Assembly: GCA_045120395.1 (NCBI GenBank)
Contig: JBGVET010000026.1
Span: 5,691-69,690, forward strand
Origin: Candidatus Limimorpha sp.
GTDB lineage: Bacteria > Bacteroidota > Bacteroidia > Bacteroidales > F082
Direction of reading: 5' to 3'
Length of the DNA stretch: 64,000 bases
Shown here in pieces: positions 1 through 64,000 of this stretch. The number at the start of each line of letters is the position of its first letter. The first letter of the stretch is position 1. The position numbers were made by a program, and so were the translations under genes. The notes under the pieces were generated by a model. That model was not told the DNA's origin. It saw only the letters and a program-made list of their open reading frames with translations, and did no database searches.

Positions 1-9
1 ACAATTACA

Positions 10-240
10 ATGACTGATGAATATCAAGATGAAAACAATATTATAACTAAAATTCAACAAGTGTTTTCTCCCGAATGGAAAATTGTTTTTGATAGAGATA
101 CTAATCAAAAAATAGCATTTAACAAGGAAGAAGTTATTAAAGTTAATAGTATAGGTTATGGCAAAATATTTGACCAAATTGTTTTTTATAAAAAAGGCTA
201 TGAAGAATTTTTAAATGAATATAATAATGTTATTTTATAA
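10..240 (+). CDS. hypothetical small protein (76 aa; frame open to base 1, may be the 3' part of a longer gene)
   Basis: ORF followed by hairpin+T-run terminators (266-290 weak, 357-388); no recognisable motif. Confidence 0.3.
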   Translation: MTDEYQDENNIITKIQQVFSPEWKIVFDRDTNQKIAFNKEEVIKVNSIGYGKIFDQIVFYKKGYEEFLNEYNNVIL

Positions 241-356
241 GGTAGTATATATATTGATTATATAGCTGTATCATTTTCTATACAGTTTTTGTATAATATT
301 TTTAATTTATATTTTTGTATTGTAGATTATTATATGTCATTTAACGAATGATTTCA

Positions 357-388
357 AGTCGGAAAAACATTTTATTCCGACTTTTTTA
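357..388 (+). terminator. rho-independent terminator
   Basis: AGTCGGAA (357-364) / TTCCGACT (375-382) stem followed by T-run. Confidence 0.5.
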
Positions 389-836
389 TTTAAATTTTAT
401 GACTTAAACATCTCCAAGTTATAGAGGACATAAGCACACGCTTAATGAATGTAACGGTGTGAATACCCTTCTTCCCCAATACTTTGCCGATATTTCAGCA
501 AAAGTTCATTAGGTCGATACTTTTTAGGGCAAAATCAACCGTTACTGGCTATACATCTCTGCCGCTCAAACTATATTATGTGATATACCAACAAAGTCGG
601 TCAAGGTCCTACTCTCTAAAACATGTGACCATAGTCTGCTGATATAGTCGAGCATACGATCCAACTTCGCTTATGATGTACACTCTTGCTCTGTAATGGC
701 GTTGGCACTCATAACTTCATACTCCGATGGTAAGGTTTCTTTCTCTTGCTTACACATTTTTTGTGAAAATAGTTTGTTGTTTTATTGCAATGATAAAATT
801 TGTTATACTTTTGTGCTTCAATAAAGATATCACTGT

Positions 837-1811
837 ATGAAAAGACCGAATTACAAATTATATTTTAGATTAAAACATATAGAGTTTATCGGGATTGTAC
901 TATTATTGATTTTATCAATTGTGGGATTATTGTTTGTTTGGGATACCACATATCCTTTCTTTAAATATACGTCTTTATTTAACTATATTGTATGTTTCAT
1001 ATTCTTTATACTATCTTTAATTGGACTTGTTTTTGTCGCAAGAAAATTTAAGTTGGAAAATTTTCAACAAGCATCTAAAACAAGTAAATTGAAATCCAGT
1101 TTTGCTGTTTTATTCTATAGCTTAGTAGCAATTATATCTATTGAATATGTTTTTTATTTGAAGAATATTGATAAAGTTGCAATAGACAAGGATATTCTAG
1201 AGTATTATATACAAGATGATCTTGATAATATAAACAATCATATTAATATAAACGAACAGTATGAATCCATATATGCTAAAATTTCACAAAACATTTGCGA
1301 TACCATATCATATTTGTGTTATTATGAAAATGAGGCATATTTCCTAGTAATAAACAATGATACAATAAAAATAAGATTGCACAGAAAGGCTGGTTCAACA
1401 CCACCAATGCACAAAAAACAACAAAGTAAAGAACTTGATTTCTATGGAGTCAATGAATGCGGAATCTCATTAAAAAACGAAAGTTATAATTTATCTCATC
1501 CTGCAAGTCACAATTTGATAACTGATATCATAAGTTGTGATAGTGTCTCGGGTAAAAATATTAAGACATTAATAGAACAGAAGATTCAATATTATAAAAA
1601 TCGTAAAAAATCCTTATGCCAAATTTTAGAGAAAGATAGCCATGTTTCTTTTGGGGATTTTTTAATTATTTGTTTATTAGACCAAGGTATCATAGATAGT
1701 AAGGCAAATATAGTCATTAGGCTATTGTTAGTAATACAAGCAATTGTTATAACATTTGTATCTGGATATATGTACCAAATCATATATAAAATATTAGACG
1801 GTGAAGACTAA
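837..1811 (+). CDS. hypothetical membrane protein (324 aa)
   Basis: Three hydrophobic helices in first ~110 aa and one near the C-terminus; AT-rich; no known motif. Confidence 0.5.
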   Translation: MKRPNYKLYFRLKHIEFIGIVLLLILSIVGLLFVWDTTYPFFKYTSLFNYIVCFIFFILSLIGLVFVARKFKLENFQQASKTSKLKSSFAVLFYSLVAIISIEYVFYLKNIDKVAIDKDILEYYIQDDLDNINNHININEQYESIYAKISQNICDTISYLCYYENEAYFLVINNDTIKIRLHRKAGSTPPMHKKQQSKELDFYGVNECGISLKNESYNLSHPASHNLITDIISCDSVSGKNIKTLIEQKIQYYKNRKKSLCQILEKDSHVSFGDFLIICLLDQGIIDSKANIVIRLLLVIQAIVITFVSGYMYQIIYKILDGED

Positions 1812-2056
1812 TTGATGATTTTGCGAAGCCATTTGTCTTGTCCTTATGAGTTCGTTTTTTTCTAACCAAGTGAGCGATGGGAGAACACATATTCCTCTGC
1901 GCTAGGGATGGAAGTGACACTTTGTATTAAGAAGAAATACCTCCACGTATCTCGATGATTTGCACGTATCTTTGAGGTCTATAGTTTCAGCAAGTTTAAT
2001 TTCGCTTAATTTGTTGAATTATAATTTATTACAATATATTTAAGAGATTTATTTTG

Positions 2057-2092
2057 GTCGGAATAATTGCATATTCCGACTTGTTTTTTTTA
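2057..2092 (+). terminator. rho-independent terminator-like hairpin
   Basis: 9-bp perfect stem GTCGGAATA (2057-2065) / TATTCCGAC (2072-2080) then TTGTTTTTTTT. Confidence 0.45.
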
Positions 2093-2378
2093 TTAAGACT
2101 TATAAGTCTGATATGACTAATAAATTTAATTGGGCTTAATTCCTCGATTTATCCTATTTTTCCAGATTGGGATTTGGTGGAAAATGCGTTATTTTAAAAG
2201 CATAAATTGTGTGTAGCAGAAGATTTATTCAAACCACAACCAGAGTTATGTCTAAAATTCGTTTTAATGATTTGATGGCAAAGGAAATATGTTTTTGATG
2301 TGATATTTATACCACAAATTCAGATATAAATTATCTGCAATTTTCAAAAAATATTGCCAATTATTTGTTTTTAAAATT

Positions 2379-2445
2379 ATGACATATAAGTATGATATGA
2401 TAATTTTTCTTCTTATAGATTATTATCATGAATATCATATGTCAT
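2379..2445. repeat. imperfect palindrome just upstream of the recombinase gene
   Basis: ATGACATAT...ATGATAAT (2379-2404) mirrored by ATTATCAT...ATATGTCAT (2422-2445); ends match perfectly, centre degenerate. Confidence 0.5.
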
Positions 2446-2488
2446 GTCTTCGCTATAATTGAAAAATATTAAAAACATATTAGACATT

Positions 2489-3685
2489 ATGGCAACAATA
2501 AAAGTAAAACTACGTCCTTCATTGGTGAAAGGGCGTGCTGGAACGATATTTTATCAAATATCACATCGTAGAACTACACAGCAAATAACAACCAGCATAA
2601 AATTGCATCCTCATGAATGGGATCCAGTTAAAGAACGAATTATGATAGATGTGAATAATAGAGTTATCGTTCAGAATCGTATTGACTGTGATACAGCGCT
2701 ATTAAAACACATTGTTAAAGATTTTGAGCATAAAGAAACAAATTATTCCGCCTATGATATTGTTAGACTTTATAAATCTATGGAATGTAATATATCTGTA
2801 TTTGATTTTATGCATACTCAAATACAGTTAATGCGTGATAGCAATCGTTTAGGCACAGCTTTGAACTATGAGAAAACATTGAAAAACTTCACGGAATTTC
2901 TTGGAGGTGTCGATTTACCTATACCTGTAATAAACGAACAACTCATAGCTGAATATAACGCATTTCTCATTAAGCGTGGAATGGTAAGAAATTCCATTTC
3001 ATTCTATATGCGTATAATGCGAGCTGTATATAATAAAGCTGTAAGGCAAAAACTAGTTAATCAAACATATCCATTTGCAGATGTTTATACAGGTATTGAT
3101 AAAACTCGTAAAAGAGCTGTTTCAGAATCTGTAATATCGCAGTTATATAAACTCAATTTAACTGAAAACAGTTCACTTGCACTTGCAAGGGATATATTCA
3201 TTTTTAGTTATTGTACTCGTGGAATGGCTTTCGTAGACATTGCATATTTAAAAAAGGAAAATATCCAAAATGATGTAATTTGCTATACTCGTCGCAAAAC
3301 AGGACAACTTTTAAGTATAAGAATAGAATCAAGCATACGATTGATTATTGACAGATATTCATCCAACCTATCACCTTATGTGTTCCCTATATTGACTTCT
3401 TTGGATATAAAGCAATCATACGAAGAGTATGTAACAGCAATTAACAACTACAATCGTTTGTTAAAAATATTATCAAAGATGTTACCTGATAGTTGTAAAC
3501 TTACCTCATACACTTCAAGGCATAGTTGGGCAACTGCCGCAAGAAATCATAACGTGCCAATTTCTGTTATCAGCGCAGGCATGGGACATTCTACAGAACT
3601 AACCACTCGTATTTATTTAAGTACATTGGAAAACTCAGTAATAGACGATGCTAACAAAGGAATAATCAAGGAATTACTTAAATAG
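2489..3685 (+). CDS. tyrosine site-specific recombinase (integrase/invertase type, IntDOT-like with N-terminal arm-binding domain)
   Basis: ATG at 2489 preferred over TTG 2459; N-term IKVKLRPSLVKGRAGTIFYQISHRR; catalytic region TRGMAFVDIA ... SRHSWATAARNHNVPISVISAGMGHSTELTTRIYL (R..HxxR..H..Y). Confidence 0.9.
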   Translation: MATIKVKLRPSLVKGRAGTIFYQISHRRTTQQITTSIKLHPHEWDPVKERIMIDVNNRVIVQNRIDCDTALLKHIVKDFEHKETNYSAYDIVRLYKSMECNISVFDFMHTQIQLMRDSNRLGTALNYEKTLKNFTEFLGGVDLPIPVINEQLIAEYNAFLIKRGMVRNSISFYMRIMRAVYNKAVRQKLVNQTYPFADVYTGIDKTRKRAVSESVISQLYKLNLTENSSLALARDIFIFSYCTRGMAFVDIAYLKKENIQNDVICYTRRKTGQLLSIRIESSIRLIIDRYSSNLSPYVFPILTSLDIKQSYEEYVTAINNYNRLLKILSKMLPDSCKLTSYTSRHSWATAARNHNVPISVISAGMGHSTELTTRIYLSTLENSVIDDANKGIIKELLK

Positions 3686-3703
3686 TTCCAAGAAAGAACT
3701 ATA
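3682..3703. repeat. left inverted repeat ATAGTTCCAAGAAAGAACTATA (overlaps recombinase stop codon)
   Basis: Exact reverse complement of 3942-3963; internally 7-bp arms ATAGTTC/GAACTAT around 7-nt spacer CAAGAAA. Confidence 0.9.
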
Positions 3704-3941
3704 ACTGAATTGCAAATGTATAAAAATAATAAGTAGTAATAAAGAAATGTAAAATTTTTTTTCTACATAACGACATTCATATAAACCAAATACAAATAGA
3801 ACTATAAATTATAAAGTTACAATATAATTTTGAGAAGAAAAACATCCTTTTATTTATGGTTTAAATCCACTTGAAATAAGTTTTAAAAAAAATCTTGATT
3901 CGTTTTATATAATATTATAAATCATACAATTAAGCAATTGC
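3704..3941. promoter_or_regulatory. candidate invertible promoter segment (inverton)
   Basis: 238 bp AT-rich, bracketed by perfect 22-bp IRs next to a tyrosine recombinase; TAATTTTG (3825-3832, + strand) and TACATTTG (minus strand, 3713-3720) match Bacteroides -7 consensus TAnnTTTG. Confidence 0.55.
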
Positions 3942-3963
3942 TATAGTTCTTTCTTGGAACTAT
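3942..3963. repeat. right inverted repeat TATAGTTCTTTCTTGGAACTAT
   Basis: Exact reverse complement of 3682-3703; 37 nt upstream of operon ATG at 4000. Confidence 0.9.
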
Positions 3964-3999
3964 ATATAATGATTTTTGAAATTTATTTAAACAGATAAA

Positions 4000-4458
4000 A
4001 TGATTGATAGTTTTATAGATACAACAGTTAATATAGAATATGGATTACTTATATCCATTGTTTTAGATGCGATGATATTACTTGTCCTATCATACGTTAA
4101 TAAAGGAAACAAGCTAAATGTCCTATCATATTTTATAGCATTAGCATTACTTATACCTCTTACAATACAAATAAGCCGTTTGATGGGAGCTTATGATCTT
4201 CTTAATACCACATCTGCAATTAATAGTATTGTTGAAGGTATATCACCAGCATTGAGTCAATATATATCAGGTACAGATAGCCACGATATAGAATGGTTTA
4301 TATTTAGACGTATTTTATGGTCTGTAATATTTATAATAATAGCATCTGTATGCATATATGTAACTATGGATAAGAAAAAAATAAGAAATCGTGATATACC
4401 TAACGGAGCTAATATAGGCAGAAGATATAGTTCAAATGTATCAAGAAGACGCAGATAA
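4000..4458 (+). CDS. small integral membrane protein (152 aa), first gene of tubulin-like operon
   Basis: Three to four hydrophobic helices, basic tail RRYSSNVSRRRR; 19 nt before next gene. Confidence 0.6.
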   Translation: MIDSFIDTTVNIEYGLLISIVLDAMILLVLSYVNKGNKLNVLSYFIALALLIPLTIQISRLMGAYDLLNTTSAINSIVEGISPALSQYISGTDSHDIEWFIFRRILWSVIFIIIASVCIYVTMDKKKIRNRDIPNGANIGRRYSSNVSRRRR

Positions 4459-4477
4459 TCATTAAAAAATAAATATT

Positions 4478-7400
4478 ATGGCAACATTAAAAACAAATCA
4501 CATTTTAATAGGTCTTGGTGGCACTGGAGGAAAAATCCTTCGTGCTTTCAAAATGCGAATGTTTGAGGAATTTCCAAACAAGGAAGAACGCGAAAAACAG
4601 CCAATAGCACTTCTCTATGTGGATTCAACAAGAGAAATGATGGGTATTGGAAGAGCGGATATGGATGTAATGGGACAAGACGCTTCATTTGGGGAAAATG
4701 AGTTTTTATATATAAAAGGATGTGACGTGCCAGACCTTCTGGATAACATTGACAATCATCCTGAACTTAAAGGTATTGTCAACAATGTAGGTGCTGTTCG
4801 TACTGCCATTGGAAATCTTGGCGAAGCTGCTGGTCAGAAACGTCGTGCTGGACGTCTTCTTTTTGCAGTTAATGCTCGTAAATACGTTGATGCTTTAAAA
4901 AACTGTTTTTCAAAGTGTAATGAACGTTCTCATAATAATACCAAACAAGTACATATATTTGCAGGTCTATGCGGTGGAACAGGTTCTGGTTCAATTATAG
5001 ATGCTATTGTTCAAGCTAGAAATATATCAGGTTGGGAAAATGCGCAGATAAACGTTTATGCTATGATTCCAGAACAAGATCTTCCTAAGGCTGATATGGA
5101 TAAAGGCAGATATTATGAAAATGGTTATGCCGCACTTAATGAATTGAATGCACTTCAATGTGGACGTTATAATCCATGTGATGTATTGGCAAGTGGTTCT
5201 CCGTTAAATGTATTCAGCGAACGAATCAAAGGTGTTGCAAATGGTATTGCTTTATATAGCAATGTTAATTCAAACGGTAGAATCGTTGATTCATTTGTGG
5301 AATTACCAAAGATAGTAAGTGATTATGTTTATTCTCGCATATTTCTTATAAATCAAGAAGCATCTGAATGTCATGATATTATCAGAGCTTTTAACTTTGA
5401 AAATATGGATGGTGCTGAGTTTGAGTATGATGAATGTGTTATTGCCAATGAAACTATGGCATCACAAGAATTACCAATTGCAAGGACTAAGAAATTATAT
5501 TCATTTGGTCTTAAACGTGTAATTTATCCAGAAATGCGTGTGCTTAAGCACATGACATACACCATTGGTCAAAATGTGCTTTATCAATTTAGATATAACA
5601 ATTGGCGTCCTAATATTGGTTTCATTGACGAAGAAGTTAATATAGACTATCGAGCAGAATATCTTAAAAATGATGTTTTAAATCGTTGGATGCTTGACGA
5701 ATCTCATCTCACATTAGAAGAAGAAATACTTACAGCAAAAGATGGTAACAAACATGAATCGTTTTCAAGAGAATGGCAAAGCAGAGTCAATGACTTTGCC
5801 GATTTCTGCAGTGAATCTGAATGCCCTTTGACAGAAATAAGTCGCCAAATGGATGGAATGTTTGAAGAAAGTTTCCGTAACGAGGGTGTCCGTAATTACT
5901 ATAGTAATAAACTTCGTTCCCTAAATTCTTTTGCTAAAGAAGTACGTTCTAATATAGAGAAAGAATTGTTTAACAAGTGGAGAGATGGACACATTTCTAT
6001 CATGGAACTTAGCCGTATAGGTGAATTGCTTGCCAATTATGTGGCTACTGACATGAAAAAGAAATTAGATGAATCTTTCGAAAACGCCAAAATAAAACTC
6101 GAAGATTCAGACTGCTTGCTTTCACAAATTTTGGATGATTGGACGCATGTAGGATTTATCGGTAAATTTGTGATGAAAAAGAAAAGCGACTACTATGTTG
6201 AATACCAAAATGAATTAGTTAATAATTTAAGTATCAGAACACTTCTTGTTGCATTGGATTTTGCTCATCAATTATCTTCTGAACTACAACGTGAAATTGG
6301 TAAGATGAGTGATGATATTAATTCCTTCAGCAAAATGCTTAATGATACTATTGACGAGACTAATCGCTTAATTACCGCTCAACAAAAAGTCAACAAAGGA
6401 CTTGAAGATATGCGCGGTGCAGTGATTGAAGTTAGTGAAGAAGAGCGTATGATTAAGTACGAAGAGGAATTGCGTTATGATAAAGAAGGTATGGGTAATA
6501 TTTCACGTCAACTTCGTGAAGCTATTCTTCCTGAAACAGAATTTAAAAACTTTGGTGATTTACTAACCCGTATTAATGAAAAGACCATCAAACATGTATT
6601 TGATGTCAGACTATCTGATATTATTCAGGCAAAACACGCTGATTTACCACCGTCATCAACTAAAATACTAGGTTTAAATATTCTTACACAATTACAACAA
6701 AAGTTAGGAAATAATTACCAAAAGATACAGGAATTTGCTCATGAAATTCTCGAACAAAGTGGTGCATATATCAATTTGGATCGTAATCAAATTATATCAA
6801 ACATTCGTAATAACGACCAACCTGATGAGAATAAGAATATCAATCTTCGCGAAGTTCTCATAAGCATACCATCACCTGATGACAATCCTGGATTAAAAGA
6901 ATTTGCCGAAGATTTAAAAAGAGCGTTTGAAAGTCAAGTTGAAAATGGAGTGAAACCTCCAAAAATCTTTATGGAAAGTTCTCGTAAGAATGAATTATCT
7001 ATCATCACTATAAACTACGCATTCCCAATGCGAGCAATTAGTTGGTTGTCTGGTTATAGAAAACGTTATGATAAATATCTTAACACAGGAAATGCCAGTC
7101 AAGATCTAAGTCGTTCTATATTACTTCACAGTGAAGGATTGGGCGATAATCTTCCTGATATTTTTGCAAAAACAGACGCTGAATTACGCAAAATAGATGA
7201 AGAGAACGCAAAGAAACACCCAATGGCTACTGCACCTGTGGGAAATACTGCTTTTCAGGCTCCGATGACAAATATGCCTCCAATGCCTGGCGCAGCTGTT
7301 CCTCCTCCGATGCAACCTGCGGAACCACAAGTACAAATGTTCTTATACATAGGTGGACAACAATATGGTCCTTATGATTTTAAAACATTAAAACAATTTG

Positions 7401-7576
7401 TTGCGACACAACAGTTAACACCTCAAACAATGGTATGGATGCAAGGCATGGCAGCATGGACACCAGCTGGACAAGTACCGGAATTACAAACTTTATTTGC
7501 TCCTACACCACCATCTCCTGGTATGCCTCCGATGCCTCCTACACCTGGTTCGGTACTACCTCCTATGAATATGTAA
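4478..7576 (+). CDS. tubulin/FtsZ-like GTPase (Tubulin_2-type) with long helical region and C-terminal proline-rich/GYF_2-like domain
   Basis: GLGGTGGK near N-terminus; FAGLCGGTGSGSIID resembles tubulin/FtsZ signature GGGTGSG; C-terminus PPMPGAAVPPPMQP, then YIGGQQYGPYDFKTLKQFVATQQLTPQTMVWMQGMAAWTPAGQVPEL (GYF_2-like), then PPSPGMPPMPPTPG. Confidence 0.75.
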   Translation: MATLKTNHILIGLGGTGGKILRAFKMRMFEEFPNKEEREKQPIALLYVDSTREMMGIGRADMDVMGQDASFGENEFLYIKGCDVPDLLDNIDNHPELKGIVNNVGAVRTAIGNLGEAAGQKRRAGRLLFAVNARKYVDALKNCFSKCNERSHNNTKQVHIFAGLCGGTGSGSIIDAIVQARNISGWENAQINVYAMIPEQDLPKADMDKGRYYENGYAALNELNALQCGRYNPCDVLASGSPLNVFSERIKGVANGIALYSNVNSNGRIVDSFVELPKIVSDYVYSRIFLINQEASECHDIIRAFNFENMDGAEFEYDECVIANETMASQELPIARTKKLYSFGLKRVIYPEMRVLKHMTYTIGQNVLYQFRYNNWRPNIGFIDEEVNIDYRAEYLKNDVLNRWMLDESHLTLEEEILTAKDGNKHESFSREWQSRVNDFADFCSESECPLTEISRQMDGMFEESFRNEGVRNYYSNKLRSLNSFAKEVRSNIEKELFNKWRDGHISIMELSRIGELLANYVATDMKKKLDESFENAKIKLEDSDCLLSQILDDWTHVGFIGKFVMKKKSDYYVEYQNELVNNLSIRTLLVALDFAHQLSSELQREIGKMSDDINSFSKMLNDTIDETNRLITAQQKVNKGLEDMRGAVIEVSEEERMIKYEEELRYDKEGMGNISRQLREAILPETEFKNFGDLLTRINEKTIKHVFDVRLSDIIQAKHADLPPSSTKILGLNILTQLQQKLGNNYQKIQEFAHEILEQSGAYINLDRNQIISNIRNNDQPDENKNINLREVLISIPSPDDNPGLKEFAEDLKRAFESQVENGVKPPKIFMESSRKNELSIITINYAFPMRAISWLSGYRKRYDKYLNTGNASQDLSRSILLHSEGLGDNLPDIFAKTDAELRKIDEENAKKHPMATAPVGNTAFQAPMTNMPPMPGAAVPPPMQPAEPQVQMFLYIGGQQYGPYDFKTLKQFVATQQLTPQTMVWMQGMAAWTPAGQVPELQTLFAPTPPSPGMPPMPPTPGSVLPPMNM

Positions 7577-7611
7577 TACGAATAATGAAATAATTATATA
7601 AAATAAAAGAT

Positions 7612-8211
7612 ATGGATAATAGAAATTCAGGACGTATTAAAAAATACGGTGTTTGTTTAAATGACAAATGTTCACAATACAAAGTAGTTCAAGAAATAAT
7701 GCATGGTAATCTTGAATGCCCAGAATGCAAGAAGAAACTTTCTCCTTGCGCTCCTCCAAAGAAGAAAAACAACTCAAAACCTATAGTTGTTGCACTTATA
7801 TCCTTACTGTGTATTGGTGCTATCATAGGAGGCATATTTGTATTTTCAAAAAAGACAGTTACTAATACAGAGCAAACTATAATCGAAAAAAGTATTGTTG
7901 AGAAAGTAGAAACACCTGTTGAACCGGAAAAGATTACTTCAGATGATGGTGTTCTTAATCTAAGTTACGGAACATACACAGGTGCAACTAAAGACGGATA
8001 TCCTCATGGACAAGGTCGTTTGACATACACAAAATCACGTCAAATCAACCGAAATGACATTAAGAATCGTATCGCAAATGAAGGCGATTATGTGATTGGT
8101 GAATTTTTTAATGGATTTGTTGTCTATGGAAAACTTTATGATTCCAATGGCAATCTACTACGTTCACTTAATTTCGGCATTGGTTCAGAAAACAGTTATG
8201 ATTCTAAATAA
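7612..8211 (+). CDS. Zn-ribbon / single-TM / MORN-repeat protein
   Basis: CLNDKC...CPECKKK; TM IVVALISLLCIGAIIGGIFVF; MORN-like YTGATKDGYPHGQGRLTY and GDYVIGEFFNGFVVYGKLY. Confidence 0.6.
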   Translation: MDNRNSGRIKKYGVCLNDKCSQYKVVQEIMHGNLECPECKKKLSPCAPPKKKNNSKPIVVALISLLCIGAIIGGIFVFSKKTVTNTEQTIIEKSIVEKVETPVEPEKITSDDGVLNLSYGTYTGATKDGYPHGQGRLTYTKSRQINRNDIKNRIANEGDYVIGEFFNGFVVYGKLYDSNGNLLRSLNFGIGSENSYDSK

Positions 8212-8233
8212 TTTTTGAACAATCAATTGGTAT

Positions 8234-9217
8234 ATGAGCAAAACAACTTATCATAGAATTCTAATATTGACTTTCGGTTTGTTCTTTTTTTCAAACACAA
8301 GTCATGCTCAAAAATTTTCTCTTTTCTCCAAAGAGGTTAAGAAAGATTATCCATCAGCAGTGTATAATTTTCTTGAAACATACCTTTACAAAATAGATAG
8401 TTTAGAAAGAGCAAATGAAAATATTGATAGGATTCTTCGTGATGATAAGGTGATATTTTTAGAAGGCTCCGCATCCTTGGCTCGTAATATTACACCAGAA
8501 ACATTGTGCAAAATAAAGACAATCGAAAACAAGTATTATGAAGTTTCTTGGCTTGACAATACAAATGAAACAATTTTATCTTTGGCTTTCCCAATGCAAT
8601 ATGAGTTATTGCTTGGCAGACCTAAAGTTGAATTAGAAAAAGAGTTGAAGTTTGTATTGTCGGTTTGTCAAGATTACATTCCTAAAAACGTGTCAAATAT
8701 CGATTTGTTCAATCAGGAAAATGGTGGTATTATGACCACATCAAGCTCAAACTACTATCTGGAAAATTTGAATACAACATCCTATTATATCATGTCGGAA
8801 ACAGGAGATACCATTCCTATTTTTTCTGATAAAGACAATTGGATGTCTGCTGTAAATTTATTCCAAGGATGTATTGATGATATATCCGAATACAAGTTGT
8901 ACATAGAACAAAATATGTATGGTTTTAAAAGTATTCAGTATACCATAACTTTACAACAATGGTTAGCATATTGTCAAAAGATGATGTTGACAACATATTT
9001 TGCTATAGAGGAAGAAAGAGAAGATGGATTTAAAGCCTTGCTTATTGCTGAAAGTCATGAATTAGGGTTTAATCATATGCTGTCATTGATAATTCCTTCA
9101 AACTTTGTTTCTAACAAACGTTCTGTTTTTAAGGCAACAATGAATGCATATATACCAACTCATAATGTAAAAGATTTGTATCAAGTATATGTTAAAAAAA
9201 CAAAGAAACAAATATGA
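8234..9217 (+). CDS. secreted hypothetical protein (signal peptide)
   Basis: N-terminal ILILTFGLFFFSNTSHAQ; operon context; no known motif. Confidence 0.55.
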   Translation: MSKTTYHRILILTFGLFFFSNTSHAQKFSLFSKEVKKDYPSAVYNFLETYLYKIDSLERANENIDRILRDDKVIFLEGSASLARNITPETLCKIKTIENKYYEVSWLDNTNETILSLAFPMQYELLLGRPKVELEKELKFVLSVCQDYIPKNVSNIDLFNQENGGIMTTSSSNYYLENLNTTSYYIMSETGDTIPIFSDKDNWMSAVNLFQGCIDDISEYKLYIEQNMYGFKSIQYTITLQQWLAYCQKMMLTTYFAIEEEREDGFKALLIAESHELGFNHMLSLIIPSNFVSNKRSVFKATMNAYIPTHNVKDLYQVYVKKTKKQI

Positions 9218-9918
9218 TGAGAAAATATATCATTATACTCACGATTTCTCTGATTATAGGGAATGTACACGCACAAAGTGAACAAGATAGAATAAATGAG
9301 ATAAAAAGCGACATTGGATATCTATATGCTACAGGGACGTCTATGAACAATGCAGATGAAGCTGCAAAAAACGCACAAGATTTACTTGCCGTAGAAATAG
9401 AGCAATGGTTAAAAGTAAATGTATCTGGTGATATTGCAGGTTACATAGCAAAGTCTCAGGGTAACTACTCTACAATACAAACAAGGCGTGGCAAGTTGTA
9501 TCGTGCGTTTGCATTTGTAAGCAAGATGGATATATTGCCATACTACCAAAAAGAAGATTTGATGCATGTTGAGTTTACAAATTCAGAAGAACAGCAAACA
9601 GAAAATAGCATAATTGAAGAAATATTATATTATCCAACTTCTGAAGAGCAACAAATGATGAACGTCAAAACTTTTACAGAGCTTAATGAATACATTAACC
9701 GAGGTAGAGAAGATAAAAGCATTATCGATGTCGGAAATTATGCAAATCTGCCACAAAATGGTGTTGTATATGTTTTTATTCATAACAGACAAGGTGAAGT
9801 GCCAGCTTGTATGAAAGTGACAGATGGCTTCGCTATCAATATTGCTACTGGCAAAGAGGATAATATATCAAAATATAAAGGATGCGGGGCGATATGGATT
9901 AAACAAAACAACAAATAA
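9214..9918 (+). CDS. secreted hypothetical protein (possibly LPP20-like)
   Basis: ATGA overlap with upstream gene; signal peptide IIILTISLIIGNVHAQ. Confidence 0.5.
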   Translation: MMRKYIIILTISLIIGNVHAQSEQDRINEIKSDIGYLYATGTSMNNADEAAKNAQDLLAVEIEQWLKVNVSGDIAGYIAKSQGNYSTIQTRRGKLYRAFAFVSKMDILPYYQKEDLMHVEFTNSEEQQTENSIIEEILYYPTSEEQQMMNVKTFTELNEYINRGREDKSIIDVGNYANLPQNGVVYVFIHNRQGEVPACMKVTDGFAINIATGKEDNISKYKGCGAIWIKQNNK

Positions 9919-9927
9919 AAGAAGTAT

Positions 9928-10914
9928 ATGAAAAAGATATTTTTAACATTAGTGTTATTGTCATTACTTTATAATGTCAATGCTACTGGAAAAGTTACAG
10001 TTCGTATTTCTGATGGTATTGAGAATACAACTGTCAAATCAAAAATGGAACAAGTTATTTCTAAAATTTTGACGGAAGCTAATGCTGCTCATAAAGAAAA
10101 AAGAGAATTAAATTATTCTATATTGGGAATACCTTCATCAGTACAAAGCTCTTTGGCTTCTCTTTGGGATAATTCTCCATTTATAAGTATGGATAATGAA
10201 ATTGTCGAACGCTGCATCACAACAGCTAATGGTTATCAGATAAGAAATATTCCTCTCATATTAAAACCGTTAAATTCTACAGATATAGAAGATGATGAAG
10301 ATTACCAAGAAGCTGTAGTCAGTTTTGATAAACAAGGAAACCTTACTTCATTTTATTTGTCTATCAGCATGAATCTATACATGAATGTAATCAGAGACAA
10401 TAAGGAAATAACAGATCTCCGTCGTCGTCAATTGATACTTGATTATGTAGAACAATTCAGAACTGCTTACAATCAGAAAGACCTTGATTTTTTAGAGGCG
10501 GTGTATAGTGACGATGCTCTTATTATAACAGGAAAGGTAATTAAAAGAAAACCTGTTGATGGTATAGTCATGCCAGATAAAATAGAGTATTCTCAGCAAA
10601 ATAAGAAGACATATCTAAACAATCTTGCTAAAATTTTCAATAGCAACAAACAGATTAGAGTACAATTTGATGAAGTTGAGGTAATGAGGCACGGTGTGTC
10701 TCCTGATATATATGGGGTTACATTGCATCAATCATGGACAACAGATACATATCATGATGATGGATATCTTTTCTTATTATGGGATTTCCGAGATGAAACA
10801 CACCCACAAATACACGTCAGAACTTGGCAACCAGATGCATATAACTCTGATGGCACTGGAACAAAACGTATCCCTAAAGATGAAATATTCAGTTTGAGCG
10901 ATTTTGATATATAG
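9928..10914 (+). CDS. secreted protein with C-terminal NTF2/SnoaL-like (DUF4440-like) region
   Basis: Signal peptide LTLVLLSLLYNVNATG; LDYVEQFRTAYNQKDLDFLEAVYSDDALIITG resembles NTF2-like fold starts. Confidence 0.5.
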   Translation: MKKIFLTLVLLSLLYNVNATGKVTVRISDGIENTTVKSKMEQVISKILTEANAAHKEKRELNYSILGIPSSVQSSLASLWDNSPFISMDNEIVERCITTANGYQIRNIPLILKPLNSTDIEDDEDYQEAVVSFDKQGNLTSFYLSISMNLYMNVIRDNKEITDLRRRQLILDYVEQFRTAYNQKDLDFLEAVYSDDALIITGKVIKRKPVDGIVMPDKIEYSQQNKKTYLNNLAKIFNSNKQIRVQFDEVEVMRHGVSPDIYGVTLHQSWTTDTYHDDGYLFLLWDFRDETHPQIHVRTWQPDAYNSDGTGTKRIPKDEIFSLSDFDI

Positions 10915-10960
10915 TATATCAACCATAACGAATTGTAAAATTACCTAAAATTGATATGAT

Positions 10961-11200
10961 ATGTGTAAAAAACAGATGAATGAGTTAAAAGAATTATTTA
11001 ATGCCTCCATACCTTCACCTGAAGAAACATCTACTGAAAAGATATTATTATCTAACGGTAGAATTTCTCTTCTCAAGAAAACAGATGGAACATTCTGTTT
11101 GAAAAATGAAATCGTGGGGTGTCAATATGGACATTTTTTAACAAAAAAAGAAGCAGAAGAATATTGGGAGGATATTGTTATTGATGACAACACCTTGTAA
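10961..11200 (+). CDS. small hypothetical cytoplasmic protein (79 aa)
   Basis: ORF in operon register, no signal peptide; weak support. Confidence 0.35.
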   Translation: MCKKQMNELKELFNASIPSPEETSTEKILLSNGRISLLKKTDGTFCLKNEIVGCQYGHFLTKKEAEEYWEDIVIDDNTL

Positions 11201-11252
11201 AAAGCTAAATTGTACAAAATTTGAAAAAATCAATTAAATAGGAGAAATAATA

Positions 11253-13355
11253 ATGAAGAGACTTTTTTTGTTATTGCTGTTTGTAAATAGTCTTGCTTAT
11301 GCTCAAAATTATAGTATAAGTAGCGTTATTGAACTTCAAAATGATTTGGCGGCCAGAAGAAATGTAGTGACTGACTCGTCGGGGATAGGTTGCGCTTTGA
11401 TTAGGGTAAACATTCCTTCTGTTAATAATATCAAATTTGATTCGTCAATAGTTGGCGAAGTAGAGTTTTTGCCAGGTGAATATAATGTTTATTTACCAGA
11501 ATATTCAAATTTATTATCAGTTTCAGTAGATGGAGAATGGTATGATATAGATTTTTCAAAATTCAATATTACGATTGAAGAGAAAAAATGCTATCGCATT
11601 ATTTTTAGGAAGAATATAAATACTAATGTACCTGTGGTTTCAAAAACTTCAATTAATGCAAATTATGACAACGTGGTGGTATTGATTGATGGTGTGCCTG
11701 TGGGACAAACTCCATTACAACTGGATAACATATCACTAGGAGAACATATTTTATCTGTCCCGAATACAAATGGAGTGACCATGCGTGATACAACTATTGT
11801 TTTCACAGAAAACAATATAATAAACTTGTTTCTGCACAAAGAGGATAAAAAAACAGTTATTGTTGACATGGCCACGCCAGGTGGGGATTCATGTGGATGG
11901 TATAATGTTTTTGGTACAAATATTAAAGAAGAAAATGGAAAAGTAGGTGTTGTTGAGTATACAGGAGATACAATTGTTCCCTTCGAATTTGATTATATAT
12001 ATCCAGGTATTCTGAATGGATATTATCTCGTGAATAAAGATGATAAATGGGGATTATACGATATGGATAAAGGCTTAGTTGTTCAGTGTGTATATGATAA
12101 TATAAGTGCATGGAAATCGTATGCTCATGATCAATATATGCCTGTTGCCCAGGATGATAAGTGGGGAGTTATTTCTCCAGAAGGGGAATTGATTATCCCT
12201 ATAAAATATGAAAATCATCCCCAACTATATGAAGATGTCATAAAAGTGGAATATATAGAACAAGAAAGTAAGAAAGAATTTTATGGAGTTTATTCATATG
12301 ATGGAGAAGAAATTATAAAACCTAAATACGAATATATGAATGAATTTGTTAATGGCTATGCTTTCTTTAGAAAGTATGATGACACAGTAGGTTTTGTTGA
12401 TATTTATGGAAATGAAACATATTTTCCAGAAGGTTATAGTGTTGGGAGTAGTTGGGGAATAGGTGGAACCATATTTAGGAGTAATCTCTTTAGAGTAAAA
12501 GATAAGGTATCAGGTAAATGGGGATACATGAACTCTCAACTTGAATTGGTTATTCCTTGTATTTATGATGCAATAAGTGAATACGACGCTGCACCTAATT
12601 TCAATAATGGAATAGTGCTATTAAAACTAAATGAAGATAAATTGGTATTGGACTCAAATGGTAACATTATTGTAAGTTGTAAAAATCATGGATACAGTGA
12701 TATTGAGATAGTTAGTCGTTCAAATTCCATATGGAATCATGGTCGTTTCTTTGAGTATCACGATTACTACGACATAGATAATAATACTCTTATTAAAGTT
12801 GTAAATTTAGATGCCAAATGTGGCCTTATAGATACAGATGGAAACATCATTGTTCCGTGCAAATATGAAGAAGATGACATACGATGGTTTTGTGATAATT
12901 ACACAAATTATTTTACTTTGTTAAATAACGATGAAGTAATTATATGTGACAAACATCAGAATGAGTTATTACGATTGCCTTCAAATCTTAGAATTCTTGA
13001 AATAACAGATGGATTCATTATGATTAAAGATGAAGAATCTGGATCTTATGGCTATCTTAATACAAAAGGTGAAATTTTAGCAAATTGTATTTATGGTAAT
13101 AGTTATAATGAACAACAGCTTGAAGGTGACAATGATGATAATGATGGGTATGACATGGCTAATGTTATAAATGAACAACCTATAACAGAAGGATTAGCAA
13201 TCTTAAATATAGGAGATAGATTTGGTTTTATTGATAATAATGGAAATGTTAAAGTGCCGCTTATTTATACTGCCGTAACACCATTTGAGAATGGTATGGC
13301 ATATGTTAGACAACAAAATGGAGAATGGAAAAAAATTTATAAAGACGAATTATGA
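11253..13355 (+). CDS. secreted PEGA-domain / WG (KWG) beta-repeat protein (700 aa)
   Basis: Signal peptide LLLFVNSLAYAQ; PEGA-like VVVLIDGVPVGQTPLQLDNISLGEHILSV; repeats DDKWGLYD, DDKWGVISPEGELIIP, SGKWGYMNSQLELVIP, KCGLIDTDGNIIVP, RFGFIDNNGNVKVP. Confidence 0.65.
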   Translation: MKRLFLLLLFVNSLAYAQNYSISSVIELQNDLAARRNVVTDSSGIGCALIRVNIPSVNNIKFDSSIVGEVEFLPGEYNVYLPEYSNLLSVSVDGEWYDIDFSKFNITIEEKKCYRIIFRKNINTNVPVVSKTSINANYDNVVVLIDGVPVGQTPLQLDNISLGEHILSVPNTNGVTMRDTTIVFTENNIINLFLHKEDKKTVIVDMATPGGDSCGWYNVFGTNIKEENGKVGVVEYTGDTIVPFEFDYIYPGILNGYYLVNKDDKWGLYDMDKGLVVQCVYDNISAWKSYAHDQYMPVAQDDKWGVISPEGELIIPIKYENHPQLYEDVIKVEYIEQESKKEFYGVYSYDGEEIIKPKYEYMNEFVNGYAFFRKYDDTVGFVDIYGNETYFPEGYSVGSSWGIGGTIFRSNLFRVKDKVSGKWGYMNSQLELVIPCIYDAISEYDAAPNFNNGIVLLKLNEDKLVLDSNGNIIVSCKNHGYSDIEIVSRSNSIWNHGRFFEYHDYYDIDNNTLIKVVNLDAKCGLIDTDGNIIVPCKYEEDDIRWFCDNYTNYFTLLNNDEVIICDKHQNELLRLPSNLRILEITDGFIMIKDEESGSYGYLNTKGEILANCIYGNSYNEQQLEGDNDDNDGYDMANVINEQPITEGLAILNIGDRFGFIDNNGNVKVPLIYTAVTPFENGMAYVRQQNGEWKKIYKDEL

Positions 13356-13996
13356 TCAGGTGTTTTTTTATCATTATAGCTACATTTATTAGTTTAAATT
13401 CGTTTGCGCAGAATTTAACTATAAATAGTTGCAAATATTGCAAGACGGATTCAACATATATTGTTTTACAGAGATATGACATAAATGATAATCCTTGTGC
13501 CATTATTAAAGTCTTCCCAAAAGATATTAAGGGAAAACTTGAATTTAAGGGTAATATTATAGGCGAAGTTATAAATAATGATGATCATTATGTTATTTAT
13601 GTCTTAAATAAGACTAAACGAATTAGTGTTTTCCATACAGATTATACTCCAGAAGTTATTGATTTTACAAAATATGATGATACTTCAATGGGTGTTGAAC
13701 AAAATAAAGTATATTATGTTCAGATAGCGGGAGATACTAAAAACACGTCGTCCTCAGATATGGTATACCCATCAGGATCTAGAGTACTATCATTTTCTTC
13801 AGATAATGAACTTAAGCAATTAGTTGTAAATGACATCGATTGGCAAATTGTTGATAATAGTGCAAAAAAGCTATTGCCATATGGGAAATATAAATATGAA
13901 GCAATCGATACTGAAGGACGATGTTTGAAGGGTGAAGTAGAGTTACTCCCTGCAATAGGGAGTAAGATTGTCAAATTAAATTTTGGTAATAATTAG
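13352..13996 (+). CDS. secreted hypothetical protein (214 aa)
   Basis: ATGA overlap with upstream gene; signal peptide FFIIIATFISLNSFAQ. Confidence 0.5.
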   Translation: MIRCFFIIIATFISLNSFAQNLTINSCKYCKTDSTYIVLQRYDINDNPCAIIKVFPKDIKGKLEFKGNIIGEVINNDDHYVIYVLNKTKRISVFHTDYTPEVIDFTKYDDTSMGVEQNKVYYVQIAGDTKNTSSSDMVYPSGSRVLSFSSDNELKQLVVNDIDWQIVDNSAKKLLPYGKYKYEAIDTEGRCLKGEVELLPAIGSKIVKLNFGNN

Positions 13997-14512
13997 ATGG
14001 AAAAATATAATCTTGAGGAATATGTGGTTAAAGCTTCTCCTAAAGTTAATCAATTATTGAGGGGTAATATTGATGCATCTGAATATACCTTTGACTCATT
14101 ATTTGAAAAAGGTATAGTATCCCAACCTCTTTATCGATTGATTAACAATGAGCATATTCACATTCAAGATGGAATCTTTGCTGATAAAGGATATTTGTCT
14201 TGTACAAGTGATTTTGATTCATTTATCCATCATGTAGATGGTGTAAATGTTGCATGTCTGCAATTTAATATACCCGATAGTTTTCAGAGAATAGATGTAC
14301 ACGCTTTATTGCCTGACCACACTGATGAAGGTGAAATAGTCCTTCCGAGAGGCCTTCAATTTAGGGTTGAAAGCGTACAAGAGTATGCGACTCCTAGTGA
14401 TATTCAAAATTTCTTGGATAATATAGGAAGTATCTCATCTGCTAAAGAAATTTGTGGTATATATGGAATAAAAACGATAACCTACTATAGATTATCACTA
14501 ATTCTGCATTAG
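13997..14512 (+). CDS. ADP-ribosyltransferase-like protein (C3/VIP2-type R-S-ExE pattern)
   Basis: VNQLLRG; PLYRLI (Arg); GYLSCTSD (STS-like); DEGEIVLPRGLQFRV (ExE + following LPRG); no signal peptide; ATG abuts upstream TAG. Confidence 0.65.
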   Translation: MEKYNLEEYVVKASPKVNQLLRGNIDASEYTFDSLFEKGIVSQPLYRLINNEHIHIQDGIFADKGYLSCTSDFDSFIHHVDGVNVACLQFNIPDSFQRIDVHALLPDHTDEGEIVLPRGLQFRVESVQEYATPSDIQNFLDNIGSISSAKEICGIYGIKTITYYRLSLILH

Positions 14513-14576
14513 AATATGCATTTATAGAGTTAATATATATCGTTAAGAACAACTATAAACCAAGCAACAGAAACAT

Positions 14577-15494
14577 ATGAATCCATTTGACGCAAACGAA
14601 AGACATAGATATATTATAGAATCTGGCGGCATCCCTGCATCTTCTAGAGAGGAGCAGGAGAAGGAAATGTGGGTTAACTCTATTAATGTTGATCTAGATA
14701 TTCCTATATATCGTTATATGAAATGGGAATATCTACAAAAGTTTTATTCCTCTACACGGCATGAATGGATATTAGCACATCCGTGTTTATGGCAAGATAA
14801 GTTTGAGCATTTTATATTTAAATGCGAGAAGGTCCATAGTTCGAAAATGAATATCGATATTGAAATATCAAATCTTGCAGATCATTATTATGCCCAATGT
14901 TGGACTATTGTTGAAGAATCTTCATTGCAATGGCAGGTTAATAAGCCCCATACTAATAGTTGTCACGATAATGTAGGGGATGATGAAAATGGAGAAATTT
15001 GGGTAAAAGTACGAACTACGCCGAGAAAACTATTAGGAGCAATGTTTTATTCTTCAGACAATCTTGTGGAAAATTCCTACAATATGATAACATACTTTAT
15101 CGGTAAAGTAGAATATCTTGCTAGTGAAGATATTGAAAACTTTAAGATAACAGATTCTAATCAGTTAATGGACCAAACAGGTTTACTGCAGGTTTTATTT
15201 CTTTTGCAAAAAAGAATGCCATATATACAAGAGCAAGAAGTTCGACTAATTATGCAAGTTGATAGTAATTTTTGCAACAAACATCCAGAAAATATAGTTG
15301 GAAGAAGTATTGACAATTGGTATGATTTGATTGATGAAATTGTTCTTGATCCATGGGTTACCCAAAGTCAGGAGGAGACAGTTAAGTCGTATTTGTTACA
15401 ATTAGCCCAGCAACAAAACCGAACACCTATTAATTGTTGGAAGTCTCATTTAAATGATCATCCCCAATATTTGGTACCTATCCTGGATATTTAA
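14577..15494 (+). CDS. DUF2971-like hypothetical protein
   Basis: IYRYMKWEYLQKFYSS...LAHPCLWQDKFEHF resembles DUF2971 N-terminal pattern (YRY..., ..D.FE); last + strand gene before terminator. Confidence 0.4.
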   Translation: MNPFDANERHRYIIESGGIPASSREEQEKEMWVNSINVDLDIPIYRYMKWEYLQKFYSSTRHEWILAHPCLWQDKFEHFIFKCEKVHSSKMNIDIEISNLADHYYAQCWTIVEESSLQWQVNKPHTNSCHDNVGDDENGEIWVKVRTTPRKLLGAMFYSSDNLVENSYNMITYFIGKVEYLASEDIENFKITDSNQLMDQTGLLQVLFLLQKRMPYIQEQEVRLIMQVDSNFCNKHPENIVGRSIDNWYDLIDEIVLDPWVTQSQEETVKSYLLQLAQQQNRTPINCWKSHLNDHPQYLVPILDI

Positions 15495-15501
15495 TATGAT
15501 T

Positions 15502-15539
15502 AAAATCCTCAGCAATCATACGACTACTGAGGATTTTTT
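15502..15539. terminator. bidirectional terminator between the operon and the Argonaute gene
   Basis: AAAATCCTCAG (15502-15512) / CTGAGGATTTT (15527-15537) perfect 11-bp arms with A-run and T-run on either side. Confidence 0.7.
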
Positions 15540-15543
15540 ATAT

Positions 15544-17742
15544 CTACAAAAACCATAAATGGTTAGTATCAATATCGTAATTATTTACATCGTTGAAGTA
15601 TGGTAGCATCTGGGCTATCATCTCTGGGTATTTGATTGTTACTGGTAGGTTTTGTTGTTTGACTGATTTCCAATAGATACGACTGAATTGATATACTTGG
15701 TCGATGAGCTGATTGATTGTTGTGGTGTCAATGTCGAGCATAGGGTCGTTGGGACAGTCTATCTTTATTTTTATCGGGAATGGGTATCCGTCGTATGGGT
15801 TTAACCTTGCATTTTCGTAGCGTGTGTTGTTGCATAAAAGATATGTCTTGTCGCCTAAATTAACGTATGTTCCGCTGTATGGCATTAGTTCTTTGTAATT
15901 GTCATCAAATACCACATAGTCTTCTGATTCTGTCTTGTTTATTGACAATACATAAAATGGTATATCAAGATTGAGGTTGTGCAGTGCTTTTTCGATGTGC
16001 GCTATTTCTTTGTGGTTCATAGTTTTGTAATAGTGTATGATTAGTCGTTGTGGTTTGCCGTTTGCAACTGCAAATTTAAGGATGGCATTTTCTATGGAAC
16101 CTGCCAGTTCTTCTAATTCATCATTTAAAAAGTAGGCAAAGGAGTTGAAAGAACCTGTGTTGTCGAATGAGAATGCGGAACCTATATATTGTGTGTTTGT
16201 CTCTGTATTGCGAAATGCTCCTACACCTACTATGAGTTCGTCCTGTTTAGGTGACGATAGTCGCCAAGGTGTTCCGCCGAGTTTGGCATTGATGGCTATA
16301 GACATGTTTTGAAGAGTGTAGGCAAAGTTTTTCAGAGGTTTGCCGTTGCTGTCAGTATTTGTATTGTCGTGTTCAATCATGCTGAGCATTTTGGATGTTT
16401 CAATGCATTGCGAGACGATATTGTATCTGAGCAGTCTTTCTTTTACTCTGTAATATATCTTACGTTCTTCCTTGTCGGATGTGTGTCTGCCTATCGGCGT
16501 CAGGTATATGGCGATTATCTTTTCATTATGATTAAAAGTCATATTTCTAAGGAAGTCGTTCAGTTCTCCCAAGATATTGTTTGTGTCTTGTATTTCAAGA
16601 AATTTATTTGAGAAAGAAAAATCTCTACCTATGTATAGTTTTAGTCCTTTGAACAGTTGTTTATAGTCATTTTTGAAATATCTGAGGAGGTTTCTTGCTG
16701 CTTCTCTGTCTTCTTTCGGGAATATCGCCAACATTGTAATAGATGGATATGGCGTTGGCTGAAACGGACCGTGGTTAACTCCGATTTGTGGATTATAGTT
16801 TGTTGTATTGCCTCCAAACATCAGCGATCTGCTTGCTGAATTGGTGTGACCTATCTGCAAAGGATTAAGTTTAGCAAATCCATCTTCGATATTTATCAGC
16901 TTACGGAATTCATCGTTGTTGATAGTCTTATAAAAAGCAGAAATTTTGTCAAAGTATCTTTTGTATTTGTTTCTTGGATATGTCTTTTTGTAAGATAATG
17001 GTTCTTCGATTTCGTCTTCATCGGCAAATTCTATTTGCAGATAGTTTATCAGTTCACGATTCATTATAGGATATGCGGCGTTTGAATCGAAGTTTTCTGT
17101 AAGAGATATTGAACTGTATTTATCTACAATGAATTTTGTGAATTTGTCTTTTCTTCTGTAAACGACTTTTCCGAAGAGTTCGGCTGATGGCTGTATCGGT
17201 GAAAATGGGTCGTCGGATGACTGCATAATCTTTGCCACCGAATATTTATACACCCATGTCGGACGGTCGTATGTGATGACGAGCTGCGGTGTGTTGTTAA
17301 ATCTATCGTAGTTGACTTTTAGAGTAAAACGGTCATATTTGATACATTCAGGATAAGGATTATCTCTACCATCTCTGAACCAAATCTGATTGTCTTTTGT
17401 TATTTTATTGGTTTCTATCAGAAAGTTCTTACTTACAAAATATTGGTAAATAAGTCTGTTGTAGTATCGTTTTGCGAATGCAAAATTTCTCGGGTCACGC
17501 AGGTCTATCTTGACAGGTGTGAATCCGTTAGTTTCGACTTCAAATGTTGAATAAATCTTGTCTCCATTTTTAAAATCAGGGAATGCTTCTTCCAATTCTA
17601 TGGGTTTGTTGTGATGCGTCAAGAATGGGAAGTTTATTCTATCAGTTGTGTGCAAGAAATAGAATGTTTGCGGTTCTTCAGGAAATTGAAAGCGAATGGC
17701 GTTCAAGAAGAGAGATTCTTGTGATGATTGATTGTTGTTCAT
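15544..17742 (-). CDS. prokaryotic Argonaute, long form, predicted catalytically inactive (long-B-like)
   Basis: PIWI-entry motif NMSIAINAKLGGTPWRL; MID-like YYRVKERLLRYNIVSQCIETSK; DEDX positions substituted (LIVGVGAF where GxDV expected, LIIHYYKT where RDG expected); 732 aa. Confidence 0.8.
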   Translation of the reverse strand: MNNNQSSQESLFLNAIRFQFPEEPQTFYFLHTTDRINFPFLTHHNKPIELEEAFPDFKNGDKIYSTFEVETNGFTPVKIDLRDPRNFAFAKRYYNRLIYQYFVSKNFLIETNKITKDNQIWFRDGRDNPYPECIKYDRFTLKVNYDRFNNTPQLVITYDRPTWVYKYSVAKIMQSSDDPFSPIQPSAELFGKVVYRRKDKFTKFIVDKYSSISLTENFDSNAAYPIMNRELINYLQIEFADEDEIEEPLSYKKTYPRNKYKRYFDKISAFYKTINNDEFRKLINIEDGFAKLNPLQIGHTNSASRSLMFGGNTTNYNPQIGVNHGPFQPTPYPSITMLAIFPKEDREAARNLLRYFKNDYKQLFKGLKLYIGRDFSFSNKFLEIQDTNNILGELNDFLRNMTFNHNEKIIAIYLTPIGRHTSDKEERKIYYRVKERLLRYNIVSQCIETSKMLSMIEHDNTNTDSNGKPLKNFAYTLQNMSIAINAKLGGTPWRLSSPKQDELIVGVGAFRNTETNTQYIGSAFSFDNTGSFNSFAYFLNDELEELAGSIENAILKFAVANGKPQRLIIHYYKTMNHKEIAHIEKALHNLNLDIPFYVLSINKTESEDYVVFDDNYKELMPYSGTYVNLGDKTYLLCNNTRYENARLNPYDGYPFPIKIKIDCPNDPMLDIDTTTINQLIDQVYQFSRIYWKSVKQQNLPVTIKYPEMIAQMLPYFNDVNNYDIDTNHLWFL

Positions 17743-17815
17743 GTTGTTGTTTTTAATTGTTAATAGAAATTAGCTTTGTTCAATTTCATAGAGTTAGGTT
17801 TTTTGAGTCTATAAG

Positions 17816-17823
17816 CAAATATA
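17816..17823 (-). promoter_or_regulatory. candidate -7 box (TATATTTG on minus strand) for the Argonaute gene
   Basis: CAAATATA on + strand = TAnnTTTG on minus, ~75 nt upstream of ATG 17742. Confidence 0.3.
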
Positions 17824-18028
17824 AAGAAATAGTTGCAATATTTTATGAATGTATGTAAATATTTATTAAGAAATTTTGATTGGAGTAATTAAAGTAATTG
17901 GAGTGATATTGCGGATGCTTTTAATTTTATAGGGTGATGATTCTACGATTATATTTCTTTAATAATAACATCACCAATACATAATAGTTATTTTTATAAA
18001 AACATTTGACATTTTAATATATTATATA

Positions 18029-18036
18029 TACTTTTG
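18029..18036 (+). promoter_or_regulatory. candidate -7 box TACTTTTG for the wHTH/NTase/phosphoesterase operon
   Basis: Matches Bacteroides TAnnTTTG, 33 nt upstream of ATG 18069. Confidence 0.4.
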
Positions 18037-18068
18037 CACATAATATTATATGTGATATAATTTGCAGA

Positions 18069-19031
18069 ATGAAATATAACATTAAAAAAATATCTGATTA
18101 TCTCAATAACCTAATTGGAAATGACATAAATGTATTTCCAACAGAAAAGGCTGTAATCAGCAAGCTTCCCTTTACTCTTGCCAAGAGTTATGATTTCCAC
18201 GATATGGAAATTATAGGTAATCACATTACGGTTGCTGTACCAACTGAACCTGACGAATGTTCTCCTATGCAATTAGCAAAACATCAGACTAAGATGATGG
18301 ATATATTTGAGCGTCCTGTTGTGTTTGTATTAGAAGAGATAGAATCTTATAATCTTACTCGACTTACACACGCAAGAGTGAATTTCATAGTTCCGAACAA
18401 GGTGGTGTTTGTTCCAAGTCTGATGATGGTTCTTAGGGAAGTAAGAAAGACCAATAAATCATTGTCTGATACCATGCCTCCGGTTGCGCAGTTGTTACTT
18501 CTTTATCATATCCAAGTGAAAAACCTTAATGGAATGACTACTGCTGAATTGGCAAATATTGTATCAATGGCATATCCGACTATCAATGTGGCTCTCCGTT
18601 GGTTGGAGAGAAATGGTCTTATAGAACTCATGGGAGGAAAGCAAAAGACAGTAAATTTTGTTGCAAATGGAAAAGAGCTATGGGATAAGGCACTCCCAAT
18701 GATGACTTCGCCTATTGAACGTACAATATATGCAAATACAAGACCTACAGATTCATTGTTTTCAAATGAAACAGCAATGGGACATCACACAATGTTGGCA
18801 GAACCAAATACTGAAATTGTAGCCATAAGCAAAACAACGGCAAAAGAATATGAGGTTTTTTTCAACAAACAATATGGCAATGTGAAAGTTGAAGTATGGA
18901 AATACGCCCCATCGCTTCTGTCGGGAAATGAATATGTGGATAGATTGTCGTTGTATTTGAGTTTAAGAGACAATGAAGATGAGCGAATACAAATTGAATG
19001 TGACACTTTAATTGAAGAAATGAAATGGTAA
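18069..19031 (+). CDS. winged-helix DNA-binding protein, AbiEi-like antitoxin/regulator candidate
   Basis: MarR-like wHTH MTTAELANIVSMAYPTINVALRWLERNGLIEL; translationally coupled (ATGGTAA) to a nucleotidyltransferase gene. Confidence 0.5.
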   Translation: MKYNIKKISDYLNNLIGNDINVFPTEKAVISKLPFTLAKSYDFHDMEIIGNHITVAVPTEPDECSPMQLAKHQTKMMDIFERPVVFVLEEIESYNLTRLTHARVNFIVPNKVVFVPSLMMVLREVRKTNKSLSDTMPPVAQLLLLYHIQVKNLNGMTTAELANIVSMAYPTINVALRWLERNGLIELMGGKQKTVNFVANGKELWDKALPMMTSPIERTIYANTRPTDSLFSNETAMGHHTMLAEPNTEIVAISKTTAKEYEVFFNKQYGNVKVEVWKYAPSLLSGNEYVDRLSLYLSLRDNEDERIQIECDTLIEEMKW

Positions 19032-19792
19032 CAGGACTTGACCGCTGGAGAGAGTATTTCGGCGAATATAAAGATAAATATGTATTGATTGGTGGTGCCG
19101 CCTGCAATCTTCTTGAAGAAGAATTGGATATGAATCCGAGAGCGACCAAAGACCTTGACCTCATTCTTGTAGTAGAGGCGCTTACCCCAGATTTCGGTTC
19201 TCGATTATGGGATTTCATAAAACATGCGAACTACACCAACAGGAACATTGGAGAAAACGAGCATAAGCATGAATACTATCGTTTTACAAATCCACAAGAC
19301 AAGACATACCCTAAACAAATAGAACTGTTTGCACGTAACACTGGTATCTTAAATCTTCCTGCTGACGCACATCTGGAACCAATAAGCTTAGGCGAAAACC
19401 TTTCCAGTCTGTCTGCAATACTGATGGATAATGATTATTATTCATTCACAATAGAACACAGCAGGAATATTGAAGACATTCATATCGCCAATCCTGAGTC
19501 TCTTATATGTCTTAAAGCAAAGGCTTATATCGAAATGCTTGAAAGAAATGAAAAGGGAGAGCGGGTTGACAATAGGGATATTGAAAAGCATAAGAAAGAT
19601 ATATTCCGACTTGTTGCAATGCTTCCACAAGACTCGCATTTCAATCTGCCAGAGAAGTTGCGTAATGATATGAACTTTTTTGTACAAAGAATCGGAGACA
19701 TACCTAATTCCGACTTCTTCAAAAGTGCTGGATTAAAGGGATTGAATGCAACAGACCTCTTAGATCTTTTAGTCAAAGCATTTGTATTATGA
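19025..19792 (+). CDS. nucleotidyltransferase-fold protein, AbiEii/AbiGii-toxin-like
   Basis: LIGGAACNLLEEELDMNPRATKDLDLILV (GG...R.TKDLDL NTase motif); C-terminal KAKAYIEML...RDIEKHKKDIFRL. Confidence 0.6.
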   Translation: MVTGLDRWREYFGEYKDKYVLIGGAACNLLEEELDMNPRATKDLDLILVVEALTPDFGSRLWDFIKHANYTNRNIGENEHKHEYYRFTNPQDKTYPKQIELFARNTGILNLPADAHLEPISLGENLSSLSAILMDNDYYSFTIEHSRNIEDIHIANPESLICLKAKAYIEMLERNEKGERVDNRDIEKHKKDIFRLVAMLPQDSHFNLPEKLRNDMNFFVQRIGDIPNSDFFKSAGLKGLNATDLLDLLVKAFVL

Positions 19793-20598
19793 TTTCAGAT
19801 TGCGGCATAAACGAATATTGTTTTCCAGAAGCCAAAAGCATTGTTGTTTCTGGAGATATTCATGGTGATTTCAATATGCTAATCAATAAAGTCTGCGTAC
19901 AATATCAGATGCAGGACACATTGATTATTGTGGCTGGCGATTGCGGTTTTGGTTTTGAAAACAAAGGATATTATGATAACATCGTGAAACGAAATGCCAA
20001 ACGAATGAACGAAGCTAACAATTGGATTGTGTTTGTTCGTGGCAATCATGATAACCCTGCATATTTTGATGGTAAAGCGTTTTTGCACAAGAGGTTTATG
20101 GCAGTGCCCGACTACTCAATAGTTAAAGCATGTGATAAAGCCATACTTTGTATAGGCGGAGCCATTTCCATTGACCGTAAATATCGTATGAATGCTTGGG
20201 AAGAGTATGTCAAGAAACATAGAGGGCATACTGATGATGGAGCATTGGCAAAAAACGTTTATTGGACTGATGAAGCTCCAATGTTAAATATGGATAAATT
20301 ACGTCAAATTAAAGATACATACAAGCTTAATGCTGTTGTAAGTCATACGGCACCATCTTTCTGTGAACTGCAAAATAAGAACGGACTTTGCTGTTATGCT
20401 TATAACGATGAGAATCTGATATATGATGTTAACAACGAAAGATTGGTTATGGATGAGATACATAATATCTTAAAAGGTCAAAATCATCCAATCACTCACT
20501 GGTGCTACGGTCACTTCCATCAAAGTTTTCATGCTTCCATAGATGGAATTTTGTTTAAAATGCTTGATATAATGGAACTTTATCAAATGGGATACTAA
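19789..20598 (+). CDS. calcineurin-like metallophosphoesterase
   Basis: All five motifs: VSGDIHGD, VAGDCGFG, VRGNHDNP, VSHTAP, YGHFHQ; ATGA overlap with NTase gene. Confidence 0.8.
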   Translation: MISDCGINEYCFPEAKSIVVSGDIHGDFNMLINKVCVQYQMQDTLIIVAGDCGFGFENKGYYDNIVKRNAKRMNEANNWIVFVRGNHDNPAYFDGKAFLHKRFMAVPDYSIVKACDKAILCIGGAISIDRKYRMNAWEEYVKKHRGHTDDGALAKNVYWTDEAPMLNMDKLRQIKDTYKLNAVVSHTAPSFCELQNKNGLCCYAYNDENLIYDVNNERLVMDEIHNILKGQNHPITHWCYGHFHQSFHASIDGILFKMLDIMELYQMGY

Positions 20599-20617
20599 CT
20601 TTCTCTAAATATAAAAA

Positions 20618-20656
20618 CACAACTGCCTGGCATAAAATCAGGCAGTTGTTGTTTTA
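20618..20656. terminator. bidirectional terminator
   Basis: CAACTGCCTG (20620-20629) / CAGGCAGTTG (20639-20648), flanked by A-run and T-rich tail. Confidence 0.65.
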
Positions 20657-20657
20657 T

Positions 20658-22541
20658 TTAGGATTTCCCATACCATCCGTGTTTAACACGGTTCAATTGG
20701 GCGGAGAGCGTCCATTGTTTGAGGTATCGCTCGGCTGTCTTGTGCGGTATGTTTAATGTTTGCGCTACCGACAAGGCTGTTTGTTTGTCGAAATGGTGTG
20801 GCAAAGCATCAAAATATTGCTGTTTGAGCTGGTTCTTGCCAATGGGTTGTTCTTCTGCATTGACAGGAAACGTCTGATAGACCTTAGCTGTGTGTTTGAG
20901 CAGTGTTTCTGCCATTGATATTGCAGTGCTGAAGTCTTTGTTGTTGCATAGCATCACGTTAGGGAATTCGCCGTTTTCAAGTATGCGCAATACAGACAGT
21001 GTCATTGCAAGACGGAATGTTATAAGTCCGAAACGTCTTATTGATGCCACGAAGTCGATACCAAAGCCTGAAGAATACTCCATCTGCATATTTTCAAAGA
21101 AGGAATGGAATTCTTTCTGCTGCGTTGCCGTAAATGAGAATCGTATTGGAGGTGATGTTTTCAAAAGTCGGTATAAGTCAAAGAACTCTCTTCCGTAATT
21201 CTTGAAATGTTCGTCGAGCGTCTCGTCCTGAACTGCAAACACATCGTACCACTCCAATCTGATATTCATGCAATAGAATATGAAACGACTGAATAGTCCG
21301 TTTTCCGCATCTGGTACAAGTGAAAGAATCTGACGAGGTGTTCCAGACAAAAGCGCTGACAGCTTAGGTCTTTCAATCTCAACGAATTCCTTGTCTTTTC
21401 GTCTGTTGTAAGAGATTGGCTCGTGATGAAAAGCTTTTCTAAATCCATCGGAGAAGTTTCCAAAATCTGATTTGAATGTATTTGCAAGTGTATCACCTTC
21501 GGTTTCAAAAATAAGTCCAACGCCTTTGTTGTCGTTCAACACTTGATAAACAGCCGTAGAACTACTGTTTGCTGGAATAAATAGCGTTTTAAGAGGTGGT
21601 TCTATTGGTTGTTCTGCATCTGGATTCTTTTTGTTGATAGAATAATCGACTTGTTGTCGTTTGAAAATCTCCATTTCTACTGCATATTCCTCACGAAGCT
21701 GTTTATGAATGGGATCTATAATAAAACGGCACAACGACAGGCGTCCTTTTCCTGCAGAGGCGTGTGCAGTGACGAAAAGGAAAAGATTAGGAAAGACTTC
21801 TCTGCCTGCGTAGATCCCGTAAATATTTGGCATACAAGCCGAGACAACTGTAAGGGTTCCTAAGATGAGCAGGTCGGAATCTTCATTGGAGATGGAGTCG
21901 CTTGCTATCTTTTTAAGAAATTCTGGAAGATTGTCTCTCACTTTATCACTAAAAGTGGGCATCTGCTCTAATGGTATCGTCTCGATTTCATCTAAAACCT
22001 CAATAACCTCAGTTGAGGTTTTTGAGGATATTGGGGAAATGGGAACTTGGGAACGGGTGTTGATTGTTATTCCTGCTTGTTTGGCGAGGTGGAATAATGT
22101 CTTGATGGTGATTCCGCTTCCGTGTGCTTTTAGGCATGAAGTGAATTGTTTGTCGGTTTCCTCGTAAGAATAGTTTGGATAGAATCTGCTGATACGATGG
22201 AAATATTCTCTTCCGTTTTCGCTGAGTTCTTCGGAAAGAGCAAATCCGAGGTCGCGCCATGACTGATAGTCGGGAGCGATATCGATGGCTTTGTTTTCTA
22301 TTTCCACTGTAAGAAGTTCGATTTCTTGCTGGAGGTCAACAGACAACGGACAATAGTCAACAGAACTTGGGGATACGCTTTTCCCTTGGTCCACGAATTG
22401 GCACGAATTGGTACGAATCATATTTTTGTCTCCACGTATTTCACGTATCTGCACGGATTTTTCTTGGTCTGTATTTTTCTGGTTTGTTGTATCTGGCTTT
22501 TTGTTGAGCCAGTCGGTCATATTAAATTGTTTCTTTGTCAT
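20658..22541 (-). CDS. DUF3987-domain protein (primase/helicase-like, mobile-element replication/mobilisation)
   Basis: PriCT-like SWRDLGFALSEELSENGREYFHRISRFYPNY; P-loop-like VTAHASAGKGRLS; typical partner of VirE_N-like gene in Bacteroidales elements. Confidence 0.65.
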   Translation of the reverse strand: MTKKQFNMTDWLNKKPDTTNQKNTDQEKSVQIREIRGDKNMIRTNSCQFVDQGKSVSPSSVDYCPLSVDLQQEIELLTVEIENKAIDIAPDYQSWRDLGFALSEELSENGREYFHRISRFYPNYSYEETDKQFTSCLKAHGSGITIKTLFHLAKQAGITINTRSQVPISPISSKTSTEVIEVLDEIETIPLEQMPTFSDKVRDNLPEFLKKIASDSISNEDSDLLILGTLTVVSACMPNIYGIYAGREVFPNLFLFVTAHASAGKGRLSLCRFIIDPIHKQLREEYAVEMEIFKRQQVDYSINKKNPDAEQPIEPPLKTLFIPANSSSTAVYQVLNDNKGVGLIFETEGDTLANTFKSDFGNFSDGFRKAFHHEPISYNRRKDKEFVEIERPKLSALLSGTPRQILSLVPDAENGLFSRFIFYCMNIRLEWYDVFAVQDETLDEHFKNYGREFFDLYRLLKTSPPIRFSFTATQQKEFHSFFENMQMEYSSGFGIDFVASIRRFGLITFRLAMTLSVLRILENGEFPNVMLCNNKDFSTAISMAETLLKHTAKVYQTFPVNAEEQPIGKNQLKQQYFDALPHHFDKQTALSVAQTLNIPHKTAERYLKQWTLSAQLNRVKHGWYGKS

Positions 22542-23097
22542 GTCTTAAGAATTTAGGGTTGATGATACAATGTGGGTCGTGTGGAAGGAAGCAGGCTCGT
22601 GAAATGTTTCTGCATTGCGGGTCTGCAACTAGAGAATAGGTGTGTGACAGATAGTTGGAAATGGAATCGAACCAGTCTTGGTGTGATGCCTCTGATATGT
22701 CTATTTCCACAATCCATTTCAGTCCGTCGCCTGATGGTGATACGAATAGCAGTTGTGTCTCGAAGTATTCGTCTTGAATTAGAATGTCCTTTACGTCTTC
22801 TATATTGTTGAGATGGTCGAAGTCGAGACATAAGAGTCCTGAATGTTGGATAAGCCCATCATCGCTACGTTTGTTGAAAGTACCGCTGAAAGTGCAGTAG
22901 TTGAAATTTCTCGCCTTATATTGACGAGCATAACTTTTGTCGGCTATTGCACGCAATGAATTGGTGCTGTGAGTCGCCTGATGTCCTACAATGTAATTGT
23001 AAGCGTCGAGCAAAGTGAAGACCTTGCTCGGCTTAGTGTTGGAGATTGGCAAACTGAAGAATGAGAACTTCTTGTTGTTATTGCTTTGATTTTCCAT
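22522..23097 (-). CDS. VirE N-terminal / BT4734-like domain protein
   Basis: CTFSGTFNKRSDDGLIQHSGLLCLDFDHL...LLFVSPSGDGLKWIV. Confidence 0.6.
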   Translation of the reverse strand: MENQSNNNKKFSFFSLPISNTKPSKVFTLLDAYNYIVGHQATHSTNSLRAIADKSYARQYKARNFNYCTFSGTFNKRSDDGLIQHSGLLCLDFDHLNNIEDVKDILIQDEYFETQLLFVSPSGDGLKWIVEIDISEASHQDWFDSISNYLSHTYSLVADPQCRNISRACFLPHDPHCIINPKFLRHDKETI

Positions 23098-23464
23098 ACT
23101 CGTTTCTGATTTTATACATTACATAATTGTCGGCAAGTATTTTCTGTATATCTTGACGGCGATAATAGATTTTGCCGTTGATACGAGAAAAAGGTAGAGT
23201 TCCGTTAGAACGGAGAGTTTGTAGTGTGCGAGGACTGATGTGCAGTGTTTCCATCACATCTTGATTGTCAATCCAATCATTAAGATGAGTATGTTTAACA
23301 AGATTATTAATTTCATTGTCACTAAGACCATCAAGACTTAACAATCCTTTACTAATCAATTCTGCCTGAATGAAAGGACATTTGACGATAGTCTTTCCGA
23401 TAGCATCATCCTTATCCATTGCCATTTCGCAAATGATGTCTTTCAACAATTTAGGTTCGCTCAT
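23078..23464 (-). CDS. helix-turn-helix (excisionase/MerR-like HTH_17) protein
   Basis: DVMETLHISPRTLQTLRSNGTLPFSRINGKIYYRRQDIQKIL. Confidence 0.6.
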   Translation of the reverse strand: MSEPKLLKDIICEMAMDKDDAIGKTIVKCPFIQAELISKGLLSLDGLSDNEINNLVKHTHLNDWIDNQDVMETLHISPRTLQTLRSNGTLPFSRINGKIYYRRQDIQKILADNYVMYKIRNEYGKSKQ

Positions 23465-23820
23465 CTCAAACCTCCTTTCTTGCTGTTGACATAAGCCAAT
23501 GCTTCTGCATGAAGTTCTGCAGCTGTTTTTCTTTGGTCAGATTTCAACCATACGTCAATCTCCGATTTCAAGAATTGCAGTTTCTTACCTTTCTTATGAT
23601 AAGGTACAGTATGATGAGCCACCCAGCCATAAACCGTTTGCTTTGCTGGTTTATCAGGGACATATTGGCATAGCTGGTCGATGTCAAACCATCTGTCGGG
23701 TTCTACCTTTGCATCGTGAACGGTTTGAAGCAATGACTTCAATTCGTTCACATCTTTCATAAGTTGTGATATTGCCTCTGGCAATTCGTTAAATGTTATG
23801 TTGTCAAATTTTTGTAACAT
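23461..23820 (-). CDS. helix-turn-helix (excisionase-like) protein
   Basis: RWFDIDQLCQYVPDKPAKQTVYGWVAHHTVPYHKKGKKLQFLKSEIDVWLK. Confidence 0.55.
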   Translation of the reverse strand: MLQKFDNITFNELPEAISQLMKDVNELKSLLQTVHDAKVEPDRWFDIDQLCQYVPDKPAKQTVYGWVAHHTVPYHKKGKKLQFLKSEIDVWLKSDQRKTAAELHAEALAYVNSKKGGLR

Positions 23821-23936
23821 GATAACTTATTTTTATGTTAGAAAAATTGGAACTCCACAACCGTCCGAGAGTTCCGTTTTCGGGCGATTGCTTGATGCAA
23901 AAGTAGAATGGAAAATATTGATAATTATAAGAATAG

Positions 23937-24059
23937 CACTCGGCGCCGAGTGACCGCCGAGCGCCGAGTGCTGCAAAGTGCTGATAATAAAAAAGACTAC
24001 CTTTTGAAGATAGTCTCATTATTCTTTTAAATAGATATTATATGTCGAGTGCCGAGTGG
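23937..24059. repeat. GCCGAGTG octamer word repeats including a 16-bp perfect palindrome
   Basis: CACTCGGCGCCGAGTG (23937-23952) then GACCGCCGAGCGCCGAGTG; GTCGAGTGCCGAGTGG at 24044-24059. Confidence 0.6.
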
Positions 24060-24064
24060 TATGT

Positions 24065-25066
24065 TTATGACATTAGATAAGCGAAATGCTTAATATCCGA
24101 CAGTGTTTTTATCGGATCCTTTTGTTTTCTCAGTACATTTATGCCAAATGGTTTGCCATTTTTGTCAACGAAACACGCATCTACAACATCCCATATTGTT
24201 TTACCTTTGGGAATTTTGAGAACTTTATGTTCGTTTACAAGTTGTTTAAACAGGTATGATAAATCACTTTTATTACCTATCCAAGTAATAGGTTTTTCAA
24301 CCTTAACTCCAGAAAAGAGATGCTTGAATTCTGTTATCGGTTCCTCTTTTGGAATGGCATTATGTTGCTTTAATTCATAGAATAAAGCGTTTATATTTTG
24401 ACTGTCAGTTTGTAGTTTCGTATATACAAAAGAAAGAACAACATCTTCATTAACATTCTTATCTTTCTTCACTTCATTTATTGGAGTGATTTCCAAGGTT
24501 GGAATAAGAGTGATATTGACATAATCGCTTTTTCTCCATTGAAGTATCTCAACAAAGAAACTGTCAATGGTTCTTTGCTTGCTTTCCTCAATATAATCAA
24601 TGAAATGCTGTTGAAACTCCATGTAAAATCTTATCAGAGCCAAGACGAGATAATGATATATATAAGTATTTTCATTGATATACAATGCTCCAGAATAATC
24701 CCTCGATATGAACAAAGCGTCTAAATCAAGATTGTTCGTTATGATGATTTCCCTGATTTCTTTTAAACCAGTCTGCACCAATCCTAATATAGATTTTCGA
24801 TAGAATAATGCAAGAGTATTAGAGTTCGTTTTAGAAAAAAAATCGTTCAGTTCGGTCGTGATTGCATTGTCTATCAGTTTCCTGTAGTATCTAACTTTTG
24901 CTGACACCTCAGGTGCGTTGAACTCAATTTTATAGTTACGAGAGAATTTCTCTTCAACCTTACCTAATTCTCGGAATTTGGGTTCGTAGTAGTCGTTACC
25001 TTGTTTGGTTTCTCTCAATGGACACAAGTCAAGTCGAATGATTGAATCTATAGTTTCTTTAAACAT
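24065..25066 (-). CDS. hypothetical protein, RteC-like (tentative)
   Basis: C-terminal ITWIGNKSDLSYLFKQLVNEHKV resembles the W.GSK..L.EL.YAL block of RteC-family proteins; position next to integrase. Confidence 0.4.
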   Translation of the reverse strand: MFKETIDSIIRLDLCPLRETKQGNDYYEPKFRELGKVEEKFSRNYKIEFNAPEVSAKVRYYRKLIDNAITTELNDFFSKTNSNTLALFYRKSILGLVQTGLKEIREIIITNNLDLDALFISRDYSGALYINENTYIYHYLVLALIRFYMEFQQHFIDYIEESKQRTIDSFFVEILQWRKSDYVNITLIPTLEITPINEVKKDKNVNEDVVLSFVYTKLQTDSQNINALFYELKQHNAIPKEEPITEFKHLFSGVKVEKPITWIGNKSDLSYLFKQLVNEHKVLKIPKGKTIWDVVDACFVDKNGKPFGINVLRKQKDPIKTLSDIKHFAYLMS

Positions 25067-25068
25067 AT

Positions 25069-26343
25069 CTATTCCTCCATATTAAGGTTGATGTTTTTCA
25101 AATTTTCAATGACAATAGCATTAGCAGCTGCTTCTTTCTTTTGGTCGACGATGTGAGCGTAGATCTGAGTCGTCTTAATGTCGGTGTGACCAAGCATTTT
25201 ACTTACAGTGTATATATCTGTACCGTGCGTTAGTTGTAATGTGGCGAATGTATGACGGAAGCAGTGGAAAGTTATATTGCGGTTGATACCAGCTGCTTTA
25301 ATCCACTTCTTTAATGGAGGTGAGATTTTGGTTACATCTGGAAGGTCGGCAAACACGAGTTGTTCCGGATGCTTTGGTTCGCCACAGATTTTATACGCTT
25401 GTTCGCTGATTGGCATATATTCAACACCTTTAGTTTTCTGCTGGGTGAAGTTGAGACGATATTTGTCACCGACTTTTTGCAACTCTCCCCATTTAAGTTT
25501 CTTGACATCGCAGTGGCGAAGACCTGTGAGAAGTGAAAAGAATGCGCCTTGTTTCACAACAGGTTTGTCACACTCGGTATTTACGAGAAGATTTATTTCT
25601 TCCAGTGTCAATGTTTCTCTGCGAGTGTCGAGTTCACGGATTCCCTTTGTCTTGGCAGAGAGGTCGATGGTCAGATAACCGTCAACGAAAGCTCTTTTAA
25701 GAACCGTCTTAAAAGTAGAGAAATAGTTAGATGCGGTATTTTGTGAGATTTCAACATTCTTACTGCCTGCGTTTGGTGCTTCAAGGAGGTATTTTCTGAA
25801 ACCTTCAATGAGTTTCATATTTATTTGTGAGAAAGCTACCACTTCGGATTTAGCGAATGCCTTAAACAATTCCAACACTCTTTTCGATGTGACAATCAAA
25901 GAACGTGACGCCTTCTTTTGTCGGTCGGTGATGAGTTTCAGGAAATATTCAATGAAGTTGCATTGTGACTTTAATTGTTGTTCTGCGAGCTCCGCTTCTT
26001 GGTCGGTGTAGAGTGCTTGGTTGTCGAACTCACGTTGACGGAGTTTCCGGACATTGTCGGCATAGATGCACACTTCTTGATCTGCGACACTACGGCATTG
26101 TATTATGCCGTTGATATCACGTTTGGGTTTGTATGTCGTTTTGGTGTCTGTTGTCCTTGCAGTGCGTGATTTATCCCAGATAGGAGTCGTTATTATCCTA
26201 TTGAGATATTCCCTTTCTCGTTTTACTTTAGTGCTGCCAGGAACAAACACTGGATATGACTCTAAATAGAGATACCATTCGTCGGCATATTCAGACTTCC
26301 TAAGTTTGACAGACACCTTTGTATTTATTATTGTTTTTCTCAT
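25069..26343 (-). CDS. tyrosine site-specific integrase
   Basis: TGLRHCDVKKL; HCFRHTFATLQLTHGTDIYTVSKMLGHTDIKTTQIYAH (R, HxxR, H, Y). Confidence 0.9.
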   Translation of the reverse strand: MRKTIINTKVSVKLRKSEYADEWYLYLESYPVFVPGSTKVKREREYLNRIITTPIWDKSRTARTTDTKTTYKPKRDINGIIQCRSVADQEVCIYADNVRKLRQREFDNQALYTDQEAELAEQQLKSQCNFIEYFLKLITDRQKKASRSLIVTSKRVLELFKAFAKSEVVAFSQINMKLIEGFRKYLLEAPNAGSKNVEISQNTASNYFSTFKTVLKRAFVDGYLTIDLSAKTKGIRELDTRRETLTLEEINLLVNTECDKPVVKQGAFFSLLTGLRHCDVKKLKWGELQKVGDKYRLNFTQQKTKGVEYMPISEQAYKICGEPKHPEQLVFADLPDVTKISPPLKKWIKAAGINRNITFHCFRHTFATLQLTHGTDIYTVSKMLGHTDIKTTQIYAHIVDQKKEAAANAIVIENLKNINLNMEE

Positions 26344-26891
26344 ATTGGATGTTGTTTGTAGAGTTTATGAATTTCTGTTTTTGGGACGTATATGCTTTTG
26401 CCTTGATGGCGCATTGGAATTCCGTGTTTACGGATGTGGTTGGAAACTGTAGGTATCGACAAATTGTATTTCTTAGCGACTTCACTGATGGTATAGCAGT
26501 TTTCCAATGAAAGGTCATAGAGCATTGGTTGTGATTCTTCTTTCTTTTGTTCTTGCCGAATTGGAAAGATGGATTCCAATTTTTGTCTGTCGATGCGTAG
26601 CAGTCGTGTTCCAAGGTTGATAGCGGGGATGTGTCCTGTGCGTATCAATCTATATAAGGTGCTTTTTGCAACTCCATATAAGGCGATTGCTTCTGGTACG
26701 GAGATGTAAGGTCTGTTGTCGGGAACTGACTCAGCGATGGCATTCAGTTCTTGTTGTCGTTTTTCTTCAGCCACCTTTCTCTTGTATGCTTTCCTTGAGC
26801 ATTTTTCGGAACAGTAGCGTGAGTTGATGGTCTTTGGAGCGAATTCAATTCCACAGATGGGACAGATTCTTTTTACTTTGGATAGTTTCAT
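26340..26891 (-). CDS. Zn-ribbon + double HTH DNA-binding protein (excisionase/regulator candidate)
   Basis: CPICGIEFAPKTINSRYCSEKC; two HTH_17-like blocks ISVPEAIALYGVAKSTLYRLIRTGHIPA and YTISEVAKKYNLSIPTVSNHIRKHGIP; ATGA overlap with integrase. Confidence 0.6.
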   Translation of the reverse strand: MKLSKVKRICPICGIEFAPKTINSRYCSEKCSRKAYKRKVAEEKRQQELNAIAESVPDNRPYISVPEAIALYGVAKSTLYRLIRTGHIPAINLGTRLLRIDRQKLESIFPIRQEQKKEESQPMLYDLSLENCYTISEVAKKYNLSIPTVSNHIRKHGIPMRHQGKSIYVPKTEIHKLYKQHPI

Positions 26892-26979
26892 TTTGATAAT
26901 AATTTAAGGTTTGACAAATGGCTTTTAGTGTTCATTGGTTTCAGTTCATAACATTTTTAGTTTCGGTACAATTATGGTA

Positions 26980-26987
26980 CAAATATA
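26980..26987 (-). promoter_or_regulatory. candidate -7 box (TATATTTG on minus) for the integrase operon
   Basis: CAAATATA on + strand, ~90 nt upstream of ATG 26891. Confidence 0.3.
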
Positions 26988-27036
26988 CGAAAAACTTTCA
27001 AGAAAAACAACATAATAACGATAATTTTTTATAAAT

Positions 27037-27071
27037 AAAAATAGTGTAACAGATTGTGTTACACTATTTTG
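27037..27071. repeat. perfect 10-bp-stem hairpin at island/core junction
   Basis: ATAGTGTAAC (27041-27050) / GTTACACTAT (27058-27067), AAAA before and TTTT after. Confidence 0.6.
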
Positions 27072-27178
27072 TAGTTAAAGTTGTTTATGAATTATTTTGA
27101 TGGAATTAACTAACTCCTAACTCCTAACTAAAAAAAACTTATTGTCTTATAGTCTTGTGGTCTTGTTGACTTTTTTCT

Positions 27179-27186
27179 TATCTTTG
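27179..27186 (+). promoter_or_regulatory. candidate -7 box TATCTTTG for lysS
   Basis: TAnnTTTG match 36 nt upstream of ATG 27222. Confidence 0.4.
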
Positions 27187-27221
27187 CAAGTTTAATAGAA
27201 TTTAAGAAATATCAACATATT

Positions 27222-28943
27222 ATGTTAAGCGAACAAGAACAAATAAGAAGGAACTCATTAAACGAGTTATACAAATTAGGCATCAATCCTTATCCACAGG
27301 CAGCTTACGAAGTCAATGTCAACACAGCACAAATCGCTGAAGAATTTGATGACAACGACTTATCAAAATTCGAGAACGTAAGCATCGGCGGTCGTATCAT
27401 GAGCCGTCGTATCATGGGCGCAGCTTCATTCTGCGAGCTTCAAGACGCTCACGGCCGTGTACAGATTTACATCAAACGCGACGAAATCTGCCCTGGCGAA
27501 GATAAGACATTATACAACGTGGTTTTCAAACGTCTCCTCGACATCGGCGACTTCATCGGCGTTAAAGGTTTCGTCTTCCGTACACAAGCCGGAGAAGTAT
27601 CTATCCACGTAAAAGAATTGACAGTGCTCAGCAAGTCATTGCGTCCACTTCCTATCGTAAAAGAAAAAGACGGCGTCATCTACGATGCTTTCACCGACCC
27701 AGAACAACGCTATCGTATGCGTTACGTCGACTTAGTCGTTAATGAAAATGTGAAGAACATCTTCATCGCTCGTACTAAGATCATCAACTCAATGCGTAAC
27801 TTCTTCAACGAAAGCGGCTACCTCGAAGTAGAAACTCCAATCTTACAATCAATCCCTGGCGGTGCAACAGCACGTCCTTTCATCACACACCACAACGCTC
27901 TCGACATCCCTATGTACATGCGTATCGCTAACGAGCTTTACCTCAAACGTCTTATCGTTGGTGGCTTCGACGGCGTATATGAGTTCTCTCGTAACTTCCG
28001 CAACGAAGGTATGGACCGCACTCACAACCCTGAGTTCACATGTATGGAAATCTATGTCGCTTACAAAGACTACATCTGGATGATGGACTTCACAGAAAGA
28101 ATGATTGAACGCGTCGTGACAGAAGTGTTCGGCACCGACACAGTGAAAGTCGGCGACAACGAAATATGCTTCAAACGTCCTTTCAAACGCATCTCTATGA
28201 TCGACTCTATCAAAGAAAAGACAGGCATCGACATCACAGGCATGGACGAAGCACAACTCCGTGAAGTTTGTAAAAAGCTCGAAATCGAAATCGACGACAC
28301 AATGGGTAAAGGCAAACTCATCGACGAGATCTTCGGAGCAAAATGCGAAGGCACTTACATCCAACCTACTTTCATCACAGACTATCCAGTCGAGATGTCA
28401 CCATTATGTAAACGTCACCGCGAGAACCCAGAACTCACAGAACGTTTTGAGTTGATGGTAAACGGTAAGGAACTCGCTAACGCTTATACTGAGTTGAACG
28501 ACCCTATCGACCAACGCGCTCGTTTCGAAGAACAAATGAAACTCTCAGAACGCGGCGACAACGAAGCTATGTTCATCGACCAAGACTTCTTACGCGCTAT
28601 GGAATATGGTATGCCTCCAACATCAGGTATGGGCATCGGCATCGACCGTCTCGTGATGTTACTCACAGGTCAGCTCGCAATCCAAGAAGTTCTCTTCTTC
28701 CCAACAATGCGTCCTGAAAAAGTCAAGAAAGTAGCTACAGAACAAGACTTCATGGCTATCGGCGTTCCAGAAGTATGGGCTAAGGTCCTCATCAACGCAG
28801 GTTACACTGCAGTAGAAATGCTGAAAGCTGAGAAACCAGCAGCTCTTCGTGAGAAGTTGAACGGACTCCGTAAGAAAAACAAGATGGACGTCCCTGCACT
28901 TCAACTCGAAGAAGTAACACAATGGATTGAAAACAATGCATAA
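27222..28943 (+). CDS. lysS: lysine--tRNA ligase (class II)
   Basis: Full-length 573 aa; [58 protein letters not shown] class II motifs. Confidence 0.95.
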
Positions 28944-28980
28944 TTCATAATTTATAATGCATAATTAGGAATGAAGGAAG

Positions 28981-29016
28981 TCTAACTCCTAATTCCTAAC
29001 TCCTAACTCCTAACTG
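28981..29016. repeat. CTCCTAA heptamer tandem array
   Basis: TCTAACTCCTAATTCCTAACTCCTAACTCCTAACTG directly before holB ATG. Confidence 0.8.
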
Positions 29017-29019
29017 AAT

Positions 29020-30156
29020 ATGTTGTTTTCTCAGATTATAGGTCACGAAGACATTAAGAAAAAACTCATACAGAGCGTAAAGGAAAATCGTATTGCCCAT
29101 GCGCAGTTGTTCTTGGGTCCGGAAGGAACAGGGAAACTCGCATTGGCAATCGCCTATGCGCAGTATATCAATTGTACCAACAAAGGAGAAAACGACAGCT
29201 GCGGAGAATGTCCTTCATGCAGAAAATTCAACAACCTGGCACATCCCGACTTACATTTTATTTTTCCTTCAACGACAAATAAAAATATCAAGAAGGACCC
29301 AGAATCGGATCTCTTCTTGACAGAATGGCGTGAATATCTGGAGTCGTGCGATTGCTACGCCAACCTTTCAAATTGGCATAACGTACTGGATGCTGAAAAC
29401 AAACAAGGACTCATCAACGTACGTGACGCTTCTACAATAATAAGAAAGTTAAACCTAAAGACTTACGAGTCAGAATACAAAGTAGCTATAATTTGGATGG
29501 CAGAAAGACTTAATATCGAAGCTGCCAACAAGCTACTCAAATTATTAGAAGAACCACCAGAGAAAACCTTATTTATCCTAGTATCGGAAAATCAAGAGGA
29601 ATTACTTATGACGATACGTTCTCGTACCGTCTTGATGAAGATTCCTAAACTATCATATAACGAAGTCAGAGACGCACTCGCAAAGAAGTACAACTGCAAT
29701 GCTGAAACGATTCATAACGCAGCAGTCTTATCAGATGGCAACTGGATTCTGGCGAACAACTACATCGACAATCAAGATGATGAGAAGATATATTTCACTT
29801 GTTTCCAGAAATGGATGCGCTACTGCTTCAAATTCAGCGCACCCGAACTCATCGACTTTATCGCCAACGACATAAAACCTCTTGGTAGAGAGAAACAAAA
29901 GGAGTTCCTTGCATACGGACTCAACATATTCCATAATGCCTTGTTTATCAACAATGGCTTGATGAACAACGTATTACTTCCAGAAGATGAAAAAGCCTTC
30001 TTGAAAAACTTCGCTCCTTTCATTTCAAACAACAACATCGACTTGATCACAGAGCTGTTTGAAGAAAGCATAAACCAGATAGAACGCAATGGCAATGCTT
30101 CTTTGATATTCCTTGACGACAGCTTTAAGATTTTTAACTATTTCAAAATGAAGTGA
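29020..30156 (+). CDS. holB: DNA polymerase III subunit delta-prime
   Basis: HAQLFLGPEGTGKLALAIAYAQYINC, Zn module CGECPSCRKF, SRT-like TIRSRT. Confidence 0.85.
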   Translation: MLFSQIIGHEDIKKKLIQSVKENRIAHAQLFLGPEGTGKLALAIAYAQYINCTNKGENDSCGECPSCRKFNNLAHPDLHFIFPSTTNKNIKKDPESDLFLTEWREYLESCDCYANLSNWHNVLDAENKQGLINVRDASTIIRKLNLKTYESEYKVAIIWMAERLNIEAANKLLKLLEEPPEKTLFILVSENQEELLMTIRSRTVLMKIPKLSYNEVRDALAKKYNCNAETIHNAAVLSDGNWILANNYIDNQDDEKIYFTCFQKWMRYCFKFSAPELIDFIANDIKPLGREKQKEFLAYGLNIFHNALFINNGLMNNVLLPEDEKAFLKNFAPFISNNNIDLITELFEESINQIERNGNASLIFLDDSFKIFNYFKMK

Positions 30157-30722
30157 TGAAGAATATTAGCAAGATTTCTTTAGCTTTGTTAAGCGGCCTT
30201 TTGATTGCAGCATCATGGCCGACCTCAGGTTTTACACCTTTGATTTTCATCGCTTTCGTTCCACTGATTTTTTTAGAAGACTACAAGTCAACAAGACAAC
30301 AAGACAACAAGAGAGATGGTATTTTCGGTCTTTCGTTTTTGACGTTTTTGGTGTGGAACTCACTAACAACGTGGTGGGTTTGGAACAGCACTCCAGCAGG
30401 TTCCATCACTATGATATTGCTCAACAGCACCTTCATGGCGATGACATTCTGGCTTTATCATATCACAAGAAAAAAGATATTTCATAACAAAGGTGGATTT
30501 TTCCTTCTGATATTATTTTTCTTAGCCTTTGAGAACCTGCATCTTACATGGCAGCTCAACTGGCCTTGGCTCAACATAGGAAACGTATTCTCACATAACC
30601 ACACCTGGGTTCAATGGTACGAGTTCACCGGAACAGCAGGCGGAACAATCTGGGTCTTGCTTGCTAACATACTAGCGTATAAAGCTATAAAATCTCAGAA
30701 ACTCAGAAACTCAACAACTTAG
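30156..30722 (+). CDS. lnt: apolipoprotein N-acyltransferase, N-terminal membrane fragment (gene disrupted at octamer repeat)
   Basis: ATG overlaps holB TGA; multiple TM helices; ends KSQKLRNSTT* inside AATCTCAG/AAACTCAG array. Confidence 0.7.
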   Translation: MKNISKISLALLSGLLIAASWPTSGFTPLIFIAFVPLIFLEDYKSTRQQDNKRDGIFGLSFLTFLVWNSLTTWWVWNSTPAGSITMILLNSTFMAMTFWLYHITRKKIFHNKGGFFLLILFFLAFENLHLTWQLNWPWLNIGNVFSHNHTWVQWYEFTGTAGGTIWVLLANILAYKAIKSQKLRNSTT

Positions 30723-30784
30723 CAATCCCTCAAATCCTACTCTTCCTTGCTGTTGTTATCATTCCTATAATTGTAAGTAAGATA

Positions 30785-31741
30785 ATGTATCATTCTTATG
30801 AAGAGAAAGGAGAAGCAGTAGAAGTCGTTGTTGCACAACCTAATATAGACCCATGGAAAGAGGAATTCCGTCTTAGAGCATCTGAGATTTTAAATCGTAA
30901 CTTCGGCGTTGCAGAGCCACTTATAACAGAAAACACACGTTTTGTTGTAAGTCCAGAATCGACCATTCATGAAAGTATCTGGTTGGAAAAGATAAAATTC
31001 TATCGTTCTATAAACGAGTCTAAACTTTTTTCAAGGAACAATAACATTACATATATCGTAGGAGCTAGCACTTTAGGAATGGCATACGACAAAGACGACT
31101 TCGCAGCGCGTAAGTTCCACGATGCAGACGAATATTACTACTCATATAACACAGCCTTGTCTATCAACGACACCGCTGACATTCAGATACATCAGAAGTC
31201 GAGGCTGACACCTGGCGTCGAGATGATGCCATCGTGGTGGTTCCTGCGACCTATTAAAAATCTCGCCATTGACTTAGGCGGAACAGTAGGTACATTAAAG
31301 TCAGAAGATACGGTGACAGTGTTTGATTACGGAAGATATAAAGTAGCTCCAATGATATGTTACGAGTCAGTCTTTGGTGGTTATGTCACTGATTTTGTAA
31401 GAAATGGAGCTAACATGATATTTGTCATCACCAACGACGGATGGTGGGGCGACACACCAGGTCACAGGCAGCATTTCGAGATGTCGAAGCTTCGTGCCAT
31501 CGAGAACCGTCGTAGCGTAGCACGTTCTGCCAACACCGGCATCTCAGGCTTCATCAATCAGAGAGGCGACGTTGTTGAATGTAGCAACTACTGGGAGCCA
31601 ACTGCACTACGCAACACTATAAATGTCAATGACGAGATGACTTTCTATTCGCGTCATGGCGATTATATTTATAGAGCTGCTTCTTTCATAGCAATACTCG
31701 TCTTATGTTTCACTTTCGTAATATCAATAAAAAAGAAATGA
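30785..31741 (+). CDS. lnt: apolipoprotein N-acyltransferase, C-terminal CN-hydrolase fragment (frame open from 30683)
   Basis: CN-hydrolase E-K-C pattern: VVAQPNIDPWKEEF, HQKSRLTPGVE, MICYESVF; C-terminal TM. Confidence 0.75.
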   Translation: MYHSYEEKGEAVEVVVAQPNIDPWKEEFRLRASEILNRNFGVAEPLITENTRFVVSPESTIHESIWLEKIKFYRSINESKLFSRNNNITYIVGASTLGMAYDKDDFAARKFHDADEYYYSYNTALSINDTADIQIHQKSRLTPGVEMMPSWWFLRPIKNLAIDLGGTVGTLKSEDTVTVFDYGRYKVAPMICYESVFGGYVTDFVRNGANMIFVITNDGWWGDTPGHRQHFEMSKLRAIENRRSVARSANTGISGFINQRGDVVECSNYWEPTALRNTINVNDEMTFYSRHGDYIYRAASFIAILVLCFTFVISIKKK

Positions 31742-32700
31742 TAACCTTAAGTTTAGCCCCATTTCAAGGCATCACCGATGCGGTATATCGCAACCTTTTC
31801 AAGGAATATTTCAGTGGAATAGATAAGTTCTACACTCCATTCTTCACTGGCATCCACAAAGAAAACAGCAGAAGCCTGAGAGGCGAAGAGATTGACATCA
31901 ACTTCAACGATGTCAACACTTTAACGCCACAGATACTTGGCAACGACGCTGAGGAGATAATACGCTTCGCCAACCAATGTCAGATGATGGGCTACAAGGA
32001 AATCAACCTTAACATGGGCTGCCCTTTCCCAAGAGTAGCCAACAAGACAAGAGGCTGCGGTCTCATGGCAGAGCCTCAGAAAGTGAGAGAGATTTTTGAT
32101 AAGGTATTCAACAATATTGATATAAAATTCAGTCTTAAATGCCGTCTCGGTTATTTCAAAGACACTGAGATTGACGAGCTTATCGACAGCTTCAACGACT
32201 ATCCTTTCAGCGAGATCATCATTCATCCAAGAATAGGAAAACAGCTTTACACTGGCAACGCCGACGTGGACAGATTCGCTGAGATAGCTCCGCTCATCAA
32301 ACGCCCTTTGGTTTATAACGGCGACATCTTCTCTGTCGATGACTTCAAACGCATCAGCGAGAAACTACCTTCAGTGTCGATGTTTATGCTCGGCAGAGGC
32401 TTGTTAACCAATCCGTTCCTCGCCGATGAGATAAAAGGAAAGACATTCGACGATGAAGAAAGAAAGAAGAAACTGCATCACTTCATAGTATCGCTTTATC
32501 TTGAAAGACTACGTCACGCTGGCGGAAGCCCTAAGATCATTGGCTGCATGAAAGAACTCTGGTCGTATCTGATGAACTCCTTTGAAGACCCACAAAATAT
32601 CTGGAGAAAGGTGAAGAAAATAAACAACTTAGATGTTTATGAAGAAACAGTGGAGTTGATATTCAGAGACGAAAAACTTAAGTCAATTCATAATGCATAA
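31738..32700 (+). CDS. tRNA-dihydrouridine synthase family protein
   Basis: ATGA overlap with lnt stop; LAPFQGITDAVYRNLF, INLNMGCPFPRVANKTRGCGLM. Confidence 0.8.
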   Translation: MITLSLAPFQGITDAVYRNLFKEYFSGIDKFYTPFFTGIHKENSRSLRGEEIDINFNDVNTLTPQILGNDAEEIIRFANQCQMMGYKEINLNMGCPFPRVANKTRGCGLMAEPQKVREIFDKVFNNIDIKFSLKCRLGYFKDTEIDELIDSFNDYPFSEIIIHPRIGKQLYTGNADVDRFAEIAPLIKRPLVYNGDIFSVDDFKRISEKLPSVSMFMLGRGLLTNPFLADEIKGKTFDDEERKKKLHHFIVSLYLERLRHAGGSPKIIGCMKELWSYLMNSFEDPQNIWRKVKKINNLDVYEETVELIFRDEKLKSIHNA

Positions 32701-32723
32701 TGCATAATTCATAATTAAAATTG

Positions 32724-32775
32724 GTAGAGACGCGTCAATGTAACCTAAAATATAAACACACATTGACACGTCTAA
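32724..32775. repeat. palindromic element of the GTAGAGACG..TCAATG family (copy P1)
   Basis: AGACGCGTCAATGT ... ACATTGACACGTCT arms; related to 33979-34030, 46922-46972, 52983-53034. Confidence 0.7.
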
Positions 32776-32813
32776 CAGTTCTTAGTTCAACAGTTTTAGT
32801 TCTTAGTTAAAAC

Positions 32814-33947
32814 ATGAAAATACTCGTAATTCGTTTTAGTTCAATAGGTGACATAGTGCTGACCACACCAGTGATTCGTTGTCTGAAGAATCAGATTGAC
32901 AAGGTGGAGATTCATGTTCTTACAAAAAAGAAGTTCAGCAGTCTGTACAAGACAAATCCTTATATTAATAAGGTATACGAATACGACAATTCATTAAAGA
33001 AAAACATAGAAGAACTAAAACTCGAAAATTACGATTATATAGTTGATTTACAGAAGAACAAAAGAAGCTTAAGAGTCACACGCGCTTTACACAAACCACA
33101 TAGTTCTTTCCCGAAACTCAATTTCAAGAAGTTCTTGCTCACGACTTTCAAAATAAACCTCATGCCCGACATTCATATCGTCGACAGATATTTCAAAGCC
33201 GTTGAGAAATTAGGAGTAAAAAATGACTATCAAGGCCTTGACTTTTTTATATCAGAAAAAAATGATTATCCTTTGAGTGAACTACCAGAAAATTTTCAAG
33301 AAGGATATCACGCTTTCGTCATCGGGGGAACTTATAAAACCAAGATACTTCCTGCAGTAAAAATCGTTGAAATAATTCAGAAGTTAAACGAGCCAGTCAT
33401 ACTTCTCGGAGGTCCTGATGACGTGGAGAGAGCGAATGAGATTTTATCTAAAATCTCAAAATCTCAAAATCTCAGAATCTCAGAATCTCAAAATCTCAGA
33501 ATCTCAGAATCTCAAAATCTCAGAATCTCAGAATCTCAGAATCTCAAAATCTCAAATCCTCAGAATCTCAGAATCTCAAAATCTCAAATCCTCAGAATCT
33601 CAGAATCTCAGCAACTCATAAGTTTAGTCGGCAAGATAAATCTGGAGCAGTCTGCTTCTATTGTGAAAAAGGCGAAGTCTGTCTTGACAAACGACACTGG
33701 TTTGATGCACATCGCTGCTGCGTTTCATAAAAACATCGTCTCCGTATGGGGCAACACAGTCCCTGAACTTGGCATGTATCCATATCTTCCAAAAGAAAAA
33801 GAGAAATGTCATATCGTCGAATGTAAAGACGTTAAATGCCGTCCTTGCAGCAAGTTAGGGTTTAAGGAATGTCCAAGAAAACATTTCAACTGCATGATGA
33901 AAATCGATTGCGACACCGTTGTTGAAAGGCTAAAGGCTAAGGGCTAA
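32814..33947 (+). CDS. glycosyltransferase family 9 (LPS heptosyltransferase-like) with internal octamer-repeat insertion
   Basis: MKILVIRFSSIGDIVLTTPVIRCLK; C-terminal LTNDTGLMHIAAAF; repeat-encoded SQNLRISE run in between. Confidence 0.8.
   Translation: MKILVIRFSSIGDIVLTTPVIRCLKNQIDKVEIHVLTKKKFSSLYKTNPYINKVYEYDNSLKKNIEELKLENYDYIVDLQKNKRSLRVTRALHKPHSSFPKLNFKKFLLTTFKINLMPDIHIVDRYFKAVEKLGVKNDYQGLDFFISEKNDYPLSELPENFQEGYHAFVIGGTYKTKILPAVKIVEIIQKLNEPVILLGGPDDVERANEILSKISKSQNLRISESQNLRISESQNLRISESQNLKISNPQNLRISKSQILRISESQQLISLVGKINLEQSASIVKKAKSVLTNDTGLMHIAAAFHKNIVSVWGNTVPELGMYPYLPKEKEKCHIVECKDVKCRPCSKLGFKECPRKHFNCMMKIDCDTVVERLKAKG
33452..33611. repeat. 20 tandem units of octamer AATCTCAR inside the GT9 ORF
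   Basis: Counted by eye: AATCTCAA/AATCTCAG (two ATCCTCAG variants), 160 nt; all three forward frames stay open across it. Confidence 0.9.
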
Positions 33948-33978
33948 GGGTTAAAGTCCCTACAATTCCTAATTAATA

Positions 33979-34030
33979 AGACGCATCAACGACATATTAT
34001 TTATTTTTAAATGTGTCGATATGTCTCTAC
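33979..34030. repeat. palindromic element (copy P2, reverse orientation, degenerate)
   Basis: AGACGCATCAACGACAT ... ATGTGTCGATATGTCTCTAC. Confidence 0.55.
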
Positions 34031-34075
34031 TCCTTTATCTTGTTGTCTTAGAGACTCTGTGTCTCAGTGACTTAT

Positions 34076-34165
34076 TTTTGGGCGTTCCGGCAAAGCCGTC
34101 GGGCTTTCCGCTATATCTTTTTCCGCTGCGCTCCAAAAGGATGCCGCTCCAATCCCTAACGCTTC
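34076..34165 (-). repeat. ~92-bp dispersed element, copy A (reverse orientation)
   Basis: Reverse complement nearly identical to 39706-39800: GCGTTAGGGATTGGAGCGGCATCCTTTTGGAGCGCAGCGGAAAAAGATATAGCGGAAAGCCCGACGG...GGAACGCCCAAAA. Confidence 0.85.
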
Positions 34166-34179
34166 CATCCTATTATAAA

Positions 34180-34247
34180 AATTCAAAATCTCAAAAACTC
34201 AGAAACTCAAAAATTTTGAGGTTTTGAAGTTCTGAATTTCTGAGATT
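34180..34247. repeat. octamer (AAWCTCAR) array arranged as a long imperfect palindrome
   Basis: AAAATTCAAAATCTCAAAAACTCAGAAACTCAAAAATTTTGAGGTTTTGAAGTTCTGAATTTCTGAGATT. Confidence 0.75.
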
Positions 34248-34335
34248 CTAAAAAGTCACATAGTGACAACAGACAATAGCTTTAGTTCATATAAAATTTC
34301 TCTAAAACATTATCCTTTCATTTCTGTTTTTTTAT

Positions 34336-34343
34336 TACTTTTG
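34336..34343 (+). promoter_or_regulatory. candidate -7 box TACTTTTG for the Hdr-like operon
   Basis: TAnnTTTG match 68 nt upstream of ATG 34411. Confidence 0.4.
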
Positions 34344-34410
34344 CGTTCGTTTTAAAAATAGTAAACATTTTTACTATATATTATTTTACTTAATAAAAAC
34401 AACAGAATCT

Positions 34411-35133
34411 ATGTCGTCAGACACATTATATAAAGGACATCTTTACGAGAAATTACAGGAAGACTATCGCATCAAGGAAGGCTTGAAAGCCTGCATGAAC
34501 TGCGGAGTTTGTACTGCCGTTTGTCCTGCAGCAGAGTTTTATAAATATAATCCGAAGAATATCGTCAATATCGTTCAGCGTAAGGACGAGGACGAACTTG
34601 AAGCATTATTGAAAAGCGACACTATCTGGTACTGCGGCGAGTGCATGTCGTGCGTCACACGCTGTCCTCGCGGCAACGCCCCTGGTCTCATCATCATGGC
34701 ATTACGCAAACTAGCGATGCTGACCGGATATTACATGGAATCGGAGAAGGGACGTCAGCAATATATCTTAGTTAAAGACCTATGTGGCAACATCCTCAAT
34801 CACGGATATTGCATCTATCCTCGTAACTTCAGCTACGACGAGCACAAGGAATTCGGCACTGTCGGCAAATGGATAAATGAAAACCTCGACGACATACATC
34901 AACGTATGGGTTCCAACCTCGATGGCGACGGTCCAGGCGGACTGCGTAAGATTCCACAAGAGAGCCTCGACCAACTGAAAAACATCTTCGACGTGACAGG
35001 CGCGACAGAGCTGATGAACAAAGTCATCGACGACGCTCATCGTCAAGCAGAGAAAGAAAACCTTAGCGACGAAGAGTATTTCAAAAAGGTTTATACAGTC
35101 AACAATAATGAAAAACACCTTAACAACGGATAA
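34411..35133 (+). CDS. 4Fe-4S dicluster protein, HdrC-like
   Basis: CMNCGVCTAVCP and CGECMSCVTRCP cluster motifs. Confidence 0.75.
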   Translation: MSSDTLYKGHLYEKLQEDYRIKEGLKACMNCGVCTAVCPAAEFYKYNPKNIVNIVQRKDEDELEALLKSDTIWYCGECMSCVTRCPRGNAPGLIIMALRKLAMLTGYYMESEKGRQQYILVKDLCGNILNHGYCIYPRNFSYDEHKEFGTVGKWINENLDDIHQRMGSNLDGDGPGGLRKIPQESLDQLKNIFDVTGATELMNKVIDDAHRQAEKENLSDEEYFKKVYTVNNNEKHLNNG

Positions 35134-35135
35134 TC

Positions 35136-36206
35136 ATGATAGTTGAAGGAAAGCAAAAAATTTGGGCAGATTATCAGAAAGATATTCCTGACGATCATTA
35201 CTTCTACGTAAGAAGCTGCATCCGTCAGTCGTTCTTCCCAGCATCGGAAGTGACATTTTTAGATATCACAAGAAATAAGTTAGGCAAAGACTTTTACGAG
35301 AGTGCCTACCACACCACATGCGGCGGCATCGCATATCACAGCGACAGCATCCCACAAGAGACTGCCATGACCATCATAGCACGTCAGTTTGCACTTATGC
35401 ACGAAAGCGGCTACGAGAACTATGTCTGCTCATGCATCACCTCATTCGGTTGTTATACCGAGACCTTAGAGACATGGCACGAGTTTCCTGAGTTGGAAGC
35501 CAAGATTCGTCAATATCTCTGGGACTCATGCAAGAAAGAATTCGCGAAGCCAAAATATCTCGCTCACGCCAGCGACATCATCTATAAATTCCGTCACGAG
35601 ATTGCGAAGCAAGCCAAATATAAACTCGTCAATGTCAAGACAGGAAGACCTCTTAAAGTAGTTGAACACATCGGCTGTCATTATGCCAAGATGTTCCCTT
35701 CCAAAGGCTTCGGCGGCGCGGAATATCCACACGTACTTGCCGGCATGATAGAAGCCTGGGGCGGCGAAGTCGTCGACTACCCAGAACGCCGTCAGTGCTG
35801 CGGCTTCGGATTCCGTCAGTATTTCATACAAGCCAACCGCGGATACTCATTATCCAACACATATAAGAAATTCGAGTCTATGGAGCCATACGAACCCGAC
35901 TTGATAATCACCAACTGTCCTGGCTGCCCTTACTTCCTCGACCGCTGGCAATATGTCATCGCAGAACAGACTGGTAAGACATACGGCAAGAACGGCTACG
36001 GAATACCAGCCCTCACCTACGAAGAAGTGGCAGGTCTCGTCATGGGTTATAACCCTTGGGACTTAGGATTACAGATGCACCAAGTGGCAATAGAACCTTT
36101 ATTGGAAAAAATGGGAATAGAATACGACCCTAAAGCTAAATACAAAGGCGTCAACAATAAAGAACTTGGAACACCAATAAATCCAATAAACATAAAATTA
36201 CAATAA
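35136..36206 (+). CDS. CCG-domain protein, heterodisulfide reductase subunit B-like
   Basis: Cys-rich CCG motifs (QCCGFGF, CPGCPYF); follows HdrC-like gene by 2 nt. Confidence 0.7.
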   Translation: MIVEGKQKIWADYQKDIPDDHYFYVRSCIRQSFFPASEVTFLDITRNKLGKDFYESAYHTTCGGIAYHSDSIPQETAMTIIARQFALMHESGYENYVCSCITSFGCYTETLETWHEFPELEAKIRQYLWDSCKKEFAKPKYLAHASDIIYKFRHEIAKQAKYKLVNVKTGRPLKVVEHIGCHYAKMFPSKGFGGAEYPHVLAGMIEAWGGEVVDYPERRQCCGFGFRQYFIQANRGYSLSNTYKKFESMEPYEPDLIITNCPGCPYFLDRWQYVIAEQTGKTYGKNGYGIPALTYEEVAGLVMGYNPWDLGLQMHQVAIEPLLEKMGIEYDPKAKYKGVNNKELGTPINPINIKLQ

Positions 36207-36267
36207 AGCCTGAAAGGCTTAAATATATATAACGGATGGCATCGCCATACGGCTAACACATGCAACT

Positions 36268-37281
36268 ATGAAAGACCATAAAATACTCATCATCGGCGCA
36301 GGTCCTGCAGGACTAGAGACAGCTCATCAGCTGAAAAGCCTCGGACTCACTCCTATCATCATCGAGAGAAGCGACAAGATAGGCGGACATCTTGCACAAT
36401 GGGATAGACTTTTCCCTTCAAGCGACAATGCCGAAGAGCTTCTCGAAAGATTAAAAGAACAAGTGAAAGACGTCGAGATTAAGTTAAATTCTCGTATCAG
36501 TAATATAGAAAAAGAAGGCGATATATTCCATGTAACGCTTTCTAACAACAAGACTTACGACGTATCAGCAGTCGTCGTCTGCACAGGCTTCGACCTTTTC
36601 AAAGCAGAGAAGAAACAAGAATACGGCTACGGCATTTACAATAATGTCATCACCAATGCCGAATTAGAAAAATATTTCAAGACACATCAGGACGAACGCA
36701 TCGACGAGCCAAAACGCATCGGCTTTGTGCATTGCGTAGGTTCGAGAGACGTGAAAGTCAACAACACTTATTGTTCTAAAGTTTGTTGCGCTACAGCTTT
36801 GAAGCAAGCCTGCGAGATAAAAGACGAATTCCCTGATGCCGATGTCTATTGTTTCTATATGGACTTACGTATGTTCGGCAAAGGCTACGAAGACCTTTAT
36901 CTCAAGGCACAGAAAGACTTCGACATCAAATGTGTGAGAGGACGCGTCTGTGAGGTGTCAGAAAACATCGAAGGCAAACTCGTCATCAAGGCTGAAGACA
37001 CTTTACTAGGAACACCGATGAAAATGACTTTGGATTTATTGGTGCTGATGTGCGGCATGGAGAAATCCGAAGGCGTTGAGAGAATACAGAACATGCTCAA
37101 CATCAAGAGTAACAGCGACGGTTTCATCGAGAGCCGCGACATCTTCACTGGCTTGAACCTCACCAAAGAAAGAGGCGTCTTCGTGGCAGGAGCTTGCACC
37201 TCACCAAAGACATTGCCAGAGACATTGGCAGAAGCACGCTCCGCCGCAGTGGAAGTGTTTCAATATTTAGTTAGGAGTTAG
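36268..37281 (+). CDS. FAD-dependent oxidoreductase, HdrA-like
   Basis: ILIIGAGPAGLETA dinucleotide fold; YCSKVCCATALKQA as in HdrA-type proteins. Confidence 0.7.
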   Translation: MKDHKILIIGAGPAGLETAHQLKSLGLTPIIIERSDKIGGHLAQWDRLFPSSDNAEELLERLKEQVKDVEIKLNSRISNIEKEGDIFHVTLSNNKTYDVSAVVVCTGFDLFKAEKKQEYGYGIYNNVITNAELEKYFKTHQDERIDEPKRIGFVHCVGSRDVKVNNTYCSKVCCATALKQACEIKDEFPDADVYCFYMDLRMFGKGYEDLYLKAQKDFDIKCVRGRVCEVSENIEGKLVIKAEDTLLGTPMKMTLDLLVLMCGMEKSEGVERIQNMLNIKSNSDGFIESRDIFTGLNLTKERGVFVAGACTSPKTLPETLAEARSAAVEVFQYLVRS

Positions 37282-37359
37282 GAGTTAGGAATTAGGAGTT
37301 AAAGGTTCAAAGTTAAAAGTTCAGAGTTCAGAGTTCAAAGTTCAAAGTTCAAAGTTCAA
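37267..37359. repeat. TTAGGAG heptamer then AGTTCARAG word array filling an intergenic spacer
   Basis: TTAGTTAGGAGTTAGGAGTTAGGAATTAGGAGTTAAAGGTTCAAAGTTAAAAGTTCAGAGTTCAGAGTTCAAAGTTCAAAGTTCAAAGTTCAA; overlaps last codons of upstream gene. Confidence 0.85.
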
Positions 37360-37361
37360 CC

Positions 37362-37697
37362 ATGATTGATTTCGGTTTCAGCATATCAAAGAGTTCGCAC
37401 ATCATGATGGATGATGTCGACATGAAATTATTTAACAAGTTGGAAACATTAAATCCAGACATAAAGACTTGCATGGCTTGCGGCTTATGCACAGCCACTT
37501 GTACAGCTGGCAGGTTCACCGATGTCAGTTTCCGACAGATAATCCTGATGTTACAACGCGGCAAGGAAAAAGAAGCCGTGGAGAAAGTCAAGAAATGTAT
37601 GATGTGCGGGAAATGCATGTTGGTATGCAGTCGCGGCATCAACACAAGAAACATATTACTTTCAATAACAAGAATTTATAACGAGCAAAATATATGA
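37362..37697 (+). CDS. 4Fe-4S dicluster protein (small HdrC-like)
   Basis: CMACGLCTATCTAG and CMMCGKCMLVCSRG. Confidence 0.65.
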   Translation: MIDFGFSISKSSHIMMDDVDMKLFNKLETLNPDIKTCMACGLCTATCTAGRFTDVSFRQIILMLQRGKEKEAVEKVKKCMMCGKCMLVCSRGINTRNILLSITRIYNEQNI

Positions 37698-39610
37698 GAC
37701 CACTATTCGACCCATTCGTATTGCCTTTCGTTATAAGCATGACATTCGTGCTTCTGTATTGTCTCATAGGCATGATACGCATTGTTTTTCAATTACCAAA
37801 GGAAGACCGACGCAAGTTCTTACGCTCACTCATCTATCCTAAGTCGGCATTGAAAAACTTCAGAGACCTCGTCAACGACTGTCTCCTTCACACAAAGATA
37901 TGGAAACGCAAACCGCTCCTAGGTTATATGCACATGTCCATCGCTTTAGGATGGTTTATGATTATCATCGTCGGACACTTCGAAAGCATAGCATTCTCAC
38001 CTTTGAGAGGATTGGAAGTTCCTTTCATGCCGAAATTGATGTCTAACTTATACCTCCCGATTTTCTTCCGTTACTTCGCACTTGAAGACTTAAGTCTCAA
38101 AGCGCAGATATTCAGCTTCCTGATGGATTTCTTCTTGCTGATGATAATAAGCGGCATCTTCATCGCTGCTGTCAAGAAGAAAAAACCTAGGAAAGTCGGA
38201 TTGAAACGCGTCACCAAATTTGGTCTTAAAGAAGACTTGGTGCGCCTATCATTATGGACCATTTTCCCATTACGTTTCTTGGCAGAGTCATCAATGGCTA
38301 ACATAGCAGGAGGTTCGTTCCTGACAAAATATATCGGTTTTGAATTAGTGTTCGGAGGCAATTATAACGAGACATTAAGCATGGTTTTCTGGTGGTTATA
38401 TTCCATCGACTTAGCCATCTTCATGACATTATTGCCATTCTCACGATATATGCACATACCAGCAGAAGCCTTGTTGATATTGCTTCGCAACGCAGGCTTG
38501 AAGACGACAGAACCTCGTAAAGGCTACGCTTTGGCAGAGATATATTCCTGTCCGAGCTGCGGACTCTGCATCGATGTATGCCCTATGAGCGAGGTGAAAG
38601 ACAACTACAAAAACACAGCAGTCTATTTCATCCGTAACATCAGAAAAGGAAAGAGAAGAAGAGACGTCAAAGCCATGACAGAGAAATGTCTGATGTGCGG
38701 CAAATGCATCGAGGTATGTCCTTTAGGAATTGAATCCCTGAATATCAAGATAGCACAACGTAACAAGACTTATTACAAAATAAAATCAGATTTTGAGTAT
38801 TTAAAAAGTCAACAAGCTTTGGTGTCTGAGCCTGTCGAAGGCAAAAACATCGGCACTTCGACAAGCTCAGTGACCGAAACAACAAAAAACTCAGAATCTC
38901 AGCAACTCAACAACTCAGCAACTCTATATTTCGCTGGCTGCATGTCGCATCTCACTCCGACTATCACACGTTCGATGAAGAAGATTTTTGAGATTGCTAA
39001 AGAGAATTACGAATTCCTCGATGCGGAAGGAAGCATCTGCTGCGGACGTCCTATGATGCTCACTGGCAAAGTGGAGGAAGCTAAGGCATTGATAGAGAAA
39101 AACACCGAGCTGATAAAGAACTCTGGCGCGAAAAGACTAGTACTCTCCTGCCCTATCTGTTATAAGGTCTTCAAAGAAGAATATCAGCTTGAAGGAATTG
39201 AGGTCTTACATCATACTCAATACATAAACAAATTGATTGAAAGTGATAAGTTAGAAATCGACAGAGACGACAAGCGTTATGTCTATCACGACCCATGTGA
39301 GTTAGGACGCGCCTTTGATATTTACGATGAACCACGTAATATCATCGATAACATTGGTTTGTTGACACCTGGCAAGTCGAACAAAGACATGTCTGTCTGT
39401 TGCGGAGGCAGCATCGGAAGCATCACCATGACATTAGAAGAGCGTGACGAAATAACGAAGAACTCTATTAAAGACTTGATGCATAACAATCCTGAGGAAA
39501 TAGTGACAGCCTGTCCTTTATGCCTGAAGACATTCGCGCGATTGGCACCTGTCAAGGTGAAAGACATTGCGGAGATTGTAGCGAAAAACATTGTGGAATT
39601 GAGGGTATGA
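37694..39610 (+). CDS. membrane-anchored Fe-S oxidoreductase (N-terminal TM domain + 2x[4Fe-4S] + two CCG domains, HdrD/GlpC-like)
   Basis: Five or more TM helices; CPSCGLCIDVCP, CLMCGKCIEVCP; CCGRPMM, CPICYKVF, CCGGS, CPLCLKTF; 40-nt octamer insertion at 38887-38926. Confidence 0.7.
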   Translation: MRPLFDPFVLPFVISMTFVLLYCLIGMIRIVFQLPKEDRRKFLRSLIYPKSALKNFRDLVNDCLLHTKIWKRKPLLGYMHMSIALGWFMIIIVGHFESIAFSPLRGLEVPFMPKLMSNLYLPIFFRYFALEDLSLKAQIFSFLMDFFLLMIISGIFIAAVKKKKPRKVGLKRVTKFGLKEDLVRLSLWTIFPLRFLAESSMANIAGGSFLTKYIGFELVFGGNYNETLSMVFWWLYSIDLAIFMTLLPFSRYMHIPAEALLILLRNAGLKTTEPRKGYALAEIYSCPSCGLCIDVCPMSEVKDNYKNTAVYFIRNIRKGKRRRDVKAMTEKCLMCGKCIEVCPLGIESLNIKIAQRNKTYYKIKSDFEYLKSQQALVSEPVEGKNIGTSTSSVTETTKNSESQQLNNSATLYFAGCMSHLTPTITRSMKKIFEIAKENYEFLDAEGSICCGRPMMLTGKVEEAKALIEKNTELIKNSGAKRLVLSCPICYKVFKEEYQLEGIEVLHHTQYINKLIESDKLEIDRDDKRYVYHDPCELGRAFDIYDEPRNIIDNIGLLTPGKSNKDMSVCCGGSIGSITMTLEERDEITKNSIKDLMHNNPEEIVTACPLCLKTFARLAPVKVKDIAEIVAKNIVELRV

Positions 39611-39705
39611 GGATTTGAGGGTATGAGGGGTTGAGCCCTGAAGGGGCGAGACAAATATAGGATAAGGCAACGCCTTATTAGTTAGGAGTTAGGAGTTAGT
39701 AGCTC

Positions 39706-39800
39706 CCAATGCGTTAGGGATTGGAGCGGCATCCTTTTGGAGCGCAGCGGAAAAAGATATAGCGGAAAGCCCGACGGCGATAGCCGGAACGCCCAAAAAA
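39706..39800 (+). repeat. ~92-bp dispersed element, copy B (forward)
   Basis: CCCAATGCGTTAGGGATTGGAGCGGCATCCTTTTGGAGCGCAGCGGAAAAAGATATAGCGGAAAGCCCGACGGCGATAGCCGGAACGCCCAAAAAA. Confidence 0.85.
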
Positions 39801-39842
39801 GACACCAAGACACCGAGACACCAAGTCTCTAAGTCTCCAAGA
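39801..39842. repeat. GACACCAA octamer word array
   Basis: GACACCAAGACACCGAGACACCAAGTCTCTAAGTCTCCAAGA. Confidence 0.8.
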
Positions 39843-39870
39843 TTATGTTATAATCAAAAGCCAACAAGCA

Positions 39871-39907
39871 AAAAGACATCGTCAAAAAATGACGATGTCT
39901 TTTTTAT
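39871..39907. terminator. bidirectional terminator (Hdr-like operon / fucP)
   Basis: GACATCGTC (39875-39883) / GACGATGTC (39891-39899), A-run before and T-run after. Confidence 0.65.
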
Positions 39908-39949
39908 TTCCATTATTTAAAAAAGTTCAAAAGCCTTAGCTCAGAAACC

Positions 39950-41248
39950 TTAGTTCTTAACAATTCGGCTTGTTCTAAATCCGTAAACGAATATCACGAC
40001 GAAGCAGATGAATGGAAGTATGAATGAGAAGTTCACTGCCGGGAGACTTCCCACTGTTCCGAGGTCGATAATCATGCCTTGAAGTGGTGGCATCAACGCG
40101 CCGCCGACGATAGCCATGACTAAGAATGCTGCGCCTAATGAGCTGTCTTCTATGCTGACATTTTCCAATGCTATACCGTAAATCGTTGGGAACATAAGCG
40201 ACATGAAGACTGAAATAGCCATCAAGCAGTAAAGTCCCATAACGCCGTCAATCAAAATTGTTCCTGCAGTAGCAAGCATCGCTCCGATGGCGAAGAACAT
40301 TAACAACTTACGAGAGTTGACATATTTCATCAAGAAGGTGCTGATGAAACGACCGCATAAGAACATTCCCATCGCGATGATATTATACAATTGAGCAGTA
40401 GCTTTGTCGATGCCAAGACGATCAGCATACTGTATGATGAAAGTCCATGTCATGATTTGAGCTGCCACGTAGAACAACTGAGTGATGACGCCTTCTCGAT
40501 ATACCTTATTAGAGAAAAGACGCTTTAATGTGCCTTTGTTATTAGTATTTTCTTTTGTTTCATTATTTTGATTTTTCACAAAAATAGCGATGATGACGAA
40601 GACGAACAGCACCACGCAACCTAATGCGACGTACGGATTACGGATGATATCGAGGTCGTGTTCGCGTATTGAGAGTTTTGTCATCTCGTCTAAGTTACTG
40701 AAGCCCACCTCGCGCACTGCTGCTGTATCGGATTCAAGTTTAGCGAGTACTATTCTTGAAGCGACGAACATACCCATAAGAGAACCGATTGGGTTGAAAG
40801 CCTGAGCGAGGTTGAGGCGACGTGTTGAAGTCTCTTTGCTACCTAACAACAAGATATAAGGGTTAGCTGTTGTTTCGAGGAAAGCAAGTCCGAAGGTGAG
40901 GACGTACAACGATACGCAGAAGAATCCGAACTCCTGACGGTTAGCGGCTGGGATAAACATAAACGCGCCGATAGCATAGAGGATGAGTCCGAGCAAGATA
41001 CCTTTTTTGTAGCTGTAACGTCTAGCGAAGAGAGCTGCAGGTATCGCCATCGTGGCATAGCCGCCATAGAAAGCGAATTGCACGAGAGATGCCTTTGCGG
41101 CTGACAGCTCCATGACTGTCTGGAATGCAGCGACCATAGGATTGGTGATGTCGTTAGCGAAGCCCCACAAGGCGAATAATGATGTTATCAAAATGAATGT
41201 CAAGAGATATTTCTTCTCGACGAGTTTCGATTGTAGATTTTGTGTCAT
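39950..41248 (-). CDS. fucP: L-fucose:H+ symporter-type MFS permease
   Basis: 12-TM MFS, 432 aa; N-terminal FILITSLFALWGFANDITNPMV typical of FucP/glucose-galactose transporters; fucose operon context. Confidence 0.75.
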   Translation of the reverse strand: MTQNLQSKLVEKKYLLTFILITSLFALWGFANDITNPMVAAFQTVMELSAAKASLVQFAFYGGYATMAIPAALFARRYSYKKGILLGLILYAIGAFMFIPAANRQEFGFFCVSLYVLTFGLAFLETTANPYILLLGSKETSTRRLNLAQAFNPIGSLMGMFVASRIVLAKLESDTAAVREVGFSNLDEMTKLSIREHDLDIIRNPYVALGCVVLFVFVIIAIFVKNQNNETKENTNNKGTLKRLFSNKVYREGVITQLFYVAAQIMTWTFIIQYADRLGIDKATAQLYNIIAMGMFLCGRFISTFLMKYVNSRKLLMFFAIGAMLATAGTILIDGVMGLYCLMAISVFMSLMFPTIYGIALENVSIEDSSLGAAFLVMAIVGGALMPPLQGMIIDLGTVGSLPAVNFSFILPFICFVVIFVYGFRTSRIVKN

Positions 41249-41367
41249 ATTTTTTTTACTTTGAACCTTGAACTATGAATTATGAGTTGTGAGCTACAGC
41301 TACTAAATTAATTTCCACAAAGATAGTAAAAGGCTAAAGTCTAATGACAAAAGGCTAAAGATTTTTT

Positions 41368-41426
41368 AATAAAAAAACAAGTCACCGAATCTCCAAGATT
41401 GTATCCTCTTTGGAGACTCGGTGACC
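41368..41426 (-). terminator. terminator hairpin downstream of the T9SS protein gene
   Basis: GTCACCGAATCTCCAA ... TTGGAGACTCGGTGAC long stem; T-run follows on the minus strand. Confidence 0.6.
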
Positions 41427-41485
41427 TTTAATTCTTAACTGTCAAAAGCCAATAGCCAAAAACCAATAGCCTTAGTTCAACAGCC

Positions 41486-44400
41486 TTAGTTCTTGACAAT
41501 TCTCTTCACGACTTCACCTTCGTTTGTAACAAGTTTCACGAAGTAAACACCGCAATTCAAGTTTGTTAAATCAATTACTAAACTACCTTGGAGACTTGGT
41601 GTCTCGGTGACTTGGTGTCTTCCATAAGCGTCATAAACGACAACTTTTCCAACTTCAACTTCAGTTTCAATATAAAGTTTATCATTGACAGGATTTGGAT
41701 AGACATTGAATGAAGCTTCAAATTCTGCAATGCTTTCTGTTGATTCAGGCAATGTATTAACAACTATTGCTTCCGACTTCACTTCTCTTCCATTACGTAA
41801 TGATGACACCACAAATGTATATTCAGTATCTGCATCCAAATCTTCAACAGTATAGCTTGTTGATGTCACGTTTGCTAGCAACTCTTCACCTTTGTAAACG
41901 TTATAGCTCAATGCGTTTTCGACTTCGTCCCATGAGAGAGTTACTGAAGATGTATTTATTGAGTCTGCTTTCAAGTTTGATGGACTCTCTATAGGCATCA
42001 CTATTTCATAGTAGAACACAAATTCATTTGTGGAGACAAGCAACTGTGGGTCATCGTTAAACACCAAATATTTACGAGGAATTACCAAGGCATACTTACC
42101 TTCTTCTGTAATCTCTGTCATTTCATCTTCTTCGATATATAAGCTCAATTGTTTTGCTTGACCATCAACGCTTTCAAGTCTAGCAGCAGCTATTTGTTCC
42201 AATGAGTTGTTTTCACCTACCAACGCGATATAAGGTATATTATATGAATATTCATCCACGACGACAGATTCTACATTTTCAAATGTCACGGTAAACTTAT
42301 CTAGCTTCTCTACCACACCTTCTTCTGGATTCACTGTGGCTGTTACGTCTAACAACTCAACAGCTACTCCACCATAAAGCTCGATATTATCAAGGATTAG
42401 ATGTTCACAGTTTTCAGAGCGGAGACGGAAAGCGATATAAATATCCTGACCGCTGTACTCACTCAAGCTGATGCCACGAGTCTTAAATTCTGCTGATTCA
42501 GAAACGATTTCTTCTTCTGTAAAATAATACCATGAGTCGTCACCATTAGATGAAATCATCACAGAATAACTCTCTAGGAAATTAGGATTGAATGAAGCAG
42601 CATCCCATACGAGGAATGACTCTTCTGTAGGAGTAAACGGAGGCAAGATACACCAGCGGTCAGCCTTCTCTGTTCCATCGAGCCATGATGTTCCAGCTAA
42701 AAGATGTTCACCGTAAAGTTCATGCTGTTGGATGTTAAATATTCCCCATCCATATTCATTAAACTCCTCTCCTGCCGATGGATTCACAGTACCTTCATCT
42801 TCAACACGGAAAGCAAAATCAGCAGGAAGCTGTCCGTCTTCAAAATCCCATGACATAACAGGATTTTCAAGGACTTGGAATTCAAATGTCTTCTTATTGT
42901 TTTCTGTATTTACATCAGCATCAAGGAGGACCTCTACAGAGATTTCATGTTTTCCTGCAGCAAGATTATTCAAAGCATTTCCCAATACTACATCTTTAAT
43001 CTCCTGAGCAACAACATTAATTTCTTCTTCGTAAATGACTTCCTCATCAATCATAACGCGAAGTGTTGATGTCACGTCTATAATACCTAGATTTCTAAGA
43101 GCGAAGTTTATATCTTTCTTGCTTCCTTTATGAACATATTGCTGTGGATTGGTAATTGGAAGTACTGCCATATCAACAGATTCTGCATCAATTTTCTCAA
43201 AAACAACATCATCAACACAGAGCCAGTTCTCGTCTTTATCGCTGAAGGCGTAGAATCCGATGCATACGGTCTGAGGCTGATCGACGTAGATGATATTGAT
43301 TGATTCTTCGTACTCACCTCTAGCAAAAGGAGCATACTCCACTATTTTGTTTGTCATGCTTTCTGGTGTAGCTTCATTGCCGTAGTACACTGCAAGTTTT
43401 TCTGGATGAGTATCATCACCTGAGTACCAGAACTTCAGCACATAATAACCAGGCTCTTCCACTGTGATAGGCTCAAGTATTGCCCAGTCGTTGGCATTAT
43501 TGTTTTTATCATAATTATATGCGAGGCAGTAGTCGCCAGTGTGCGCCAATGACCACCATGGATCTGTATATAAATCCCAGTTGCCTTCGTCTTCATTCAA
43601 GTTAAACATTGTAATGCCATCGGTATATTCATTAGCTTCGAATCCCATTGAGTATGGCACTGATGCTGGTGCTTTATGAAGTACTGTTACAGAACATGCA
43701 TCATTAGTTGAGTTAACATCATCAGTATGTGATGTCCATGCTTTCAATGTAAATGTCTTACGAGGCTCCGACAAATCCGCTTTAGCTGTGAAAGTATATT
43801 CCATCTCGCCACCGACGGCAAGAGGCTGATTCACTGTCTCTGTAGCGATTACATTGCCATCAACAGAGAATGTGATATCGAATGAATTCACATCCACATT
43901 GCCTGTGTTTTTCACTTTAACAATAACCGTTTCTTGGTCAAGGCCGAAATCTGTCACAGGAGATACAAACGCCGCTGCTTGTATATCGACAGGATTGGTT
44001 GTAAATTCAACACTCACATCACAGAGGTAGAGACGCCATTTATCGGCATCGCTGCAAGCGTGGAATCCCAGATACAAAGGCTCGTTTGCGTTGACATTAA
44101 TTAAATAAAGGTGATGTGTAATTTCATTGCCCAATGATATGACATCAGACAGTCTGTTTGTCATTGCTTCTGCAGTCTGTTCATTGCCATAAAACACCTC
44201 GATTTTCTCGACATAGTAACTACCTTGTACAGAGAAGCTAACGGCAAGAGTACCAGTTTCTGCCGATGTTATAGCTGGAGAGATAAACCAGTCGTCAGCA
44301 GCATTGGTTGAGTGATAGTTGTAGAACGTCTTAGAAGGTTCTGCATAGGGATCGAATTGCCAAGTATTCTCATCGGCATTATTGTCGACGACGAGCCATT

Positions 44401-44503
44401 GTTGGAATTCTGTTTCAGTTTGAAAATTTGTTTGAAAAATTTCTTGTGCAGAGATGATGAAAGGGCACAAGAATGCGATTAGGAGTAATGATAATTTTTT
44501 CAT
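41486..44503 (-). CDS. large secreted protein with FN3 domain and T9SS C-terminal sorting domain (1005 aa)
   Basis: Signal peptide LLLIAFLCPFIISAQ; FN3-like PSNLKADSINTSSVTLSWDEV; C-terminal FNVYPNPVNDKLYIE...GVYFVKLVTNEGEVVKRIV (Por secretion tail). Confidence 0.75.
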   Translation of the reverse strand: MKKLSLLLIAFLCPFIISAQEIFQTNFQTETEFQQWLVVDNNADENTWQFDPYAEPSKTFYNYHSTNAADDWFISPAITSAETGTLAVSFSVQGSYYVEKIEVFYGNEQTAEAMTNRLSDVISLGNEITHHLYLINVNANEPLYLGFHACSDADKWRLYLCDVSVEFTTNPVDIQAAAFVSPVTDFGLDQETVIVKVKNTGNVDVNSFDITFSVDGNVIATETVNQPLAVGGEMEYTFTAKADLSEPRKTFTLKAWTSHTDDVNSTNDACSVTVLHKAPASVPYSMGFEANEYTDGITMFNLNEDEGNWDLYTDPWWSLAHTGDYCLAYNYDKNNNANDWAILEPITVEEPGYYVLKFWYSGDDTHPEKLAVYYGNEATPESMTNKIVEYAPFARGEYEESINIIYVDQPQTVCIGFYAFSDKDENWLCVDDVVFEKIDAESVDMAVLPITNPQQYVHKGSKKDINFALRNLGIIDVTSTLRVMIDEEVIYEEEINVVAQEIKDVVLGNALNNLAAGKHEISVEVLLDADVNTENNKKTFEFQVLENPVMSWDFEDGQLPADFAFRVEDEGTVNPSAGEEFNEYGWGIFNIQQHELYGEHLLAGTSWLDGTEKADRWCILPPFTPTEESFLVWDAASFNPNFLESYSVMISSNGDDSWYYFTEEEIVSESAEFKTRGISLSEYSGQDIYIAFRLRSENCEHLILDNIELYGGVAVELLDVTATVNPEEGVVEKLDKFTVTFENVESVVVDEYSYNIPYIALVGENNSLEQIAAARLESVDGQAKQLSLYIEEDEMTEITEEGKYALVIPRKYLVFNDDPQLLVSTNEFVFYYEIVMPIESPSNLKADSINTSSVTLSWDEVENALSYNVYKGEELLANVTSTSYTVEDLDADTEYTFVVSSLRNGREVKSEAIVVNTLPESTESIAEFEASFNVYPNPVNDKLYIETEVEVGKVVVYDAYGRHQVTETPSLQGSLVIDLTNLNCGVYFVKLVTNEGEVVKRIVKN

Positions 44504-44657
44504 AGTTTTTTTCAGCTGGGCTCAATAGTTAGGGCTAGTATAAGGAGAGAGCCCGTTAATCCTTGTTAGCGCAAAATTAGATAGCAAATTTAAGGATTTC
44601 AATTTAAAAAAACAAGAAAAAAAATTGAGATTTTGAGTCTAAAAAGTCACATAGTGA

Positions 44658-44757
44658 CGACAGTTTCCAGGCAGGTATGGAGAGCGAAGCTCGGAATGCC
44701 TGCAATAAAGACCAGATATTAATCAGAGTGCCGAAGGTACGACAGAAAGATTTGATT
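44658..44757 (+). repeat. REP-like element, dispersed copy of the repeats flanking the RAYT gene
   Basis: CGACAGTTTCCAGGCAGGTATGGAGAGCGAAGCTCGGAATGCCTGCAATAAAGACC...AGTGCCGAAGGTACGACAG = reverse complement of 61650-61745 with few mismatches. Confidence 0.8.
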
Positions 44758-44769
44758 TCACCATCAAAA

Positions 44770-44798
44770 ACAAAAAAAAGACGCGATAAATCGCGTCC
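44770..44798 (-). terminator. rho-independent terminator of fucK
   Basis: GACGCGA (44780-44786) / TCGCGTC (44791-44797); A8 on + strand gives U-run on the minus transcript. Confidence 0.65.
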
Positions 44799-44807
44799 CT
44801 ATAACTC

Positions 44808-46217
44808 CTAACTCCTAACTCCTAACTGAACTAAGATATTTCCCATCGCTGTGGCTTCCACTTCGCCTCTTATCACCTCACATCCTGTGTGTTCTGCGGT
44901 GAGTTTGTTCAGCAGTTGGTTTCTTGAACCGCCGCCAACGATGTAAATCTTGTTTATCTTCTTGTTTGTGCAACGTTCCATCTGTGTCTTCACCTCAGCA
45001 TATTTCTTAGCTAATGAGATACAGATACATCTCATGAAGTCACCTTTGGTAACAGGGAGTTCTTCATTATTTTCTTTGAGAAATGAAACAATCGCTTCCG
45101 ACATCTTTTCTGGATTCATGAAACGAGCGTCATCTACATCGAATGATGATGATAATGTTGACTGCTCAGCTTCTTTCACTAATTCTGAATAGTCGCATTT
45201 GTAGCCTTCGCTTTCCCACTCTTTGACGAGCTGTTGTATGAGCCAGAGTCCTGTTATGTTTTTGAGGAAACGTATCCTTCCGTCTGTCATGCCTTCATTG
45301 GTGAAGTCGGATTCGAGGGCTTCTTTTGATATGATTGGTTCTTTTGTCGGTGTTCCCATGAGCGACCATGTACCGGAGCTGATGAAAGCCCAGTCGTCAT
45401 TGGTGTCGCTGATGGATGCGACGGCACTCGCGGTGTCGTGCGAGCCGACAGCGACGACATTGAGGTTGCCACCCACTTCTTCGGCGAGCTCATCGCTGAG
45501 TCGTCCTATCACAGTGCCAGGATAAATGATTTCCTGCATCAAGTGTTTTGGCAATCCTAATCTTTCAAAGATGACATCGTCCCACTGATGTGTCAGCAAG
45601 CTCATCAACTGCGATGTCGATGCAATGGTGAATTCGTTATAACATTTTCCTGTGAGGAAATAGTTGAACAAATCTGGCATGAATAATAGCCTTTTAGCTC
45701 GTATGACGTCGTCATCAATGGTGCCTGAGCTTGTCGAAGACTCCTGTGGTTTCGACGAGCTCAACCACCGCATACTCAATAATTGAAACGCTGTGTTTAT
45801 CTCCATAAACTGATTAGCAGCATGTTGGAAAAATTCTTCCTTTGGCAACTTTTGAAATGCTAATTCTAACATTCCTTTGGTTCTGTCGTCGCGGTAACAT
45901 ATTGGAGTGGAAATTAATTTTCCATCTTTATCCAAAAGGCCATAATCAACGCCCCAGGTGTCGATGCCGATGCTTTCGATTTCGTTGCCGTATTTGGCAA
46001 AAGCTTTCTTCAAACCAATTTTAAGTTCATTGAAAAGAGCCTCGAAATCCCAACGCAGATGACCGTCAATCATCTTTTGATTATTCTCGAAACGATGTAT
46101 TTCTTCTAATTGTATAGACGCAATATTTTGTTGAGACGCAATATTTTGCGTCTCTACGGTTCCAACGATGACACGACCGCTGCCAGCACCGAAGTCTGCT
46201 GCTAAAAATCTTTTCAT
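44808..46217 (-). CDS. fucK: FGGY-family kinase, L-fuculokinase/rhamnulokinase type
   Basis: MKRFLAADFGAGSGRVIVG, GIDTWGVDYGLL, IYIVGGGSRNQLLNKL; operon with fucI/fucA; in-frame palindrome insertion near the N-terminus. Confidence 0.75.
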   Translation of the reverse strand: MKRFLAADFGAGSGRVIVGTVETQNIASQQNIASIQLEEIHRFENNQKMIDGHLRWDFEALFNELKIGLKKAFAKYGNEIESIGIDTWGVDYGLLDKDGKLISTPICYRDDRTKGMLELAFQKLPKEEFFQHAANQFMEINTAFQLLSMRWLSSSKPQESSTSSGTIDDDVIRAKRLLFMPDLFNYFLTGKCYNEFTIASTSQLMSLLTHQWDDVIFERLGLPKHLMQEIIYPGTVIGRLSDELAEEVGGNLNVVAVGSHDTASAVASISDTNDDWAFISSGTWSLMGTPTKEPIISKEALESDFTNEGMTDGRIRFLKNITGLWLIQQLVKEWESEGYKCDYSELVKEAEQSTLSSSFDVDDARFMNPEKMSEAIVSFLKENNEELPVTKGDFMRCICISLAKKYAEVKTQMERCTNKKINKIYIVGGGSRNQLLNKLTAEHTGCEVIRGEVEATAMGNILVQLGVRS

Positions 46218-46218
46218 A

Positions 46219-46863
46219 TTATTTTTTCTTTCCTAAAACGTAAACGTCTAAATCTTCAATCTCTTCTTGTGTCAAGGTTGAATAATTGCCGCCTGACTGT
46301 ACTATTATTCTGCAAGCCATCTCGAAGAATGTAGCGCGTTCGAAGACCTCGTCGAAGCTCTTGCCGCATACCACCTGACCATGGTTTGTCATGAGACATG
46401 AGTTGTGGTCTTTCATCGCTTCAAGAACAGCCTTTGCCAATTCTGGAGAACCTGGTCTGTAATAAGGAATCACTGGAATCTCTCTTCCGACATGGATTGG
46501 AATCTCAGCTGTGACGTTGAAGTTTGTTGGTTTCTCTTTCATGCAAGCTATCGCTGTGGCGTATTCTGACTGGAAATGGAACACCACATTGACTTCAGGA
46601 CGCTGACGCATGATTCCGAGGTGGAATGTGCTTTCCATTGAAGGCTTCACGCCATTGAGAAATTCGCCAGTCTCGATATTGCAGAGAGAGATGTTTTCTT
46701 CTTTTAAGGTAGGAACCCATGATCCTGTTCCTGAAACGAGAGCGAGGTTGTCATCGATACGCCATGAGAGATTGCCGCTGCTGCATAAAGTCAACTTAGC
46801 ATCACCATAACGATGAGCCTGTTTCAAGAATTCTGTATAATGTTTTTCGTCTATGATACTCAT
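46219..46863 (-). CDS. fucA: class II aldolase, L-fuculose-phosphate aldolase type
   Basis: ATG at 46863 (MSIIDEKHY) preferred; SSGNLSWR, SMESTFHLGI, HFQSEYATA metal/His motifs. Confidence 0.75.
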   Translation of the reverse strand: MSIIDEKHYTEFLKQAHRYGDAKLTLCSSGNLSWRIDDNLALVSGTGSWVPTLKEENISLCNIETGEFLNGVKPSMESTFHLGIMRQRPEVNVVFHFQSEYATAIACMKEKPTNFNVTAEIPIHVGREIPVIPYYRPGSPELAKAVLEAMKDHNSCLMTNHGQVVCGKSFDEVFERATFFEMACRIIVQSGGNYSTLTQEEIEDLDVYVLGKKK

Positions 46864-46921
46864 GATTGTTTTTTTAGTCAACGGACTACAGACAACAGTC
46901 AACAGTCCCTAATTATTAAAA

Positions 46922-46972
46922 TGAGACGCATCAATGTGTTTTTATTTTTTTGTTACATTGATACGTCTCTAC
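46922..46972. repeat. palindromic element (copy P3, reverse orientation)
   Basis: GAGACGCATCAATGT ... ACATTGATACGTCTCTAC. Confidence 0.7.
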
Positions 46973-46983
46973 GATATTGTCAA

Positions 46984-48777
46984 TTATTTATACATTGGTC
47001 CGAAGTTAGCGCAAGCTCTGAAGTCTTGACCTTCTTTATCCATGCCGAAGGCGTTCCATACTGAAGGACGGAAGATTTTTTCTTCTGGCACGTTGTGCAT
47101 TGATACAGGGATGCGTAACATTGAGCATAATGTGATGAGGTCAGCGCCGATGTGACCATAGCTGATAGCTCCGTGGTTTGCGCCCCAGTTGTTCATCACT
47201 TCGTAAGCTGTTGTGAAAGCGCCTTTACCTGTTGTGCGTGGTGCGAACCATGTGCAAGGCCATGTGTAGTCAGTGCGTTTCCATAATGTGTCTGACACTT
47301 TTTCTGGGAGGTTGACAGTCCAGCCTTCAGCTATTTGGATGCATGGTCCGAGGCCTTTGACGAGGTTGAGACGAATCATTGTGACAGGCATTTCTGCTTT
47401 TGTCTCAAAGCGTGATGAGTAACCGCCACCACGGAAGTAACCGTAGTCAGCAGAGCACCATTCTGTGGCGTTCATCATTGCGTCTTGGTCAGCTTCTGTT
47501 ACATCCCACCATTGTTTCATTACGTTGTTACCGTTTTCATCTTTGCAAACGCCAGAAGCGTCAACGCAGCAAGCACCTGAATTAATAAGGTGAATGATAC
47601 CGCCTGATTGTTGAGCTACGCCTTCTAAGTCGTAACCTGTTGCGCCTTTCACTGCTTCAGGACTCCAGTAAGTACGAACGTCGGCGAACATCTGTGGACG
47701 ATTTGTCAACAGTTTCATGAATAACATGCCTATGCCGTTAAGGACGTCGTTTTCTGTTGCGAGGATATAAGGCTCACGTGCGCCGTTCCAGTCGAATGAT
47801 GAGTTGAGCATTGACTCAGCGAAGTCGCCGTTTGGATAGAAGTCGGTCCATTGACGTTGACCTTGGAAGCCAGCAGCGATGGCGTTGTGACCTACCATTT
47901 CTTCTTCGCAGCCTTCAGGGAGGTTAGGGTTGCCGTTCATCATGTCTTTGATGATGACCATCATCTTAACGACGAATTCCCACATCTCTTCTTTCTCAGC
48001 AGCTGTCTTCTTAAGATATTCTGGGTTTTTATCGAGACCTTCTATGCATTTAGCTTTAGTCCAAGCGAGAGCTTTTTCGTATTCGTTCTTATCGTATATT
48101 CCGTTAGTCATGCGGCGGATGATTTCCACTTCGTCGACAGACTCGACGCGCATTCCGAGATATTCTTCGATGAAGTTAGGGTCGATGATTGAGCCACCGA
48201 TACCCATACAGATAGAACCAATTTGGAGGTATGACTTTCCACGCATTGAAGCTGCAGCGACGGCAGCGCGAGCGAAGCGTAAGAGTTTCTCTTGTACGTC
48301 AGCTGGGATTGTAGTGTCGTCAGCGTTTTGTACGTCATGACCATAGATACCGAAAGCTGGCAAACCTTTTTGAGCATGTGTTGCTAAAACTGATGCGAGA
48401 TATACAGCACCTGGACGTTCTGTTCCGTTGAAACCCCAGACGCCTTTGATTGTCATTGGATCCATGTCCATTGTCTCAGCGCCGTAGCACCAGCAAGGAG
48501 TGACAGTAAGAGTGATGTCGACGCCTTCTTTTCTGAATTTGTCGGCACAAGCAGCGGCTTCTGCAACGCGACCTATTGTAGTGTCAGCTATGACGACTTT
48601 AACAGGTTCTCCGTTAGAATATTTCAAGTTATCTGTGAAAAGCTTAGCAGCAGCTTTTGCCATATTCATTGTTTGATCTTCAAGAGATTCGCGTACTTTA
48701 AGAGCACCACGACGGCCGTCGATGGTTGGGCGGATTCCGATGACAGGATAATCGCCTATGAGTCTGTTTTTTGCCAT
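46984..48777 (-). CDS. fucI: L-fucose isomerase
   Basis: 597 aa; [24 protein letters not shown]-terminus and overall length typical of FucI. Confidence 0.9.
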
Positions 48778-48937
48778 GATATTTTAAGTTATTAAGTTTC
48801 TAAGTTACTAAGATACTGAGATGATGATATTAAGTCAGCATCTCTTGTCATAAGACATCTACAAAGATATAAAAAGTCAATAGACAACAGACAATGGACA
48901 ACAGATTTTTTTTAATTAAAATAGAAAAAAAAGAAAA

Positions 48938-48962
48938 CCCCAGCACAATGCCGAGGTTCCCA
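48938..48962 (-). terminator. terminator hairpin downstream of the 5S-like sequence
   Basis: On minus strand CCUCGGCA-UUG-UGCUGGGG (8 bp incl. 2 GU) followed by UUUUCUUUUUUUU. Confidence 0.5.
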
Positions 48963-48968
48963 TTATAT

Positions 48969-49066
48969 GGTGGCGACGACCTACTTTCCCACAACTTAAT
49001 GCAGTATCATCGGCTCTGCGGGACCTAACTTCTCTGTTCGGAATGGGAAGAGGTAGACTCACCATG
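48969..49066 (-). rRNA. 5S rRNA-like sequence, orphan and apparently 5'-defective
   Basis: Minus strand reads CCUCUUCCCAUUCCGAACAGAGAAGUUAGGUCCCGCAGAGCCGAUGAUACUGCAUUAAGUUGUGGGAAAGUAGGUCGUCGCCACC (loop C/helix III-V and 3' end of 5S); no GCUCUGCGGG partner strand for helix II upstream; no 23S/16S nearby. Confidence 0.55.
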
Positions 49067-49084
49067 TGTATCTAAACAAGCAAA

Positions 49085-49480
49085 TTAGTATATCTCTACA
49101 CCTAATTTTTTACATTGTTTTTCATATTCTTCTTCGTAAGTCAAATAATCTGTATCATTATATTTATTCTCAATAAATGTTTCTAAATCATCTAATTCAT
49201 CTTCCAATTTAATGATTTGATTTTCTATTTTATCAGCTTTATCATCATCATATTCTTCTTCCCAAAGAATTTCTAAATCTTCAATCTTTTTTAATAATTC
49301 AGCCACTTTTTTAGCATCTGCCACTATTTTCTTATAGTTGTCTTCTGGTTCAGGGGTTGTAACAACTGGAGTCGTTTCTGGTTGTACATTTTCTTTGTTA
49401 GCATTATTGTTTGAACCACTACCACATGATGTTAACAAAAACATTGAGAAACAAATTAAAGCAAAAAAAACTTTTTTCAT
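49085..49480 (-). CDS. acidic lipoprotein (131 aa)
   Basis: Lipobox FLLTSC; Glu/Asp-rich helical remainder. Confidence 0.55.
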   Translation of the reverse strand: MKKVFFALICFSMFLLTSCGSGSNNNANKENVQPETTPVVTTPEPEDNYKKIVADAKKVAELLKKIEDLEILWEEEYDDDKADKIENQIIKLEDELDDLETFIENKYNDTDYLTYEEEYEKQCKKLGVEIY

Positions 49481-49627
49481 AACTACAAATTTTAAATTAT
49501 TACTTTATTTAGATTTAAGTTAAACATGTCGCAAAAATATACATTAAAGAAATCCAAAAAATTGTCTTTTGTTGTCTTTTTCAATCTGTCCGTTAACCTT
49601 CGATTTTCCATTTGTTAGATACTCATC

Positions 49628-49726
49628 TCCCAATGCGTTAGGGATTGAAGCGGCATCCTTTTGGAAGAGACGCAATATTTTGCGTCTATACATTAGCGGA
49701 AAGCCCGACGCAAAGCGGAACGCCCA
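49628..49726 (+). repeat. ~92-bp dispersed element, copy C, with nested GAGACGCAATATTTTGCGTCT palindrome
   Basis: CCCAATGCGTTAGGGATTGAAGCGGCATCCTTTTGGAAGAGACGCAATATTTTGCGTCTATACATTAGCGGAAAGCCCGACGCAAAGCGGAACGCCCAGA. Confidence 0.8.
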
Positions 49727-49837
49727 GATAAAGTTAGAGTGTAGAGTGTAGAGTTGAGAGTGTAGAGTTTATTGAAAATTTATACTATGGAAAGTGAAAA
49801 ATAATATATATATTGCGGTGTCTAAAAATCTTATGTT

Positions 49838-51781
49838 ATGAAAAAGTATTTACTCATTATTATTGCCATTATGATTGGCAGCAATATCATAAATGCGCAG
49901 GTTGAGGTGATTGACAACAAAGGCAACAGAAACCAGACTTATCCTTTGGTAACAGAAGTAAATCCTACTATTGTTGAGATGCTCAGTCAGGTGGACACAA
50001 TTAATTTGTATAACACCATCGACTGGATGCAGCAATATATTCGCGACGCAAGGAAGCCTGAAGCTCTCATTACACAAAATTATCTCCTCGACAGATTTGA
50101 AGAGATAGGATTGGAGACTTACATCCATAATCACACTGCGACTATCGGCGGAACCGACACTCTCGAAGCAGGCAATATCATAGCTGTGCAACTCGGAACA
50201 GAGTTTCCAGACGAATATATTATTATATCCTCCCACTACGACCATCCTGACGGCCCTGGCGCAGATGACAACGCTTCTGGAACTGCAGGGGTTTTGGAAT
50301 GTGCCAGAATCTTAAGCCAGCATGAATTCAAACGCAGCATACTTTACATACCATTCAATGGTGAGGAAAGATGGATGGTCGGAAGCTATCCTTTTGTACA
50401 GAAATGCGCTCGTGAGAATATGAATATACTCGGTGTTTTCAACCTTGATATGCTTGGATTTTGGCCTGGTCCTGAATATGGTGCACTCACTATGTATTCT
50501 GGATATTCTTATATCTCGAAACAGCTGTTCGATTATTATCAACATGTAGCCAACCTTTATATTCCTGAGATACCGACATATTATTTCACAGAAGTGATAG
50601 ATTCCTACGGAGGCGACCACATGCCTTTCAACATCTATGAATATCCAGCATTATATATCGGCGACACTGAATACCAAGATGAAAACATACATTACCACAA
50701 ACCTTCCGATACCATAGGCGCAGGAGTGAACTGCTTCGCATTGGCACAAGGTTTTGTAAAAGCAACAATAGCAACTACTGCAGAACTCGCCGACGGATGG
50801 CTCGCACCACAAGACTTCAGTGCCATTATAAAAGATGGTGAAGTGCTCCTTAGTTGGGACGAGGCGGCTGAAACTGAATTTTACAGACTTTTTAAAAATG
50901 ATGAGCTTTTAGTAGAAACGACAAACAACTCTTTCGTTGACAAAGACTTCATCGACAACGAATGGCATCGTTATTATGTGAAAGGCGTTCATGCCGACAG
51001 TAAGGAAAGTCCTGCTTCAAATCCAGATTCTGTATTTACCAGACGAGAACTTAAGCTCCCTGTATTTTACGACTTTGAAGGCGACACAGTAGAAGGTATA
51101 TTCTTAAACAATAATAACTGGAGTCTTAGCAGTTACGAAGCAGAAAACTGTTTGAAATCTGAGACTTATACTCACGACAACATCCTGCAAATTATAGAAT
51201 TCCAATGTTTCTCAATCCCTGACAGCATTGAAAACGTCACCCTTGGATTGAAAATAATAAATACAAATTCTGTAACATGGTCACCTTACAACGGCAATGC
51301 ATATGTAGAAGTCACTACCGACAGAAAGACTTGGCATAAATTAGCGATGATATCCAAAACAGGACAAGAATGGAAAGAGGTTTTAGTTTCATTAAATGAT
51401 TATATTGGATACGATTACGTCCAGGCTAGAATACGATACGAAAGCAGTGGTGAAGGAGAAATATTATCTTTGAGTAGAGATATTTACATCGATGATTTGT
51501 TTATCAACTTCGAGTCTATTGACGATACTCCAGAAACTCCTACACAAGAAAAATTCGATCTGTCGATATCGCCTAATCCATCAAATGGCATAGTCACAAT
51601 CAAGTCTGGTGTGAAACAAAAATACAGTCTCTCCATTTACAACATACTTGGTGAAAGACTATTCTCAGACGACAGCTTCTCTGATGGAACACTAGATTTG
51701 AAATTCCTTCCAAAAGGAACATACTTCATCTCTATAAATAATGGCGTTGAGAGAATCTCAAAAAGAGTTGTGATAAGATAG
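49838..51781 (+). CDS. M28-family aminopeptidase with T9SS C-terminal sorting domain
   Basis: SSHYDHPDGPGADDNASGTAGVLECARIL; C-terminal LSISPNPSNGIVTIKS...GTYFISINNGVERISKRVVIR. Confidence 0.8.
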   Translation: MKKYLLIIIAIMIGSNIINAQVEVIDNKGNRNQTYPLVTEVNPTIVEMLSQVDTINLYNTIDWMQQYIRDARKPEALITQNYLLDRFEEIGLETYIHNHTATIGGTDTLEAGNIIAVQLGTEFPDEYIIISSHYDHPDGPGADDNASGTAGVLECARILSQHEFKRSILYIPFNGEERWMVGSYPFVQKCARENMNILGVFNLDMLGFWPGPEYGALTMYSGYSYISKQLFDYYQHVANLYIPEIPTYYFTEVIDSYGGDHMPFNIYEYPALYIGDTEYQDENIHYHKPSDTIGAGVNCFALAQGFVKATIATTAELADGWLAPQDFSAIIKDGEVLLSWDEAAETEFYRLFKNDELLVETTNNSFVDKDFIDNEWHRYYVKGVHADSKESPASNPDSVFTRRELKLPVFYDFEGDTVEGIFLNNNNWSLSSYEAENCLKSETYTHDNILQIIEFQCFSIPDSIENVTLGLKIINTNSVTWSPYNGNAYVEVTTDRKTWHKLAMISKTGQEWKEVLVSLNDYIGYDYVQARIRYESSGEGEILSLSRDIYIDDLFINFESIDDTPETPTQEKFDLSISPNPSNGIVTIKSGVKQKYSLSIYNILGERLFSDDSFSDGTLDLKFLPKGTYFISINNGVERISKRVVIR

Positions 51782-51976
51782 AACGAAGAACTTTTTTTGA
51801 TGTCAGGACGGCTTTGCCGAAACGCCCAAAAAAAGACTAAAGTCGAAAGGCTAATGACTAAAGTTCTTAGTTCAACAGCCTTAGTTCTTAGTTTTAAAAA
51901 AACTCCTAACTCCTCATTCCTAACTCCTAACTAAAATAAATTTTACTTTATTAATATAAAGCTTCACTAAAAAGTT

Positions 51977-51984
51977 TATTTTTG
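51977..51984 (+). promoter_or_regulatory. candidate -7 box TATTTTTG for trxB
   Basis: TAnnTTTG match 37 nt upstream of ATG 52021. Confidence 0.4.
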
Positions 51985-52020
51985 CAAAAAGAAAAAATTT
52001 TAACATAAAAATATAAAACA

Positions 52021-52971
52021 ATGAGCGAAAATTTAGAAAGAGTACAATGTCTTATCCTCGGCTCAGGTCCTGCAGGATACACAACAGCGATTTATACATG
52101 TCGTGCTGACCTCAAAACTGTCATCTACGAAGGTCCTATCACAGGCGGTCAGTTGATGCAGACAACAGAAATTGAGAACTTCCCTGGTTACCCACAAGGC
52201 GTACACGGCGGACAAATGATGCAAGACATCCGTCAACAAGCTGAACGTTTCGGCGTTGAGTTCCGCATGGGTTCTATCGTTGAAGTCGACACAACATCAC
52301 GTCCTTTCAGAGTAAAATCAGAGACAGGCGATGAATTGTTAGCAGACACTATCGTTGTTGCTACAGGCGCATCAGCACGTTGGTTAGGCGTTAAAGGTGA
52401 AGAGCAATTCAAAGGCGGCGGCGTTTCAGCATGCGCTACATGCGATGGTTTCTTCTTCAAAGGCAGAGACGTTGCTGTTGTTGGCGGCGGCGACACAGCT
52501 TGCGAAGACGCTACATACCTCTCACACCTCTGCAACAAAGTTTATTTGATTGTACGTCGTGACGTTCTCCGCGCTTCTAAAGCTATGCAACACAGAGTTC
52601 TCAACACACCTAACATCGAAGTCCTTTGGAACACACAAACAAAAGAATTATTCGGCGAATCAGAAGGCTTCATGGCAACATTACAAGGCGCAGTTGTCGT
52701 CAATAGCGTAACAAACGAAGAACGCACTCTCAACATCGACGGTTTCTTCGAAGCAATCGGCAACACACCTAACACAGCTATCTTCAAAGATAAACTCGAA
52801 ATGGACGAAGCTGGTTACATCATCACAAAACCTAAATCAACAGCAACAAGCGTTCCTGGTATCTTCGCAGCAGGCGACTGCCAAGACAGATTGTTCCGTC
52901 AAGCTATCATCGCTGCAGGTTCAGGTGCAACAGCTGGTATGGAAGTTGAAAGATTCCTCATGGAGAATTAA
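52021..52971 (+). CDS. trxB: thioredoxin-disulfide reductase
   Basis: ILGSGPAGYTTAIY (FAD), ACATCDGFFF (redox CxxC), VVGGGDTACEDA (NADPH), AAGDCQD. Confidence 0.95.
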   Translation: MSENLERVQCLILGSGPAGYTTAIYTCRADLKTVIYEGPITGGQLMQTTEIENFPGYPQGVHGGQMMQDIRQQAERFGVEFRMGSIVEVDTTSRPFRVKSETGDELLADTIVVATGASARWLGVKGEEQFKGGGVSACATCDGFFFKGRDVAVVGGGDTACEDATYLSHLCNKVYLIVRRDVLRASKAMQHRVLNTPNIEVLWNTQTKELFGESEGFMATLQGAVVVNSVTNEERTLNIDGFFEAIGNTPNTAIFKDKLEMDEAGYIITKPKSTATSVPGIFAAGDCQDRLFRQAIIAAGSGATAGMEVERFLMEN

Positions 52972-52982
52972 GAATTTACAAT

Positions 52983-53034
52983 GTAGAGACGTATCAATGA
53001 TTCCTGCAATATAAATACACATTGATGCGTCTTT
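52983..53034. repeat. palindromic element (copy P4, forward)
   Basis: GTAGAGACGTATCAATG ... CATTGATGCGTCT. Confidence 0.7.
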
Positions 53035-53068
53035 TTAATTGACAGTTGACAATTAACAATTTACAATT

Positions 53069-53102
53069 AGAGGTCGGGGAATTTTTTCCGACCTCTTTTT
53101 AT
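53069..53102 (+). terminator. rho-independent terminator
   Basis: AGAGGTCGG (53069-53077) / CCGACCTCT (53088-53096) then T-run; near-duplicate at 59024-59054. Confidence 0.65.
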
Positions 53103-53513
53103 TTATATGGATTATAAATTGTATACCTTACATCCTTTCCAAGTTCCATGCGGGAACAACCTCTATTTTTAAACCATCATGCTCTGTTGTTCTGTTTTGA
53201 TTGAATGTAATAATTTTACATTCTTTACATTTGGTAACATTAGACGCAGCAACTAAGCCTTCTATCTCTCGTTTTCCTTCTTATAAGGAAAAGAATCATA
53301 ACTTTTTTCCTTATAAAAAGGAAATTCATAACCCCATACTCCATCAATTATGCATTATGAATTATGCATTGTTAATTGTGTCTTATTTAGGGACAGTTTT
53401 ATGGCTTATTTAGGGATAGTGTAAGTTGTTGATAAATAGGAAAAATGGATAATATTGCATATCCACTACTATTGAAGAGATAACAAACGAAAAATTCATA
53501 AAATAAATACGTC

Positions 53514-54530
53514 ATGAAGAAAGAATATTTCTACTATCTCCTTATCACATTGGCTTTTGTGATAATGGCAACATTCAACGCCTGCAAGCCAGAACCAGAA
53601 CCACAAACTCCGGGAAGTGTTAAGGTAACCACAAGTTCCGTTTCTAATATCACAGAGACGAGTGCCAAATGCGGCGGCACGGTGACAGCTTCCGGTTATT
53701 CTGTAGGAAATTGCGGACTATGCTATAGCGAGTTACCTAATCCTACTGTAAGTTCGTATATAACATCAGACCAAGTAGGAACTGGAACCTTCACCTCCAC
53801 TATGAGCGGCTTGGAACCAGGAACAAAATATTACGTGAGAGCATACGCCACCACAAGCTCCGGAACATTATACGGAGAACAAAAAGAATTTACGACTTTA
53901 GGAGATGACAACGGTGGTGGAAATGGAGGAGGAAACGGAGATGATGATGACGAGCCGACCACTGGAACAATTAACGGACACGAATGGGTTGACCTCGGTT
54001 TGCCATCAGGTTTGAAATGGGCAACATGCAATGTAGGAGCGGATTCTCCAGAAGATTATGGTAACTATTACGCTTGGGGCGAGACAACGACAAAATCGAC
54101 TTACACAGAAGATAATAGTCTTACCTACGGACTTAATGAGTCGCAGCTGCAATCGCAAGGCTATATAGACGGAAGTGGCAATCTCACTCCATCACATGAT
54201 GCTGCCACAGCCAATTGGGGCGGAAGCTGGAGGATGCCTACAAAATTAGAAATGGAAGAATTGATTCTTAATTGTTCATGGAAACTTATCAATCAGAATG
54301 GTATTTATGGTTGTCTGTTAACAGGATCTAACGGATCATCAATATTCCTTCCAGCTGCTGGACTAATATATAATTCATCGTCAGATCATGTAGGAAAAGT
54401 TGGGAGATACTATGGTTCTACACCAAGTGATGACAGTGCATATACAATTAATTTCGGTCAAAATTTGGGTTGTTATGTTGATGATTATATACGTTATTGG
54501 GGGAAAAGCATCCGTCCTGTCTCAAATTGA
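53514..54530 (+). CDS. lipoprotein, N-terminal Ig/FN3-like module + Gly/Asp linker + DUF1566/Fib_succ_major-like C-terminal domain
   Basis: Lipobox TFNAC; GHEWVDLGLPSGLKWATCNVGA, YYAWGE, GSWRMPTKLEMEEL; paralog of 56619-57644. Confidence 0.65.
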   Translation: MKKEYFYYLLITLAFVIMATFNACKPEPEPQTPGSVKVTTSSVSNITETSAKCGGTVTASGYSVGNCGLCYSELPNPTVSSYITSDQVGTGTFTSTMSGLEPGTKYYVRAYATTSSGTLYGEQKEFTTLGDDNGGGNGGGNGDDDDEPTTGTINGHEWVDLGLPSGLKWATCNVGADSPEDYGNYYAWGETTTKSTYTEDNSLTYGLNESQLQSQGYIDGSGNLTPSHDAATANWGGSWRMPTKLEMEELILNCSWKLINQNGIYGCLLTGSNGSSIFLPAAGLIYNSSSDHVGKVGRYYGSTPSDDSAYTINFGQNLGCYVDDYIRYWGKSIRPVSN

Positions 54531-54569
54531 TTATAGTCAATTAAATATTAAAATAAACAAATAAAAATC

Positions 54570-54962
54570 ATGAAAAAATTAAAATTCGTTTTGATGGTAG
54601 TATTATGTCTCTCACTATCATCTTGTAGTCCCGAGTTTTGGGGAGCCTTGTTGATAGGCTTAACCACTCCGACATACAACAGCTATTCTTCGTATAGCAG
54701 CTACTCGACCACCCCATCATATTCCTCATCAAGCAGTTCGTATTCTGGTTCTACATATTCTTCTGGTTCTTCTTCGAGTTCATCATCAAGCAGTAGTAAC
54801 AAAGGACAAAGAACATGTAGCCAGTGTAATGGTACCGGTCAAGTGATAAAGAGTACAACTGGTTTCGGCAATAGAAAATGGTGCAGCATCTGCGGAAAGG
54901 AAGTCGCAGACAGCCACTATCACGGAACATGTCCTGGCTGCAAGGGAACAGGAAAATGGTAA
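54570..54962 (+). CDS. lipoprotein with Ser-rich linker and CxxCxGxG zinc-finger pair
   Basis: Lipobox LSLSSC; SSSSSYSGSTYSSGSSSSSSSSSS; CSQCNGTGQV and CPGCKGTGKW. Confidence 0.55.
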   Translation: MKKLKFVLMVVLCLSLSSCSPEFWGALLIGLTTPTYNSYSSYSSYSTTPSYSSSSSSYSGSTYSSGSSSSSSSSSSNKGQRTCSQCNGTGQVIKSTTGFGNRKWCSICGKEVADSHYHGTCPGCKGTGKW

Positions 54963-54996
54963 TTTAGAATTATAAACAGAATTAAAATAACACATT

Positions 54997-55530
54997 ATGA
55001 AAAAGACATTATTAATTTTAGCGATGGTTGTAACTTGCATGACAACTTCTTGCAAGAAGGACAACAATGACAATAACAACTTATCTAACGGTACTGATGA
55101 AGAACAATATACCGTTAATCCTACAATTGAAGCTAATTCTTCTTTTCTTTTCGGGACAACTTGGGAACATGATAAAAAGGAAGAATATGACGAAAAAGGA
55201 AAATTAGAAAGTACAGGAACTAGTTATATTGATTTCACATTAACATTTACTTCAGAACTACTCAAAGATAATTGTTATGTATTAGATATAAATGAATCTT
55301 ATGTTCCAGGGATGTACACCTGGTGGCATGTTGATGAAAATGGTTTATTAACATATTTTGCAGATGGATATGCCACTTATCTCGGTTATAGTGGAGTACA
55401 AGTCGGTCGATGGCTGGCCTCAGGCGGTTTTGTACATGAAGCAACGATTATAAAAAAAGCAGATAAATTAATTCTAAAAATGAATTATGATAGCGGCGGG
55501 TATACACTGCATTACTACACTCAAAAATAA
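54997..55530 (+). CDS. hypothetical lipoprotein
   Basis: MKKTLLILAMVVTCMTTSC signal/lipobox shared with neighbours. Confidence 0.55.
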   Translation: MKKTLLILAMVVTCMTTSCKKDNNDNNNLSNGTDEEQYTVNPTIEANSSFLFGTTWEHDKKEEYDEKGKLESTGTSYIDFTLTFTSELLKDNCYVLDINESYVPGMYTWWHVDENGLLTYFADGYATYLGYSGVQVGRWLASGGFVHEATIIKKADKLILKMNYDSGGYTLHYYTQK

Positions 55531-55595
55531 TAACAAGCTATGATAGGTTTATAATAGCAATGTTTAATAACAACATAACATCAACAAATTAAATT

Positions 55596-56189
55596 ATGAA
55601 AAAGACATTTATCAAATTATTCAGCATTTTTGCTATTGTGGCATTATTGGTTTCTTGTAATAAGGATGATGAAAACTATAATTATCAAACTCCAACAGAA
55701 CAAGGTGATAACAATGACAATAACAATAATAATGATGAAGAAGATAATATTCATCAAATAGTATCACAAAATGTTCGTGTAAATGTTAACTACCAGGATT
55801 ATGCATGGAGAATTTCAGGTACAACATCTTTAAGTTCTGTATTGAATGGGCAAGAAATAAAATATAAAATACAATGCGGATATTATATCGATGACAATCT
55901 ATCTTTTCAAGAATATTATATTGATAATATAACTTATAGTATCGATCATTTAGCACCTGTATTTCAACCTGGAATAGGCGATTTTATAGAACTTGCATTT
56001 TATTGGAGGTCATATTTAGCATTGATTGAAGAGCCTGAATTATCCCAATCAGAACAAGATTTGTATGACTCCATAATAGATCTGTTTGAAGATTATGAAT
56101 ACGAAGCCAAGTATAATTACTGGGGACGTTTTGTAGTAGAAATTGATGGTATTGATTATATCGTTAAAAAATTTGGATTAGAATTATAA
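55596..56189 (+). CDS. hypothetical lipoprotein
   Basis: Lipobox ALLVSC; Asn/Asp-rich linker. Confidence 0.55.
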   Translation: MKKTFIKLFSIFAIVALLVSCNKDDENYNYQTPTEQGDNNDNNNNNDEEDNIHQIVSQNVRVNVNYQDYAWRISGTTSLSSVLNGQEIKYKIQCGYYIDDNLSFQEYYIDNITYSIDHLAPVFQPGIGDFIELAFYWRSYLALIEEPELSQSEQDLYDSIIDLFEDYEYEAKYNYWGRFVVEIDGIDYIVKKFGLEL

Positions 56190-56210
56190 ACAGAATTAAA
56201 ATAACACATT

Positions 56211-56564
56211 ATGAAAAAGACATTATTGATTTTAACTATGGTTATTAGCTGTATGCTGACTTCTTGCAATAAGGACAATAATAATGAATCAAGCAATCCT
56301 TTTGTAGGCATATGGAAGCACTGTGACGACGACAAGATGGAATTCAAGGAAAATGGAGAATTTATTCTAATTTATAATTATTATTCAAATAATCCATCGA
56401 TGAAAAAAGGAAGTTATGCTTATAATAGTCAAACAAGCACCCTTTCTTTATCATACGACTCTGGATATACCCAATTAGCAATAGTACAATCTTGTAGCTA
56501 TGATAAAATTGTATATTATGATGCTGACGATCTGTATACATATACATTAATACGAGTTGAGTAA
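56211..56564 (+). CDS. small lipoprotein (lipocalin-like, tentative)
   Basis: MKKTLLILTMVISCMLTSC; FVGIWKH motif. Confidence 0.5.
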   Translation: MKKTLLILTMVISCMLTSCNKDNNNESSNPFVGIWKHCDDDKMEFKENGEFILIYNYYSNNPSMKKGSYAYNSQTSTLSLSYDSGYTQLAIVQSCSYDKIVYYDADDLYTYTLIRVE

Positions 56565-56618
56565 TAAATAGACATCTATAATTTTTAATATCAAGTATAA
56601 TTAAACTCAATTCAAATC

Positions 56619-57644
56619 ATGAAAAAGACATTATTAATTTTGGCAGTGATTGTAACATCAATGATGTTCTCCTGTAATCCTGAAAAAGATGAAAACAATA
56701 ACGTTTTGGTGACGACTGGTTCCGTGTCTGACATAACAGAGACGAGTGCGAAATGCGGCGGCACGGTGACTGCATCAGGTTATTCTGTAGGAAGTTGCGG
56801 ATTATGTTATAGCGAAACTCCTAATCCTACTGTAAGTTCTTACATAACATCTGACCAAGTAGGAACTGGAACCTTCACCTCCACTATAAGTGGCTTGGAA
56901 CCAGGCACAAAATATTACGTTAGAGCATACGCCAATGCAGGATCTGAAATATTCTACGGAGATCAGAAAGAATTTACGACTTTAGGAGATGACAATGACG
57001 GTGATGATGACAATGATGATAATGGTGGCGGAAACGGAGGTGACGATAATGGCGGTGGTGATGAACCCACAACTGGAACAATTAACGGCCACGAATGGGT
57101 TGACATTGGTTTGCCATCAGGTTTGAAATGGGCGACATATAACGTAGGCGCATCTTCAAAAGAAGATTATGGTGATTATTTTGCATGGGGCGAGACTGAG
57201 ACAAAGTCTACTTATACAGATAGTAATAGTATTACCTACGAAGTAGAAATGAGTAACATAAGTGGTAATTCACAATACGATGCTGCCACAGCCAACTGGG
57301 GCAGTACATGGAGAATGCCGACAGAACAAGAGATGAATGAATTGGTTGACAATTGTAAATGGGAATGGACACAGGTAAATGGAGTTAACGGCTCAAAGAT
57401 TATAGGACCAAACGGTAACTTTATTTTCCTTCCAGCTGCGGGCAACCGTGACGGTTCATCGCTCTACGAAGACGGAGTGGAAGGTAGCTATTGGAGTTCC
57501 ACGCCATTCAATGATGAGTCTGCAACTTTTCATCATAGAGTAGCATTCAACCTCGTCTTTGACAATAGTTTTGCGTTTGTGACTATAAATAACATGAGCT
57601 GTGCTCGCTACTGTGGTCAGCCTGTTCGTCCTGTCTCAGAATAA
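56619..57644 (+). CDS. lipoprotein, paralog of 53514-54530
   Basis: ~90% nucleotide identity by eye over the N-terminal module; same GHEWVD.GLPSGLKWAT and WRMPT..EM.EL motifs. Confidence 0.65.
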   Translation: MKKTLLILAVIVTSMMFSCNPEKDENNNVLVTTGSVSDITETSAKCGGTVTASGYSVGSCGLCYSETPNPTVSSYITSDQVGTGTFTSTISGLEPGTKYYVRAYANAGSEIFYGDQKEFTTLGDDNDGDDDNDDNGGGNGGDDNGGGDEPTTGTINGHEWVDIGLPSGLKWATYNVGASSKEDYGDYFAWGETETKSTYTDSNSITYEVEMSNISGNSQYDAATANWGSTWRMPTEQEMNELVDNCKWEWTQVNGVNGSKIIGPNGNFIFLPAAGNRDGSSLYEDGVEGSYWSSTPFNDESATFHHRVAFNLVFDNSFAFVTINNMSCARYCGQPVRPVSE

Positions 57645-57911
57645 GGCAAAGTAGAGTTTTAAAAATAATACATTATAACTTGTATAAATAAACATTAAAA
57701 TAAATAAGGGGACATCTATAAATTGCTTTGCAAATGATTTGTGAATATTTATTGAGAAGATTTTTATATGTCTTGAGAGAGCATGGCGGGTTATGCGATT
57801 AAGAGAAAGACGAAAAGACTCCGATAAAAAATATAAAACATGCAAAAGTTTTTACTATCACGGTCAAAACATATTAAAACGAGGAGTTTATAGAGGTCCC
57901 CATCAATAACA

Positions 57912-58475
57912 ATGAAACGATATATATTACTGATATCATTTGTGATAAGCTATCTTATAACTTCAGCTCAATATACAGAGAATAAGAATTCAGAAATAGA
58001 TCCAGGTTATTTTTCTCACTGAGGATTTGAATATACAGCCTGATTTAAAGCTGCAGGTTATGGAAGTTATTCTTACAATATTCAAGTCATTGGACTGTCA
58101 GGTTTTGGTGCGGAATGGGGTATGGGTGCAAACTTTGGATTAATTGACTCAGATTTTTCAGGAGTTTTTTTCAGAGCTGGTGCTGTATATGGATATGCAT
58201 TCTCGGATTTTGCTATGCTTTCAACATCTTTTGGATTTGATGGTAGCTATCACGGGACTGGAACATATATTAGTTATGAGCAAGCTTCGTCGGGTAATTA
58301 TTATCCTATTACTCGTAGTGGAAATATGAAATTTGACTGGGGACTTTCCTTAAAATCACAGATAATATTAAAAGCTGGAAAGATATTACCTCATGCAGGT
58401 TTGACATTTAGTTGGTCAAAGATTACAAGTAGGATAGGGATAGGCTTTGTTGTTGGAATAGGTTTTACTTTATGA
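57912..58475 (+). pseudogene. small outer-membrane beta-barrel (porin-family-like) gene with two in-frame TGA codons
   Basis: Signal peptide MKRYILLISFVISYLITSAQ; TGA at 58020-58022 and 58041-58043 in the frame that continues into ORF 58122-58475; alternating aromatic/Gly beta-strand pattern. Confidence 0.55.
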
Positions 58476-58655
58476 GTTAAGTATAGCCATAGTCAGAAGA
58501 GTTCAAAAAAGAAGTTAATTTTACTTTGTCGTACGACAATTGTCATTTTTTCATTAACTTTGCTTCGTTAACATTTAAAAATAATTTTATAGAAAAGAAG
58601 TAAGAAAAATAAAAATATAACATATTATAAACATAGCGTTTAAAGCATTTTCTTT

Positions 58656-58771
58656 GATTACTCGAAATCGCCAAATTTCAAATTTTCCACAAAGAAAGCA
58701 TGAACGCTTGCGGGTTATATCCGTGAGCTTTCTTGTTTGTGGAAATAGGTTTTGGCGAGCCTTGAGTAATC
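58656..58771. repeat. ~116-nt imperfect hairpin upstream of HTH gene
   Basis: Arm GATTACTCGAAATCGCCAAA...TTTTCCACAAAGAAAGC (58656-58699) vs GCTTTCTTGTTTGTGGAAA...TTTGGCGAGCCTTGAGTAATC (58727-58771). Confidence 0.6.
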
Positions 58772-58793
58772 AACAAGTACTCACGGTTTTTTT

Positions 58794-59018
58794 ATGCAGT
58801 CCGAAATTATAGATATACATATAGGAAAACTGATACGTCAGAAACTCAGGGAGCAGGGCAGAACGGTGACATGGTTCGCTGCTCAGATTCCATGTACCCG
58901 GAAACATGCATATAGAATCTTCAACAATCCCAATATCAACACGGAGCTTCTGATAAGGATAAATGAAATATTAGGATGTAATTTCTTTGAATATTATATT
59001 TGCCTAGATTACAATTAA
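58794..59018 (+). CDS. small XRE-type helix-turn-helix protein
   Basis: IGKLIRQKLREQGRTVTWFAAQIPCTRKHAYRIFNNPNINTELLIRINEIL. Confidence 0.55.
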   Translation: MQSEIIDIHIGKLIRQKLREQGRTVTWFAAQIPCTRKHAYRIFNNPNINTELLIRINEILGCNFFEYYICLDYN

Positions 59019-59023
59019 TAATT

Positions 59024-59054
59024 AGAGGTCGGAAATTTTCAGACCTCTTTTTTA
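59024..59054 (+). terminator. rho-independent terminator (near-duplicate of 53069-53102)
   Basis: AGAGGTC (59024-59030) / GACCTCT (59042-59048) + T-run. Confidence 0.6.
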
Positions 59055-59138
59055 TTACTTATAAGTCTAGCCCTAAAATATCGTTACAACAAAAAACTAT
59101 ATCATCATTTTTTTATATAAAACTTTTCATTATATTTT

Positions 59139-59684
59139 ATGTCATCTGACAAAATATATAAAGGTCATTTATACGAAGAACTGGAAAAAGATTATCGTAT
59201 AAAAGAAGGTTTGAAAGCATGCATGAACTGCGGTGTTTGCACTGCTGAACGTTTCGGCGTTGAGTTCCGCATGGGTTCTATCGTTGAAGTCGACACAACA
59301 TCACGTCCTTTCAGAGTAAAATCAGAGACAGGCGATGAGTTGTTAGCAGACACTATCGTTGTTGCTACAGGCGCATCAGCACGTTGGTTAGGCATTAAAG
59401 GCGAAGACCAATTCAAAGGCGGCGGCGTTTCAGCTTGCGCTACATGCAACGGTTTCTTCGAAGCAATCGGCAACACACCTAACACAGCTATCTTCAAAGA
59501 TAAACTCGAAATGGACGAAGCTGGTTACATCATCACAAAACCTAAATCAACAGCAACAAGCGTTCCTGGCATCTTCGCAGCAGGCGACTGCCAAGACAGA
59601 TTGTTCCGTCAAGCTATCATCGCTGCAGGTTCAGGCGCAACAGCTGGTATGGAAGTTGAAAGATTCCTCATGGAGAATGCATGA
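59139..59684 (+). CDS. chimeric ORF: HdrC-like N-terminus (36 aa) fused in frame to an internally deleted trxB copy; probable gene remnant
   Basis: 59139-59246 ~75% identical to 34411-34518; 59247-59459 and 59460-59678 nearly identical to trxB 52243-52455 and 52750-52968. Confidence 0.7.
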   Translation: MSSDKIYKGHLYEELEKDYRIKEGLKACMNCGVCTAERFGVEFRMGSIVEVDTTSRPFRVKSETGDELLADTIVVATGASARWLGIKGEDQFKGGGVSACATCNGFFEAIGNTPNTAIFKDKLEMDEAGYIITKPKSTATSVPGIFAAGDCQDRLFRQAIIAAGSGATAGMEVERFLMENA

Positions 59685-59800
59685 TAAAGTTTTGAGCAAT
59701 AAGCCTTGAGCTCTGAGCTAAAAATAGAAAAAAACGATGTCTTTATGAAGGCATCGTTTTTTTATTGTCAAAAATATTATTTTTGTCAAAAATTATAATT

Positions 59801-60910
59801 ATGAATAACTGGAATGAAATTGTAGATATTCTTTCTTCAAATATTACACTTGATATAAGTGAAGGTATCTATCAAAGAGAGATTGTTAACTGCTTAAGAA
59901 TGTTAGGTTGGAGAAGTAAAGAAGGAACTCTGAAAGAACAAGTTACTTTACATATTGGAAATAATAATTCAATTCGTCCAGATATTGTGCTTTATAAAGA
60001 TAATCAACCAGTACTTCCTATTGAAATTAAGCGACCTACAAACATAAGTTCCTCAAAAGAAGAAAAACAATTAATGTCATATATGCGCCAATTGAAATTA
60101 AATGTAGGTCTTTATATTGGTAATAATATTCAATTATATTACGATAATCCGTCTGACCTTGATTTGCCAGTTTGTGTTTTGAAAGCTGAATTTAAAGAAA
60201 ATGACAATAATGGCATTTATCTTTGTAAAATGTTAACATACGACACATTTTATCTAAATGATATAGAAGAAAATTGTAAAAAATTATATAAAAATATCAT
60301 AAGCCAGAATTGCTTACAAAATAAATTAAATGATTTTTTATCAATTGAAAATATCGACAATAACATTAAGGAATTGATAAAGAATAAATTTATCGCCGAA
60401 GGTTTTGATGAAGAAATATTAGAAAGTGAACTCAATAATTTCTCGATAGAAGTAAAATCAAATAAAACGATTTCCTATCATTCAAACACAAAAACTATTA
60501 CTGACATAAAACACAATCAAAACTATAACAATAATAGCAAAGAAAAATCACAGTTTTCTATAGACGGAGTAAATTATTGGGGTGTTGGGCCATTTGTTCA
60601 TCATGTAGTTAAGCAATATGTTACAGATCATCCAAATATAACCTTTGAAGAATTAAAAAATGTATTTCCACCACATCTTAGTCAAGGGAAAAATGGTGTT
60701 ATCATGACATTGTCATCTTTTGAAAAATTATTATTGAATCAGCCTGATTTGGAAAGGAGATTTTTCTATAAGAAAGATAGAATAATATTATTAAAAGATA
60801 ACACAGCTGTTGTCGTTTTTTCGCAATGGGGAAATTCGGGTTATATAAAACAATATTTTCAAGGTTTTCTTAAACATATTGAATCATTCTATAAAGTGTA
60901 TCAAAGATAA
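59801..60910 (+). CDS. PD-(D/E)xK nuclease-fold protein (HsdR-N-terminal-like domain) with uncharacterised C-terminal domain
   Basis: ATG 59801 preferred over TTG 59765; IRPDIVLYKDNQPVLPIEIKRP (D...E.K core). Confidence 0.5.
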   Translation: MNNWNEIVDILSSNITLDISEGIYQREIVNCLRMLGWRSKEGTLKEQVTLHIGNNNSIRPDIVLYKDNQPVLPIEIKRPTNISSSKEEKQLMSYMRQLKLNVGLYIGNNIQLYYDNPSDLDLPVCVLKAEFKENDNNGIYLCKMLTYDTFYLNDIEENCKKLYKNIISQNCLQNKLNDFLSIENIDNNIKELIKNKFIAEGFDEEILESELNNFSIEVKSNKTISYHSNTKTITDIKHNQNYNNNSKEKSQFSIDGVNYWGVGPFVHHVVKQYVTDHPNITFEELKNVFPPHLSQGKNGVIMTLSSFEKLLLNQPDLERRFFYKKDRIILLKDNTAVVVFSQWGNSGYIKQYFQGFLKHIESFYKVYQR

Positions 60911-61073
60911 AATCTTGTAAAGAATTTTATCCCTATCTAAATATGCAACTTTGAGGAAATTAAATTTCATCAAAGTTGTTTTTTTATAAAATTTCAACAA
61001 TCGTTATTTCTTAAAATATTTTAACTCAATGCTATTTAATTAGTTGTTATTTTTGCAATTCAGATATGGGATA

Positions 61074-61178
61074 AGCGCCGAAGGTGCGACAGTTCCCAGG
61101 CAGGTGATGAAGCACGCAGTGCGAAATCCCTGCAAACATTAACCAAGTAGAATCAAAGTCCTGAAAGGACGACAGAAA
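61074..61178 (+). repeat. REP-like element upstream of RAYT gene
   Basis: GCGCCGAAGGTGCGACAGTTCCCAGGCAGGTGATGAAGCACGCAGTGCGAAATCCCTGCAA...CTGAAAGGACGACAG. Confidence 0.7.
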
Positions 61179-61191
61179 AACCAAAATAAAT

Positions 61192-61647
61192 ATGGCAAGC
61201 GCATTAGTGAAAATAAACGTGCATATCATATTCCATGTAAAAAGCAATGGGATAAGAATGAGAGAAAATGACCTGAAAAGAATCTTCTCATATATCAGTG
61301 GAATCATAAACGGAATTGGTGGTGTTACAATGGATGTTGGAGGCGTTGTTGATCACGTTCATATAGTGGCATCGTTACCTAAAACGAAATCATTATCAGA
61401 TTTTGTGAAAATCATTAAATCAGACAGCAGCAGATGGATAAAATCCATTGATTCATATTATGACAAATTCGCATGGCAAGAAGGTTATGGCGCGTTCTCT
61501 GTTAGTCCGACCTTGCTTGACAAAACAATAAACTATGTCAAAAACCAATCAAATCATCATAAAACAATGTCATTCCGCGAAGAATATGAATCGTTTTTGA
61601 AAGCATACGGAATACAATATGATGAGAGATATGCTTTTGATGATTGA
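61192..61647 (+). CDS. IS200/IS605-type Y1 (HUH) transposase, REP-associated (RAYT-like)
   Basis: HUH motif DHVHIVASL; catalytic Tyr region FAWQEGYGAFSVS; YVKNQSNHH; flanked by inverted REP-like repeats. Confidence 0.8.
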   Translation: MASALVKINVHIIFHVKSNGIRMRENDLKRIFSYISGIINGIGGVTMDVGGVVDHVHIVASLPKTKSLSDFVKIIKSDSSRWIKSIDSYYDKFAWQEGYGAFSVSPTLLDKTINYVKNQSNHHKTMSFREEYESFLKAYGIQYDERYAFDD

Positions 61648-61649
61648 TA

Positions 61650-61752
61650 TTCTGTCGTACCTTCGGCACTCTGATTAATATTCGGTCTTTATTGCAGGCA
61701 TTCCGAGCTACGCTCTCCATACCTGCCTGGGGACTGTCGTTCCTTCGGAATT
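61650..61752 (-). repeat. REP-like element downstream of RAYT gene (inverted relative to 61074-61178 and 44658-44757)
   Basis: CTGTCGTACCTTCGGCACTC...ATTGCAGGCATTCCGAGCTACGCTCTCCATACCTGCCTGGGGACTGTCGTTCCTTCGGAAT. Confidence 0.8.
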
Positions 61753-61770
61753 TCTATAGTATCCTATTAT

Positions 61771-61836
61771 TTTTATTGCAGGGGTTCCGTGCTTCGCACT
61801 TCACCGCCTGACTATATACTGACGCCCATACTGGGC
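61771..61836 (-). repeat. second, degenerate REP-like unit
   Basis: TTTATTGCAGGGGTTCCGTGCTTCGCACTTCACCGCCTG parallels the ATTGCAGGCATTCCGAGC...CCTGCCTG core. Confidence 0.5.
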
Positions 61837-61851
61837 TTTCTTATAACAAAA

Positions 61852-61888
61852 CAAAAATCGTCTCTGACATTTCAGAGACGATTTTTTG
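61852..61888. terminator. bidirectional terminator
   Basis: ATCGTCTCTGA (61857-61867) / TCAGAGACGAT (61872-61882), A-run before and T-run after. Confidence 0.65.
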
Positions 61889-61931
61889 TTTCGTAGTCTA
61901 AGTTCAAGGCTCACAGCCCATAGCTCAAGGC

Positions 61932-64000: not shown

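Follow-up and report, generated by a model that had tools for sequence, protein, structure and literature searches.

A putative Tsr-type invertible promoter upstream of a tubulin-like operon on a Bacteroidales mobile island

Results

A tyrosine recombinase gene, a 238-bp segment enclosed by perfect 22-bp inverted repeats and an 11-gene operon encoding a Tubulin_2 protein follow one another in the 64-kb stretch of DNA from a gut Bacteroidales bacterium analysed here (the window). Judged from its sequence and from its relatives in other Bacteroidales, the locus is very probably a Tsr-type invertible promoter (inverton), and the orientation of a family-conserved −7 box indicates that it was assembled in the OFF state. 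The switch type is already known and involves no new mechanism; its novelty lies in the FtsZl1/Tubulin_2 cargo on a mobile island.

The predicted invertase is a 398-aa tyrosine recombinase encoded at 2489–3685 (+). Its Pfam domains (Arm-DNA-bind_5, Phage_int_SAM_5 and Phage_integrase) bear out the class assigned in the initial annotation, and its C-terminal catalytic region is kept in 26 relatives. The candidate catalytic residues are R244, K270, Y341-x-x-R344, H367 and Y376, of which R244, K270, R344, H367 and Y376 are conserved with the recombinase relatives. In a pairwise alignment with XerA (4a8e), which runs through the RHxxxT...GH...Y region, an alanine occupies the canonical first-arginine column, with R244 three residues upstream, and a tyrosine replaces the histidine of the HxxR motif. 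Since both deviations are family-wide, they are probably normal for this recombinase clade. The family comprises 5276 proteins at E ≤ 1e-30. Matches to the recombinase of the window fall from 100% and 99% directly to 77%. No serine recombinase was found among the subset of window ORFs that was scanned.

The left recombination site (IRL), ATAGTTCCAAGAAAGAACTATA, is located at 3682–3703 (+) and recurs as its exact reverse complement at 3942–3963 (IRR, minus strand), with 22/22 identity and 238 nt between the copies. The core of IRL, GTTC-CAAGAAA-GAAC (3685–3699), overlaps the recombinase stop codon TAG (3683–3685), which itself falls within the repeat. The core of IRR lies at 3946–3960, and the repeat ends 36 nt before the operon ATG at 4000. 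In both copies, arms of 7 bp enclose an asymmetric 7-nt spacer (ATAGTTC / CAAGAAA / GAACTAT), and the two spacers are identical but oppositely oriented. The repeat pair between recombinase and operon, and its reading as two core sites, are thus as the initial annotation had described them. A repeat match of 22 bp was found in none of 100 dinucleotide-preserving shuffles of the window, and the two copies are the only ones in the 64 kb when up to three mismatches are allowed. No distant second target of the switch was found within the 64-kb window, and the 22-mer had no exact match when JGI metagenome contigs were scanned.

Relatives of the recombinase were compared at 44 Bacteroidales genome loci, with site statistics drawn from 23 loci of 50–76% identity. 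A GTTC-N7-GAAC core is found at the recombinase stop codon in almost all of the 44 loci, and relatives of 57–76% identity have the same core at or just after the stop. Across the 23 loci, this core begins 0–18 nt past the stop, and its inverted copy follows 183–401 nt downstream. Nine distinct spacers occur among them, yet a single spacer is shared by all sites of a locus in 21 of the 23, so that spacers covary within loci. In 19 of the 23, one of the cores, and never both, has a TAnnTTT[G/A] box at a distance of 12–14 nt. The box reads outward, towards the recombinase in 11 cases (including the window) and towards the operon in eight. For this clade, the comparison provides a rule by which the ON or OFF state of an assembly can be called from the −7 box 12–14 nt from one core.

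Orientation polymorphism was also evident in the family. Between genomes, the inner segments of L012 and L015 are homologous in opposite orientation (88% over 274 nt, minus strand). A single MAG contains two assembled versions of one locus, L028 and L043, that differ in orientation: the left flanks are identical over 588 nt and the right flanks over 1300 nt, and each 296-nt inner segment is the exact reverse complement of the other. Homologous segments in both orientations were thus found between genomes as well as within one metagenome sample, in line with a check proposed in the initial annotation, and the architecture of invertase, inverted repeats and promoter claimed for the window is one that a large family of recombinases conserves. 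The contigs of several relatives stop 3–5 nt past the core.

The putative invertible segment (3704–3941) aligns over its length with the segments of 10 relatives once reversed. Throughout the resulting 11-sequence alignment, TAnnTTTGC is invariant at a box located at 3713–3720 (−), TACATTTG(CA). This box, 13 nt from the core, reads outward through IRL and away from the operon. Its sequence, TACATTTGCA, corresponds to the Bacteroides-type −7 element TAnnTTTG; the accompanying −33 element is imperfect (TTTC). Inversion would move it to 3925–3932 (+), a computed distance of ~68 nt before the ATG, close to the ~70 nt given in the initial annotation. The second box quoted there, TAATTTTG at 3825–3832 (+), is likewise present, but it has no conserved TAnnTTTG column in the family alignment, and its proposed role as the operon-facing promoter is unsupported. 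It was consequently rejected as an alternative ON promoter. The window contains 74 occurrences of TAnnTTTG, against 73 expected from shuffles, so a lone box carries little weight, and the box at 3825–3832 is probably a chance match. The ON orientation had been regarded as undecidable; by the family-conserved box it can be called and, because that box faces away from the operon, it places the window in the OFF state. At the other, non-promoter end of the segment, a block of conserved alignment columns, TGATTTATAATATTATATAAAA (3903–3924, −), appears in relatives as TTGA-TTTAAAATATTATGCAAAA and could represent an accessory or arm-type binding site.

The following mechanism is proposed. The 398-aa recombinase would bind both core sites, ATAGTTC-CAAGAAA-GAACTAT, with strand exchange at the borders of their identical 7-nt spacers. 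The spacers are asymmetric and face opposite ways, so the predicted outcome is inversion of the 238-bp segment instead of its deletion. The single Bacteroides-type promoter would fire outward across the neighbouring site. In the state seen in the window, it would run into the recombinase gene from its 3′-end, leaving the operon OFF. In the inverted state, transcription would start at about the edge of IRR, and the FtsZl1 operon would be driven through a ~60-nt 5′ leader containing the IRR hairpin. We infer that the recombinase of the window would itself catalyse this reaction at its own locus.

All seven contigs that span the switch of the window, from six samples (L001/L003, L002, L004/L069, L006, L007 and the window), are in the window orientation. 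The sole signs of heterogeneity at this locus come from two independent assemblies that break exactly at inverted-repeat boundaries. Both contigs belong to the strain of the window. ENA contig L072, at 28x coverage, stops with the final base of IRL (3703). The first base of Logan contig L005 is at 3934, so that 8 nt of the inner segment precede the 22-nt repeat; this length is k−1 for k = 31, and the position is the predicted branch point for a population of mixed orientation. Two further contigs start at 3957 (L070) and at 4006 (L071), the latter 64 nt beyond the expected point. Contig ends also arise otherwise, for example from a drop in coverage or from strain mixtures. The inversion proposed in the initial annotation is hence borne out in family members, while at the locus itself the breaks at 3703 and 3934 stand beside seven spanning contigs of one orientation. 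The predicted inverted junctions read ...GAACTATA joined to GCAATTGCTTAATTG and ...GCAATTCAGT joined to TATAGTTC. For the ON state, the predicted left junction joins AATTACTTAAATAGTTCCAAGAAAGAACTATA to GCAATTGCTTAATTGTATGATT, and the right junction joins CTTATTATTTTTATACATTTGCAATTCAGT, TATAGTTCTTTCTTGGAACTAT and ATATAATGATT in that order.

The uniform orientation, the TTTC −33 element, the deviations in the XerA columns and the homologous operons that lack a switch (below) all caution against an active switch. The locus may instead be an ancestral inverton now locked OFF, with an inactive or unexpressed recombinase and an operon that is silent or served by another promoter, such as the box at 3825–3832. 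The uniform orientation across six samples and the isolated recombinase lineage would both suit such a fossil. It is nevertheless unlikely: the sites are still identical at 22/22 positions with matching spacers, the recombinase has an intact ORF that retains every family-invariant residue, and the breaks in the two assemblies coincide exactly with the boundaries of the sites. Moreover, active invertons in metagenomes are normally mostly OFF (PMC8748976; PMC4611039).

The putative controlled operon consists of 11 genes at 4000–15494 (+), delimited from ORFs, intergenic gaps of 0–65 nt and Pfam matches. A 152-aa membrane protein is encoded by the first gene, starting at the ATG at 4000, and a 1032-aa protein with Tubulin_2 and C-terminal GYF_2 domains by the second (4478–7576, +). 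The match to Tubulin_2 (PF13809) covers residues 9–368 and scores 148.5 bits (3.8e-43), against a gathering cut-off of 27. The operon also encodes a MORN-like protein, a 305-aa protein and a 171-aa ADP-ribosyltransferase-like protein (13997–14512, +). Signal-peptide-like N-termini are present in five of its proteins, the WG_beta_rep/PEGA protein (11253–13355) among them. Neither a vWA nor an OmpA partner was detected at the operon. A known defence-system label was rejected, as PADLOC gave no match for any operon protein. Because the genes are tightly spaced and no terminator-like sites were found, all 11 may be co-transcribed and phase-variable together, as the initial annotation had supposed.

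Homologous tubulin operons of 57–89% identity have neither the recombinase nor a GTTC-N7-GAAC pair, and all those examined carry a DUF6565 gene and a native upstream region where the window has the switch. At two of them (L052 and L054), an unrelated 50-nt inverted repeat is found ~1 kb upstream. By tblastn, the tubulin operon is missing from every related locus that the genome scan returned. The operons headed by the same recombinase clade are instead of kinase+AAA, FHA+protease, dynamin-like, sigma-factor and NusG-led types. A upxY/NusG-like gene is often the first gene downstream in the relatives.

The switch and the operon are located in a low-GC island carrying mobile-element genes. This setting, together with a domain architecture shared with Bacteroides integrases and the spread of recombinase relatives over many Bacteroidales families, would fit a mobile-element integrase whose repeats are attachment or end structures and not an expression switch. 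Such an integrase is very improbable here, however. The island has a separate and very different integrase of its own (25069–26343) at its edge next to lysS. The repeats are inverted and not direct, and the 238 bp that separate them contain no gene; in the L028/L043 pair, inversion affects what lies between the sites and leaves both flanks as they were. In addition, the spacing between a promoter box and one of the sites is fixed across the family. Finally, the very AT-rich region and the small hairpin that each copy can fold (−5.5 or −8.9 kcal/mol) might suggest that the repeats arose by chance, are left over from a MITE-like element or act as terminator hairpins for the recombinase gene, but the shuffles, the lack of further copies in the window and the family-wide conservation of site position, spacing and spacer covariation effectively refute these readings, and the terminator role was also rejected because no terminator-like site or U-tract was found.

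Discussion

As an inverton, the locus closely recalls the promoters of the BT1927 S-layer and BF4087 loci, where 22-bp inverted repeats flank a 256-bp promoter segment beside the Tsr recombinases BT1928/Tsr26 (PMC4611039; for an earlier source on Tsr-type promoters, see Weinacht 2004 as cited therein). An adjacent tyrosine recombinase, 22-bp repeats, short arms around a 7-nt spacer and the usual OFF assembly are common to both, and the segment of the window is of comparable length at 238 bp. Unlike that class, for which the consensus is GTTAC[N7]GTAAC and the downstream gene encodes an S-layer lipoprotein (PMC4611039), the window has a GTTC-N7-GAAC core that departs from the consensus, a recombinase stop codon within the left site and a cargo that includes Tubulin_2. 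Its likeness to the named Tsr systems (Tsr19, Tsr26 and BT1928) is one of layout. In the IP-ARG classes, which are found on integrative elements, an invertase gene immediately precedes an invertible promoter with a −7 element of TANNTTTGY and variable cargo, and promoters of this type are mostly OFF in metagenomes (Yan, Hall & Jiang 2022, PMC8748976). The window shares the fit to TANNTTTGY, the highly variable cargo and the mobile-island setting with these classes, and the upxY/NusG-like gene that often comes first in its relatives is a further resemblance, but it carries an FtsZl1/tubulin-like envelope operon instead of resistance or glycan genes.

Cargo other than capsule genes is also found at the BT4014-13 restriction and BT0292-94 lipoprotein loci of B. 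thetaiotaomicron, whose phase variation was verified by PCR (bioRxiv 10.1101/521070). Those loci likewise have an upstream recombinase and inverted repeats (18 bp) that flank a near-consensus promoter assembled OFF. They differ in cargo and in their verification by PCR, whereas the locus of the window is known from its sequence. Capsule inversion of the Mpi type differs in its enzyme, a serine invertase.

Invertible promoters are a means by which gut Bacteroidales diversify their surfaces and survive phages, antibiotics and immunity. FtsZl1/Tubulin_2 operons have been predicted since 2010 to remodel membranes (Makarova & Koonin 2010, PMC2875224), and our literature search returned no report of invertons linked to tubulin-like genes or of phase-variable control of FtsZl1/Tubulin_2. 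As in the operons of that prediction, the Tubulin_2 gene of the window, second in its operon, is found among genes for predicted membrane and secreted proteins, although the vWA or OmpA partner is absent from those detected. The function of this envelope system is known from predictions, and here it is placed under a putative ON/OFF switch. Such control suggests that the tubulin-like system is costly or double-edged, as are capsules, S-layers and restriction systems. One conjecture, which we hold only tentatively, is that recombinase, site, promoter and site form a portable module that was captured here before a conserved FtsZl1 operon. The clade may then serve widely to make costly envelope and conflict systems of a cytoskeletal or signalling kind phase-variable, its reach extending beyond surface antigens. 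If this were true, the product of the tubulin-like operon would be a structure of the surface or of defence on which phages or the host exert selection. The switch would also offer a genetic handle, as mutation of a half-site should yield locked-ON and locked-OFF strains.

Several relatives have three sites (L028/L043, L033, L047 and L051), whereas the window has two. These resemble the IP-ARG loci with two adjacent invertible regions. They also recall the EPS and OMV switch Tsr19/BF2766 of B. fragilis (PMC4747536), in which a tyrosine invertase acts on an invertible promoter nearby and extra repeats lie between promoter and genes.

Structure of the switch and its recombinase

The ORF in front of the switch (398 aa, 2489–3685, + strand) had been taken for a tyrosine recombinase, and its Pfam domains agree (Arm-DNA-bind_5, Phage_int_SAM_5, and Phage_integrase). 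Its TAG stop codon (3683–3685) falls inside the left inverted repeat, ATAGTTCCAAGAAAGAACTATA (3682–3703, + strand), which recurs as its exact reverse complement at 3942–3963, with 238 nt between the two copies and a gap of 36 nt from the right repeat to the first ATG of the downstream operon (4000). This exact 22-nt pair, described in the initial annotation, is confirmed: there were no matches in 100 dinucleotide-preserving shuffles, and no further copy was found in the window with up to three mismatches allowed. Both copies have the structure ATAGTTC/CAAGAAA/GAACTAT, and the asymmetric spacers of the left and right repeats point in opposite directions. Tyrosine recombinase sites with oppositely pointing spacers give rise to inversion, not deletion. 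The end of the invertible segment that lacks the promoter carries a conserved block, TGATTTATAATATTATATAAAA (3903–3924, − strand; TTGA-TTTAAAATATTATGCAAAA in relatives), to which the N-terminal domain of the recombinase may bind as an accessory or arm-type site.

The catalytic region of the recombinase aligns to that of XerA (PDB 4a8e), and is kept in 26 relatives (RGM[A/S]F, RRKTGQ, Y-x-x-RHSWA, GMGH, and TTxIYL). Throughout the family, the canonical first-arginine column is occupied by Ala, with an invariant arginine (R244) three residues upstream, and the HxxR histidine position is Tyr. A displaced first arginine has also been described for IntDOT of Bacteroides. The recombinase gene start (2466–2508) and the tubulin-like gene start (4455–4497) share 72% identity over 43 nt (ATTATGGCAACAWTAAAA), and the encoded proteins begin with MATIK and MATLK, respectively; this likeness is probably due to chance.

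Conserved sites and inversion among relatives

When one genome of each GTDB species was scanned for the recombinase, 44 loci were returned, nearly all in MAGs titled as Bacteroidales from the guts of animals and humans, with identity to the window recombinase reaching 76% at best. In almost every relative above ~57% identity, a GTTC-N4-AAAGAAC core begins 0–18 nt past the stop codon, an inverted second core lies 183–401 nt downstream, and a + strand operon follows within 30–300 nt. The 7-nt spacer has nine sequences across 23 loci, yet a single spacer is shared by all sites of a locus in 21 of them. Such within-locus matching is a requirement of tyrosine recombinase strand exchange, and would not arise from chance repeats. 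Three to five core copies, arranged as ++- or +--, are found in the relatives L028/L043, L033, L047, L051, and L036, where the promoter is located on an 84–100 nt sub-segment; this layout permits nested inversions or deletion, and recalls the several repeats of the B. fragilis Tsr19 locus (PMC4747536). Two distant relatives carry another palindromic core directly past the stop codon (L034, 57% identity, 3640–3660, TTTCTTCGTAAGAAA; L041, 40%, 7225–7249, TTTCCTTGTAAGAAAC), which suggests that recombination site and enzyme co-diverge.

Homologous loci occur in both orientations, as the initial annotation had proposed to check, across genomes and within one MAG. By blastn, the inner segments of different genomes show full-length homology in opposite orientation (L008, L010, L011, L012, and L018 versus L014, L015, L016, and L038), with L012 and L015 sharing 88% identity over 274 nt on the minus strand. 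The strongest case of inversion in the family comes from a goat-caecum MAG, in which a 15-kb contig (L028) and a 2.2-kb contig (L043) have identical flanks (588 nt on the left, 1300 nt on the right) around 296-nt inner segments that are exact reverse complements, and thus show one locus of a single sample in both states. In many relatives, contigs break only a few bases from the core, with L013, L009, and L048 ending 3–5 nt past it. Breaks of this kind are how an inverton usually shows itself in an assembly.

Promoter position and orientation

An alignment of the 11 closest inner segments, all set to a common orientation, shows an invariant TAnnTTTGC 8–10 nt before the flanking ATAGTTC. This motif reads outward through the site and fits the Bacteroides −7 consensus TANNTTTGY (PMC8748976). 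More broadly, in 19 of 23 loci a single core has a TAnnTTT[G/A] box 12–14 nt away; the box faces the operon in eight of these loci and the recombinase gene in the other 11. A −7 box had been assigned to each strand of the window segment. The minus-strand box, TACATTTG (3713–3720), is 13 nt from the left core and is the counterpart of the conserved box; the plus-strand box, TAATTTTG (3825–3832), has no conserved counterpart in the family alignment, and the bare −7 motif occurs in the window at chance rate (74 matches versus 73 expected). As the conserved box faces away from the operon, the window is, judged from this alignment, assembled in the OFF state. Inversion would move the box to 3925–3932 on the + strand, ~68 nt before the ATG.

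The window locus in other assemblies

By exact-protein look-up, several public assemblies were seen to contain this recombinase or the first gene of the operon. Every switch-spanning contig is identical to the window and has the same orientation, while three contigs break at the switch. L072 (ENA ERZ28436057, 28x, separated from the window by 5 SNPs) runs to the final base of the left repeat (3703), L071 (ENA ERZ28436057, 25.7x) begins at 4006, and the Logan contig L005 (SRR25030076) begins at 3934. The L005 start comprises eight inner bases plus the 22-nt repeat, equal to k−1 for k = 31. By our derivation, the 3703 end and 3934 start are the de Bruijn branch points expected with both orientations in the reads. 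These breaks are a suggestive sign of flipping in natural populations, though not proof, and flipping at this exact locus is so far inferred. A Logan contig from a 99%-related strain (L070, ERR3393579) begins precisely at 3957, where the 7-nt spacer of the right repeat gives way to the GAAC arm and strand exchange is expected; this may be a coincidence or a sign of cassette exchange, with variants present together whose sequences diverge as far as the crossover point.

Comparison with known invertons

The layout matches three published groups, which, together with the conserved sites and inversion in the family, supports the initial phase-variation interpretation, now with the OFF call added. 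Bacteroides Tsr-type local invertons include a 256-bp promoter element with 22-bp repeats by BT1928/29 and a GTTAC-N7-GTAAC core (PMC4611039); because the window core is GTTC-N7-GAAC, the locus is not placed in the BT1927 class. The group in B. thetaiotaomicron comprises eight recombinase-linked promoters, a restriction system that is phase-variable, and a lipoprotein locus, the last two being OFF in the reference genome assembly (bioRxiv 10.1101/521070). Invertase-adjacent invertible promoters on integrative elements carry variable cargo, are mostly OFF in metagenomes, and sometimes comprise two adjacent invertible regions (PMC8748976). The switch mechanism is ordinary for gut Bacteroidales. 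What is of interest is the cargo and the genetic handle on an uncharacterised tubulin-like system; a literature search found no paper linking invertons to tubulin-like operons.

The tubulin-like operon and its genomic island

Eleven + strand genes follow the switch (4000–15494) with gaps of 0–65 nt. The second encodes a 1032-aa protein (4478–7576, + strand) with Tubulin_2 (3.8e-43) and GYF_2 Pfam domains, which belongs to a large family (2541 matches at E<=1e-10) and corresponds to the FtsZl1 group, for which membrane-associated complexes are predicted (PMC2875224, PMC9871819). In homologous operons (89, 87, 85, 84, and 57% identity), the genes follow the same order: small membrane protein, tubulin-like protein, MORN-like protein, and several secreted proteins, including WG/PEGA. 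In most of them (L052–L067), the small membrane-protein gene is preceded by a DUF6565 gene (131–134 aa) or an unannotated 161–205 aa gene in its place, whereas in the window this gene is absent and the recombinase-switch cassette takes its position before the ATG at 4000. Neither a recombinase nor a GTTC-N7-GAAC pair was found upstream of the homologous operons examined, and none of the 44 recombinase loci has a tubulin operon, their cargo being varied (Pkinase+AAA, Sigma70_r4, FHA+trypsin-like protease, NusG/UpxY-like, AAA, Dynamin_N, Pkinase, and DUF3868). The switch module is therefore portable, and its association with the tubulin-like operon seems to be specific to this lineage.

GC content in the window is 29–34% up to ~16 kb and rises towards 40–42% (~41%) beyond. 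A full-length pAgo gene (15544–17742, − strand; PADLOC pAgo, 1.5e-211), convergent with the operon end, and an ADP-ribosyltransferase-like gene (13997–14512) make this low-GC region resemble a defence island. Mobile-island hallmarks span 20658–26343 and 27222–28943. A DUF3987/PriCT_2 primase-like gene (20658–22541, − strand), a BT4734-like gene (22522–23097, − strand), and a second tyrosine integrase (25069–26343, − strand) adjoining the lysyl-tRNA synthetase gene lysS indicate that switch and operon lie on an integrated island with its own integrase. That the 398-aa protein could itself be the element's integrase is argued against by this second enzyme, which is very different, aligning with it over only 59 aa, at 31% identity. 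The left end of the island lies beyond the window, and short (TCCTAAC)n-like tandem repeats are found on both sides of lysS (27110–27132 and 28982–29018). Two contigs carry a 50-nt inverted repeat (84% complementary, 183 nt between arms; L052 1812–2094 and L054 342–624) at a distance of ~1 kb upstream from the tubulin-like operon of 89% identity, which has no recombinase nearby; this repeat is possibly a MITE or another inverton.

Follow-up and report, generated by a model that had tools for sequence, protein, structure and literature searches.

Our analysis identifies the eleven-gene cluster (g1-g11) as a composite locus, made up of a widespread module, an inversion switch, and two genes added in one lineage only, a rare toxin-like enzyme and a separate candidate defence gene. 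The initial annotation of this DNA had regarded all eleven genes as a single system. This view is not supported by synteny across 80 GTDB Bacteroidales genomes carrying a g2 homologue (Prevotella, Paraprevotella, Bacteroides, Phocaeicola, Paludibacteraceae, Muribaculaceae and Alloprevotella), which instead reveals a g1-g6 core of constant gene order plus a swappable exported tail; g7, g10 and g11 were absent from all 80 loci. The conserved unit is thus g1-g6, an accessory module widespread in gut and rumen Bacteroidales.

Within the window (the whole stretch of DNA analysed, 64,000 nucleotides) the cluster and its terminator are laid out as follows, with counts referring to the 80 loci:

4000..4458, + strand: g1, core (64 loci), small 3-TM membrane protein with three hydrophobic segments and a basic C-terminal tail
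4478..7576, + strand: g2, core (80 loci), FtsZl1/Tubulin_2 GTPase (Pfam Tubulin_2, GYF_2)
7612..8211, + strand: g3, core (72 loci), Zn-ribbon, C-P-P-P-K motif, TM segment and predicted periplasmic MORN-like domain
8234..9217, + strand: g4, core (71 loci), signal-peptide protein
9214..9918, + strand: g5, core (62 loci), signal-peptide protein
9928..10914, + strand: g6, core (69 loci), signal-peptide protein with NTF2-like C-terminal domain
10961..11200, + strand: g7, lineage-specific (0 loci), 79-aa protein without signal peptide
11253..13355, + strand: g8, exported tail protein with signal peptide, shared N-domain, PEGA and seven WG repeats
13352..13996, + strand: g9, exported tail protein with signal peptide, shared N-domain and beta-rich C-terminus
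13997..14512, + strand: g10, lineage-specific add-on, cytoplasmic R-S-ExE ADP-ribosyltransferase (ART)-like protein (ADPrib_exo_Tox)
14577..15494, + strand: g11, outside the module, single-gene defence candidate PDC-S31 (PADLOC, 1.5e-39)
15502..15539, no strand: bidirectional intrinsic terminator between g11 and the convergent Argonaute gene

The ORF check returned all eleven + strand ORFs exactly where the initial annotation had placed them, and the junctions agree as well: 4-nt overlaps at 9214/9217 (g4/g5) and 13352/13355 (g8/g9), abutment of g9 and g10 at 13996/13997, and the widest spacing, 64 nt, separating g10 from g11. The AT-rich composition described earlier is also seen (GC 0.30-0.38 over 4-15 kb vs about 0.40-0.45 in most of 20-48 kb of the window). 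The terminator is real; its 11-bp stem lies between an A-run and a T-run and has a folding energy of -16 kcal/mol (z = -5.9), although a simple terminator scan gave no call at this position.

The conserved module and its exchangeable tail

The proposed centrepiece, a GTPase of the tubulin/FtsZ superfamily, is upheld by both profiles and structure models. Pfam matches g2 to Tubulin_2 (3.8e-43) and GYF_2 (1.7e-18), and the protein is built from a GTPase domain, a helical stalk, an alpha/beta region, proline-rich linkers and the GYF domain. The T1 motif (GLGGTGGK, aa 12-19) and the T4 motif (GGTGSG, aa 166-171) are invariant across 33 homologues, and the N-domain of the AF2 model aligns with beta-tubulin, FtsZ and CetZ over ~240 columns (Foldseek, prob 1.0). 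Profile and model together show g2 to be a predicted cytoplasmic GTPase of the FtsZl1 (Tubulin_2) branch with intact GTP-binding loops, a family of thousands of homologue clusters. Model confidence is low at residues 198-340. Polymerisation stays putative because the tubulin-like match covers the nucleotide-binding domain only and no T7/C-terminal domain was recognised in the AF2 model by Foldseek; T6-H7 was likewise not found in FtsZl1 by Makarova and Koonin (PMC2875224).

Synteny, TM segments and signal peptides predict that membrane and exported proteins are partners of this GTPase, as had been suggested initially. Homologues of g1 lie directly upstream of the GTPase gene. Among 27 homologues of g3 the four Cys are invariant, the CPP just before the TM segment is (almost) invariant and the C-terminal YxGxxKNGxPHGxG repeat is kept; the MORN match (Pfam, 2e-4) falls just under the cut-off. 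For g4 (AF2 model with pLDDT 85.5 and pTM 0.79) the PDB fold search gave nothing better than E = 0.04, one subdomain being weakly NTF2/cystatin-like, and a profile search of PDB sequences gave no match; g5 had no match in Pfam or PDB searches. The most conserved exported component is g6 (36-76% identity across its loci, >5000 homologue clusters), with weak Pfam matches to Cds6_C (2.9e-4, under cut-off), DUF4440 and SnoaL_3; one source names it NTF2 family protein. Of the domains initially assigned across the cluster, those of g2, g8 and g10 are thus confirmed by Pfam, the MORN of g3 and the NTF2-like domain of g6 are weak, and a DUF2971-like g11 is not borne out, as Pfam gave no match for it at E<=0.1.

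Two tail types follow the core in the 80 loci, X8 and X7 (30 and 39 loci, respectively) or g9-family proteins (31 loci, 45 copies). Partial homologues of g8, whose WG_beta_rep match (3e-42) falls into 7 stretches and whose PEGA match reaches 1e-4, occur in 18 loci. An N-terminal domain of ~110 aa is common to g8, g9 and Sel1 tail proteins, and relatives of g9 end in PEGA + FGE-sulfatase, in Sel1 or in an OM beta-barrel. Contigs with g2 at least 99% identical bear either g7-g8-g9 or two Sel1 proteins; in siblings g7 is found together with g8 and g9, and it is gone where the Sel1 proteins replace that cassette. Judged by these sequences, the tail is a set of exchangeable, predicted exported proteins that combine a constant N-domain with variable C-termini.

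Outside the lineage studied here the flanks are heterogeneous, consisting mostly of housekeeping genes with no recurrent defence neighbour, and g1-g10 gave no PADLOC or PHROG match. Within this lineage, an integrative element carries the cluster. The defence-island setting described earlier therefore stands for this lineage, where a prokaryotic Argonaute (pAgo) is the neighbour, and is confined to it.

The inversion switch

Upstream of g1 the window contains a recombinase gene and an inverted-repeat pair:

2459..3685, + strand: tyrosine recombinase, presumed invertase of the adjacent switch (Pfam Arm-DNA-bind_5, Phage_int_SAM_5, Phage_integrase)
3679..3703, no strand: left inverted-repeat arm of the inverton, 25 nt, 96% complementary to 3942-3966
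3704..3941, no strand: invertible segment, 238 bp, presumed promoter carrier
3942..3966, no strand: right inverted-repeat arm, pairing with 3679-3703

The 238-bp segment is a true inverton because public assemblies hold both orientations: that of the window in contigs L081, L085, L086, L088 and L089, and the inverted one, with collinear flanks, in L082 and L087. The invertible promoter of the initial annotation is thus invertible in fact, its promoter content being presumed. The left arm contains the stop codon of the recombinase gene, which is kept directly upstream in sibling contigs L082 and L085-L089; L083 and L084 start exactly at the first base of the right arm, i.e. the assembly breaks at the switch. 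A 17-nt core of the repeat has only two sites within the window, those of the two arms. TAnnTTTG boxes lie within the segment at 3825-3832 (+) and 3713-3720 (-), motifs that alone do not reveal the ON orientation. Recombinase and segment would together switch transcription of the cluster on and off. Bacteroidales invertible promoters mostly govern surface structures. Like Bacteroidales inverton loci with tyrosine recombinases, the present locus has inverted repeats around a short presumed-promoter segment, a recombinase upstream, an exported-protein-rich operon downstream and both orientations coexisting in nature; unlike them, its predicted operon is centred on a cytoplasmic tubulin-like GTPase rather than being a capsule, fimbrial, SusC/D or lipoprotein locus.

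The 3' genes and the Argonaute block

Both g10 and g11 are add-ons gained in this mobile-element lineage only and are not components of the module. As in C2/C3-like R-S-ExE toxins, g10 scores above the Pfam threshold of ADPrib_exo_Tox (1.5e-6; 28.1 bits vs a GA cut-off of 23.4) and keeps the Arg, S-x-T-S and E-x-E signature (R47, S68-x-T70-S71 and E111-x-E113, invariant in four variants). In contrast to these toxins it is short (171 aa), aligns with no more than the C-terminal portion of the Pfam model, carries no signal peptide and has no PDB relative by sequence. Its family is very small (66 clusters at 50% identity among 1.84 billion representatives) and consists mostly of stand-alone cytoplasmic proteins of ~170 aa. 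The next gene, g11, gives way to an unrelated gene of 185 aa in L087 and L088, and in L083 it has lost an internal stretch, leaving 103 aa. Both Pfam and PADLOC bear out the Argonaute neighbour (Piwi 9.5e-17; PADLOC pAgo 1.5e-211); of the AbiE-like module, only a weak AbiEii match (E = 0.01) was recovered and PADLOC gave none. Two blocks occur at this end of the locus, one with ART-A, g11 and a 732-aa pAgo, the other with ART-B, the 185-aa gene and a 683-aa pAgo; the two pAgo types are only 30% identical.

It had been hypothesised that the whole cluster is an abortive-infection system with the ART as effector. Taken literally, all eleven genes would form one such system, with g10 as dedicated effector and g11 as a further component. 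The abutment of g9 and g10, the lack of an obvious promoter of its own for g10, its intact and conserved R-S-ExE residues and its constant place at the operon end behind g7-g9 and Sel1 tails alike are in keeping with this scenario. Yet the ART as effector is not general to the module because it is absent from all 80 other module-bearing loci, as is g11; its family is tiny compared with the thousands of clusters of g2 and g6; siblings have either another gene in place of g11 or an internally deleted copy, and the PADLOC match of g11 is to a stand-alone defence candidate; and the ART type follows the downstream gene and pAgo type, one ART copy being recombinant. We consider the eleven-gene scenario very improbable. 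An independent toxin/immunity or defence pair of g10 and its next gene (g11 here, the 185-aa gene in siblings), inserted between module and Argonaute gene and merely read through from the module promoter, is somewhat less improbable. The co-variation of ART type, next gene and pAgo type as a block argues for such a pair, as does the mostly stand-alone nature of the ART family; against it, the two partner genes are mutually unrelated, and the ART of L083 is intact despite the deletion within g11, which is unexpected for an essential antitoxin.

Precedents and possible function

An experimentally described system of matching composition was found neither in the literature nor by the initial annotation; the nearest comparable systems are computational predictions (Makarova and Koonin 2010, PMC2875224; Kaur, Burroughs, Iyer and Aravind 2020, PMC7159879). 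FtsZl1 operons (PMC2875224) share the GTPase family, a C-terminal helical/coiled-coil extension in place of a recognisable FtsZ/tubulin C-terminal domain, and membrane and exported partners, there predicted to form 'membrane remodelling' complexes. They differ in their typical vWA, OmpA-like, Ser/Thr kinase and divergent P-loop GTPase partners, absent here; the partners here are Bacteroidales-specific (g1, g3-g6, X7, X8 and the g9-family tail), and neither a GYF domain nor promoter inversion is described there. The only true Bacteroidales entry of that list, B. caccae BACCAC_02057 (913 aa), has different neighbours. GAP1-N2-type GTPase-centric conflict systems (PMC7159879) likewise have a tubulin domain fused to a coiled coil, Zn-ribbons, TM-anchored proteins, GYF association, extracytoplasmic PEGA, NTF2, Sel1 and FGS domains, and variable components in a membrane-proximal setting. 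Unlike in the present locus, these systems contain DO-GTPase, GAP1, vWA and FNIII components, carry the Zn-ribbon on the GTPase rather than on a small TM/MORN protein, and have been reported in Firmicutes, Actinobacteria, Planctomycetes and other groups but not in Bacteroidales.

One possible reading is that g1-g6 is a conflict (immune) system anchored in the envelope, in which polymorphic periplasmic proteins would sense an invader or envelope damage and signal through the Zn-ribbon/TM protein to the tubulin-like GTPase, whose nucleotide-dependent assembly would act as a threshold switch releasing variable 3'-encoded effectors, here the ART. Kaur et al. predicted a membrane-proximal conflict role for tubulin-plus-coiled-coil proteins with ZnR, PEGA, NTF2, GYF and FGS (PMC7159879), and a Paraburkholderia FtsZl1 homologue adjoins a caspase, DUF4384, a Gly-zipper protein and a TPR protein. 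Near-identical strains swap tail cassettes, the 3' genes differ (besides the ART, a trypsin-like peptidase in L007, a metallophosphatase in L019 and one weak DUF4384 match), the distribution looks patchy in view of the lone B. caccae entry, and the cluster here is integrative-element cargo beside pAgo and PDC-S31. However, in most of the 80 loci no effector can be recognised, the flanks are mostly housekeeping genes without recurrent defence neighbours, the defining DO-GTPase, GAP1 and vWA components and any PADLOC match for g1-g10 are missing, and the ART changes in step with the downstream block rather than with the module. We regard this immune function as rather unlikely.

The best fit to the evidence, unproven and held tentatively at a little below an even chance, is a phase-variable FtsZl1 apparatus that spans the envelope and serves as an anchor for polymorphic periplasmic proteins. 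A phase-variable envelope apparatus had been the other initial hypothesis, and it agrees with the inverton found both ways and with the exported partners. The polymorphic tail, patchy distribution, variable 3' enzyme genes and Argonaute/mobile-element setting would, however, fit a conflict system equally well. The Agl-Glt gliding machinery of Myxococcus xanthus offers a parallel: in GltJ, Zn-ribbon, GYF, TM and periplasmic domains link a cytoplasmic nucleotide switch to an envelope-spanning complex, an arrangement predicted here too, and its GYF domain (PDB 7z3c) resembles that of g2 (E = 1.9e-5). Unlike in GltJ, the Zn-ribbon/TM (g3) and GYF (g2) parts belong to two different proteins, the match to NCBIfam GltJ reaches 28.5 bits vs a cut-off of 450, and other Glt or Agl components are absent. 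Conservation suggests that in the envelope apparatus the GYF domain of g2 may dock onto the invariant C-P-P-P-K motif beside the Zn-ribbon of g3 and so tether g2 to the inner membrane, with 3-TM g1 taking part. The periplasmic MORN-like domain of g3 and the exported g4-g6 with their NTF2-like elements would build a periplasmic scaffold, into which tail proteins might plug through their conserved N-domain and contact peptidoglycan or the outer membrane. GTP-dependent assembly of g2 would organise or remodel the envelope structure, and phase variation with tail swapping could diversify the cell envelope within a population. Candidate inverted repeats of differing sequence also lie upstream of g1 in loci L064, L017, L031 and L074.

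A conserved core with exchangeable tails

The eleven plus-strand open reading frames at 4000-15494 (g1-g11) have exactly the coordinates given in the initial annotation, as an ORF check confirmed, and their junctions are likewise as claimed: two 4-nt overlaps, one abutment and remaining gaps of 9-64 nt. The cluster is AT-rich, as had been noted, with a GC content of 0.30-0.38 versus roughly 0.40-0.45 over most of 20-48 kb. Folding also recovers the proposed terminator at 15502-15539, an 11-bp stem with an A-run and a T-run on either side (-16 kcal/mol, z = -5.9), and this hairpin faces the convergent Argonaute gene. The view that all eleven genes form one unit is not supported by our data. One genome per GTDB species was scanned with the GTPase domain of g2, which yielded 80 loci, and synteny was assessed by tblastn and all-against-all ORF clustering. 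Only the order g1-g2-g3-g4-g5-g6 is conserved, with the six genes present in 64, 80, 72, 71, 62 and 69 of the 80 loci, respectively; the counts below 80 for g1 and g3-g6 are largely due to contig ends. The genes g7, g10 and g11 occur in 0/80. All loci come from gut or rumen Bacteroidales (Prevotella, Paraprevotella, Bacteroides, Phocaeicola, Paludibacteraceae, Muribaculaceae and Alloprevotella), including the cultured Xylanibacter brevis ATCC 19188 and Caecibacteroides pullorum AN421. A few of the contigs are labelled as belonging to non-Bacteroidales bins, apparently through mis-binning. The locus defines a compact, highly conserved operon type of the FtsZl1 family, abundant in gut and rumen Bacteroidales.

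Two types of tail were found 3' of g6. The first comprises X8 (~520 aa; signal peptide, helical region) and X7 (~250 aa; signal peptide, glycine-zipper segment), the second one to three members of the g9 family, with or without X7. Proteins of the g9 family share a signal peptide, a common N-terminal domain of ~110 aa and PEGA repeats, followed by a variable C-terminus consisting of FGE-sulfatase, Sel1, WG repeats or an outer-membrane beta-barrel-like region; the beta-barrel matches of some tail proteins in other loci are weak. The N-terminal domain is also present in g8, for which the earlier domain calls hold (Pfam: seven WG repeats, 3e-42, plus PEGA). A conserved cytoplasmic protein of ~190 aa was observed 3' of the tail genes in three Prevotella-group loci (L036 19251-19814, L037 13905-14510, L048 20262-20822). 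Its D...(V/L)xLExKK pattern is reminiscent of PD-(D/E)xK nucleases and might point to such a fold, and a Pfam search with the L036 copy gave nothing.

In the reading that we tentatively favor, the locus is an FtsZl1 module that is phase-variable and spans the envelope, with exchangeable periplasmic or outer-membrane-associated proteins and two recent passengers, an ADP-ribosyltransferase (ART)-like gene and a PDC-S31 candidate. Under the main rival explanation, which we consider somewhat unlikely, the module would serve in conflict close to the membrane, along the lines that Kaur et al. 2020 predicted for GTPase-centric systems with a tubulin component. Such a function would fit the polymorphic tails and the varying enzyme genes at the 3' end, which encode the ART in the window, a trypsin-like peptidase in locus L007 and a metallophosphatase in L019. 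Most loci, however, are without an effector and lie among housekeeping genes. The genes flanking the module vary by genus and are mostly housekeeping genes, each Pfam family occurring in at most 2 of 143 neighbors, and the PADLOC matches among these 143 flanking proteins are too few and unspecific to call enrichment or depletion. The envelope module and a conflict function are compatible, because a phase-varied envelope structure could itself alter phage susceptibility.

The FtsZl1 GTPase, its partners and known systems

[quoted passage not shown] The initial assignment as a tubulin/FtsZ-type protein is borne out by Pfam (Tubulin_2, 3.8e-43; GYF_2, 1.7e-18), the match to PF13809 reaching 148.5 bits against a cut-off of 27, with aa 9-368 aligned to profile positions 1-355 of 356. 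The T1 and T4 loops of this superfamily are the glycine-rich GTP-binding loops, and the tubulin signature reads GGGTGSG. In g2 they are GLGGTGGK (T1, aa 12-19) and GGTGSG (T4, aa 166-171), unvarying across 33 homologues. In Foldseek, the AF2 model (mean pLDDT 71.7) finds its best PDB matches in beta-tubulin, FtsZ and CetZ, where the nucleotide-binding domains align over ~240 columns with prob 1.0 and E = 6e-3 to 3e-2. The nucleotide-binding domain is followed by a confident helical region of ~330 residues, an alpha/beta region, proline-rich linkers and a GYF domain that resembles the one in GltJ. Residues 198-340 are modelled with low confidence and have no Foldseek match, yet they are strongly conserved among homologues. 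Canonical head-to-tail polymerisation needs the T7 loop and the C-terminal activation domain. No canonical C-terminal domain was recognised in the g2 model or by Foldseek, which agrees with the 2010 description of the FtsZl1 family, where T6-H7 could not be identified (Makarova and Koonin 2010, PMC2875224). An apparent kinship to the alpha-pore-forming toxins AhlB, MakA and XaxA was dismissed as a long-helix artefact of the Foldseek search (rmsd ~40 A, prob ~0.5). At 90% identity, homologues form clusters in the thousands for both g2 (> 2,500) and g6 (> 5,000).

Of the remaining core proteins, g1 has three TM segments, and g3 begins with an invariant four-Cys ribbon, continues with the likewise invariant C-P-P-P-K motif and a TM segment, and ends in a periplasmic domain that is MORN-like. 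From its sequence, the proline motif of g3 is a plausible ligand of the g2 GYF domain. The MORN call for g3 and the NTF2-like call for g6 are retained in part, as Pfam matches exist for both and are weak. The fold of g4 is predicted confidently (AF2, pLDDT 85.5), and the model has no PDB fold neighbor better than E = 0.04, so that the structure yields no function. Profile HMMs of g4, g5 and g6 (42-44 homologues each) matched nothing among PDB sequences. The g6 gene is doubled in tandem in two Paludibacteraceae loci (L024 15510-17391, L026 15532-17413), and a truncated additional copy lies among the tail genes of locus L001 (10044-10616).

The claim that no described system matches still stands. 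Our literature search found no paper that describes the Bacteroidales g1-g6 operon or tests any FtsZl1 protein. FtsZl1 operons as a kind are already known computationally; the composition of the Bacteroidales operon is new. Tubulin_2 corresponds to FtsZl1 of Makarova and Koonin 2010 (PMC2875224), whose FtsZl1 operons carry vWA, OmpA-like, kinase and GTPase partners, and whose only true Bacteroidales example is a 913-aa protein of B. caccae with other neighbors. Unlike that operon type, g1-g11 contain no linked vWA, OmpA-like, kinase or P-loop GTPase partner: at E<=0.1, none of the eleven proteins matches a vWA, OmpA, Pkinase or GTPase family in Pfam, and a Walker A/P-loop motif is absent from g1-g11. 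With the systems of Kaur et al. 2020 (PMC7159879) the module has in common a tubulin with a coiled coil as well as membrane-proximal ZnR, PEGA, NTF2, GYF or FGS accessory domains, FGE-sulfatase and Sel1 sitting on tail proteins of related loci. The defining components of a conflict system of this type are nevertheless missing, namely vWA, the core DO-type TRAFAC GTPase(s) of the GAP1-N2 systems, which were not found in g1-g11, and GAP1, for which g1-g11 gave no match with libraries that contain no GAP1 model. Several other identities were rejected. GltJ of adventurous gliding motility is matched in the GYF domain only, at 28.5 bits versus an NCBIfam cut-off of 450, and apart from this far-below-cut-off match NCBIfam gave nothing on the cluster. 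A type V pilus, a T9SS cargo set and a Bat aerotolerance operon were discarded in the absence of lipoprotein cysteines, Por_Secre_tail, vWA and MoxR.

A plasmid search with g2 returned a single, distant homologue from Paraburkholderia sp. PREW-6R (L094, NZ_CP155075.1, 6695-14426), a 1005-aa Tubulin_2 protein that aligns with g2 over 84% of its length at 26% identity. Its neighborhood is of a different, effector-containing FtsZl1 kind, the flanking genes encoding a YMGG Gly-zipper protein, a caspase (Peptidase_C14) and proteins with DUF4384 and TPR. This company of caspase, DUF4384, Gly-zipper and TPR proteins speaks for a conflict function.

Inversion switch and mobile-element setting

The envelope module that we tentatively favor is preceded by a DNA segment whose proposed invertibility is directly evident in public assemblies.

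Inverted-repeat arms at the switch
3679-3703 and 3942-3966: 25 nt each, 96% complementary, 238 bp between

A Bacteroidales-type tyrosine recombinase gene has its stop codon within the left arm. Among related contigs with collinear flanks (96-100% identity), five (L081, L085, L086, L088, L089) carry the segment as it stands in the window and two (L082, L087) carry it reversed, which directly documents DNA inversion in natural populations; two further contigs (L083, L084) begin precisely with the first base of the right arm. The window thereby shares with Bacteroidales invertons the repeats with an adjoining site-specific recombinase and the occurrence of both orientations in nature. The segment carries one TAnnTTTG box per strand without a -33 TTTG, and such boxes are not enriched in the window (74 versus 73 expected). 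With a box on each strand, the motifs do not tell the ON orientation, and a sigma-70 promoter scan was uninformative for Bacteroidales. A 324-aa protein is encoded upstream of the recombinase (837-1811, +) and occupies the same place in sibling elements, there after a PIN_12 protein.

Candidate inverted repeats also occur in at least four other loci, shortly before the g1 homologue. They measure 17-24 nt, are separated by 158-237 nt and are unrelated in sequence to those of the window.

Candidate inverted repeats upstream of g1 homologues
L064 7040-7249
L017 9028-9223
L031 3487-3686, adjoined by a tyrosine recombinase
L074 8415-8685

These repeats suggest that phase variation may have been recruited recurrently in front of the module, as candidate and possibly independent invertons.

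Downstream of the terminator the following features were annotated.

Features downstream of the cluster
15544-17742, minus strand: long prokaryotic Argonaute (pAgo), 732 aa, convergent with the cluster
18069-20598, plus strand: three overlapping genes (HTH protein, weak-AbiEii protein, metallophosphoesterase)
20658-26891: integrative-element backbone (PriCT_2/DUF3987 primase, BT4734-like protein, three HTH_17 (excisionase-like) proteins, tyrosine integrase)
25069-26343, minus strand: the tyrosine integrase of this backbone (the second of its kind in the window)

The Argonaute neighbor is confirmed by Pfam (Piwi, 9.5e-17) and PADLOC (pAgo, 1.5e-211). The proposed AbiE-like module is weakly founded, as the AbiEii match among the three overlapping genes is weak (E = 0.01) and PADLOC matches none of the three; sibling elements have a clear DUF6088 and AbiEii pair at another position. 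Chromosomal genes (class II aminoacyl-tRNA synthetase, DNA polymerase III delta') begin at 27222, and GC climbs from ~0.30-0.35 to ~0.40-0.45. Given the primase, excisionase-like and integrase genes followed by chromosomal ones, an integrative element carries the cluster, the Argonaute gene and their neighbors as cargo in this lineage. This mobile-element and Argonaute setting of the window's cluster is again in line with a conflict system.

No branch of the tubulin/FtsZ superfamily is more divergent than FtsZl1, which was recognised computationally in 2010 and for which no experimentally assigned function was found in the literature. The natural DNA switch before the module in this lineage, presumably of the ON/OFF type, provides a direct genetic handle and could reveal the role of a tubulin-like GTPase at the envelope of a Gram-negative gut bacterium, including whether it polymerises in spite of lacking the canonical C-terminal domain.

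The ART and PDC-S31 genes

The ART-like nature of g10 is upheld by Pfam (ADPrib_exo_Tox, 28.1 bits, above the threshold of 23.4). Its catalytic Arg (R47), S-T-S (S68-C-T-S71) and E-x-E (E111-G-E113, E-R-E in variants) are invariant, and with these residues kept the protein is probably an active enzyme. The family has only 66 members among 1.84 billion representative proteins, mostly stand-alone and of ~170 aa, in contrast to the thousands of clusters for g2 and g6. Metagenome scans for other ART contexts found none, phmmer searches with g10 and g11 against PDB gave nothing, PADLOC had no match for g1-g10, and PHROGs had none for ten of the eleven proteins (g8 left out).

Contigs whose g2 is at least 99% identical to that of the window all show the recombinase followed by g1-g6, with a tail of either g7-g8-g9 or two Sel1-repeat proteins with the common N-domain. 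The ART gene comes next in every such contig that extends that far, in two types that are 72% identical. Type A occurs with g11 and the 732-aa pAgo, type B with an unrelated 185-aa gene and, in the sibling elements, a 683-aa pAgo (the two pAgos are only 30% identical); ART type and following gene are swapped together with the pAgo. The ART type thus tracks the downstream block and not the tail. The suggestion that the ART is the effector of the system is contradicted by this linkage and by its absence from the 80 loci; g10 is a lineage-specific, recent passenger. With the toxin-like gene recognised as such, experiments shift to the conserved core. In contig L088 (19555-20064) the ART is a mosaic of both types, with the first ~22 codons of the window type and the rest of the second type, and a recombination breakpoint therefore lies within the gene.

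A more far-reaching possibility, which we regard as rather improbable, is that the FtsZl1 module of Bacteroidales represents a new type of machine that spans the envelope and serves surveillance or immunity. Its periplasmic receptors, polymorphic in composition (PEGA with WG, Sel1 or FGE-sulfatase), would signal through the Zn-ribbon/TM adaptor to the tubulin-like GTPase, whose assembly would license cytoplasmic effectors such as the ART, and the whole system would be phase-varied because it is costly. If true, the FtsZl1 branch of the tubulin superfamily would have a function assigned to it for the first time.

For g11 the label "DUF2971-like" could not be maintained, as no Pfam family was matched at E<=0.1. 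The protein instead matches PADLOC PDC-S31, a single-gene phage defence candidate (1.5e-39, 133.8 bits, profile positions 7-226 of 245), for which a literature search found no validation of function. We read g11 as the second recent passenger. In contig L083 (10669-10980) its homologue has an in-frame internal deletion that joins aa 1-73 to 273-305 and removes the central 200 codons, the rest of the contig being nearly identical, which indicates decay of the PDC-S31 gene.

Follow-up and report, generated by a model that had tools for sequence, protein, structure and literature searches.

A distant tubulin/FtsZ relative with a proline-flanked GYF_2 tail encoded in a conserved operon of Bacteroidales

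The window, a stretch of 64,000 nucleotides, carries on its forward strand a gene cassette that includes TUB, a protein of the FtsZl1/Tubulin_2 family. The TUB reading frame is genuine and encodes 1032 amino acids. The cassette genes and the segments of TUB are as follows.

4000..4458, + strand: U, small inner-membrane protein of 152 aa with about 3 TM segments and a basic C-terminal tail (hydropathy), first gene of the cassette
4478..7576, + strand: TUB, FtsZl1/Tubulin_2-family protein with Pro-GYF_2-Pro tail, 1032 aa (Pfam, ORF call, AlphaFold)
4478..5632, + strand: TUB aa 1-385, tubulin/FtsZ-like core made of a predicted GTP-binding domain and a second subdomain (Pfam, Foldseek)
5384..5434, + strand: TUB aa 303-319, acidic segment RAFNFENMDGAEFEYDE, a possible counterpart of T7 (residue conservation)
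5633..6397, + strand: TUB aa 386-640, helical region without proline (fraction 0.00; AlphaFold, pLDDT above 90)
6398..7222, + strand: TUB aa 641-915, C-terminal mixed alpha/beta body domains (AlphaFold)
7223..7333, + strand: TUB aa 916-952, PRS1, disordered Pro-rich linker, 27% Pro, containing MPPMPGAAVPPPMQP (pLDDT, PPxP)
7334..7489, + strand: TUB aa 953-1004, GYF_2 domain (Pfam; similarity to the GltJ GYF domain)
7490..7573, + strand: TUB aa 1005-1032, PRS2, C-terminal Pro-rich peptide, 39% Pro, ending in GMPPMPPTPGSVLPPMNM (PPxP; disordered in the AlphaFold model)
7612..8211, + strand: D1, bitopic membrane protein (alignment, weak MORN match)
8234..9217, + strand: D2, exported protein of 327 aa with signal peptide (found in 73 of 80 loci)
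9214..9918, + strand: D3, exported protein of 234 aa with signal peptide (71 of 80 loci)
9928..10914, + strand: D4, exported protein of 328 aa with signal peptide and C-terminal NTF2-like domain (74 of 80 loci)
11253..13996, + strand: D5 and D6, exported accessory proteins that vary between loci (Pfam)

TUB is confirmed as a distant bacterial relative of tubulin and FtsZ belonging to the FtsZl1 family (Pfam Tubulin_2, PF13809), which was defined computationally in 2010 by Makarova and Koonin and with whose published description its architecture agrees (PMC2875224). The Tubulin_2 match (aa 9-368, E=3.8e-43, 148.5 bits where Pfam requires 27) and the GYF_2 match (E=1.7e-18, 66.5 bits where 25.8 are required, spanning positions 2-50 of a 50-position profile) lie, as sequence matches, far above chance, and this architecture is common to more than 2589 homologs. 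Both the tubulin/FtsZ-like N-terminus and the GYF_2-like C-terminal block proposed in the initial annotation are thereby upheld. Since TUB has neither a TM segment nor a signal peptide, it is probably cytoplasmic. The AlphaFold model of the full-length protein has pLDDT 90 and pTM 0.82.

The motifs GLGGTGGK (aa 12-19, nt 4511-4534) and GLCGGTGSGSIID (aa 163-175, nt 4964-5002), previously likened to the T1 loop and the GGGTGSG signature, were located and harbor T1 (GLGGTGG, aa 12-18) and T4 (CGGTGSG, aa 165-171), respectively; a T2-like D49 and a T3-like segment LGEAAGQKRRAGR (aa 114-126) are present as well. None of T1, T3, T4, or D49 varies among 103 diverse family members, and the positions invariant family-wide are, in TUB numbering, G14, G15, G17, D49, R122, R126, G169, G171, D175, and N215. 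Comparison of the N-terminal structure with FtsZ, TubZ, and tubulin, an earlier suggestion, also gave a positive answer: the best 50 PDB matches listed by Foldseek for the model, as well as the best 8 matches in the viral library, all belong to the tubulin superfamily (probability 0.99-1.00), with 345-380 aligned columns to CetZ 3zid, TubZ, tubulin, and BtubAB. The best structural match is CetZ 3zid (probability 1.00, E from ~1e-6 to 2.1e-6, TMt 0.46-0.50). The predicted model thus supports a tubulin/FtsZ fold for aa 1-385. By hhalign, the match to FtsZ is weak (probability 13%) and aligns T1 and T2 alone. No catalytic T7 loop could be identified with confidence from the sequence; the sole candidates are E308 and E316, nearly invariant in the wider family, and the segment RAFNFENMDGAEFEYDE that contains them might act as a catalytic or 'synergy' loop.

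The middle of the protein had been described as about 700 residues of helical or coiled sequence, and this holds for only a part of it. Helices do occupy aa 391-634 of the AlphaFold model, three long ones (aa 471-502, 508-556, and 566-634) forming a stalk and further ones lying at aa 391-464, but the tubulin-like core extends to about aa 385 and the segment 649-915 is alpha/beta, with beta-sheet strands at 790-798, 829-834, and 839-847. The family-wide conserved motif LLHSEGLGDNLPDIF (aa 882-896) closes this body, and the TUB proteins of the sister clade terminate shortly past it.

The strongest clue to TUB function is its conserved operon, which the initial annotation overlooked. TUB is the cytoplasmic core of a six-gene Bacteroidales operon, U-TUB-D1-D2-D3-D4, of which U, D1, D2, D3, and D4 each recur, with order and strand preserved, in 71-77 of 80 loci. 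In the window, successive genes are spaced by 19, 35, 22, -4, and 9 nt, the start of D3 overlapping D2 by 4 nt. Homologs of U, whose TM segments are predicted by hydropathy at about aa 9-36, 38-64, and 97-125, were found in 73 of the 80 related loci, just 5' of TUB wherever tblastn detected them, and a U-like gene occurs in the distant clade as well. In D1, a Cys4 zinc ribbon on the cytoplasmic side (C15, C20, C36, and C39; these cysteines are invariant in three clades) is followed by the juxtamembrane motif SPCAPPKKK and a TM helix at aa 57-78, and outside the membrane lies a MORN-like domain with a weak MORN match. Signal peptides are predicted in all of D2-D6. D2 had no Pfam or PDB matches with family profiles and D3 had no PDB match, so that neither joins a known family; a Cds6_C NTF2-like match was obtained for 15 of 25 D4 family members (best E=9.9e-7). 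D5 and D6, a PEGA plus WG_beta_rep protein of 700 aa and a second protein of 214 aa, are separated from D4 by a 338-nt gap and have relatives in 33-37 of 80 loci; elsewhere their position is taken by PEGA, FGE-sulfatase, or Sel1 proteins. With two inner-membrane proteins, one of them bearing a cytoplasmic zinc ribbon, and at least three exported proteins, the set looks like an envelope-spanning assembly, and we infer an envelope-related function for U-TUB-D1-D2-D3-D4.

The surroundings of the cassette in this window invite another reading, namely an anti-phage or anti-invader role akin to the tubulin-containing GTPase-centric systems of Kaur et al. 2020, with NTP-dependent assemblies of the tubulin-like protein setting the response threshold. 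Here two integrases enclose a low-GC island that holds the cassette, adjoined by genes for a long pAgo (E=1.5e-211) and PDC-S31. The GC content of the cassette is about 3 points under that of its upstream flank, being lower in 31 of 37 loci. Trypsin_2 and TIR_2 genes follow one distant-clade cassette, FGE-sulfatase and PEGA proteins lie downstream in some loci, and tubulin-plus-coiled-coil proteins have been placed in such conflict systems, with GYF and FGS (FGE-sulfatase) accessories noted (PMC7159879). The pAgo island is, however, an exception. The 147 flanking genes from 60 loci matched 151 different Pfam families, mostly housekeeping, with 2 integrases among them, and an integrase adjoins the cassette in just 3 of 80 loci. 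PADLOC gave no significant match for the ten proteins scanned (ORF 837-1811 through U, TUB, and D1-D6), and its recurrent matches among flanking genes were generic kinases or helicases alone, in 3 members. Moreover, the cassette lacks a GAP1-type GTPase, vWA, HSP70, or a recognizable effector, and most of its products are exported proteins of structural type. We consider a conflict role quite improbable.

The C-terminal tail distinguishes TUB from most of its family. PRS1, which includes PPMPGAAVPPPMQP (aa 934-947), has pLDDT below 50 at aa 918-945; the GYF block, from MFLYIGGQQYGPYD (aa 954) to ELQTLF (aa 1007), is modeled at pLDDT 52-77; and PRS2 finishes the protein with PPSPGMPPMPPTPGSVLPPMNM (aa 1011-1032). 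The sole solved relative of the GYF domain by sequence is that of GltJ (7z3c, E=1.9e-5), with the GP[YF] and W..G...W.P positions in common. The proline-rich tracts reported earlier on both sides of this domain are conserved rather than accidental. Averaged over 195 clade members, proline makes up 2.9% of the body, 25% of the segment just before GYF, and 40% of that after it, and PPxP occurs upstream of GYF in 164 and downstream in 181 of the 195. A survey of such tails on Tubulin_2 proteins, also proposed at the outset, found the GYF domain in 195 of 196 members of the TUB clade versus a tail in 3 of 114 full-length representatives of the wider family at 50% identity. As far as sequences tell, the Pro-GYF-Pro tail is clade-specific and takes the place of the usual helical C-terminus. 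The PRS-GYF-PRS unit is absent as a whole from the sister clade and thus behaves as one module. Most of the family does without such a tail, and in the sister clade the same operon persists with a tail-less TUB; the tail is therefore accessory rather than part of the core mechanism.

Pro-rich disordered linkers are common among bacterial proteins, and the two tracts could accordingly be no more than stiff or disordered spacers, the GYF domain binding an unrelated cellular protein; the GltJ construct, too, runs on into a Pro-containing segment past its GYF domain in the alignment. Nevertheless, PRS2 ends TUB and hence links nothing, yet its MPPMPPxPG..PPPM motif and constrained length (mostly 18-23 aa in the 195 clade members) are kept down to about 50% identity. 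In addition, in loci L021 and L032 the operon ends with a short Tubulin_2 paralog whose closely related GYF domain lacks Pro tracts, which shows that GYF_2 domains do not come with Pro flanks as a rule. A purely passive role of the tracts is therefore hard to credit. The same paralog is consistent with contacts between GYF and Pro tracts of different tubulin-like subunits.

The reading that we favor, tentatively and at a little less than an even chance, is that of a tubulin-like GTPase at the cytoplasmic heart of an envelope operon, with the GYF tail as an inter-subunit sticker. The initial annotation took the ligand specificity of bacterial GYF_2 domains as not established, which is partly out of date: the GYF domain of GltJ, the one bacterial example studied, has been shown to use a non-canonical beta-sheet surface to bind AglZ at its proline-rich sequence, with micromolar affinity (PMC11135422). 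By analogy with this pair, the GYF domain of one TUB subunit may plausibly bind the Pro-rich tracts of neighboring subunits, and as a multivalent 'sticker' the tail would bundle, cross-link, or concentrate GTP-dependent assemblies located beneath the membrane complex. GTP-dependent polymerization of TUB is likewise presumed, and the comparative data are compatible with the head-to-tail self-association or filament cross-linking suggested originally.

The same interaction could instead occur in cis, the GYF domain binding its own flanking Pro tract in a closed state that some signal releases. Ligand-like tracts do lie 5-20 residues from GYF on both sides, the Pro-GYF-Pro unit is inherited as one piece, and the intramolecular ZnR-linker switch of GltJ provides a precedent (PMC11135422). 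However, very few residues separate the tracts from the domain (about 6 between PRS1 and the first strand, with PRS2 directly after the last helix), so that fold-back may be impossible, and the operon offers no conserved candidate for a releasing factor. The AlphaFold model, in which only 4 alignment sequences cover the tail, docks neither Pro tract onto GYF and gives no confident cis arrangement. Autoinhibition is thus improbable.

The main rival to GYF self-binding is membrane tethering, in which GYF and/or the terminal Pro peptide would dock on D1, at the zinc ribbon on its cytoplasmic side and the Pro/Lys motif next to the membrane, or on the basic tail of U, anchoring tubulin-like assemblies to a trans-envelope complex. 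FtsZ ends in a C-terminal linker and a peptide that binds FtsA and ZipA, and the disordered linker and conserved terminal peptide of TUB resemble this layout; the other parallel is the ZnR-GYF protein GltJ with its Pro-rich coiled-coil partner AglZ. In 77 of 80 loci, the gene directly 3' of TUB encodes D1 with its invariant Cys4 ribbon. Of the 77 D1 proteins, 57 show PPP (consensus LRECPPPKK) right before the TM helix, and a zinc ribbon is paired with GYF in about 44% of bacterial GYF proteins (PMC11135422). On the other hand, the Pro motif of D1 and the GYF tail each occur without the other: D1 has no Pro motif in loci L008, L017, and L022, yet TUB there retains GYF and both tracts, whereas the tail-less sister clade still carries ECPPPVPPEPWWKK in D1. 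Furthermore, the distant clade keeps a ZnR-TM partner without GYF and without the CPPP motif, and hence an ancestral TUB-D1 contact cannot depend on the tail. We therefore regard tethering as possible but unlikely, and retain the inter-subunit sticker as the preferred explanation.

Among structurally characterized relatives, CetZ, TubZ/PhuZ, FtsZ, and tubulin share with TUB the predicted fold of aa 1-385 and the T1 and T4 nucleotide-binding loops. They differ from it in sequence (identity 10-15%) and in structure (TM-scores 0.33-0.50); TUB has large T2-T3 insertions and about 530 extra ordered residues in the stalk and alpha/beta body, matches neither FtsZ_C nor Tubulin_C in Pfam, and has no recognizable T7 catalytic loop in its sequence.

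The resemblance to FtsZl1 proteins is closer: about 1000 aa, an N-terminal FtsZ/tubulin-like GTPase domain with a GGGTGSG-type loop, an extended helical region followed by a further C-terminal domain, body residues conserved over 103 members, coexistence with canonical FtsZ, and operons with many genes for membrane and exported proteins. A second tubulin subdomain, which could not be aligned in the 2010 sequence analysis, is suggested by the model of the TUB core. In contrast, the TUB clade has Pro-GYF_2-Pro in place of the helical C-terminal extension, and of the partners stressed in the 2010 paper (PMC2875224) its operon lacks the vWA protein, P-loop GTPase, and OmpA-like protein, and also the Ser/Thr kinase, except for a rare flanking one. 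The neighbors of the Bacteroides caccae FtsZl1 example in that paper (913 aa) likewise differ from those of TUB. The clade resides in gut and rumen Bacteroidales, and its tail and conserved operon make an old, unsolved, and uncharacterized family testable.

The GAP1-N2/DO-GTPase systems of Kaur et al. 2020 also contain Tubulin_2-type proteins that end in coiled-coil or helical domains; their multi-gene neighborhoods include membrane and extracellular proteins and occasional GYF and FGE-sulfatase domains. Their FNIII component, like GAP1 GTPase, vWA, and HSP70, is absent at the TUB locus; they have been reported from Firmicutes and Actinobacteria (GYF in Planctomycetes), whereas the TUB cassette is from Bacteroidales and is flanked mostly by housekeeping genes.

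Finally, the GltJ-AglZ-MglA module of the Myxococcus Agl-Glt focal adhesion likewise combines a bacterial-type GYF domain, a Pro-rich sequence on a long helical protein, a GTPase, and a bitopic membrane protein that carries a zinc ribbon and has a periplasmic domain. In the TUB operon, however, GYF and the Pro tracts are borne by TUB itself and the zinc ribbon by the separate D1, and the GTPase is tubulin-like rather than Ras-like. The NCBIfam GltJ match of TUB scores 28.5 against a cut-off of 450, and no Agl/Glt homologs were found alongside TUB. The relation of the TUB operon to this module is one of mechanistic analogy, not membership.

The reading frame at 4478-7576 on the plus strand encodes a protein of 1032 aa, here called TUB, which the initial annotation described as a tubulin-like GTPase with a GYF_2-like tail. 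Both the reading frame and the motifs quoted for it are real, and the Pfam scores far exceed chance: Tubulin_2 (PF13809) matches aa 9-368 with E=3.8e-43 and 148.5 bits (profile positions 1-355 of 356; curated cut-off 27 bits), and GYF_2 (PF14237, also DUF4339) matches aa 955-1003 with E=1.7e-18 and 66.5 bits (profile positions 2-50 of 50; cut-off 25.8 bits).

Sequence elements of TUB (aa)
12-19, T1-like GLGGTGGK, noted in the initial annotation
163-175, GLCGGTGSGSIID, noted there as T4-like
934-947, PPMPGAAVPPPMQP, also noted there, within the proline-rich tract before the GYF domain (PRS1)
954-1007, GYF block
1011-1032, PPSPGMPPMPPTPGSVLPPMNM, also noted there, within the terminal proline-rich tract (PRS2)

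The proposed resemblance to the T1 and T4 loops of tubulin and FtsZ holds up. GLGGTGG (aa 12-18) follows a predicted strand at 7-13, and none of 103 family members departs from its G14, G15 and G17; CGGTGSG (aa 165-171), which has Cys at the first position, contains the invariant G169 and G171, and conservation reaches at least 90% at G166, G167 and T168. Other residues invariant across the family are D49 (T2-like), R122 and R126 in the T3-like LGEAAGQKRRAGR, D175, and N215. In the superfamily, the T7 'synergy' loop contributes a catalytic Asp or Glu to the GTPase site of the adjacent subunit. Its NxDxxD/E signature is not alignable in TUB; a conserved RxExxEN...E (R303, E308, N309, E316) lies after the helix 296-305, and E308 and E316, both nearly invariant and part of RAFNFENMDGAEFEYDE, are the best candidates for the T7 catalytic loop. 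Pfam also reports a weak match of PF00091 to aa 135-172, a family precomputed on many clade members. Alignment of the family profile by hhalign to an approximate E. coli FtsZ sequence gave a probability of 13% with only T1 and T2 aligned, which we take as a lead and not as evidence. PDB sequence searches with TUB alone or with the 103-sequence family profile detected no tubulin or FtsZ, only the GYF domain of Myxococcus GltJ and noise, and thus no solved relative of the TUB body. NCBIfam likewise found only the GYF part of GltJ (NF033761; 28.5 bits vs a cut-off of 450).

The fold was modeled with AlphaFold. A first model of aa 1-450, built on 52 close homologs, was good only to about aa 290 and was replaced by a full-length model from 103 diverse sequences of the family (mean pLDDT 90, pTM 0.82; aa 1-915 almost all above 90). 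For both models, the best 50 PDB matches listed by Foldseek all belong to the tubulin superfamily with probability 1.00, including CetZ (3zid; E about 1e-6, TMt 0.46-0.50), TubZ, alpha-, beta- and gamma-tubulin, BtubAB, and OdinTubulin; in the viral Foldseek library the credible matches were phage FtsZ, PhuZ, and tubulin-like proteins only. The predicted structure of the N-terminal domain therefore agrees with the tubulin/FtsZ fold suggested from the sequence, as opposed to a different one. As 345-380 columns of the full-length model align to tubulin-superfamily structures, the model implies that both tubulin subdomains are present, roughly within aa 1-385.

Predicted structure of TUB beyond the core (aa, AlphaFold)
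391-464, helices after the core
471-502, 508-556 and 566-634, three long helices (stalk)
to 915, mixed alpha/beta domains

About 700 aa following the N-terminal region had been annotated as helical or coiled. This is only partly right, because alpha/beta domains follow the helices up to aa 915 and the tubulin-like core already extends to about aa 385; the helices at 391-464 and the three long ones stand. TUB may polymerize head to tail in a GTP-dependent manner.

Tubulin_2 proteins constitute the 'FtsZ-like 1' (FtsZl1) family of Makarova and Koonin 2010, whose members were described as having about 1000 aa, starting with an FtsZ-like GTPase domain that is followed by an extended coiled-coil and another, C-terminal domain, and were predicted to act with membrane proteins as a membrane-associated complex (PMC2875224). 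By the model and the alignment, TUB has this layout (about 1000 aa, FtsZ-like N-terminal domain, extended helical region, further C-terminal domain), and its body aligns over the full length with 102 representatives at 21-57% identity. The 2010 analysis found no alignment to FtsZ for elements past helix H5 (PMC2875224), and the two-subdomain core of the model extends past that limit. Few branches of the tubulin/FtsZ superfamily are as divergent as FtsZl1; its computational description dates from 2010, and no experimental follow-up was found in the literature searched. TUB has neither a transmembrane segment nor a signal peptide and thus should be cytoplasmic.

The initial annotation placed proline-rich tracts on both sides of the GYF-like block, and a survey of 196 full-length clade members, for which 120 database proteins and 80 genome loci were the source, bears this out. 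The GYF domain is present in 195 of the 196, the lone exception ending at a contig edge. The proline content is 2.9% in the body, rises to 24.6% over the 44 residues preceding the GYF domain, and reaches 40% after it; PPxP occurs before the domain in 164 and after it in 181 of 195 members. The peptide following the domain is mostly 18-23 residues long, with a consensus MPPMPPxPG..PPPM recognizable down to about 50% identity. In the full-length model the block has strands at 954-958 and 961-966 and helices at 968-976 and 1000-1004, with pLDDT of 52-77 (below 50 at residues 988-995), a moderate confidence explained by the four alignment rows that cover it; aa 918-945 and 1012-1032 are predicted to be disordered. 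The Pro tracts might be passive linkers, a reading we consider quite improbable: PRS2 ends the protein and thus is not a linker, and we read its conserved sequence as a putative short linear motif.

The only solved relative of the whole TUB by sequence is the GltJ GYF domain (7z3c, E=1.9e-5, aa 954-1021), which has the GP[YF] and W..G...W.P positions in common with that of TUB. In GltJ, the domain binds the AglZ proline-rich sequence at micromolar affinity (Attia et al. 2024, PMC11135422). It does so through a non-canonical beta-sheet surface, made up of those residues that bacterial GYF domains conserve most strongly (PMC11135422). The earlier statement that the ligand specificity of bacterial GYF_2 domains is not established is thus partly out of date, although binding was demonstrated for the GltJ-AglZ pair only. 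Zinc ribbons are also present in about 44% of bacterial GYF proteins (PMC11135422), and tubulin and FtsZ are unmentioned in that study (PMC11135422).

The tail is confined to a narrow part of the family. A phmmer search with the N-terminal 420 aa of TUB found 1081 representatives of 50%-identity clusters at E<=1e-3, 221 of them at E<=1e-30. Among 114 full-length proteins from the best 150 of the 1081 representatives, a local HMM found GYF tails, whose frequency the initial annotation had proposed to survey, in three, each sharing at least 54% identity with the query. In a sister group, the proteins (about 860-920 aa) end right past the LLHxEGDG..LP.LF motif, which is conserved across the family, without the whole Pro-GYF-Pro unit, and about 100 other representatives instead have a C-terminal helical extension of another type, about 130 aa long. 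On this sequence distribution, the tail is a clade-specific replacement of the usual FtsZl1 C-terminus, gained or lost as one module.

In its own clade the tail is very common, the Tubulin_2 plus GYF_2 architecture occurring in more than 2589 clusters at 90% identity. Genome matches fall in Prevotella, Bacteroides, Paraprevotella, Phocaeicola, Alloprevotella, Muribaculaceae, and Paludibacteraceae, and the cultured carriers include Xylanibacter brevis ATCC 19188 and Prevotella sp. MGM1. One member (MBR6591026.1) has no NCBI name beyond 'DUF4339 domain-containing protein'. Seven short cassette contigs (L003, L004, L005, L007, L029, L055, L061) are binned into Firmicutes or Spirochaetota genomes (Oribacterium, Waltera, Lactococcus garvieae, Acidaminococcaceae, Sphaerochaetaceae), with proteins 48-82% identical to the query. 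All other relatives come from Bacteroidales genomes, and these contigs are most likely binning errors and not inter-phylum transfers.

The main new finding is the conserved cassette around TUB. In 80 related genome loci, TUB lies in a co-directional cassette with one partner gene upstream (U) and four downstream (D1-D4), most absences being at loci broken off at contig ends.

Cassette partners of TUB in the window, with their occurrence by iterative search
4000-4458, U, 73 of 80 loci
7612-8211, D1, 77 of 80 loci
8234-9217, D2, 73 of 80 loci
9214-9918, D3, 71 of 80 loci
9928-10914, D4, 74 of 80 loci
11253-13996, D5 and D6, variable exported proteins of this window

The intergenic gaps of the window cassette, in gene order from U to D4, are 19, 35, 22, -4, and 9 nt. 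U is predicted to be a small protein with about three transmembrane segments and a basic tail. D1 is predicted to be bitopic: a Cys4 zinc ribbon lies on the cytoplasmic side, a juxtamembrane Pro/Lys motif (LRECPPPKK by consensus, SPCAPPKKK in the window) adjoins the single transmembrane helix, and a MORN-like domain is external; C15, C20, C36, and C39 of the ribbon are invariant, distant clades included. D2, D3, and D4 each have a signal peptide. An NTF2-like domain is present in D4, with Cds6_C detected by Pfam in 15 of 25 family members; nothing informative on Cds6 was found in the literature searched. Family profiles of D2, D3, and D4 had no match in PDB, nor did Pfam match the family members of D2 and D3, and PADLOC and NCBIfam gave no meaningful match in the ten proteins from the ORF at 837-1811 through D6. 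A promoter and terminator scan gave no informative result in this AT-rich region, Bacteroidota promoters lying beyond its coverage. Variable exported proteins with PEGA, WG-repeat, FGE-sulfatase, or Sel1 domains often follow D4. At L084, the exported proteins encoded 3' of the cassette (16690-18741 and 22170-23057) contain PEGA repeats together with an FGE-sulfatase (FGS) domain and Sel1/TPR repeats. By the predicted topologies of TUB, U, D1, and D2-D4, the layout of the cassette runs from a cytoplasmic tubulin-like GTPase through inner-membrane proteins to putative periplasmic or surface proteins.

The same operon is found in the tail-less sister clade, where D1 (L087:4357-6060, plus strand; an expanded form of 567 aa) keeps the zinc ribbon and ECPPPVPPEPWWKK and has about seven external MORN-like repeats in tandem. 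The distant clade with a helical C-terminus has a U-like protein and a D1 of zinc ribbon, transmembrane helix, Big_2, and MORN parts without the CPPP motif. Since these clades keep the zinc-ribbon membrane partner, it is ancestral and independent of the tail. Within the GYF clade, the PPP motif occurs in 57 of 77 D1 proteins; in L008, L017, and L022 D1 has no Pro motif at all, and TUB there keeps the GYF domain and both tracts. The D1 CPPPKK motif was considered as an obligate GYF ligand and ruled out, as motif and tail vary independently. The same independence speaks against a tail that tethers TUB to D1 or U, which we regard as somewhat unlikely despite the adjacency of both genes to TUB and the rule by which zinc ribbons pair with GYF domains.

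The cassette of the distant clade contains an extra short Tubulin_2 paralog. Two paralogs share one operon in L089 (5866-7404 and 8001-11093; 512 and 1030 aa), and two long ones in L092 (6001-8667 and 9627-12773; 888 and 1048 aa). By analogy, such pairs hint at heteromeric assemblies like those of alpha/beta-tubulin or BtubA/B. In two of the 80 main-clade loci, both from Bacteroidaceae, the cassette ends with a short Tubulin_2 paralog of 576-583 aa.

Short GYF paralogs
L032:18611-20341, plus strand
L021, ORF from near nt 10150

These paralogs carry a closely related C-terminal GYF_2 domain without Pro-rich flanks, and hence such flanks are not generic to GYF_2 domains. This composition would fit contacts between the GYF domain and Pro tracts of different tubulin-like subunits.

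Such contacts are the core of the mechanism we favor, which is quite possible but short of probable. TUB would form GTP-dependent assemblies beneath the membrane complex, the GYF domain of one subunit would bind the Pro tracts of others, and the tail, as a multivalent sticker, might cause the assemblies to bundle, cross-link, or concentrate. In essence, this is the self-association suggested in the initial annotation, now placed in an operon context. The alternative that the tail acts in cis, by autoinhibition, is improbable in our judgment.

A conflict or defense role of the whole cassette deserves mention because of three observations. Tubulin-plus-coiled-coil proteins of Firmicutes and Actinobacteria were placed in GTPase-centric conflict systems, with GYF and FGE-sulfatase as accessories (Kaur et al. 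2020, PMC7159879) and FGS domains as effectors or binders (PMC7159879); the window cassette lies in a low-GC stretch flanked by two integrases, beside a long pAgo and a PDC-S31 gene; and Trypsin_2 and TIR_2 genes follow a distant-clade cassette. These genes are located directly 3' of the cassette (L089:17512-19093 and L090:14041-15556), with a VapE/BT4734-like primase 5', a defense-like or mobile context not seen in the main clade.

Genes of the low-GC stretch around the window cassette
2459-3685, plus strand, Bacteroidota-type tyrosine integrase
13997-14512, plus strand, ADP-ribosyltransferase-like ORF of 171 aa (ADPrib_exo_Tox E=1.5e-6)
14577-15494, plus strand, PDC-S31 candidate defense gene (E=1.5e-39), tail-to-tail with pAgo
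15544-17742, minus strand, long pAgo (PADLOC pAgo E=1.5e-211; Pfam Piwi E=9.5e-17)
20658-22541, minus strand, DUF3987/PriCT_2 primase-helicase
25069-26343, minus strand, Bacteroidota-type tyrosine integrase
26340-26891, minus strand, mad1-like HTH

Within 1-27000, GC content is 0.28-0.35 up to about 18 kb, compared with roughly 0.40 elsewhere, and the stretch, which also holds a BT4734-like gene and several HTH_17 excisionase-like genes, looks like one or two integrated elements. Housekeeping genes resume from 27222 with a class II tRNA synthetase; neither a tRNA gene nor convincing att-like direct repeats were found at the island boundaries. The ADP-ribosyltransferase-like ORF begins immediately after the D6 stop codon and is absent from all related loci; pAgo and PDC-S31 accompany the cassette in none of the 80 related loci.

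Nevertheless, we find the defense interpretation decidedly improbable. The parts that define the conflict systems, the GAP1-type TRAFAC GTPase, vWA/FNIII, and HSP70, were detected by Pfam, NCBIfam, and PADLOC neither in the cassette nor among its near neighbors. L081 and L084 have housekeeping neighbors. The 147 flanking genes of 60 loci match 151 Pfam families, none of them in more than three members, and contain only two integrases; recurrent PADLOC matches in the flanks are limited to generic kinases or helicases, and the GC content of the cassette is on average only about three points under that of the upstream flank. The integrases and pAgo of the window had raised the idea that the cassette is carried by mobile or defense islands; the flanks of the 60 loci and the neighbors in L081 and L084 led us to reject it as a general rule.

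The FtsZl1 family, the GYF_2 domain, and the principle of GYF binding to Pro-rich sequences are already known, and domain databases display the Tubulin_2 plus GYF_2 architecture, so TUB is not categorically new. Three things are new with respect to the literature searched: a Pro-GYF-Pro tail specific to one clade, a Bacteroidales operon that is conserved and includes a zinc-ribbon membrane partner, and a full-length model that confidently predicts a complete tubulin fold and a stalk. The clade offers a tractable entry to a family uncharacterized for 15 years: gut and rumen Bacteroidales carry it in abundance, cultured strains among them, and it has a fixed compact operon, a clear cytoplasm-membrane-periplasm topology, and a detachable tail related to a single studied domain, one that binds proline-rich peptides, while the sister clade provides a natural comparison with and without the tail. 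These combined assets make the role and polymerization of FtsZl1 experimentally tractable.

The published context of FtsZl1, typical and not strictly defining, includes a vWA protein, a P-loop GTPase, a Ser/Thr kinase, and an OmpA-like protein. None of these is found among U and D1-D6 in the window or in L081-L090, and protein kinases account for only three of the 147 genes flanking the cassette; the Bacteroides caccae example (PMC2875224) belongs to a different subfamily with different neighbors. The topology of the cassette nonetheless agrees in spirit with the 2010 prediction of a membrane-associated complex (PMC2875224). A broader proposal, which we consider speculative and on balance unlikely, is that the cassette encodes an unrecognized envelope-spanning cytoskeletal machine of Bacteroidales: a GTP-driven stalked polymer would be coupled by the zinc-ribbon membrane adaptor to periplasmic and surface proteins, with assembly controlled by multivalent GYF/Pro contacts. 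If true, it would supply the first function and mechanism for FtsZl1, for example in surface-layer organization, vesicle formation, or membrane remodeling. In GltJ, the zinc ribbon, linker, GYF domain, and transmembrane segment are on one polypeptide, whereas here the zinc ribbon (D1) and the GYF domain (TUB) are on two proteins; under the same proposal, the GYF/Pro contacts would be a convergent counterpart of the switch formed by the zinc ribbon, GYF domain, and proline-rich sequence in the focal adhesions of Myxococcus.
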